Assembly: GCA_011051635.1 (NCBI GenBank)
Contig: DRKV01000086.1
Span: 1-27,431, forward strand
Reading direction: 5' to 3'
Source of the DNA: Chloroflexota bacterium
GTDB lineage: Bacteria > Chloroflexota > Anaerolineae > Anaerolineales > DRKV01
DNA: 27,431 nucleotides
Shown: positions 1 through 27,431 of the stretch, in pieces
How the letters are laid out: every line of letters starts with the position of its first letter
Position numbering within the stretch: position 1 is the first letter of the stretch
Position numbers and translations under genes: made by a program
The notes under the pieces: model-generated
What the model saw: the letters and a program-made list of their open reading frames with translations, nothing else
Told to the model about the DNA's origin: nothing
Databases searched by the model: none

Positions 1-5
1 CTCAT
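1..5 (-). CDS. 5' end (ATG AG...) of a gene running off the left edge; product unknown
   Basis: Minus strand reads GGAAAGGAGacctccaATGAG: SD-like AAAGGAG (plus 13-19) 7 nt before an ATG at 5-3. Only the start is in the window. Confidence 0.5.
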
Positions 6-160
6 TGGAGGTCTCCTTTCCGGGATAAGTCTAAAGCAATTTTCCAATGATGCCCGACGGATACCCGACTGGGAGGCTCTGGAGGGCTGTTTTAGCGTTT
101 GGAGGGGCCTTATATCTGCGTTTCCGAATAGAAACCGTCTGTGTTTGCGCAAAAATAAGG

Positions 161-188
161 TCCGAAGTCTCACAGACTTCGGAGGTCT
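161..188. repeat. REP-like palindrome, subfamily A (left arm partly degraded)
   Basis: tccgaagtct-cac-agacttcgga(ggtct): 10-bp perfect stem, 3-nt loop; the right arm agacttcggaggtct matches the copy at 4660-4674 (one mismatch). Confidence 0.8.
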
Positions 189-470
189 CTTCTTGGGAAC
201 TCTTCTCGGCCGGGGGAGGGGAAGACTCCCGAAGTTGCTGGTTCCCCTCGCATGGCTTGAAGAGCACTTGTGAGCGGTATTCGATGGGAGGAGACCAGAT
301 GGAATATCCCTGCCGATTTTTCTGAAAATGAGCCACTCCGAATCTTGAACCTTCTTGGGCGTAATAACGACGAAGTATTGTAACCCGTAAGTCTTCAAGA
401 GACGCCGCGCATTATTTTGCGGTTTGGTGGCGTCCGTGTATTTTTGATTATTCGAGGAGGTAGTATCACA

Positions 471-3400
471 ATGAAGCAAGCGCAATCCGTTTTTTATCTT
501 TTAAGCAGACTTGTTCTTATGGGAACACTTGCTGCTTATTCTCTCTTTCCATCTTTGTTGGCCCAGGCCGCCAGCCCGGAACGGGTGCTGGATACGGATA
601 TGTCCATCACCATGAGCGATACGATTGACCCGGTCGTGACGGGGCGTCCCTTCGCTTATGCCATCACGGTGACCAACAACGGCGGAACGCTGACATCCGG
701 CGTTGTGCTGACCGACACCCTGCCGACGGAACTGGACTTCGCCTTTGCGGATGCCAGCCAGGGCGTGTGTGGTTTCTCCAGCGGCACGCTGACCTGTAAT
801 CTCGGCTCGCTGGCGGCGGGGGCTTCGGCGGTGGTGACGCTCACGGTCTCCGCCAACACTGCTGGTACGGTGAGCAACACGGCCTCGGTCAGCGCCAATG
901 ACACGGAACTCAACCCCGGGGATAACACGGTCACAGAGGATACCACCACCGAAGCCGGGACCAGCACCATTTGCTATGCCGCCGCCGATGGGGGCGACCG
1001 TCTGGTGACCGTTGACCGCGCGACCTGGGCGGGGACTATCGTCGGCGGCTTTGGCGTGGGGAATATCGAAACCATTGCCTACTGGCCGGGAACGAATACC
1101 CTCTACGCTGCCAATGCAGGTGATTTTGGGGTTGTGAATGTCTCCACCGGTGCTTACACCAGCATCGGGACCATCGGTTCCGGGGATGGCTCTCAGGGGA
1201 CGGTCACCATGGACGATGTGGATGGCCTGACCTTCGACCCCTTTACCGGGATTCTCTACGGTTCCCAGCGAGAAGGGAATGCGGATTTGTTAATCCAGAT
1301 TGACCCCTCCACCGGCGCCATTGTGCAAGATGCTTTTGGCCCCGGGGTTGATTATCGGGAAATTACCATTATCGCCGGGCTGGACGATGTGGATGACATT
1401 GCTATCTCCTCGGTGGACGGCACGATGTACGCCACGGAGAACAACAGCACGGGCGACCACATCATCATCGTGGACAAAACTACGGGCAATGCCACCGATG
1501 TCGCCCGCGTCACAGAGGCTGGTTCCGGAACGACCATTGATGACGTGGAAGGCCTGGGCTACGATGCGCTGGGGAATTTTTACGCCACCACAGGTACCGC
1601 CAGCGCGGCGGCGTACCGCAACAGTTATTACACCGTGGACCCGGCGACGGCGCAGATGACTTTGCGCAGCGACCTCTCCGGTCAGGGGACGGATTACGAG
1701 GGCACCGACTGCCTGGTGGACGGGGTCAACTCGGTTGCCGGGACCGTCTTCGAGGACCTGGATGCCGACGGTGTGCGGGATACCGGCGAAAATGGCACTT
1801 CCGGTGTGACGGTGAACCTCTACCGCGATACCAACGGCAATGGACAGGTGGACCCCGGCGAACCGCTGGTTGCCACGCAGCAGACGGATGCCAACGGGCA
1901 TTACAGTTTCACCATGGCTGCCTCCGGCGACCTGGTGATGGATATCGATACCGCCACCCTGCCCGCCAATCACTACCTGACCACGGATAACCTTGAAGCC
2001 GCCAGTTTCAGCGGGTTCGGGAACCTGGATGCCCAAAATGACTTCGGGCACGCTCCGCCGGTGACCATCGGCGACCGCATCTGGCTCGATGCCAACGGCG
2101 ACGGCGTGCAGGACAGCGACGAAGGGGGCATCGGGGATGTGGATGTCTGGCTGGACCTGGACGGTGACGGCATCCGCGATGCCGGGGAACCGGTCGCCAC
2201 CACGGATGCCAGCGGCAATTACCTCTTCGAAAACGTCCAGGCGGGCGATTACACCGTGCGGGTGGATACCTCCACCCTGCCCGCGGGTCTCACCCAAACC
2301 GGCGACCCCGATGATGTTCAGGATAACGCCCATACCCTGGGAACCTACCCCGGCAACAGTTATCTGGATGTGGATTTCGGCTATCAGGGCTTACCGGTGA
2401 CCATCGGCGATACCATCTGGAACGACCTGGACGGTGACGGCGTGCAGGATAGCGGCGAAGGCGGCATCAGCGGCGTGACTGTCTGGCTGGATATGGACGG
2501 CGACGGCGTGCGGGATGCTGACGAACCCTCCACCACCACCGATGAGAACGGGGAATACCTGTTCTCCGGGCTGCCTGCCGGGACGTACACCGTCACCGTG
2601 GACACCGGGGCGGGTTCTCCTCTCAATGGTGCCACCCAAACCTACGACCTGGACGGAACCGGCACCCCCAATACTGCCAGCGTTACCCTCGCCGCGGGCG
2701 AGACCCGCACCGACCTGGACTTCGGCTACCAGTACGCCGCCCTTTCGGTGGGCAAATCCTCCGATGCGGGCGGGACGGTCGCCCCGGGGGACACGATTAC
2801 CTACACCATCGTCGTGCGTAACAACACCGGCGCCACCCACGAGAACATCGTGGTTTCGGATACCCTGCCCGCGGGCACGACCTATGTCGCCAACAGCACG
2901 CAGGTGACCGCCCCCGCGCATGAGACCGTGCGCGACGAGTTCTCCGCGGTGGCGTACAACAACAACGACGGCACCCAAAACTGGGCTTCCAATTGGAGCG
3001 AGGAGAACGACGATGGTGACCCCGCCGCGGGAAAAATCTACATTGATAGCGGAGAATTCGTCTTTCATGGCACATCTGATACCGATGTGTTCACGGCGAC
3101 CCGCTCGGCGAATCTTTCCGGGGTCACCGCGGCAACCTTGACGTTCGACTTTCACTCCCGGGGCACTTTGGAGTCCGCAGATACCCTGGAAATCCGGGTC
3201 AACGACGGGGCTGGTTGGGTCACACTGGACCCCCTGAGCGATGACGGGGACCTGGATAACGGGGGTTACAGCCGGGATATTACCGCCTATGCCAGTGCCA
3301 GCACCCAGATTGCCTTGCGGGTGACCGGTTTTCGCCAGACGTATGAGTATCTGTACATCGATAACGTCCAGATTGCCTATGCTGTCTCGCCTGTAACCCA

Positions 3401-4622
3401 AGCCGGAAACGCCCCGCCCACCCTGGTGGCCGCGGGGGATGGCTACTCTCTGTTGGCGGGCGAGGTGATGACTGTCACCTTCCAGGTCACGGTGGATAAC
3501 CCCGTTCCCGCCGGCCTGGGCAGCATAGACAACACCGTGGAAGTTACCAGCGACCAGCAATCCAGCCCTCAGCAATCTTCCACCACGGATGATTTGCCCG
3601 ATGCCACCCTCGGCGACCGTCTCTGGTACGACACGGATGGCAACGGCGTGCAGGATGGCGGCGAGGACGGCGTTGCCGGGGTGACAGTGAACCTCTACGA
3701 CCCCGGTCCCGATGGCGTGATTGGTGGCGGCGATGACGTGCTGGTCGCTTCCACCACCACGGATTCCAACGGCAACTACACTTTCGCCGACATCCCCGCC
3801 GACCAATACTACCTGGACTTTGACCTGCCCTCCGGCTATTCTTTCACCACCCAGAATGCCGGGGGCGATGACGCCCTCGACAGCGATGTGGATGCCTCCG
3901 GGCAGACGGTCGTCTTTTCCCTCACCGCGGGAGAGACGAACAACGACTTCGACGCCGGGCTGACCAACTCCCAACTGGATTATGGCGACCTGCCGGACAG
4001 TTATAACCGCACCCTGCTGGCGGATGACGGCCCCCGCCACACCGTCGGCACTCTCACCCTCGGCCCCAATGTGGATACCGAACCCGACGGGCAGGAAAGC
4101 AATACCGCCTCGGCGGACAACTATGACGATGGCGTTACTCGCGATATGAGTGACAACTGGACCAACGGCGCAACCGTGGATATTGACCTGGACCTGCGCG
4201 GCTCCACCGCCAGCGGGCTTGCCGATGTCGGCATGTGGATTGACTGGAACAACGATGGCGTCTTTGGCGCTGGCGAGTTCTACTCCTTCTCCGGGCTGAA
4301 TGTGGGTATGGTCAACACTGTGCAAATCACCGTGCCCGATAGTTCCACCTATACCGTAGGCGATGACATCAACGTGCGTGTGCGCGCTTTTGACCCTGAC
4401 AATCTCCCTGGCGGCTCTCTGGACGGCGGCGATTACGCCGGTCCCGCCACCAACGGCGAAGTGGAAGATTATTTCTGGGAATTTGGGCCGACGGCTATCA
4501 CCCTTGAAGACTTGCAGGCGGTCTCCGGCGGAGATTGGAATACCGCTTTGCCCGTGGCATTCCTGGGCGTACTTCTGTTGACAGGAGCCGGGCTGGTGTT
4601 ACGCAAGCGCTACTTGGCCTGA
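471..4622 (+). CDS. Large secreted/surface-anchored adhesin-like protein (DUF11 x2, beta-propeller-like region, SdrD-B/Cna-B-like x4, GEVED domain, C-terminal TM anchor), ~1383 aa
   Basis: SD GAGGAGG at 454-460 favours ATG 471 over 417. Signal peptide ending AQA-A; DUF11 motifs (YAITVTNNG...VVLTDTLP; YTIVVRNN...VVSDTLPAGTTYV); four GD.IW.D.DGDGVQD.GE.G..GV.V.L-type repeats; DYGDLPDSY...WIDWNNDGVF...GEVEDY; ends PTAITL...hydrophobic helix...RKR. Confidence 0.9.
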   Translation: MKQAQSVFYLLSRLVLMGTLAAYSLFPSLLAQAASPERVLDTDMSITMSDTIDPVVTGRPFAYAITVTNNGGTLTSGVVLTDTLPTELDFAFADASQGVCGFSSGTLTCNLGSLAAGASAVVTLTVSANTAGTVSNTASVSANDTELNPGDNTVTEDTTTEAGTSTICYAAADGGDRLVTVDRATWAGTIVGGFGVGNIETIAYWPGTNTLYAANAGDFGVVNVSTGAYTSIGTIGSGDGSQGTVTMDDVDGLTFDPFTGILYGSQREGNADLLIQIDPSTGAIVQDAFGPGVDYREITIIAGLDDVDDIAISSVDGTMYATENNSTGDHIIIVDKTTGNATDVARVTEAGSGTTIDDVEGLGYDALGNFYATTGTASAAAYRNSYYTVDPATAQMTLRSDLSGQGTDYEGTDCLVDGVNSVAGTVFEDLDADGVRDTGENGTSGVTVNLYRDTNGNGQVDPGEPLVATQQTDANGHYSFTMAASGDLVMDIDTATLPANHYLTTDNLEAASFSGFGNLDAQNDFGHAPPVTIGDRIWLDANGDGVQDSDEGGIGDVDVWLDLDGDGIRDAGEPVATTDASGNYLFENVQAGDYTVRVDTSTLPAGLTQTGDPDDVQDNAHTLGTYPGNSYLDVDFGYQGLPVTIGDTIWNDLDGDGVQDSGEGGISGVTVWLDMDGDGVRDADEPSTTTDENGEYLFSGLPAGTYTVTVDTGAGSPLNGATQTYDLDGTGTPNTASVTLAAGETRTDLDFGYQYAALSVGKSSDAGGTVAPGDTITYTIVVRNNTGATHENIVVSDTLPAGTTYVANSTQVTAPAHETVRDEFSAVAYNNNDGTQNWASNWSEENDDGDPAAGKIYIDSGEFVFHGTSDTDVFTATRSANLSGVTAATLTFDFHSRGTLESADTLEIRVNDGAGWVTLDPLSDDGDLDNGGYSRDITAYASASTQIALRVTGFRQTYEYLYIDNVQIAYAVSPVTQAGNAPPTLVAAGDGYSLLAGEVMTVTFQVTVDNPVPAGLGSIDNTVEVTSDQQSSPQQSSTTDDLPDATLGDRLWYDTDGNGVQDGGEDGVAGVTVNLYDPGPDGVIGGGDDVLVASTTTDSNGNYTFADIPADQYYLDFDLPSGYSFTTQNAGGDDALDSDVDASGQTVVFSLTAGETNNDFDAGLTNSQLDYGDLPDSYNRTLLADDGPRHTVGTLTLGPNVDTEPDGQESNTASADNYDDGVTRDMSDNWTNGATVDIDLDLRGSTASGLADVGMWIDWNNDGVFGAGEFYSFSGLNVGMVNTVQITVPDSSTYTVGDDINVRVRAFDPDNLPGGSLDGGDYAGPATNGEVEDYFWEFGPTAITLEDLQAVSGGDWNTALPVAFLGVLLLTGAGLVLRKRYLA

Positions 4623-4641
4623 ACGTTAGTCGACAGACGAA

Positions 4642-4674
4642 AGACCTCCGAAGTCTCCCGGACTTCGGAGGTCT
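4642..4674. repeat. REP-like palindrome, subfamily A
   Basis: agacctccgaagtc-tcccg-gacttcggaggtct: 14-bp perfect inverted repeat, 33 bp total, 19 nt after the stop of the surface-protein gene. Confidence 0.9.
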
Positions 4675-4685
4675 CGCTGATGACG

Positions 4686-4723
4686 AGACCTGACGGGTTC
4701 GGAAAACCCGTCAGGTCTTTTTT
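4686..4723 (+). terminator. REP-like palindrome subfamily B followed by T6; probable intrinsic terminator between convergent genes
   Basis: agacctgacgggtt-cggaa-aacccgtcaggtct (14-bp perfect stem) with T-run 4718-4723; lies between the convergent surface-protein gene and pyk. Confidence 0.75.
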
Positions 4724-4738
4724 GGATGCTTTTCCCTC

Positions 4739-6172
4739 CTATTCTCGCACGGTGTGCAGGAGCGCCAGGTTGGTGGGGCGCATACTCCCCACCGGATAGC
4801 CGCAAATCAGCACCACCTGCTGGCCGGGCTGGACAGGCGTCTCAGCGACCATGGCGCTTTCCACGTGCGCCAGCATGGTCTCCATGTCCTCGGCGCGGGG
4901 GATGAGGTGGGGACGTACGCCCCACAAGAGCGCCATCTGGCGGTAAGTCTGTTCGCGGGGCGTAAAGGCCAGGATGGGCACGCCGGGGCGTTCCTTGGAC
5001 ATCAGCCGGGCTGTACGCCCGCGCACGGTGAAGATGGCAATCGCGGCCACGTTGCGGTCGTGCGCCAGTTCCCGCGCTGCTCGCGTGATGTAGACCGCGT
5101 CGTCGTAGGCATCGTCCGGCGGAGCGCCCTGCCAGTGTCCCCAGGCATCGGTGTGTTCCTCGGCCTCCCGAATGATGGAAGCCATCATCTCCACCGCCTT
5201 GACGGGATACTTGCCCACCGCCGTTTCGCCGGAGAGCATCACCGCATCCGAGCCGTCGAAGATGGCATTTGCCACGTCCGAGGCCTCGGCGCGGGTGGGG
5301 CGCGGGTTGTGTATCATCGATTCCAGCATCTGCGTGGCCGTGATGACGATTTTGGCGTGCCGGTTGGCCTCTTCGATGATGCGCTTCTGGGCGATGGGTA
5401 CGCTTTCGGGCGGCATCTCCACCCCCAGGTCGCCGCGGGCCACCATCACCCCGTCGGCGGCGTGGATGATGCCGTGCAGGTTTGCCAGCGCTTCGGGACG
5501 CTCCAGTTTGGCGATGACCGGGGTGTGGACGCGCTCCGGGGCGTACCGGCTGATAGCCTGCCGCACGCGGGCCACGTCTTCCGGGGTGCGGACGAAGGAC
5601 ATGGCGACCGCGTCTACCTCCTGGGAGAGACCGAATTTCAGGTCGGCCTCATCTTTGGATGTAAATCCGGGGATGTCGAGCGGGACCCCGGGGAGGTTGA
5701 CTCCTTTATGGGGGGTCAGCACGCCCCCCAAAAGGACGCGGGTCTCCACTTCTTTCTCCCTTACGGCGGTCACTTCCAATTCCAGCCGCCCGTCTGCCAG
5801 CAGAATCCGCCCTCCCGCATGGACGCTCTGGGGCAAGCGGGGAAAATCCACCGAGATGCGTTCCGGGGTGCCTTCCACGGATTCGGTGGTCAAAATCAAT
5901 GCCTGACCGGCCTGGAGCGTTACCTGCCCCTCCTTCAGCGTTCCGGTGCGAATTTTTGGCCCTTGCAGGTCTTGCAGAATGGCAACCGGGCGACCGAGAC
6001 GGTGCGCCAGCCTGCGGACGCGGGCGATGCGGAGGGCGTGCTGTTCGTGAGTTCCGTGGGAAAAATTCATGCGCGCCACATCCATCCCGGCTTGCAGCAT
6101 GTGGAAGAGCGTACTTTCGTCCTCGCTGGCCGGGCCGAGGGTGGCTACGATTTTTGCGCCGCGCAGGGACAT
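4739..6172 (-). CDS. pyk: Pyruvate kinase
   Basis: KIVATLGPAS, ARMNFSHG, DLQGPKIRTG, IAKLE, DGVMVARGDLGVE, ITATQMLESM..NPRPTRAEASDVANAIFDGSDAVMLSGETA; SD-like AAAAGGA upstream. Confidence 0.98.
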   Translation of the reverse strand: MSLRGAKIVATLGPASEDESTLFHMLQAGMDVARMNFSHGTHEQHALRIARVRRLAHRLGRPVAILQDLQGPKIRTGTLKEGQVTLQAGQALILTTESVEGTPERISVDFPRLPQSVHAGGRILLADGRLELEVTAVREKEVETRVLLGGVLTPHKGVNLPGVPLDIPGFTSKDEADLKFGLSQEVDAVAMSFVRTPEDVARVRQAISRYAPERVHTPVIAKLERPEALANLHGIIHAADGVMVARGDLGVEMPPESVPIAQKRIIEEANRHAKIVITATQMLESMIHNPRPTRAEASDVANAIFDGSDAVMLSGETAVGKYPVKAVEMMASIIREAEEHTDAWGHWQGAPPDDAYDDAVYITRAARELAHDRNVAAIAIFTVRGRTARLMSKERPGVPILAFTPREQTYRQMALLWGVRPHLIPRAEDMETMLAHVESAMVAETPVQPGQQVVLICGYPVGSMRPTNLALLHTVRE

Positions 6173-6194
6173 GGGCGATTTTCCTTTTGAATCT

Positions 6195-6272
6195 CCCCTC
6201 TCCTTTTGGGAGAGGGGCAGGGGGTGAGGGCTTACCCCCCTCTCCTTTTGGGAGAGGGGCAGGGGGTGAGGG
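6195..6272. repeat. Two identical 36-bp hairpin-containing repeats in tandem (period 42)
   Basis: cccctctccttttgggagaggggcagggggtgaggg at 6195-6230 and 6237-6272; each has the stem cccctctcc/ggagagggg. Confidence 0.9.
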
Positions 6273-6281
6273 AAAACGACG

Positions 6282-6304
6282 AAACCCGTCAGGTCTTTTT
6301 TGGA
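6282..6304. repeat. Half copy (right arm plus T6) of REP-like subfamily B
   Basis: aaacccgtcaggtcttttttgga is identical over 23 bp to 4704-4726; the left arm is absent. Confidence 0.85.
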
Positions 6305-6310
6305 GGGGAA

Positions 6311-7621
6311 TTACAGATACTTCAACTCTTTCGCCTTGTAGGTCAACTCGTCCCGAAAGTCGGGATGGGCGATGTTGATGAGTTCCTGCGCCCGTTGGCG
6401 GATGGTCTTGCCGTACAGGGAGGCCACGCCGTACTCTGTGACGACGTAACGCACGTGATTGCGGGTAGTGACCACCCCCGCCCCAGGCTTTAGCATGGCG
6501 GTGATGCGGCTGAAGCGCTTCCCACTGCGCGTTTGGGCTACACTGGGCAGGGCGATGATGGGTACGCCGCCCTTGGAGCGCGACGCCCCGTAGATGAAAT
6601 CCAGTTGTCCGCCTACGCCGCTGTAGAGTTTGGGACCGATACTGTCGGCGCAAACCTGGCCGGTGAGGTCCACCTCGATGGCTGAGTTGATGGCGACCAT
6701 ACGCTCGTTTTGCGCCACGGTAAAGGGGTCGTTGACGTATTCGGTGCGGTGCAGTTCAATCATCGGGTTGTCGTTCACCCACTCGTAGAGACGCTTGCTG
6801 CCCAGGATGAAACCGGCCACGATTTTGCCGGGGTGGAGGGTCTTGCGCGCTCCGGTCAGAACCCCGGCTTCGACCAGGTCAATCACCCCGTCGGAGAAGA
6901 GTTCGGTGTGGACGCCGAGGTCTTTCTTGTCGTAGAGGTATTTCAGCACCGCGTCGGGCACCGCTCCGATGCCCATTTGCATCGTCGCCCCGTCGGGAAT
7001 CAGGTCGGCGATGAAACCGGCAATCTTCTGGGTGACTTCGTCGTTCCCTTTGCCGCCCATGACCATTTCGGGCAGGTCGTAGTTGACCGGCACGATGTAA
7101 TCCAGACGGCTGGCGTGAATGAAAGAATCGCCCAGGGTGCGGGGCATTTTCTCGTTGATTTCGGCGATGATGACTTTGGCCGATTCTGCCGGGCTTTTCG
7201 TCAGGCCGTTTTCCACACCGAAACTGCAAAAGCCATGCTCGTCGGGGGGCGAGAGATGCACCAGGGCGACATCCAGCGGCAGGTGGCCTTCCTTGAACAG
7301 GAGAGGGAACTCCGAGAGGAAGACGGGCGTGAAATCGGCGCGGCCTTCCTGCACCGCTTTGCGGATGTTGGCGCTGATGAACATGGTGTTGACCCGCAGA
7401 TGGCCTTCCATTTCGGGGGCGACGTAATCCGCCGGGCCGATGGTCAGGGCCTGGTCAATTTCCACGTCTTCCAGTTCAGGAGCGCGGGCCACCAGGGCTT
7501 TCAGCAGTTGCTGGGGGGTGGAGCAGTTGCCCGTCAGGAAGACGCGCTGGTGGGATTGGATGACCTGGACGGCCTCCTCGGCGGTGACGACCTTGTTGCG
7601 GTATTGGTTGACCCAACTCAT
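6311..7621 (-). CDS. Acetyl-CoA hydrolase/transferase family protein (4-hydroxybutyrate CoA-transferase-like)
   Basis: IPDGATMQMGIGAVPDAV, DLGVHTELFSDG (catalytic Glu motif), INSAIEVDLTGQVCADSIG...YSGVGGQLDFIYGA, VVTEYGVASLYGKTIRQRAQELINIAHPDFR. ATGA overlap with upstream ald-like gene. Substrate not determinable. Confidence 0.93.
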   Translation of the reverse strand: MSWVNQYRNKVVTAEEAVQVIQSHQRVFLTGNCSTPQQLLKALVARAPELEDVEIDQALTIGPADYVAPEMEGHLRVNTMFISANIRKAVQEGRADFTPVFLSEFPLLFKEGHLPLDVALVHLSPPDEHGFCSFGVENGLTKSPAESAKVIIAEINEKMPRTLGDSFIHASRLDYIVPVNYDLPEMVMGGKGNDEVTQKIAGFIADLIPDGATMQMGIGAVPDAVLKYLYDKKDLGVHTELFSDGVIDLVEAGVLTGARKTLHPGKIVAGFILGSKRLYEWVNDNPMIELHRTEYVNDPFTVAQNERMVAINSAIEVDLTGQVCADSIGPKLYSGVGGQLDFIYGASRSKGGVPIIALPSVAQTRSGKRFSRITAMLKPGAGVVTTRNHVRYVVTEYGVASLYGKTIRQRAQELINIAHPDFRDELTYKAKELKYL

Positions 7622-8721
7622 GAGGATGCCCTCCTGCTTTCAAAGGCTTTGCGCAATTTGGGGTGGATGATTTCCCCTTTGTGGGTGTACAGCCCGCGGG
7701 TGAGGGCGTTGTTTTCCTCCAGGGCCTGCACCAGCCCGACGTTGCCGATGCGCTGGATGAAGGGCCATACGGCGTTGTTGATGGCGTGGGTGGCGGTGCG
7801 TCCCAGGACGCCGGTCATGTTGGGCACGCAGTAGTGGATGACGCCCTCCTCCACGTAGGTCGGGCTGCTGTGGGTGGTGGGGCGGCTGGTTTCGGCGCAG
7901 CCTCCCTGGTCGATAGAAGCATCAATCAGGATGGAGCGGCGGCGCATATTTTTGACCATTTCGCGGGTGATGACGATGGGAGCGCGCGCTCCGGGCACCA
8001 GCACCGAGCCTACCACCACGTCGGCAAAGCGGAGCACTTTGGCGATGTTGGAGGCGTGTGCCACCATTGTGATGCAGTGCCCGCTGCACTGGCTGTGCAG
8101 GGCACGCAGGCGGTTGAGGTTCCTGTCCAGCACGTAAACGGTCGCCCCCATCCCCAGGAAGGTGCGGGCGGCAGCCGTCCCGACCGTGCCGCCGCCGATG
8201 ATAACCGCTTCCGCGGGGGCGATGCCAGGCGCGCCGCCCAGCAGGATGCCCTTGCCGCCGTTGTTGTTCTGTGCCAGGGCGGCGGCAATCTGCGGAATCA
8301 TGGCTCCGGCCACATAGCCGATGGATTGCAGGATGGGGAGATGACCGCTGTCGTCCTGGATGACCTCGTAACCGATGGCGGTGATTTCCTTTTCCAGCAG
8401 GGTGCGTACCTTGTCGGGGCTGGCGGCTGCCAGATGGAGGAAACCCATGACGATTTGGCGGGGGCGCATCCATTCGAATTCCTGTACGGTGGGACGCCCC
8501 ACCTTGAGGAGCAGGTCGGCGCGTCCGTAGGCCTCCTCGCCCTGGTAAACGATGCGCGCCCCGGCCTGCTGGTAGTCATAATCGGAAAAGCCGCTGCCGA
8601 TTCCGGCATCGTGTTCCACGTAGCAGGTATGTCCGGCGCGGCACAACAGTTCCACGCCGGCGGGGGTCAGCCCTACCCGGTACTCGGAATCGCGGCGTTC
8701 TTTGGGGATGGAGATGTTCAT
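7618..8721 (-). CDS. ald: Alanine dehydrogenase family protein (AlaDH/PNT), divergent active-site motifs, ~367 aa
   Basis: Start reassigned to ATG 8721 (MNISIPKE...EYRVGLTP, typical Ald N-terminus; GAGG upstream). FLHLAA, VIIGGGTVG, IDQGGCAETSRPTTH, HYCVPNM conserved; KVKEP and PMSEVAG motifs altered (see findings). Confidence 0.85.
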   Translation of the reverse strand: MNISIPKERRDSEYRVGLTPAGVELLCRAGHTCYVEHDAGIGSGFSDYDYQQAGARIVYQGEEAYGRADLLLKVGRPTVQEFEWMRPRQIVMGFLHLAAASPDKVRTLLEKEITAIGYEVIQDDSGHLPILQSIGYVAGAMIPQIAAALAQNNNGGKGILLGGAPGIAPAEAVIIGGGTVGTAAARTFLGMGATVYVLDRNLNRLRALHSQCSGHCITMVAHASNIAKVLRFADVVVGSVLVPGARAPIVITREMVKNMRRRSILIDASIDQGGCAETSRPTTHSSPTYVEEGVIHYCVPNMTGVLGRTATHAINNAVWPFIQRIGNVGLVQALEENNALTRGLYTHKGEIIHPKLRKAFESRRASS

Positions 8722-8763
8722 AAGGGGCCTCGGGGAGAAATTGAAGAATCGGTGAGTGGGAAC

Positions 8764-8869
8764 TTGGTAATCGGGCAACCTGGGGATGGAGAAACCGGGG
8801 AAGCAGGAGATGGGCAGGGATTGGGGAGTGAAAATGTGGGTAACTCAACTGCCCCACTACCCAACTACC
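8764..8869. repeat. Degenerate short-period (~8 nt) intergenic repeat tract
   Basis: caactgcc/ccactacc/caactacc at 8846-8869; looser 8-mers ttggtaat, cgggcaac, ctggggat, ggagaaac, cggggaag, caggagat at 8764-8811. Confidence 0.4.
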
Positions 8870-10064
8870 TCAACAGTACCTCGCGAATCCGCGGCAGCGC
8901 CCAGTCAATGGTAGCCTTGTCAATCACCAGGGGGGGAGCAAAGCGGATGACGTGTTCGTGGGTCTCTTTTGCCAGGATACCGCGTTCTTGCAGGGCCTCG
9001 CAAAAGCGGCGCGCCCCGCCGGCCTCGGGCTTCAATTCCACGCCGATGAGCAGCCCTTTGCCGCGCACTTCCTTGACGTATGGGCTGGGGATGGCGCGGA
9101 GTTGCTCCTGGAAGTAAGCCCCCAGGCGGGCGGCGTTCTCAGGCAGGTTTTCTTCCACCAGGACGCGCAAGGCCGCTCTCCCGATGGCCGCGGCCAGGGG
9201 ATTGCCGCCGAAGGTGGAGCCGTGCTCTCCGGGGCGGAGCAGCCCCAGCACGGAGGTATCCGCCACAATGGCCGAGACGGGGTAAAAACCGCCCGAAAGC
9301 GCCTTCCCCAGGATGACGATGTCCGGGCGCACTTCTTCGTGGTCGCAGGCCAGCAATTTGCCGGTGCGCCCCAGGCCGGTCTGGATTTCGTCGGCAATAA
9401 AGAGTACACTGTGCTCATCGCAGATTTGCCGGACGGAGCGCAGATAGCCCTCCGGCGGCACGATGACGCCGGCCTCTCCCTGGATGGGTTCCAGCATCAC
9501 GGCGGCGGTGTGGGGGGTGATGGCCTTCCGAATGGCCTCCGCCTCCCCGTAAGGCACGATGACGAAGCCGGGTGTGAAGGGGCCGAAATCTTCGCGGTAG
9601 AGCGGCTCGGTGGAGAAGGATACGATGGTGATGGTGCGCCCGTGGAAGTTGTTGGCCGCCACGATGATTTCCGCCTTGTGGCGCGGCACCCCCTTGACGG
9701 TGTAGGCCCACTTGCGGGCTACCTTGAGGGCCGTTTCCACGGCCTCGGCGCCGCTGTTCATCGGCAGAGCCATTTCGTAGCCGGTCAGTTCACACAGTTC
9801 CTTGTAGAACAGGGGCAACTGGTCGTTGCGAAAGGCGCGGGATGTGATGGTCAATTTTTGCGCCTGCTCCTGCATGGCCGCCAGGATTTTGGGGTGTACG
9901 TGCCCCTGGCTGACGGCGGAGTAGGCGCTCAGGCAGTCCAGGTAGCGGTTGCCCTCCACGTCGTACACCCAAACCCCCTCGCCGCGGGTGAGCACCACGT
10001 CGAGAGGGTGGTAGTTGTGCGCCCCGTATCGTTCTTCGAGCGCGATGTAATCCTGGGTTTTCAT
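8865..10064 (-). CDS. rocD: Ornithine--oxo-acid aminotransferase (class III PLP), 399 aa
   Basis: Start at ATG 10064 ([21 protein letters not shown]), 5 nt after the argF stop; [62 protein letters not shown]. Confidence 0.95.
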
Positions 10065-10069
10065 GGCGC

Positions 10070-10990
10070 TTACCCCAGCAGTTGCGCCAGAATGGCCTTC
10101 TGGGCGTGGAGACGGTTGTGCGCCTGCGGGAAGAGACGGGAGTGCGGTCCGTCGGCTACCTCGTCGGTGATTTCCTGCCCCCGGTGGGCGGGGAGACAGT
10201 GCATCACAATCGCTTCGGGGGCGGCTTCGGCTACCAGGGCGGCGTTGACCTGGTACGGCGGGAAAACTTTGGCGCGTCGGGCGGCTTCCGCCTCCTGCCC
10301 CATGCTCGTCCAGGTGTCGGTGTAGATTACCTGCGCGCCTTTGACCGCCTCGTGCGGGTCGCGCAGGAAAGCGAGGGCGCTGCCCGATTCGGCGGCGAAC
10401 TTGCGGGCTTCGGCGATGCTCTCGGCGGGCATGTCGTAGCCTTCCGGGTTGGCGATTGTGAAATTGGCGCCCAGTTTGGCGCATACGTGCATCAGCGAAA
10501 CGGCCACGTTGTTGCCGTCGCCCACGTAGGTCACGTTGATACCCTTGAGGGTGCCGAATTCTTCCTGGATGGTGAGGGCGTCGGCCATCGCCTGGCAAGG
10601 GTGGTTGTAGTCGCTCAGGCCGTTGATGACGGGGATGCTGCTCCACTTCGCCAGTTCGACCACGTGTTCGTGGGCGAAGACGCGCGCCATGACGGCCTGC
10701 ACGTAGCCGGAGATGACGCGGGCCACGTCGGCGATGGATTCGCGCTTGCCCAGGCCGATTTCGGCGGGGGAAAGGTAGAGGGCGTCGCCGCCCAGATGCC
10801 GCATTGCCATGTCGAAAGAGACGCGCGTCCGCAAACTCGGCTTCTGGAAAATCATAGCCAGCACTTTGCCCTGCAAGATGGGCTTGTTGCCGCCCGATTT
10901 CCATTCGGCTTTCAGTTCTTCAGCCAGGTCGAGTAAATCCTGTAGTTCTTGAGATGGGTAGTCGGAAATTGCCAGGAAATCCTTTTTCAT
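10070..10990 (-). CDS. argF: Ornithine carbamoyltransferase
   Basis: [51 protein letters not shown]; SD AGGAG at 10997-11001. Confidence 0.96.
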
Positions 10991-11086
10991 GCTCTACTCC
11001 TGCACGATGGTGGATTCGGAGGAATGGATGGCCTCCGTTTGCTCAGGTCGTTGTTTTGCACGTGGGGACCTGCCGACCCAGAATTG

Positions 11087-11095
11087 AGTATAACA
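11087..11095 (-). promoter_or_regulatory. Putative extended -10 promoter (TGn-TATACT) for the argF cluster
   Basis: Minus strand TGTTATACT about 97 nt upstream of the argF start; no good -35. Confidence 0.45.
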
Positions 11096-11161
11096 CAGGC
11101 GGGGTTGCTCTCCTTGTGAGGACTTGCCGGGAGTTCTCTGATGAAAATCATCCCTTTTCGA

Positions 11162-11195
11162 AGACCTGACGGGTTTCCCAAAACCCCTCAGGTCT
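11162..11195. repeat. REP-like palindrome, subfamily B
   Basis: agacctgacgggttt-ccca-aaacccctcaggtct: 15-bp arms, one mismatch; same arms as 4686-4718. Confidence 0.88.
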
Positions 11196-11208
11196 CTCAA
11201 AATGCGTT

Positions 11209-11214
11209 TATAAT
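11209..11214 (+). promoter_or_regulatory. Perfect -10 hexamer TATAAT directly upstream of the kinase GTG
   Basis: TATAAT 11209-11214, GTG at 11221, no SD between them. Confidence 0.45.
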
Positions 11215-11220
11215 TTCGGT

Positions 11221-14200
11221 GTGCTTTTGCAACAACTCAAACGTACCCTGCACCTGACCGATGCCCGCTGGGCGGCGTGGCTGTGGCGCGACCCGGATGG
11301 ATGGCGCTTCGGTATTCACGCGGGACTGACCCGCCCCCGCCGCAGAAGGCTGGAGACGCTTTTGGCGCGTTCATCCTGGCACAACTGGCTCTCGGGGGCG
11401 TTGACCAACAGACGCTCCCGCCGCCGCAAGGTGGATGCCGCCGCCTCCGAACTGGATTGCGGACGGGTGTACGCTTTCCCCGCAGAGAACGGGCAGGGAT
11501 GTCTCCTTGTGGGGGCGGATGAACTGGAGACTTCGGAACGGCATTTCTGGCAAATCCTGGCCTGGGAGCCGCCTTCCCAGCCGGTCAAGTACCATCCCGA
11601 ACCGGCGGCGGGGCAAGGCGCGCCGCGTCCCTTCGTCCTGCACACCTCGGTCTCCTACGATTTGGGCGTCGTCCTGGAGCAGGTTCTGGTTTTCCTCTCC
11701 GCCCGTCTGCCCTGCGCCGGCGGCCTGATTGCCCTGCGCTCCGGCAGACGTTTTGAGGTGCGTGCCGTCTGGCGCTTGCCGGACGCCTGGATTGGACAGG
11801 ATGTGGATTTGGAATCCGCCCTCGCCTTGCGGCGGATGGTCTCCCGCCGGCGGGTAGCCCTGTGGGAAGGCCCGCAAATGTGGAAAGGCGCGCCCGCCAA
11901 CGGAGAGCCGGACTGGGCTTTTGGGGAAAGCACCCAGTGGCTCGGCGTACCCCTCGTCCTGGGGCGGCGCGTCATCGGCGTGGCTTTGCTGGCAGCGCGC
12001 CCCGGTGAGCGCTTCAGCGAGGGCGATGTGCTCCATTTGCCGCGCCAGGCGGCTCAGGTGGCGCATCTTGTGGAGAATGCCATCGTCTTCGACGAGGCCG
12101 GGCGCTACCTCCGGCAACTTGCCCTGGTGAGCGAACTGGCCGCCGAGACGGTCGGCGAAGTGCGGCAGGAGAAAGTCATCCGCCGGGTGCTGCACCGCCT
12201 GGAGCGCACCTTCGACCACACCCAGGCCGCCCTCTTGACCCCTGGCGAGGAAGGCAACGGGGTGCTGCAAGCCTACGGGAACCGGGAGCCCCTCTGGGGC
12301 GCGCCCGTCGCACCGGACGCCCTTCCGGGGGGCGCGGCTTCGCTGGAGCGGGGCATCCCTTTACAGGGGGAGACGCTCCCCGAAGGGCTGGATTTCCCCT
12401 GGTTCCGCCGCCTTTCTTACGCTTACGTCCTCATGCCGATGCGCTACCGCGGGCATTTCATCGGGGCTATCCACATGGGGCGGACGCGTCCGCAGCCTTT
12501 CTCCCGGCAGGAGGAACAGGCTCTGGTCATGCTGGCGGGGCATCTGGCGGGCTTGCTGGAGAACGTGCGCCTGCACGCCGAGACACAGCAGCGCGCCGAG
12601 AACCTGGCTCTCATCCACACCGTCGTGCAGCGGGTGGTCGGCCTGACCTCCGTGGAGGAGATTGCCCAGGCCGCCGCCGAATTGATGGCCGCCAACTTTG
12701 CCTTCGACCGGGTGCTGATAGCCGGTATGCCCCCTTCCGGCGAACAGTTCACCGTCCTGGGATTGGCCGGCCTGGAAGTCGCTCCCGGCCTGCGGGGGGC
12801 GCGCTTCCCCGCCGCCTGCGGCCTGCTGGGGCGCGTCTTGCTGGATGGACGCAGTTTGCGGATTGGAAACCTGGACACAGACATGGCCTGCGAATCTCTG
12901 GAGCCGTTGCCGCAATCTGCGGTGATGGCGGTGCCGCTCTACGACGGAGAACGGGTGTTTGGAGCCTTGTATGTCGAACGGGTCGCCAAACCCTTCTCTT
13001 CTAACGACATGATAGCCTTGCAGGCCCTGGCGGGTGTGCTTTCCAGCGTGATGGTCAACGCCCAGCGCTATCAGCAGTTGCAAACCAGCGTGCGCCAATT
13101 GCAGGCCGTGCGGGAGACCGCCCTGGATATGGCGGGAGAGATGGATTTGGAAGTCCTCCTGCGGCGCGTCGTGCATCGGGTGCGCTTGCTGCTGGAAGCC
13201 AAAGGCGCGGAACTGGGGCTTGTGGATTCGGAAAGCGGCATGGTGCGGGTTGTCGTTTCCGAAAACCCCTGGCAGGATTACACGGGGCAGGAAGTCCCTA
13301 TGATGGGGGGCATCATCGGCCAAGTAGCCGCCCTGGGAGAACCGATGGTGGTCGCCGATTACAATCGCTGGGAGGGGCGTCTGCGCCCGGAAGGGCAGGA
13401 GCCTTTCTCCGCCGTGGTAGCCGTGCCCTTGCGCCTCAAGGGACAGGTGATGGGCGTCCTTTCGGTGAGCGACGATACCCCCGGACGCACTTTCCGCAGC
13501 GACGATGTGCGCCTGCTGGAGTTGCTGGCCCCGCAGGTCGCGGTCTTCATCCGCAACGCCCGCCTGTACCGCGAATTGCAGGAGCGGATGGCCGCTCAGC
13601 AAGAGACCGAACAGCAATTGGTGCGCTCGGCGCGGCTGGCTGCCGTGGGCGAGATGGCCGCCGGGGTAGCCCACGAACTCAACAACCCTCTTACCACAGT
13701 CTCCGGCTTCGTGGAACTGGTGCTGGATGAGTTGCCGGAGGATTGGCCGCAGCGCGCCGACCTGGAACTGGTGCTCAAAGAGGCGCGGCGCGCCCGCGGC
13801 GTGGTGCGCAATTTGCTGGAATTCTCCCGCCCCGGCGAAAACCTCCGCGTGCGTACCGATATGAACGCCCTGATTGGCGAAGTCCTGACCCTCGTGCAGC
13901 ACCTCATCCGCACCACCGGCGTGGAATTGCGCCTCCAGTTTTGGGAGGAAGTTCCCTGGGTGCGGGTTGACCCCAACCAAATCAAGCAGGTGCTTCTCAA
14001 CCTGGTACACAACGCTTTGCAGGCCATGCCGCACGGGGGAGTGCTCACCATCCAGACGGCGCACGGGCGCCGAGACAAAGAACGCTGGCTCACCGTGCGC
14101 GTTCAGGATACCGGCGTGGGCATCCCCGAGGAAAACCTGGCCCGCATCTTCGAACCGTTTTTCACCACTCGTCCCGTCGGTGCAGGAACCGGCCTGGGGC

Positions 14201-14316
14201 TTTCGGTCAGTTACGGCATCATCAAGGAACACGGCGGTTACATTGAGGTTGAAAGCCTCCTCGGCAAGGGGAGCGTCTTCCCCGTTTACCTGCCGGTAGA
14301 GAAAGACCATGCCTGA
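11221..14316 (+). CDS. Cytoplasmic multi-GAF sensor histidine kinase (4 GAF plus degenerate N-terminal GAF-like region, HisKA, HATPase_c)
   Basis: Four vPL...G.l......FS..D...L..lA...N motifs; [11 protein letters not shown]; [36 protein letters not shown]; no TM segment seen. Exact start uncertain. Confidence 0.92.
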
Positions 14317-15883
14317 AACCAAAATCCTCGTAGTGGATGACGAACCGGGCATCGCCCACCTGTGCGAGCGTCTTCTGCGGCGCGCCGGTTACGAGGCCCG
14401 GGCGGTCACCAACCCCCGCCGCGCCCTGCTGCACTTGCAAACCCACCCCGTGGATTTGCTCCTTGTGGACATCCGCATGCCCGGCATGGACGGCTTCGAA
14501 CTGATGCGGCAGGCGCGTCAAACTCTCCCCGACCTGGCAGTCGTCATCATGACCGGTTTCGGCACGGTGGAGACGGCCATCGAAGCCCTGCGCCTGGGCG
14601 CGGAGGGCCTGATTCTCAAACCTTTCTCCCGGGGGGCGGAACTGGTGGAAAGCGTCGCCCACGCGCTGGAAGCACACCGCCGCTCCCGCGATGCCCAGCG
14701 CCTCCGGGCCTTGCGCCCTCTCTTCGAAGTCACCCGCCGTCTCTTCTCCGAGACCGACCCGGAACAGTTGCGCCTTCTCCTTGTGGAGGCGGTTTGCGAA
14801 CATCTGCAATGTGAACATGCCGCCCTGTATGCCCTCCCTCGGAGTGGGAACGCGCCCCCGGAGTTGGAAGCCGCCCGCGGAGAGGTTCCGCCCCCCGGCG
14901 GCGGGTACGTGACGCATTTGTGGGAGGCCGCCGCCCGAGGGGTGGTAGCCCCTGGCAAAACGGATTCCGCCCCCCTCCCCCCCGAAATGGGGTACGCTTC
15001 CCTGGTGGCTGCCGCCGTTTCGGGGCCGCAAGTTTCCCGCCTTTTGCTGGCCGCCCGCAATCCCGAAAATCCTCCTTTCAGCGAAGCCGACCTGGAACTG
15101 CTGGTCGTCCTGGCGCATCAGGCCGCCGCCGCCCTGGAAAACGCCCGCCTGTACGCCGAACTGCGGGCCTACCTCCGGCAGGTGGAAGAATCGCAGCAAC
15201 TTCTCCTCCAGGCGGAGAAAATGGCGACCGCTGGCCGCCTGACGGCCTCCATCGCTCACGAAATCAACAATCCTCTGCAGGGGGTGCGGAACTGCCTGCA
15301 CCTGGCCTCTCGCGCCGAACTTTCCGAAATGGAGCGGGCAGAATACCTGCAACTGGGGCGCGAGGAACTCGACCGCCTGATGACTACGGTGCAGCGCATG
15401 TTGGAGTTTTACCGCCCCTCCGCCGTAGAGCGCAGCGCCGTAGACCTCCACGCCCTGATAGAGCGGGTCGTCAAATTGCTCCACCGCGAAATGGAGCAGC
15501 AGAACATCCGCCTGCACCTTTCCCTGAGCGAAGACCTGCCCCGACCCTGGGCGGTGCGCGACCAGATACAGCAGGTACTTCTCAACCTGGTACTCAACGC
15601 CGTCGAAGCCATGCCGGAGGGCGGCGATTTGCACATCGAGACGCGGTACAATCATGACGAGGTGCACATCACCGTGGCGGATAGCGGTCCCGGTGTGCCC
15701 CCTCACCTGCGCGGCCAAATTTTCGAGCCGTTTTTCAGCACGAAGGACGATGGCAGCGGCCTGGGCCTGACCGTCTGCGACGGCATCATCACCGCCCACG
15801 GGGGCCGCCTGGAACTGCTGGATTCGCCGGACGGCGGGGCGCACTTTCTGATTGCGCTACCCCTCCACTCGTCGGAGGAGTAA
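14309..15883 (+). CDS. Hybrid kinase REC-GAF-HisKA-HATPase_c
   Basis: ILVVDDE, LLVDIRMP, IMTGFG, ILKPF; GAF ending FSEADLELLVVLAHQAAAALENARLY; AHEINNPLQ; LNLVLNA, DSGPGV, GSGLGL. Overlaps the upstream kinase by 8 bp. Confidence 0.93.
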   Translation: MPETKILVVDDEPGIAHLCERLLRRAGYEARAVTNPRRALLHLQTHPVDLLLVDIRMPGMDGFELMRQARQTLPDLAVVIMTGFGTVETAIEALRLGAEGLILKPFSRGAELVESVAHALEAHRRSRDAQRLRALRPLFEVTRRLFSETDPEQLRLLLVEAVCEHLQCEHAALYALPRSGNAPPELEAARGEVPPPGGGYVTHLWEAAARGVVAPGKTDSAPLPPEMGYASLVAAAVSGPQVSRLLLAARNPENPPFSEADLELLVVLAHQAAAALENARLYAELRAYLRQVEESQQLLLQAEKMATAGRLTASIAHEINNPLQGVRNCLHLASRAELSEMERAEYLQLGREELDRLMTTVQRMLEFYRPSAVERSAVDLHALIERVVKLLHREMEQQNIRLHLSLSEDLPRPWAVRDQIQQVLLNLVLNAVEAMPEGGDLHIETRYNHDEVHITVADSGPGVPPHLRGQIFEPFFSTKDDGSGLGLTVCDGIITAHGGRLELLDSPDGGAHFLIALPLHSSEE

Positions 15884-15885
15884 TT

Positions 15886-15950
15886 CAGCGTACAGGGTAC
15901 GCTGTACGTAGTACGCCGCACATCGCACGTCGCACGTTTCGCACGTCTCA
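15886..15950. repeat. Degenerate heptamer tandem array with an internal hairpin
   Basis: cagcgta cagggta cgctgta cgtagta cgccgca catcgca cgtcgca cgtttcgca cgtctca; perfect 8-bp stem cagcgtac-agg-gtacgctg at 15886-15904. Confidence 0.8.
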
Positions 15951-15969
15951 CATTTTCTGGAGGTAATGC

Positions 15970-16755
15970 GTGAAAGGTAAAATCCTGGTTGTAGATGACG
16001 AACCCACCGCCCGCCGTTCCTGGCGCGATATTCTGCGTCTGGAAGGGTATCAGGTAGAGACGGCTGCGGACGGCAAGGCAGCCCTGGAGGCGATGAAGAA
16101 GACCGAATTCGATGTCGTCCTCCTGGATTTGAAGATGCCGGGCATGGGCGGGCTGGAGGTGCTGCGTACCGCCTCGAAACTGCATCCCGATACCCAAATC
16201 ATCGTTTTGACGGCGCACGGCTCGCTGGATTCGGCCATCGAAGCCTTGCGGCAGGGAGCGCACGATTACCTTCTCAAACCGGCCTCCCCGGAGGACGTCC
16301 TGGACAGCGTCGCCGGGGCGTTGGCTATCCGTGCTGAAACGCAACACAAGCGTTTGCTGCTGGGGCAACTCGAATCTTCCCTCCAGCAACTCAAGGATGC
16401 CGAAGGCTTGGAGGGGCAGCCCAGAGTCAATGTGCAGGTGGTCACGTTGGGCAACGGCATCATGATGGACATGGCGCGCCGTGAAATCTGGCGCGGCTCG
16501 GACAAGGTGACGCTGACCACCACGGAAGGCAAATTGATGCAGGTCTTGTGGGCGAACCGCGGACGGGTAATGACCCACCGGGAACTGGTGCTGCTCGTGC
16601 AGGGGTATGAAACTTCCGACTGGGAGGCCCCCGAAGTGCTGCGTCCCCTGGTCAGCCGCCTGCGCCGCAAACTGGCCGTCTTCCCCGGCGGGCGCGAGTG
16701 GATAGTCAACGTGCGCGGCACCGGTTACGTCTTCGAAGGCGTAGAGGAAAGATGA
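15970..16755 (+). CDS. Response regulator, receiver plus OmpR/PhoB-type winged-helix DNA-binding domain
   Basis: ILVVDDE, LLDLKMP, VLTAHG, LLKP; C-terminal LTTTEGKLMQVL...LVSRLRRKL...IVNVRGTGY; SD GGAGG at 15959-15963, GTG start. Confidence 0.94.
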   Translation: MKGKILVVDDEPTARRSWRDILRLEGYQVETAADGKAALEAMKKTEFDVVLLDLKMPGMGGLEVLRTASKLHPDTQIIVLTAHGSLDSAIEALRQGAHDYLLKPASPEDVLDSVAGALAIRAETQHKRLLLGQLESSLQQLKDAEGLEGQPRVNVQVVTLGNGIMMDMARREIWRGSDKVTLTTTEGKLMQVLWANRGRVMTHRELVLLVQGYETSDWEAPEVLRPLVSRLRRKLAVFPGGREWIVNVRGTGYVFEGVEER

Positions 16756-17612
16756 ACCCGCAAGATACGGGATACAGGAAGAAAACGATGACACGCACCC
16801 TGGACGAACTAACCCCCTTGCTGCAAGCCTTCCCCGAGGAGGAACGCCGCCTGATTTTGGAGCAGGCGGCGCGTTACGACCGCCTTCTGGCGCGACTCCC
16901 TATGGCTGGCGCGGGAGAACGGCGCGAAAAACCCCTCGCGGGCATCCTGGCGCTCAACGGAGCATCGGGCGCGGGGCAGAGTTATGTGATGAAGCGGGTT
17001 GCCCGCCTGCTGGAAGCGCGTTCCATCACCCTGCCTCGCATCTATCTCCTGGCGACGCGCAAGCCGCGTCCCGACGAGGGGTACAAGAACCCTTACATCT
17101 TCGTCGAGGCTGTCGAGGGCGGCTGGAGGGATATCTACCATCCCGAGACGGTTTATCGCCAGGAGGACATCTACTACCGCTATCAATCCCGCCCCGGTGC
17201 GGAGAACGCCATCCTGCTCTCGGATGCGCGCCTGGCGCGGGAGCGCATCATGTACTTGGAAACCGTCATCCCCACCCTGCTGCACATTCGCGAACACACC
17301 ATCAGGGGGATTCCCGCCTGGAAAGACAACCTGCGGATTGTGTACCTGGCCGCTCCGGATGGGTACGAGTGGGTTTACCGTCTGCTCAACCGCGAAGCGG
17401 GGAAACTCGTCGAGGAAGGCTACCGGCGCACGCTTCTGGGCCGGTTGGCCTCCTCGCTGGATGACATGGAACTGGCGGCAGAACACCGCATTCCTTGCGT
17501 GCTGAACCATTACGGCAAAGCCGAGCAGGCCGCCGAAGAAATCCTGAGCGTTTGGGGGTTGGGGGTCACCGCGGCTGCCAGGGAAAATCCGGGGGAAGCG
17601 AAGGGGGGCTAA
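16752..17612 (+). CDS. Guanylate-kinase-like P-loop protein with degenerate Walker A (GASGAGQS), ~286 aa
   Basis: ATGA overlap with the regulator stop (alternative ATG 16788). ILALNGASGAGQS; ATRKPRPDE..NPYIFV resembles GK TTRxPRxGE..YxFV; IVYLAAP and RLLNR resemble the GK core/lid. Confidence 0.7.
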   Translation: MNPQDTGYRKKTMTRTLDELTPLLQAFPEEERRLILEQAARYDRLLARLPMAGAGERREKPLAGILALNGASGAGQSYVMKRVARLLEARSITLPRIYLLATRKPRPDEGYKNPYIFVEAVEGGWRDIYHPETVYRQEDIYYRYQSRPGAENAILLSDARLARERIMYLETVIPTLLHIREHTIRGIPAWKDNLRIVYLAAPDGYEWVYRLLNREAGKLVEEGYRRTLLGRLASSLDDMELAAEHRIPCVLNHYGKAEQAAEEILSVWGLGVTAAARENPGEAKGG

Positions 17613-18552
17613 TCCAGCGCAACCAGCCGTGCGGCGTAGGGCGCGGCGGGTTGCGGTCTATGCTCGCCAGGAGGATGTTTACCATCAGGAGGATAGCCCC
17701 CGTCCATTGCAAAACGGTCAGGCGCTCGTGCAGAAGGAGGTGCGCTCCCAGCACGGTCACCAGCAATTCCCCCAGCCCAATCAGGGCGGTTTGCATTCCT
17801 CCCAAGTGTTTGACCCCCAGGAAGAGTGTCAGACGAGACACAAACGTCACCAGCGTCAAACCCAGAACGGCGCCCCAGGCTTGGGGCTGAGGCTCCGGAA
17901 TGACTTTCCCGAAACTGGTGAACAGGTAGGCCGAAAGCACCACCATGCTCATCGAGAGCAGAGTGTAGAGCGTCACGGTTGGGGCGGGCATGTCGTAGAG
18001 GACACGCTGGTTGATGGGGAGATGCAGGGCGTAGAGCGCCGAGGCTCCCAACATCAGGAAGATGCCAACCCAGTCCACCTGCCCCGAGGCGGTCTGTAAG
18101 AGCAGATAAACGGCGGGGATAGCCAGCATCAGGCGGGCGATGGTGATACGGTTCGGGGGTTGACCGTCCAGCCACAACCATCCGGCCACAAAAAGGGGGT
18201 AAATGGAATACAGCAGTTGCCCTAAACTGGCATCGATGCGCCCCAATGCACTGTAAAAGAGCAGAGAACCCAGCCCGTTGACTCCCCCGGCCAGGGCGCA
18301 GCCCAACAGCCCGGCGGGATAAATGTACAGATAACTGCGTTTGAAGAGCAGTAAACTGAGCGCAAGCAGCAGCGCAGCCAGGATGGTACGCAACGCCACA
18401 ACCGTCAGCGGATGCATCCCAAAGACGATGGCTTGTTTCCCGAAGACAGGAGTCATCCCCATGAAAAGCGCCGATGCAAGGGCCGCTCCCAGCCCTTGCA
18501 TCCGTTTTTTTTCTTGGTGGCGGTCGTGTCCCTGGGCGGTCTTACTCATCAT
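17566..18552 (-). CDS. DMT/EamA family transporter
   Basis: About 10 hydrophobic helices in two repeats; ALRTILA, LLFYSALGRIDASLGQLLYSIYPLFVA, FLGVKHLG...LLLHERLTVLQWTGAILL. Start uncertain (18552, 18549 or 18501). Confidence 0.9.
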   Translation of the reverse strand: MMSKTAQGHDRHQEKKRMQGLGAALASALFMGMTPVFGKQAIVFGMHPLTVVALRTILAALLLALSLLLFKRSYLYIYPAGLLGCALAGGVNGLGSLLFYSALGRIDASLGQLLYSIYPLFVAGWLWLDGQPPNRITIARLMLAIPAVYLLLQTASGQVDWVGIFLMLGASALYALHLPINQRVLYDMPAPTVTLYTLLSMSMVVLSAYLFTSFGKVIPEPQPQAWGAVLGLTLVTFVSRLTLFLGVKHLGGMQTALIGLGELLVTVLGAHLLLHERLTVLQWTGAILLMVNILLASIDRNPPRPTPHGWLRWISPPSLPPDFPWQPR

Positions 18553-18605
18553 GGACGCCGGACGCGTGGTATCGTCGTGGGGATGTCATCTGGAGGTGCA
18601 TACAT

Positions 18606-20285
18606 CTATTCATCTACCAGCGAGCGGATTTCATCGGCTAAATCATCGCTCATGAACTCCCCTTTCTGCATCAGGGAGTGCACTTGTCCTTTCAGGCGGC
18701 GTTTCTCCGCCGGCGTGAGCGTCTTGGCCGTTACCACGATGACGGGGATTTCGGCGGTCTCTTCGTTTTCCTTGAGGGCGTCCAGCACGCCAAAGCCGTC
18801 CACTTCGGGCATCATCAAATCGAGAATCATCAAGTCCGGCTTCTCCCTGCGCGCCAGTTCGATGGCCTGGCGTCCATTCTCGGCCTCGAAGATGGTGAAG
18901 TCTCCCTGGGCTTGCAGGATGCGCCGAATCAGGCGGCGGGCGTCGGCAGTGTCGTCCACGATAGCGACCCGCGGGTAGCGGTCAGCGGTGAGACGATGGA
19001 GGGCGGAGAGCAGCCCCTCTTCGGGGCCGGGTTCCCGAACCGCGGCGGCCTGCCGCGAAACAACCAGGTTGCGCGCCCATCCCTCTCCGAGAACGGTGCG
19101 CTCGATGGGAATGGTGTGCCCCGTGCAATTGACGACCACAACCTCGTCCGGGCGAATCTCGCCGTTGCGCACCATGTTGAACAAACCGGCAAAGGCTACT
19201 GCGGTAGCGGGTTCCACCGAAAGCCCTTCCATCTTGGCGAGGATGTGCATGGCCCGGAAGGCTTCCTCGTCGCTCACGCTGGCGAAGGTTCCTCCATACG
19301 TTTTGGCGTGCTGGTAAAGCAGGTTGTAGGTTCGTCCCGGCGCGCCGGTCGCCAGGGTAGCGATGTGGGTGCGCGGTGAGGGGATAGGGGTGGCCTCCGG
19401 CTGGTCGGCCTCCCAGGCCCGCGCCATAGGGGCGCATCCGGCGGTCTGGATGTTAGCCAGGGCGGGGATTTTGTTCACCAAACCCATGGCATACAGTTCG
19501 CGGAAGCCTTTGGCGACCCCTTGCGGCCCCAATCCGCCGCTGACGGACTGGACGTACCAGTCCGGGGCGCGCCACGGGGCGGAGCCGTCTTCCGGGGGCC
19601 CCAGCCTTTGGGTCAGTTGTTCGGATATTTCCAGCGCCAGGGTTTTCATGCCCTCCACGGAGGGGATGGATTTGGAGCCGCGAGAGTAGTAAAGACCGCG
19701 CTGGCGGGCAAACTCGGCGGCCATTTTCTTGGCCTGGTCGTAAGTGGCCGTCACTTTGACCACTTGTGTCCCGTACAAGGCCACCTCGCGCATCTTTTCC
19801 GGCGGCACCAGGCTGGTCAGGAAAGCCCACAACTTGATGCCGGCGCGGGCGGCGTAAGCGGAGAAGGAAATGGCGACGTTTCCCGTGGAGGCCAATACCG
19901 CCTCTGTAATGCCCGCTTCCTTGAGCGCCGAGATTTCCAGGGCGGCCTGGCGGTCTTTGAAGGAATTTGTCGGTCCCTGACGCTCATCCTTGATGTAGAT
20001 GTTTTCGTTGCCCAGCATCATTCCCAGGTTGACCGCCCGTACCAGGGGAGTACCGCCTTCTCCCAGGGTCAGGTCTTCGTTGACGTTTCGGATGGGGAGC
20101 ACTTCCCGATAGCGCCACAAGTTAAAAGGACGTTTTTCCAGGCGCTCAATGAATCCCTCCCGGATGCTTTGGAGGTCGTAATGGGCCTCAAGCCAGATGC
20201 TTCCGCATTTGGGGCAGGCATATTGCATGGGGTGATAGGTGCTGCGGTGTCCGCAGTCCATGCATTGGGCGGTAAAGTGGGACAT
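18606..20285 (-). CDS. Threonine-synthase-like PLP enzyme (N-terminal Zn ribbon) fused to a C-terminal response-regulator receiver domain
   Basis: CMDC...CPKC; WRYREVLP, LGEGGTPL, KDERQGPTNSFKDR (PLP Lys codon 19956-19958), ASTGN, EGMKT, EGLSVEPATA; then VAIVDD, MILDLMMP, IVVTA, MQK (receiver, ~18606-18974). SD AAGGAA at 20292-20297. Confidence 0.92.
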   Translation of the reverse strand: MSHFTAQCMDCGHRSTYHPMQYACPKCGSIWLEAHYDLQSIREGFIERLEKRPFNLWRYREVLPIRNVNEDLTLGEGGTPLVRAVNLGMMLGNENIYIKDERQGPTNSFKDRQAALEISALKEAGITEAVLASTGNVAISFSAYAARAGIKLWAFLTSLVPPEKMREVALYGTQVVKVTATYDQAKKMAAEFARQRGLYYSRGSKSIPSVEGMKTLALEISEQLTQRLGPPEDGSAPWRAPDWYVQSVSGGLGPQGVAKGFRELYAMGLVNKIPALANIQTAGCAPMARAWEADQPEATPIPSPRTHIATLATGAPGRTYNLLYQHAKTYGGTFASVSDEEAFRAMHILAKMEGLSVEPATAVAFAGLFNMVRNGEIRPDEVVVVNCTGHTIPIERTVLGEGWARNLVVSRQAAAVREPGPEEGLLSALHRLTADRYPRVAIVDDTADARRLIRRILQAQGDFTIFEAENGRQAIELARREKPDLMILDLMMPEVDGFGVLDALKENEETAEIPVIVVTAKTLTPAEKRRLKGQVHSLMQKGEFMSDDLADEIRSLVDE

Positions 20286-20322
20286 GCTGGCTTCCTTATG
20301 TTTGGTTATGGTGAAGTTCAGG

Positions 20323-20352
20323 AAGATACTGCGTTGTCAGGGGGGTAAGCAA
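20323..20352 (-). promoter_or_regulatory. Possible sigma70-type promoter TTGCTT-N18-TATCTT upstream of the PLP-REC gene
   Basis: Minus-strand hexamers at 20347-20352 and 20323-20328; weak match only. Confidence 0.2.
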
Positions 20353-20411
20353 TCGCCGCTGTGGCATTGCGAGGGATTGCCAGGCCGCCTTCGGCAACAA
20401 TTGCATTTGGG

Positions 20412-23400
20412 TCAGGATGTGGAACTATCTCTTTCTGCGTTGCCCAGATTGGCAAGCAGTTCTTCAAGATGGTTCAAGAAGTCTTCTTCGTGAAGTTCGG
20501 ATTTGTGGATAAAGGCCTGACTCTTCTCCTTGAGGTAGGCGCGCTGCTCGTCGGTCAGGTCGCCGCCGGTCAGAATGAGAACTGGCAGGTTGTGCAAGCG
20601 CGGGTCGCTGCGGATAGTCTCCAGCAGGGTGAAGCCGTCCAGGTCGTGCATATACAGGTCCAGGATGACGGCATCTGGGGTGCTGCTTTGCAGGACGCTT
20701 AGAGCGGCTTGTCCTCCGGGAGCGAGCATAGGCTCGTAGGCGGTGTGCTCCTCGATGATGCGCTCCACCAGGCGCAAATCGTCGTCGGAGTCATCCACTA
20801 CCAAGACGCGGTGGATGTCGCCGTTTCTATCCAGCCGTTGCAAAGCGCGTACCAGGTCCTCCTCCAGAATAGGTTTGACCAGGTAATCGGTGGCACCCAG
20901 GCTGAAGCCCTTTTCTTCTTCCCGCACGATACTGCATACGAGTACGGGGATGTCCCGGGTTTCGGGGGTGCTCTTCAAGGCTTCCAATACGGCCCAGCCA
21001 TCTATGTTGGGCATCATGATGTCCAGTGTGATGGCGTAGGGATGCAGTTCCCTGGCACGTTCTACGGCCTCAGCCGGGTTGGTGAGGGCTACTACCTGGT
21101 ATCCGTGGTTGCTCAGGTAGCGCTCATACAAGTTGATAACCTGAGTGTTGTCGTCTATAGCGAGAACTACTTTGGGGGCGGGAGATTCTGCTTCCTCGGG
21201 GGCGGCTTGGGGAGCCTCCTCGTCTGGGGGCGCATCCTCTGGTGGAGACGGCGAATCTTCCGGAGAGGTAATGGGCAACGTGAACCAGAAGGTGCTGCCT
21301 TTCCCTACTTCGCTTTCCACGCCAATTTGACCGCCGTGCATTTCGATGAAACGCTTGGAAATGGAGAGGCCCAGGCCGGTGCCGCCCGTCTTGCGGGTAG
21401 GCGACCCGTCCACCTGGGAGAAGGGCTTGAAGAGTTTGCTCTGGTCTTCGGGAGCGATTCCGGGGCCGGTGTCCTCGACGGCGATGTACACTTCCTGCCC
21501 GCCCTTTTGGGAGGGGCGCACTTTGGCAATTACCTTGATATGCCCTTCTTCGACAAACTTGGAGGCGTTGGATATCAGGTTCAGCAACACTTGCCGGACG
21601 CGGGTATTGTCGCCAACCACAACGGGCAGGTTGTCATCGACTTCTCGCAGCAATTGGATGGGCTTGTCCTTGGTCAAGCCAACCGCGGTGGACATGACGC
21701 TCTTCACCATCATGTTGAGGTCAATCTCTTCTTGGGCAATTTCCATCTTGCCCGCCTCAATCTTGGAGAGGTCGAGGATGTCATTGATAAGCGAGAGCAG
21801 GTGCTGTCCGGAATTGTAGATAGCACTCAGGTCTTGTTCTTGCAGTTCGTTGATGGGACCGTCAATGCCCTTCAGGATGACGCGCGAAAAACCGATGATG
21901 GAGTTGAGCGGCGTGCGCAACTCGTGTGACATATTCGCCAGGAACTGAGTCTTGAGGGTGTCCACCTCTTTCAAGCGTTCCGCGGTTTCGCGCTGTTCCT
22001 GATAGAGACGGGCGTTCTCCAGCGATACCGCTGCCGAAGATGCTACTGCCATGGCCAGGTCTAACTGACTTTCGGAGAAATGCCGCTTTTCATCGGGAAC
22101 TTCCACTTCAACAACGCCCAGGGCTTCACCTTTGGCGGCCAGCGGGACGATGAGCAGCGTTTGCAGCCCGTGTTCTCGCATGTAGCGGCGTTCTTCAGGG
22201 TGCAGGTCGGTATCCGATGTGAGCGTGACTGGCTCGAGGGTTTGCAGCACCTCGTCAAGTAATTTGGCCCTCCACAGGTGAGATATTTCTCCTATCTCAT
22301 GGAGGGGGGCAGGGGCATCTTTGCGCCTGTGGATACCAACGATGCGCATCGTCGGACGGTAAACCTCGTTGAATTCGTCATATTCGTTTAGGATGACCGA
22401 CAGAGTACAGGAGGGGGCATCCAACAAGCGGGAAAACTGTTCTGTGATGATGCGAGCCAGCCCTTCGATTTCCAGGGGCGCACTGGAGAGGGTACGGCTG
22501 ATTTCGAACAGCAGGCTCATTTCCTGGGCTCGCTGGTTCGCCAGTTCGTAAGAGCGGGCGTTATCTACGGCGATAGCCAACTGGTCGGAAAGGATTTGCA
22601 GAGCGGGCAGGTCTTCTTGGGTGAAGGCCTGGGGCCGGGTGCTGTGCAAATCTACCACCCCAATGATGCGGTTGCCGACTTGCAGCGGCAGACAAAGTTC
22701 TGAGCGGGATTTTGGCAGGTCCTCAGGTACCGAGAAACGCTCGTCGGTTTGTAAATCATCTACGTTGAGTGTTTGCCCTGTGGAGGTCACCTGCCCAATG
22801 ACCGTGGAGGCCCCAACGACGTGCTGCGTGGCTTTCCTCAGGAGGGCTTCTGCCCCGGCCCCGGCGGCAGAACGGATGACCACGTTTAGCCGAGATTCAT
22901 CCATCAGGTAGATGGCGCCGTGATAGAGGTTGAAACGTTCCCGAATCAGCGTAATGGCGCGGTCCAGCAGTTCTCCCAGGGAGAGAGTGCCGGTGGTCTC
23001 GCGGGCAATTTGTGAGGCGGTCTGCAATTGGAGGGCGCGGCGCTCGCTCTCCTGACGGGCCTCACGTTGAGCCAGGTATGCCCGGCGGCGGGCGACTACT
23101 TCAGCGAGAGGCCGCAGCAAGTTGCGAAGCAGGAAATCTTCTTCTTCGGTGAAACTGTGCGGCTGGCGCCAATTGAGGATGGCAAGCCCCTGGAGCCTCC
23201 CGCCGCTCTGCAGGGCGAGCATAGCCATGCCGCGCATGCCGGCTTGCTTGGCTATCTGGCGGGCGGCGGAGGGAGCCTGGGGGTTCTCCAAAACGTCTTC
23301 GAAAAAGATGGGCGCGTCCAGGCGGATGCTATTCTGGAAGGCCTGCATTTCTTTCGTGAGCAAGTTCACCCGGTAAGGGTTTTCATCGTGAAGCACCTGC

Positions 23401-26400
23401 CCGTCCAGCCAGTGGGCGACTGAATCGGAATAGAGCAACTTCCCCTGCTCGTCGGAGTAAATGTAACGCAAGGTAATCAGGTCGGGGCGGCGTTTCTCAT
23501 CAGCCGCGACCAGGCTCAGGGCAGCCACGATTTCATCTTCGTTGTTGGCTTGCGAGAGCGCGGTTTGCACTTGCGCCAGGTGCTCCAACTGGGCGGCGCG
23601 TTGTTGGGCCGCCTCCGTATTGCGCAGGTTCTGCATGACCGCCGCGGCCTGGACCGCCAGAGTTTGCAGACGACGGAGTTCGTCCTCGGGGAAGCGGGTT
23701 GGCTTGGTGTAAACCGCGTTGATGTAGCCAATCCACTGCCCGGCTGTCAGCAGGGGGACAAAAATGACACTGGTTCCGCCGAGTTCCTGCGTGTAGAGCG
23801 CACGGGTATTCTCGTCCAGCCGGGGGTCGGTGCGCGCATCCTCAATGATGGTAGGCTGGTTAGAGCGCAAGATATGCCGCGCCGCGGGGAATTCGGACAG
23901 GCGGTAACGGACAGGTAAGCCCATTGCTCCTTGGGGACGCCAGAAAGTGTGAGCAATGCTCCATTCGGGCATCTCGTCTATCCAGGGGCGGTTGAAAAGG
24001 TTGATGGAAACCAGGTTGTCAACCTGGCTGAGGATGGTGCGCTCTCGCAAGGCTTCCAGTACGTCCTCGTAAGACTGGGAGGCGTTGAGGGCCGCGCTGG
24101 CCTCGTAAAGGGATTCCGTCTCGCGGAGGCTGGTTTGGGCCTGGTCGAACAAGCGGGCGTTCTGGATGGCGATGGCAACCTGGTCGGCCATGGTTTGCAG
24201 GACGGCGATGTCTTCCTGCGAAAAGGCGTTGGTGAATTCGCTCTGGATGGTCATCGCCCCGATGACCTCGCCGCGGGCAATCAGGGGCAAGGCCAATTCG
24301 GAGCGGGTATCGGGCAGGAGGGGGTTCTGGAAGCGCCCCGTCTCTTGCAAAACGTCCAGCGAAACGCGGGCCTGGCCGTGGGCCACGCACTGTCCAATCA
24401 TGGAAGTTCCGCCGATTTCCAATTTATGCCCGCGTGCCTTCATCTGCAAGCCGGCGACGCCGGTTCCAGCACGTAATACTGCCCAGCGACCGGGTTCCTG
24501 GGTCCACTCTCCCTCTTTGTCCACCAGGAACAGACCGGCGTAGTAGAGGTCAAAACGTTCCTGCACCAGGTTGACGATTTCTTGAATCAGTTCGTTGACA
24601 TCCAGGATGCTGCTGGCGGCACGGGACACTTCGGCAGCCGTCTGGAGTTGGCGGGCACGGCGCTGCGTTTCCTGGAGCAGGTTGTAGTTATCCAGCGCGA
24701 TGCTGGCCTGCACGACGATAGATTCGTAGAACAGGATTTCTCGCTCGGTGAAGGAGTGCGGCTGCTGGTAGGCGACAAGCAGTTGCCCGGGAATGCCGTC
24801 TCTGGTGCGCAGAGGCACGGCGTTCATAGCCGCCACGGAGAATTCAAGCAGCAGAGAGCGCTCTTCGGGAGTGAATTGCGGGTCGTTGGCGACATCGTCG
24901 CTGGTGACGCGCTTCCCTGCCTGTAATTGCCGGGTGTAGGGGTACAGGTCTGTAGGGAATAAAGTGCCGTCCTCAGGCGCCGAGACATTCGGCTGGGTGC
25001 GGTGATAAGCCTGTTCCAGAAACGATTCAGCACCCATGTGTTTGAAGCGCTGGATAGCGGCCACGTCGGGGGCGTTGAATTCCTGGCAGGTTTCCAGCGC
25101 GGCTTCGAAGATACTCTGTTCGCTTTGGGCCTGTACCAGGCTTTGGGTAGCCCGGAAGAGAAGAGTAGCGTCCTGTGCTTGTTGGCGGGTGGTTTCCAGG
25201 TTGCGCAAGTTTTGGATGGCAATAGCGGCCTGGCTGGCTAATGCCATCAGGCGGCGCTGCTCTTTTTCCGGATAAACTCTCCGCTCTCTGGAAATAGAAG
25301 TTGCCATCCCTATCCAGCGCCCTGCTACCACGAGAGGGACGAACATGCCGCTCTTGGCTTTGTAGACCTCCGTGTACAGGTGGCGTAAATTCTCGTCTAC
25401 ATCCGGATGGGTACTGAAATCCTCTATGACGGTGGGGCTGTCCGGATGCAGGAGCTGTTTTGCTGAAGCGAAAGCGCTCAGAGAGTAGCGTTCCTGAAGG
25501 AATCCGGCGGGTACGGACGCGTCTGTGATTTCTCGACCCAGAACTATCCACCACTGGGCGGGATTATCCGGCTCCCAGGGGCGGTCGAAAATGCCGATGT
25601 TGGCGTTGGCATCTCCCGCGCCCAGGATGGTGTGGCGGTACAGCACATCCAGAATGTCGGCGTATGTCTGGGCTGTGTTGAGTTCCGCGCTGGCAGTGTA
25701 GAGCGACTCCGTCTCTTTCAAACTCTCCTGGATTTGCTGGAAGAGACGGGCGTTCTGAATGGCGGTGCTGGCTTGGGCGAGAATGCTTTGAACGGGGCGG
25801 ATTTCATCCGAGCGCAAGGGGCGTTTGGCGGAATGTATCAGAACGTCAACTATCCCGATAACCTCATCGCCCAGCAGGATGGGGAAGAACGCGATGGATA
25901 CGACGCCGGCTTGTTTGAGACGTTCGTGAAGCGGCGCGGTATGGGGGTTGTGCTGGGCATCGGGAACTTCCAGTATCTTTTTGGTTGCCAGAACTTCTTG
26001 AATAGCGGGAAAGCGGTGAATTTCCATGCCCGCCTCGACGGGGCGTACCCCTTTCTCGGTGTGTACGCTGTGGACGACGACGCCGTCTCTTTCCTCGTTG
26101 ACAAGGCCGATGCCTATATCCATCTTCAGGTATTCATGCAGAGCAGATGCGATGGTGTGGAGAGTCTCGTCCAGGTCCAGGGAGGAGGCCAACCGACTTA
26201 CCAGGCGGTTGATAAAGGCCAATTCATCGGTGCGGCGGGTACTTTCCTGGAAGAGACGGGCGTTCTCCAGAGCGTTGGCAATCTGGTCGGCCATTGTTTG
26301 CAGGACGGCGATGTCATCCGGACTGAAGTCGCCCGGACGCTCGCTCTGGAAAGTCATCGCCCCGATGACCTCGCCGCGGGAAATCAGGGGCAGCGCCATT

Positions 26401-27431
26401 TCAGAGCGCGTCTTGGGCAGCAAGGGGTTGACGTAACGTCCAACGTCTCCGCTTTCGTCGCCGCGCCAGATTTGTGCCTGCTTGTTGAGGATGCAACGCC
26501 CAATCATGGACTTGGCGTCCAGGGCCAGTTTGTGTTGACGGCTGAGCATTTTCTGTCCCGCTTCGCCCGTACCGGCGCGCAGCACAGCCCAGCGATTGGC
26601 TTCTCCTGTCCATTCTCCCGTGCGGTCTACGAGGAAAAGACCGACGTAGTACAGATTGAAGCGCGAGCGAATCAGGGCGGCGGTGCCGTGAGCCAGTTCA
26701 TCAGGTTCCAGGATACTGCTGGCGGTGCGGGAGACCTGAGCGGCGGTTTGGAGTTGCAGACTGCGGCGCTCGATAGCCCGGCGGATGGCTTGTTCGCTCA
26801 AATAGGCGCGACGGGTGGCTATCAGCGCCGCGAGCGGTTCAATCAACTCGTTGAGATAAAAGGCCTCGTCCGGCGTGAGTTCGTTTTCTCCGGGCCAGGT
26901 GATGAGCAGCAATCCGTGCCACGCGCCCGTGCTGTAGAGGGGGAGAATGGCGGCACTCTGTCCTAAAGGAACTTGCAAAAGACGCTGACACAACCCGGTT
27001 AAAGGGTCGTCCGCCTTCAAGGCGGAGGCCATATACAACTTGTCGCGTCCCTCTGTCCACAACGGGAGGGTTTGGAAGGCGGCCAATTCCACCGGTTGCG
27101 CGTCCTCTGTGGGGACGATAAGACCGTCCATCCATTGGGCTTGCATGGTGGCCGCCACGGGGGTGCCGCGGTCGTTGTTATCCAGGTAAAAGAGGGCAAT
27201 GTGCTCCGGCGGGGTGGAAATATCCAGCGCCATGCTAAAAGCAGAGATGATGTCGCCTTCCGACTGGGCCAGCGAGAGGCTGTCCTTGATGAGAGAGAGC
27301 CACTCCAGTTGGCGGGTGCGTTCCTGGGCCTGTTCGAAGAGCAACCGGCTGTTGAGAGCAGTGGCGGCCTGGGCGGCGACTGCCGCATAGCGTTCCTTGT
27401 CCTGTTGGGTGAAAAATGTGGTTTTGGGCCA
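20412..27431 (-). CDS. Giant cytoplasmic hybrid histidine kinase (>=10 GAF, HisKA, HATPase_c, two receivers); 5' part outside the window
   Basis: Frame is open to the window edge (WPKTTFFTQQDKERYAAVAAQAATALNSRLLFEQ, the end of another GAF), so >=2339 aa. FLANMSHELRTPL; LNLISNA, DTGPGI, GGTGLGL; REC1 IDD/LDIMMP/KP; REC2 VDD/LDLYMH/LTGG/HK. Confidence 0.95.
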   Translation of the reverse strand, partial: WPKTTFFTQQDKERYAAVAAQAATALNSRLLFEQAQERTRQLEWLSLIKDSLSLAQSEGDIISAFSMALDISTPPEHIALFYLDNNDRGTPVAATMQAQWMDGLIVPTEDAQPVELAAFQTLPLWTEGRDKLYMASALKADDPLTGLCQRLLQVPLGQSAAILPLYSTGAWHGLLLITWPGENELTPDEAFYLNELIEPLAALIATRRAYLSEQAIRRAIERRSLQLQTAAQVSRTASSILEPDELAHGTAALIRSRFNLYYVGLFLVDRTGEWTGEANRWAVLRAGTGEAGQKMLSRQHKLALDAKSMIGRCILNKQAQIWRGDESGDVGRYVNPLLPKTRSEMALPLISRGEVIGAMTFQSERPGDFSPDDIAVLQTMADQIANALENARLFQESTRRTDELAFINRLVSRLASSLDLDETLHTIASALHEYLKMDIGIGLVNEERDGVVVHSVHTEKGVRPVEAGMEIHRFPAIQEVLATKKILEVPDAQHNPHTAPLHERLKQAGVVSIAFFPILLGDEVIGIVDVLIHSAKRPLRSDEIRPVQSILAQASTAIQNARLFQQIQESLKETESLYTASAELNTAQTYADILDVLYRHTILGAGDANANIGIFDRPWEPDNPAQWWIVLGREITDASVPAGFLQERYSLSAFASAKQLLHPDSPTVIEDFSTHPDVDENLRHLYTEVYKAKSGMFVPLVVAGRWIGMATSISRERRVYPEKEQRRLMALASQAAIAIQNLRNLETTRQQAQDATLLFRATQSLVQAQSEQSIFEAALETCQEFNAPDVAAIQRFKHMGAESFLEQAYHRTQPNVSAPEDGTLFPTDLYPYTRQLQAGKRVTSDDVANDPQFTPEERSLLLEFSVAAMNAVPLRTRDGIPGQLLVAYQQPHSFTEREILFYESIVVQASIALDNYNLLQETQRRARQLQTAAEVSRAASSILDVNELIQEIVNLVQERFDLYYAGLFLVDKEGEWTQEPGRWAVLRAGTGVAGLQMKARGHKLEIGGTSMIGQCVAHGQARVSLDVLQETGRFQNPLLPDTRSELALPLIARGEVIGAMTIQSEFTNAFSQEDIAVLQTMADQVAIAIQNARLFDQAQTSLRETESLYEASAALNASQSYEDVLEALRERTILSQVDNLVSINLFNRPWIDEMPEWSIAHTFWRPQGAMGLPVRYRLSEFPAARHILRSNQPTIIEDARTDPRLDENTRALYTQELGGTSVIFVPLLTAGQWIGYINAVYTKPTRFPEDELRRLQTLAVQAAAVMQNLRNTEAAQQRAAQLEHLAQVQTALSQANNEDEIVAALSLVAADEKRRPDLITLRYIYSDEQGKLLYSDSVAHWLDGQVLHDENPYRVNLLTKEMQAFQNSIRLDAPIFFEDVLENPQAPSAARQIAKQAGMRGMAMLALQSGGRLQGLAILNWRQPHSFTEEEDFLLRNLLRPLAEVVARRRAYLAQREARQESERRALQLQTASQIARETTGTLSLGELLDRAITLIRERFNLYHGAIYLMDESRLNVVIRSAAGAGAEALLRKATQHVVGASTVIGQVTSTGQTLNVDDLQTDERFSVPEDLPKSRSELCLPLQVGNRIIGVVDLHSTRPQAFTQEDLPALQILSDQLAIAVDNARSYELANQRAQEMSLLFEISRTLSSAPLEIEGLARIITEQFSRLLDAPSCTLSVILNEYDEFNEVYRPTMRIVGIHRRKDAPAPLHEIGEISHLWRAKLLDEVLQTLEPVTLTSDTDLHPEERRYMREHGLQTLLIVPLAAKGEALGVVEVEVPDEKRHFSESQLDLAMAVASSAAVSLENARLYQEQRETAERLKEVDTLKTQFLANMSHELRTPLNSIIGFSRVILKGIDGPINELQEQDLSAIYNSGQHLLSLINDILDLSKIEAGKMEIAQEEIDLNMMVKSVMSTAVGLTKDKPIQLLREVDDNLPVVVGDNTRVRQVLLNLISNASKFVEEGHIKVIAKVRPSQKGGQEVYIAVEDTGPGIAPEDQSKLFKPFSQVDGSPTRKTGGTGLGLSISKRFIEMHGGQIGVESEVGKGSTFWFTLPITSPEDSPSPPEDAPPDEEAPQAAPEEAESPAPKVVLAIDDNTQVINLYERYLSNHGYQVVALTNPAEAVERARELHPYAITLDIMMPNIDGWAVLEALKSTPETRDIPVLVCSIVREEEKGFSLGATDYLVKPILEEDLVRALQRLDRNGDIHRVLVVDDSDDDLRLVERIIEEHTAYEPMLAPGGQAALSVLQSSTPDAVILDLYMHDLDGFTLLETIRSDPRLHNLPVLILTGGDLTDEQRAYLKEKSQAFIHKSELHEEDFLNHLEELLANLGNAERDSSTS

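Follow-up and report, generated by a model that had tools for sequence, protein, structure and literature searches.

A receiver-fused PLP enzyme of the threonine synthase family, encoded with a multi-GAF histidine kinase and an EamA transporter, is part of a conserved unit in Anaerolineae

We analyzed a contig of 27,431 nucleotides from a Chloroflexota genome (referred to as the window). Three open reading frames follow one another on its minus strand, as the original prediction had it: a hybrid sensor histidine kinase (20412 to 27431), a PLP enzyme of the threonine synthase (ThrC) family with a C-terminal receiver (18606 to 20285) and an EamA/DMT transporter (17566 to 18552). The genes are separated by gaps of 126 bp (kinase/enzyme) and 53 bp (enzyme/transporter). 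The 126-bp spacer (20286 to 20411) contains a Shine-Dalgarno sequence (AGGAAG) 5 nt before the ATG of the enzyme gene, and no promoter-like or terminator-like site was found on the minus strand of this spacer. With all genes on the same strand, short spacers and no terminator-like minus-strand site inside the unit, the layout is that of an operon; in relatives of the unit, spacers are also short or the genes overlap. No Rfam family matched the window at gathering threshold, so that the locus provides no riboswitch clue to the substrate.

The visible part of the kinase comprises 2339 aa, with the N-terminus cut by the contig end. Pfam recognized eight GAF stretches in the kinase. The GAF array (residues 1-1806; 22014 to 27431, minus strand) was analyzed further by Pfam on sub-segments and by an HMM built from the kinase's own GAFs; the latter counted 10 GAF-like units and, at the contig end, the tail of one more, bearing out the predicted number of at least 10. 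The array is followed by the kinase core (21267 to 21953, minus strand), consisting of HisKA (residues 1827-1894, H-box SHELRTPL) and HATPase_c (residues 1940-2055), and by two Response_reg domains (20457 to 21167, minus strand), each with the DD, D, T/S and K residues. An H-box HisKA, HATPase_c and fused receivers define the protein as a hybrid histidine kinase. Among orthologues, the core is 57-91% identical and the length of the GAF array is highly variable. Kinase size ranges from 761 to 3407 aa (3407 aa in the closest relative with a complete kinase gene, L009), and kinases of other lineages have dCache/HAMP/PAS domains or membrane anchors instead. The kinase had been described as giant, but size is a lineage-variable and not a conserved trait.

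Two receivers are present on 55 of 76 orthologous kinases, one on 20 and none on a single one. An HPt domain (PF01627) was not found in the locus, and the only matches in the genome, which is 85% complete, lie inside two other large kinases. Hybrid kinases with one or two receivers, as most of the orthologues are, usually imply a His-Asp-His-Asp relay via HPt, which counts against a direct phosphotransfer. The deep-branch partner kinases (L091 and L097) are plain HisKA/HATPase proteins without a receiver of their own, making direct His-to-Asp transfer plausible and an HPt domain unnecessary.

The enzyme (559 aa) begins with a zinc ribbon (C8, C11, C24 and C27; 20205 to 20264, minus strand) that resembles archaeal ThrC; C11, C24 and C27 are invariant and C8 is nearly so (alignment A1). 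The PLP domain (PALP, residues 73-389, 228 bits; 19119 to 20069, minus strand) contains the PLP lysine K110 in the motif SFKDR; neither this lysine nor the loops that bind the cofactor vary among the aligned sequences. In the AF2 model (pLDDT 81), the best fold matches were threonine synthases (TM 0.82-0.86, solved structures and reviewed ThrCs), in line with a fold-type II PLP enzyme. A linker of about 40 residues (18969 to 19118, minus strand), predicted to be disordered (pLDDT <50 for residues 391-427), leads to the receiver (Response_reg, residues 440-542, 74.8 bits; 18660 to 18968, minus strand), which was modeled as a (beta-alpha)5 domain. It displays the acidic pocket (D444/D445), phospho-acceptor Asp (D489), Thr/Ser (T519) and Lys (K541) of response-regulator receivers. 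Full-length homologues with both domains number in the thousands, and D445, D489 and K541 are invariant across 32 sequences with identities down to 46%. The enzyme thus has an intact phospho-acceptor of its own, as had been predicted, and, as judged from its sequence, the receiver retains every residue required for phosphorylation. A special similarity of this receiver to the last receiver of the kinase was considered and rejected (31% identical, vs. 45-47% reached by other regulators in the genome). Complex prediction of the PLP domain (residues 1-400) with the receiver (residues 432-559) scored 0.00 and gave no information on docking.

The transporter (328 aa) has two EamA repeats (89.5 bits in two Pfam stretches) and 9-10 hydrophobic segments, matching the two repeats and about 10 helices of the DMT/EamA family to which it had been assigned. 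Translation may in fact begin at M18, since the alignments with orthologues set in only at residue 10-25; identity among orthologues is 48-91%. None of the characterized exporters was reached above threshold (TIGR00950, 40.8 bits; cut-off 230), and a PDB search with the transporter returned no solved relative.

With threonine synthases as the best family and fold matches of the enzyme, the locus could serve regulated housekeeping threonine synthesis, in which the kinase sets the flux and an RhtA-like transporter exports threonine or homoserine. Escherichia coli RhtA, itself a DMT/EamA protein, exports both of these amino acids, and some orthologous fused copies marginally pass TIGR00260 (168-189 bits). 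We nevertheless regard this explanation as highly improbable. The fused enzyme of the window lies below the cut-offs of TIGR00260 (142.1 vs. 167.1 bits) and PRK08197 (NF006050; 252 vs. 303), and a separate canonical ThrC with 305 bits on TIGR00260 is encoded in the same genome (contig C266). Five near-complete other genomes gave the same picture, each with a separate ThrC at 297-331 bits and a fused copy at 158-189 bits. Additionally, the fused enzyme has exchanged the motifs that surround the substrate phosphate in ThrC, STGNT for STGNV, NSxNPxR for GSKSIPS, GNAGN for SGGLGP and TGxGLK for TGHTIP. All four are kept in 2zsj, 2d1f and the genome's own canonical ThrC and are replaced family-wide (77 sequences), and R102, C284 and H390 have become newly invariant in the fused family. 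The lost residues reportedly take part in binding the substrate phosphate in a Thermus thermophilus ThrC-analogue structure (Omi et al., 2003). The failure of the EamA protein to reach any characterized transporter model also speaks against this explanation, as does the patchy distribution of the fusion in the phylum (present in 33 of the 301 Chloroflexota sampled, yet in all 19 genomes from one family). Neither hom nor thrB was found in the window by Pfam.

The exchanged motifs mark a monophyletic sub-clade of ThrC (support 1.0). Its standalone members are found in settings of specialized metabolism, where they adjoin ATP-grasp, glycosyltransferase, methyltransferase and radical-SAM genes and not hom/thrB; the contexts are mixed (ATP-grasp; glycosyltransferases; methyltransferase with epimerase; radical-SAM with TauE and Fe-ADH; housekeeping genes), and no single pathway emerges from these neighborhoods. 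On the basis of these motif and profile comparisons, we conclude that the fused enzyme is a specialized PLP enzyme of the ThrC family and not the threonine synthase of the cell. Its automatic annotation as "threonine synthase" is probably wrong.

Neighborhood conservation across Chloroflexota, a check that had been set beforehand, revealed linkage of the three genes in most genomes. Among 80 species-level genomes, the enzyme gene is immediately preceded by the kinase gene in 76, and an EamA gene follows the enzyme gene on the same strand in 74. The kinase is also present beside the enzyme in 13 of the 14 loci that are deep-branching or paralogous, and both paralogues and further Chloroflexota classes retain the pair at identities of 44-56%. 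The EamA gene is often absent from the deep-branch and paralogous copies, and genes downstream of the deep-branch copies share no common theme. Hence the proposed three-gene unit stands as a conserved unit, but its core consists of the kinase and the receiver-enzyme. That several lineages have retained the kinase-enzyme pair but not the transporter counts against the overall reading favored below. Genes for an aminotransferase, an AlaDH-like protein, an acetyl-CoA transferase and a pyruvate kinase were rejected as module genes; no more than about 6-8 of the 80 loci have any given one of them within 10 kb, which we attribute to lineage synteny.

In 121 genomes of the class, orthologues of both the enzyme and the EamA protein were found in 28, EamA only in 2 (both ≤85% complete), the enzyme only in 8 and neither in 83; these genomes are related, and gene order alone overstates the independence of such co-occurrence counts and of the fusion counts given above. 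Of the 28 genomes having both, 11 have the two genes unlinked; where adjacent, the genes are arranged on the same strand, convergently or divergently. Given the relatedness of the genomes, the adjacency could be ascribed to chance or inherited synteny, with no functional link among the three genes, an explanation to which we give almost no credence. Kinase and enzyme genes are still adjacent where identity has dropped to 44-50%, among paralogues as well as in further classes, and the presence of EamA follows that of the enzyme gene in at least 15 families, also where the two are unlinked, and in three relative orientations. We conclude that kinase, receiver-enzyme and transporter are a conserved unit across Anaerolineae and that the adjacency of the three genes is far beyond chance.

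About 800 bp past the transporter, a convergent cassette that is not part of the core (11221 to 16755, plus strand) encodes a GAF kinase, a REC-GAF kinase and an OmpR-type DNA-binding regulator (15970 to 16755, plus strand). About 30 of the 80 loci have the cassette in this convergent arrangement. The claim that the module has no DNA-binding regulator therefore holds for the three genes themselves, none of which encodes a DNA-binding domain, but has to be qualified by this frequent neighbor. Conceivably, the receiver-enzyme could act as a phosphate sink or metabolite-sensing branch, with the neighboring OmpR regulator as the real output and the PLP domain reporting the amino-acid status. The two receivers on the hybrid kinase and the recurrence of the cassette would agree with such a role, which we still judge to be improbable: the cassette is missing from more than half of the loci, the deep-branch copies lack it and have the plain kinase and the receiver-enzyme as their only signaling genes, and the invariance of the PLP lysine and cofactor loops is that expected of an active enzyme.

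We favor, with a probability of roughly 60%, a two-component system in which the enzyme itself is the response regulator, the kinase acting through receiver residue D489 on the PLP activity and EamA moving the product or substrate. Since the unit is kept together across Anaerolineae, the signal probably switches an amino-acid reaction directly and not genes. The mostly cytoplasmic multi-GAF kinase would autophosphorylate on the HisKA histidine and pass the phosphoryl group directly to D489, while its own one or two receivers may serve as accessory sinks or modulators. Phosphorylation would then alter the activity of the PLP domain via the flexible linker, probably through receiver dimerization or through docking and release. 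Judging from its changed pocket, the enzyme would act on something other than O-phosphohomoserine, with an amino acid that is unphosphorylated or carries a different substituent as the likelier candidate, and the reaction may be a beta- or gamma-elimination or replacement. The transporter would carry the product outward or the substrate inward.

Members of the DMT/EamA family include both importers and exporters, and among characterized bacterial relatives of EamA with amino-acid substrates, exporters predominate. The latter fact weighs against import of the substrate by the same module, in which case the enzyme would perform a signal-gated catabolic or detoxifying step, for example by deaminating or desulfhydrating an amino-acid analogue taken up from outside. 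We consider import unlikely but worth keeping in view, as the co-occurrence data are silent on the direction of transport and threonine deaminase activity has been reported for a cyanobacterial ThrC (PMC12172450). More speculatively, the favored two-component system could be a signal-triggered factory. The multi-GAF kinase would read metabolic cues, phosphorylation would switch on the ThrC-derived enzyme within seconds, and a new chemistry would yield a non-proteinogenic amino acid or an amino-acid-derived signal, released by EamA to neighbors in the filament or community with no transcription step. This elaborate version appears doubtful to us.

In textbook two-component systems, the regulated outputs are transcription, motility and second messengers. 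If a PLP enzyme is indeed under direct phosphorylation control, the reach of these systems extends to primary or specialized metabolism. The module is near-universal in the sampled Anaerolineaceae and probably serves an important part of their physiology. These filamentous anaerobes abound in digesters, sediments and the subsurface, yet little about them is understood. Further, the enzyme may hold new PLP chemistry, as a member of an uncharacterized ThrC sub-clade whose substrate pocket has been rebuilt. A cultured host is at hand in Anaerolinea thermolimosa IMO-1, which carries the module (locus L045).

Compared with known systems, the transporter shares the two EamA repeats and 9-10 hydrophobic segments with the EamA/RhtA/YddG exporters but differs from them in matching no characterized member above threshold. 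The enzyme shares with ThrC (EC 4.2.3.1; Methanosarcina acetivorans Q8TQD4, Methanocaldococcus jannaschii Q58860; 2ZSJ, 2D1F, 1UIM) the fold-type II PLP architecture, the N-terminal zinc ribbon of archaeal type, the SFKDR lysine, the STGN loop and an EPA(A/S) motif. Unlike these enzymes, to which it is 28-35% identical, it falls below both NCBIfam cut-offs, has four motifs replaced and is an extra paralogue with a C-terminal receiver, a feature not known from any characterized ThrC. In plant threonine synthase (Arabidopsis thaliana, 2C2B), a bona fide threonine synthase in contrast to the fused enzyme, activity is likewise set through a region appended to the ThrC fold, there by S-adenosylmethionine acting on an N-terminal extension and here, as predicted, by putative phosphorylation of the receiver. 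Recruitment of the ThrC fold for other beta- or gamma-replacement chemistry is exemplified by cysteate synthase (TIGR03844; CapA2, 9K3C) and by MetM, a ThrC-like enzyme of an O-phosphohomoserine-dependent methionine route (cited in PMC12172450, ref. 44). Cysteate synthases share the Zn-ribbon N-terminus with the fused enzyme, which scores 99.9 bits on TIGR03844 (cut-off 324.9) at 21-24% identity; cysteate synthase and MetM use phosphorylated substrates and have no receiver.

No paper describing such an architecture came up in our literature search, which covered the fusion and receiver-bearing ThrC-like enzymes. Close parallels are the CheB methylesterase, the PleD/WspR diguanylate cyclases and the HD-GYP protein RpfG, in which an intact receiver is joined to an enzyme, the gene adjoins a histidine kinase and the output is post-translational instead of transcriptional, as we predict here. 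The fused enzyme differs from them in that its receiver is located C-terminal to the output domain and in that the output is a PLP-dependent amino-acid enzyme and not a signaling or second-messenger enzyme.

The source MAG (Anaerolineales, 2.7 Mb, 85% complete) contributes one entire contig, C86, as the window. ORF calling recovered the three consecutive minus-strand genes of the original prediction together with their spacing: a kinase gene (20412-27431, 2339 aa), which is still open at the right end of the contig, an enzyme gene (18606-20285, 559 aa) and a transporter gene (17566-18552, 328 aa), separated by 126 and 53 bp. No terminator-like site was detected on the coding strand of either spacer, and a well-matching Shine-Dalgarno sequence (AGGAAG) precedes the enzyme gene. 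Pfam searches assigned GAF (eight significant stretches), HisKA, HATPase_c and two Response_reg domains to the kinase, PALP (residues 73-389, 228 bits) and Response_reg (440-542, 74.8 bits) to the enzyme, and two EamA repeats to the transporter. The sensor had been credited with at least ten GAF domains, and when the GAFs of this kinase were used to train an HMM, it resolved ten GAF-like units plus the tail end of one more. Since the closest relative with a complete kinase gene (locus L009) encodes a kinase of 3407 aa, about a third of the window's gene is probably missing.

Conservation of the neighborhood was assessed in 80 species-level genomes carrying the fused enzyme (58-95% identity), the cultured Anaerolinea thermolimosa IMO-1 among them. 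The kinase core lies directly upstream of the enzyme on the same strand in 76 of the 80 loci (57-91% identity to the window), and an EamA orthologue follows directly downstream, also on the same strand, in 74 (48-91% identity), so that the linkage proposed from one contig holds across species. Loci lacking an adjacent kinase or EamA gene are mostly explained by contig ends, and neighboring genes overlap or are separated by short spacers. Chance synteny of the three genes is scarcely credible. The fusion was present in 33 of 301 Chloroflexota genomes sampled, including 19/19 genomes of one family; it also occurs in several further families of the class and, at 46-57% identity, in two families belonging to other classes. 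An additional copy (48-50% identity) is present in some genomes. Of 14 loci that are either distant or paralogous, 13 encode a histidine kinase immediately upstream of the enzyme, and in the remaining one (L102) a REC-HisKA kinase lies between the enzyme and EamA genes. Additionally, a PAS-GAF-STAS protein is encoded between these two genes in L099 (9667-11151), a locus from another Chloroflexota class; its STAS domain suggests a partner-switching or anti-sigma-antagonist type of input to the module.

The plus strand carries a second signaling cassette, which converges on the transporter gene and encodes a GAF kinase (11221-14316), a REC-GAF kinase (14309-15883) and an OmpR-type DNA-binding regulator (15970-16755). 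The absence of a DNA-binding regulator, as originally stated, thus applies to the three genes themselves, but not to their neighborhood. The OmpR cassette occupies the equivalent convergent position in about 30 of the 80 related loci, and we consider it very improbable that the module is a phosphate-sink or metabolite-sensing branch feeding this adjacent regulator. Further left on the minus strand (4739-10904) lie genes for a class-III aminotransferase, an AlaDH-like protein, an acetyl-CoA hydrolase/transferase and a pyruvate kinase, each found within 10 kb in about 6-8 of the 80 loci. We take both the cassette and these genes as lineage synteny outside the core.

The aminotransferase-to-pyruvate-kinase block is syntenic with the module in loci L083, L016, L024, L010 and L046. 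Its genes directly follow EamA in L083 and L016, in the former on the same strand at +1.2 to +4.6 kb, and block and module may form an extended operon in some lineages. The Aminotran_3 domain of the aminotransferase (8865-10904, minus strand) begins at residue 293, and the N-terminal ~290 residues have no Pfam match; the start may have been called too early, or an unknown domain may be fused. A 304-aa ORF without a Pfam match (16698-17612, plus strand) overlaps the end of the OmpR gene and, by ~47 bp at its 3' end, the convergent EamA gene; among the 80 related loci, it has a homologue in L013 only (83% identity). The window also encodes a 1401-aa surface-type protein (417-4622, plus strand) with DUF11, four SdrD_B repeats, CarboxypepD_reg and GEVED domains.

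The best sequence and fold matches of the enzyme are threonine synthases (ThrC). Identity to 2ZSJ, 2D1F and 1UIM is ~35% in HMMER local alignments and 28-31% in structural alignments, and the AF2 model (pLDDT 81, pTM 0.70) gave TM scores, normalized by hit, of 0.82-0.84 against solved ThrC structures and 0.86 against the Zn-ribbon archaeal ThrCs Q8TQD4 and Q58860. Public annotations read "threonine synthase", "pyridoxal-phosphate dependent enzyme" or "hypothetical". The fused enzyme scored below the curated cut-offs of two ThrC profile models (TIGR00260, 142 bits versus 167; PRK08197, 252 versus 303), and the genome encodes a canonical ThrC on contig C266 (305 bits on TIGR00260). Each of five near-complete fusion-carrying genomes likewise has a separate ThrC (297-331 bits; fused copy, 158-189). 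By these scores and the separate canonical copies, the fused enzyme is distinct from the housekeeping threonine synthase, and a regulated housekeeping role in making threonine, coupled to RhtA-like export, appears very improbable. A third ThrC-like paralogue on contig C285 of genome G000 (388-1599; L002:301-1740), of 479 aa and Zn-ribbon type with an insertion, scored just above the TIGR00260 cut-off (172.5 versus 167.1) and adjoins an ABC ATPase resembling a putative B6 transporter.

When 77 members of the fused-enzyme family were aligned with the canonical paralogue, and likewise in HMMER alignments to 2ZSJ and 2D1F, four ThrC motifs proved to be replaced across the whole family. In the window enzyme, STGNT reads STGNV, NSxNPxRxEGQKT reads GSKSIPSVEGMKT, PVGNAGN reads VSGGLGP and TGxGLKD reads TGHTIP. 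In the structure of T. thermophilus ThrC with a substrate analogue, reportedly described by Omi et al. in 2003, Thr, Asn, Ser, Arg and Asn are said to hold the substrate phosphate, and we take the four replaced positions to be the sites supplying these residues. K110, the PLP lysine, is invariant in the family, and so are the STGN loop, the EPA motif and the new residues R102 (in KDER), C284 (in GCAPM) and H390. Our conclusion is that the fused enzyme derives from ThrC and is specialized, with its pocket rebuilt, and its substrate is probably other than O-phosphohomoserine.

A HMMER scan over 1.8 billion cluster representatives, followed by motif scoring, found the replaced motif set in 23 of 126 full-length representatives. 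These proteins form one clade (support 1.0; FastTree phylogeny rooted on canonical ThrC), within which a sub-clade (support 0.99) comprises the receiver-fused forms plus a single standalone protein and some fragmentary sequences. In two metagenomic representatives of the fused form (P0126 and P0127, 708-715 aa), the PLP domain is followed by a tandem pair of receivers. Neighbors of standalone members encode an ATP-grasp ligase, glycosyltransferases, a methyltransferase with an epimerase, or a radical-SAM/SPASM enzyme with a TauE permease; hom or thrB was never beside the standalone members examined. The standalone member on metagenome contig L106 (2091-4989) lies in a run of genes for an unknown 619-aa protein, the ThrC-like protein, a radical-SAM/SPASM enzyme, a TauE/SafE permease and an Fe-alcohol dehydrogenase, which could point to chemistry of sulfonates or sulfur in the clade. 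A separate ThrC-like group of 611-633 aa (P0171, P0193, P0196, P0210, P0215, P0229, P0251 and P0273) shares the motif LAGDY.FR.EGQKS and an uncharacterized C-terminal extension of ~200 aa.

The original prediction that the enzyme carries its own phospho-acceptor is borne out by its receiver, which retains D444/D445, D489, T519 and K541, with D445, D489 and K541 invariant down to 46% identity. The linker to the PLP domain (~40 residues) is predicted to be disordered (AF2, pLDDT <50 at residues 391-427). On the kinase side, length among orthologues ranges from 761 to 3407 aa, and the 76 close orthologues have two receivers (55), one (20) or none (1). Partner kinases of paralogous copies and of f35, a family in another class, lack a receiver of their own, e.g., L091 (624 aa, GAF-HisKA-HATPase) and L097 (1877 aa, dCache-HAMP-GAF-PAS-HisKA-HATPase). 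Most kinases have no N-terminal hydrophobic segment, and a few are membrane-anchored. Because of this variation, the invariant core is the HisKA kinase and the receiver-enzyme, with the sensor array and any receivers on the kinase itself as interchangeable accessories. This favors direct His-to-Asp transfer, in which the kinase would phosphorylate D489 of the enzyme. An HPt protein would then not be needed, and none was found in the locus or, in the genome, outside two other kinases. Phosphorylation would tune PLP enzyme activity, and the signal could reach the active site by dimerization, docking or release.

The EamA gene is absent from the paralogous and f35 loci, and at the paralogous loci a second, receiver-less ThrC-like gene is often found in its place. 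In L092-L095 (e.g., L092:7704-8822), the paralogous receiver-enzyme (47-50% identity) lies downstream of a receiver-less kinase and upstream of a ThrC-like PALP gene (29-33% identity), likewise without a receiver, that stands in place of EamA. In a class sample of 121 genomes, 36 encode the enzyme (E <= 1e-100) and 30 the EamA orthologue (E <= 1e-40): 28 have both, eight the enzyme only, 83 neither, and two EamA only, both <=85% complete and from families otherwise with the enzyme. The two genes lie within 1.5 kb in 17 of the 28 genomes, in same-strand, convergent or divergent orientation, and are unlinked in 11. Co-occurrence spans at least 15 families, among which related genomes are not independent. 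This phyletic pattern is good evidence for a functional link of transporter and enzyme. The transporter reached no characterized transporter model (TIGR00950, 40.8 bits versus 230), and no relative of solved structure was found. It would carry the enzyme's product out or its substrate in; we tentatively prefer product export (probability about 0.35-0.4) and regard substrate import as rather unlikely.

Our literature searches found no paper on a receiver-fused PLP amino-acid enzyme. Enzymatic outputs are already known from response regulators such as CheB, PleD and RpfG. The module shares this principle with them but differs in its output, a PLP amino-acid enzyme, and in the C-terminal position of its receiver, a combination that is new among response regulators of this kind.

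Follow-up and report, generated by a model that had tools for sequence, protein, structure and literature searches.

We found a single open reading frame of 559 aa in which a threonine synthase (ThrC)-like enzyme of the fold-type II pyridoxal-phosphate (PLP) class, its PLP lysine intact, is joined through a linker to a C-terminal receiver domain. A first-pass annotation had proposed this arrangement, and all the residues it named are present. The interval it gave within the window (the whole analysed DNA stretch of 27,431 nucleotides) is exact, but the frame lies on the minus strand: its ATG is at 20285 and its stop codon at 18606-18608, and a plus-strand reading of 18606-20285 is riddled with stops. 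The whole arrangement is, in our judgement, best explained as an enzymatic response regulator, that is, a ThrC-derived paralogue, linked to an EamA transporter, which would be phosphorylated by a neighbouring histidine kinase. We consider this explanation reasonably probable. The relevant features of the window are:

20412..27431, minus strand: multi-GAF hybrid histidine kinase (Pfam), the upstream gene, with a 126-bp gap to the fused gene
20291..20297, minus strand: Shine-Dalgarno-like AAGGAAG, read from the sequence, 5 nt ahead of the fused-gene ATG
18606..20285, minus strand: the whole fused ORF, 559 aa, with zinc ribbon, ThrC-like PLP domain, linker and receiver
20205..20264, minus strand: N-terminal four-Cys zinc ribbon (C8, C11, C24, C27), kept in 58 of 59 relatives
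19119..20069, minus strand: PALP domain (fold-type II PLP), residues 73-389 (Pfam 2e-67; the top Foldseek matches are ThrC structures)
19956..19958, minus strand: codon of K110, the PLP Schiff-base lysine in SFKDR, aligned with K61 of T. thermophilus ThrC and a lysine in 59 of 59 relatives
18972..19109, minus strand: linker, residues 393-438 (roughly 45 aa), of which 410-423 are modelled with low confidence
18609..18971, minus strand: receiver (REC), residues 439-559 (Pfam Response_reg 7.6e-21 at 440-542; CheY-like matches in the PDB at 1e-17 to 1e-19)
18819..18821, minus strand: codon of D489, the predicted phospho-acceptor Asp, an aspartate in 59 of 59 relatives
17566..18552, minus strand: EamA/DMT-family transporter, 328 aa, the downstream gene (Pfam EamA 3e-25), after a 53-bp gap

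Both domains are recognised well above the respective Pfam thresholds. The PALP profile PF00291 scores 228 bits against a gathering cut-off of 35, which together with the Schiff-base lysine K110 places the enzyme in fold type II, and the Response_reg profile PF00072 scores 74.8 bits against 30.2. The receiver holds the acidic pair D444/D445, D489 within LDLMMP, T519 within VTAK and K541 within MQK. An AlphaFold2 model, built on a 41-sequence alignment (mean pLDDT 85.8), shows a confident PLP domain and, at residues 439-558, the (beta-alpha)5 fold of a receiver, with five strands alternating with five helices. Residues 410-423 are disordered in this model, and the linker and helix alpha5 have low confidence. 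At the end of the linker, directly ahead of the receiver, lies a short conserved helix (E423 G424 L425 L426 .. L429).

A fused frame of this kind might have arisen by an assembly error or a frameshift joining two adjacent genes, but the probability of such an artefact is practically negligible. The junction at nt 18972-19109 is crossed, with neither indels nor joints, by Logan contigs from four metagenome runs on hydrothermal vents, which belong to three studies; one or two of the runs may represent the source sample itself. The same continuous frame is found in single-contig genomes and, as hundreds of full-length homologues, in at least 592 species genomes (in a scan with one genome per species). 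The fusion is thus genuine, as the first-pass annotation had assumed; its supposed rarity does not hold. Of 401 sampled genomes of the phylum, 24 belong to one Anaerolineales family, and each of these 24 has a full-length fusion with the same domain order; further full-length fusions are found in several other families at 46-57% identity. The best 80 of the at least 592 relatives all belong to the Anaerolineae, including Anaerolinea, Bellilinea, Longilinea and Thermanaerothrix, and the fusion is carried by Aggregatilineales too. Whether the PALP and Response_reg combination was already catalogued had been left to a domain-database check: it is annotated as PF00291+PF00072, and the best 120 database homologues listed, at 65-100% identity, all carry both domains. 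These homologues are named 'threonine synthase' or 'pyridoxal-phosphate dependent enzyme'.

The label 'threonine synthase', which many JGI and NCBI entries bear, raises the question of what the enzyme does. Its top matches in both sequence and structure are all ThrCs (Foldseek TM by hit 0.82-0.86), and in Swiss-Prot the structures that match best belong to zinc-ribbon archaeal ThrCs, which cover residues 5-391 with 32% identity. With the zinc-ribbon or class I ThrCs of M. jannaschii (Q58860), A. aeolicus (2ZSJ), T. thermophilus (1UIM/1V7C) and M. tuberculosis (2D1F), the fused enzyme has a common fold and ~29-35% identity. It shares with them the N-terminal zinc ribbon, the SFKDR motif and the STGN loop, the last two invariant among its 59 relatives. 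Unlike them, it carries a C-terminal receiver, scores below the equivalog thresholds, has the changed columns listed below and coexists with a canonical ThrC. The TIGR00260 thrC model gives 142.1 bits against a cut-off of 167.1, NF006050 (PRK08197) gives 252 bits against 303, and all other ThrC models likewise stay below their own cut-offs. The same genome encodes a canonical ThrC (L004, 305 bits) plus two more paralogues, and a canonical ThrC of 295-331 bits is present in 5/5 other fusion-carrying genomes, hence in 6/6 checked.

The differences extend into the active site, where alignment with T. thermophilus ThrC gives the following correspondences:

K61 of T. thermophilus ThrC: K110 in the fused protein
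T88: V137
N154: G203
S155: S204
R160: S209 (S/A209 in the family)
N188: G250, with GNAGN replaced by SGG[LM]GP

In the T. thermophilus enzyme, T88, N154, R160 and N188 are ligands of the substrate phosphate, as reportedly described by Omi et al. in 2003. All four are shared without exception by five solved ThrCs and the canonical L004 enzyme, and the four columns are never restored in the 59 fused relatives: V137 is found in 56/59, G203 in 59/59, an arginine at position 209 in 0/59 and SGG[LM]GP in 59/59. Furthermore, M213 occupies the place of T. thermophilus Q164 in 59/59. The remodelled loop nevertheless retains a basic residue (R/K205 in 56/59 relatives, R210 in a second fused paralogue), so that an anionic or phosphorylated substrate, including O-phosphohomoserine, is still conceivable.

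Given the sub-cut-off scores, the four changed columns, the coexisting canonical ThrC and the separate phylogenetic clade described below, the fused enzyme is probably not the housekeeping threonine synthase but a specialised paralogue. It could instead be a second threonine synthase isoenzyme, with its flux tuned by phosphorylation in the way S-adenosylmethionine (SAM) activates the plant enzyme. Besides the matches, the database names and the leftover basic residue in the phosphate-loop region, the intact PLP lysine and carboxylate-binding STGN loop agree with an isoenzyme, as do a few orthologues that barely pass TIGR00260 (168-171 bits). We regard this possibility as unlikely, since the protein falls short of both equivalog cut-offs, the four ThrC-invariant columns are replaced and fixed, the clade is separate and well supported, and a high-scoring canonical ThrC accompanies the fusion in every genome checked. 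ThrC-family paralogues can perform chemistry other than threonine synthesis: MetM of Streptomyces is a thiocarboxylate-dependent homocysteine synthase (PMC12172450), and a Microcystis ThrC has deaminase activity (PMC13759103). Our likening of the fused enzyme to these two is by description, not by sequence. Another ThrC-like paralogue of the same genome (L002 301-1740, minus strand, G000:C285; 479 aa) matches the profiles in two separate stretches, which suggests an insertion; it adjoins an ABC-transporter ATPase. The model closest to this ATPase is 'putative B6 ABC transporter ATP-binding protein', with a score below the model cut-off.

In a maximum-likelihood tree of fused and unfused PLP domains, all fused domains form one clade (support 100/98). 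This clade is nested in a 99/99 clade of unfused enzymes of 376-435 aa that bear the SGGxGP signature, apart from the canonical ThrCs. One unfused 420-aa protein, P0127, is a real protein with 12 cluster members and is nested inside this single fused clade, which indicates that the receiver was gained once and lost once. We had considered P0127 as a link to a cyanobacterial ThrC/MetM lineage; its nearest relatives are fused proteins of Anaerolineae and Aggregatilineales, hence a secondary receiver loss. An unfused 422-aa descendant of the fused clade at L152 5239-6507 has a phycobilisome-linker gene nearby, which suggests transfer into a cyanobacterium accompanied by loss of the receiver. NCBIfam holds no model specific to the unfused SGGxGP-signature enzymes, and the genes around the closest unfused relatives (P0127/P0290, P0136, P0145) yielded no functional clue.

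The receiver of the fused protein appears functional. D/E444, D445, D489, T/S519 and K541 are kept in 59/59 relatives, down to 45% identity, and helices alpha1 (L452, R454, R455, I456, L457, Q458) and alpha4 (K521, T524, E527, L531) are nearly invariant. Helix alpha1 is the usual kinase-docking surface of response regulators. The upstream kinase comprises at least 2310 aa, with its frame open at the window end, and contains about eight GAF domains, HisKA, HATPase_c and two receivers; Pfam detected no HPt domain in it. We compared 20 related loci from several families of the phylum, each with 9 kb of flanking sequence on either side. In 19 of them, the gene immediately preceding the fused one, in the same orientation, codes for a GAF-HisKA-HATPase kinase, and the two genes are separated by -44 to +75 bp. 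At locus L055, the kinase and enzyme genes share 4 bp at the stop of the former and the start of the latter; this pair (L055/G386) had been considered as an in-frame kinase-enzyme fusion and proved to be two separate frames. Two further multi-GAF genes lie upstream on the same strand in related loci.

Based on this gene adjacency in 19 of the 20 loci, cognate phosphorylation of the receiver by the neighbouring kinase is most likely. Receiver similarity was tried as a further line: the idea that the fused receiver is of the same subtype as the terminal receiver of the kinase was dropped as weak, the two being 26% identical. Identity to the first receiver of the kinase is 39%, and to unrelated receivers elsewhere in the genome 45-47%. 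Only one lineage, the P0123/P0274 cluster (L154, L155), was found to have no kinase next to the fused gene, and its fused receiver is degenerate: it lacks the conserved Lys, its MMP motif is changed and Pfam recognises it weakly. This single case is what would be expected if the phosphorylation chemistry were kept only as long as a kinase uses the receiver. In the same two loci (L154 7309-9689 and L155), a DsrE-family sulfur-transfer gene lies divergently upstream of the fused gene, and in L154 an Aminotran_3 gene and a pyruvate kinase gene are found just downstream of the degenerate-receiver fusion.

The adjacent kinase can also be read in the opposite direction. The PLP domain might serve as a ligand sensor, as in GabR/MocR, or the fused protein might act as a phosphate sink or relay for the hybrid kinase, so that amino-acid binding would modulate phosphoryl flow instead of phosphorylation modulating catalysis. 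A C-terminal receiver follows the order of sensor-to-receiver proteins, and the upstream hybrid kinase, which contains two receivers and in which no HPt was detected, leaves room for a relay or sink role. Extra stand-alone receivers, typical of branched phosphorelays, follow the fused gene in other lineages (L055, L060, L061, L153). We nevertheless judge this reversed logic quite improbable: the PLP domain keeps its catalytic apparatus complete and unvarying, beyond what binding needs, the conserved EamA partner suits a small-molecule product, and the unfused descendant P0127 retains the enzyme domain alone.

In longer architectural variants (703-812 aa), the PLP domain precedes two receivers, and the next gene encodes a stand-alone receiver; they occur at L055 8546-10657 (minus strand), L068 5572-8010 (minus strand) and L153 8001-10148. 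A seemingly N-terminal-receiver REC-PALP protein in L055 was discarded, as Pfam finds PALP alone in it and the receiver is a separate stand-alone ORF between the genes.

The pairing of kinase and fused enzyme recurs in a second fused paralogue, which is 47-50% identical and present in about nine of the genomes. In 5/5 loci, its gene begins 0-2 bp downstream of a GAF kinase gene. Other genes replace EamA there: a stand-alone receiver follows in at least two of the checked loci, and a PRK08197-type ThrC-like enzyme in three. The true NF006050 members beside this second paralogue score about 580 bits. A ThiS-like sulfur-carrier gene beside ThrC-like genes, including the PRK08197-type neighbour, was not found in the loci examined.

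At loci of the first type, the EamA gene is directly downstream of the fused gene in 14/20 cases and within 1.5 kb in 3 more; it is missing or displaced in 6/20. On the coding (minus) strand of the window, no terminator-like site was found between the kinase, the fused gene and the EamA gene. Convergent with this group, a plus-strand two-component operon (window 11221-17612) encodes a GAF kinase of 1031 aa, a REC-GAF-kinase of 524 aa and an OmpR-type regulator of 261 aa, and its first three genes are kept beside EamA in many related loci. A 304-aa ORF with a faint guanylate-kinase match (E 3.3e-4) overlaps the end of the regulator. Elsewhere in the window, a minus-strand class-III aminotransferase gene (8865-10904) has an N-terminal extension of ~290 aa lacking a Pfam match, a pyruvate kinase gene is found at 4739-6172, and the plus strand at 417-4622 encodes a 1401-aa putative surface protein with SdrD B-like, DUF11, CarboxypepD_reg and GEVED domains.

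The conservation of all five receiver residues, the kinase upstream in nearly all loci and the recurrence of this pairing in the second paralogue make phospho-control of the enzyme plausible. As judged from sequence and gene order, a signalling pathway thus probably switches an amino-acid reaction directly. The ThrC-derived zinc-ribbon PLP enzyme with its flexibly tethered C-terminal receiver would, as an enzymatic response regulator, most likely be phosphorylated at D489 by the multi-GAF kinase encoded just upstream, and phosphorylation may then alter its activity post-translationally. Coupling could most plausibly run through the conserved alpha4-beta5-alpha5 face of the receiver, although this is a guess. 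In view of the flexible linker and the conserved alpha4 face, we propose either receiver dimerisation across the PLP dimer or the release of an inhibitory contact. Predicted docking of the receiver (425-559) on the PLP domain (1-400) gave a score of 0.00, which is not evidence either way. The chemistry is probably an elimination or replacement at the beta or gamma carbon of an amino acid whose side chain carries an anionic group, and the EamA protein, presumably co-transcribed, may move the product or the substrate of the enzyme.

Classic enzymatic response regulators include CheB, PleD/WspR and RpfG. Like them, the fused protein carries an intact receiver and a catalytic domain in one chain and is paired with a histidine kinase; it differs in the C-terminal position of the receiver and in its output, a fold-type II PLP enzyme. 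A metabolic enzyme as output had been thought exceptional. The PALP-receiver protein is real, but it falls into a class already recognised: receivers fused to standard metabolic enzymes occur repeatedly (Galperin and colleagues; PMC5847659), and it has been proposed in general terms that such fusions bring metabolic enzymes under the control of the environment (PMC5847659). Our literature searches found no published work on the PALP-receiver architecture itself.

Two other systems attach a regulatory or receiver-like element to a PLP enzyme. Plant threonine synthase (A. thaliana 2C2B), which is among the structural matches, is likewise a ThrC-fold enzyme with an appended element, which in the plant enzyme sets the activity. 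There, the element is a SAM-binding N-terminal extension on a true ThrC, whereas the fused enzyme has a phosphorylatable receiver instead. Amino-acid decarboxylases of fold type I, for example M. tuberculosis Rv2531c, carry an N-terminal receiver-like domain (PMC12329521) and thus combine, as the fused protein does, a PLP enzyme with a receiver-fold domain. They differ in PLP fold and in the N-terminal position of the domain, and no phosphorylation is described for them (PMC12329521), whereas the five phosphorylation residues of the fused protein are conserved.

The kinase, the enzyme and the transporter may together form a post-translationally gated unit for making and exporting a compound, an idea that we put forward tentatively and regard as rather doubtful. 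The GAF array would read a cytoplasmic signal, the receiver of the enzyme would become phosphorylated and synthesis would be switched on; the product, a non-proteinogenic amino acid or an amino-acid-derived signal, would be secreted by the EamA transporter. If this were true, the Anaerolineae would possess a class-wide two-component pathway with a secreted metabolite, not transcription, as its output.

To our knowledge, two-component systems have nearly always been studied as transcription switches, and we know of only few characterised enzymatic outputs, such as methylesterase and cyclic-nucleotide enzymes. The 'threonine synthase' label on the fused proteins should be read with caution, as it is attached to a separate paralogous clade that exists in addition to the real ThrC. 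Should the enzymatic response regulator proposed here prove correct, it would clearly exemplify direct control of primary or specialised amino-acid chemistry by phosphorylation, conserved together with a dedicated kinase in hundreds of species of a phylum that is abundant but little studied.
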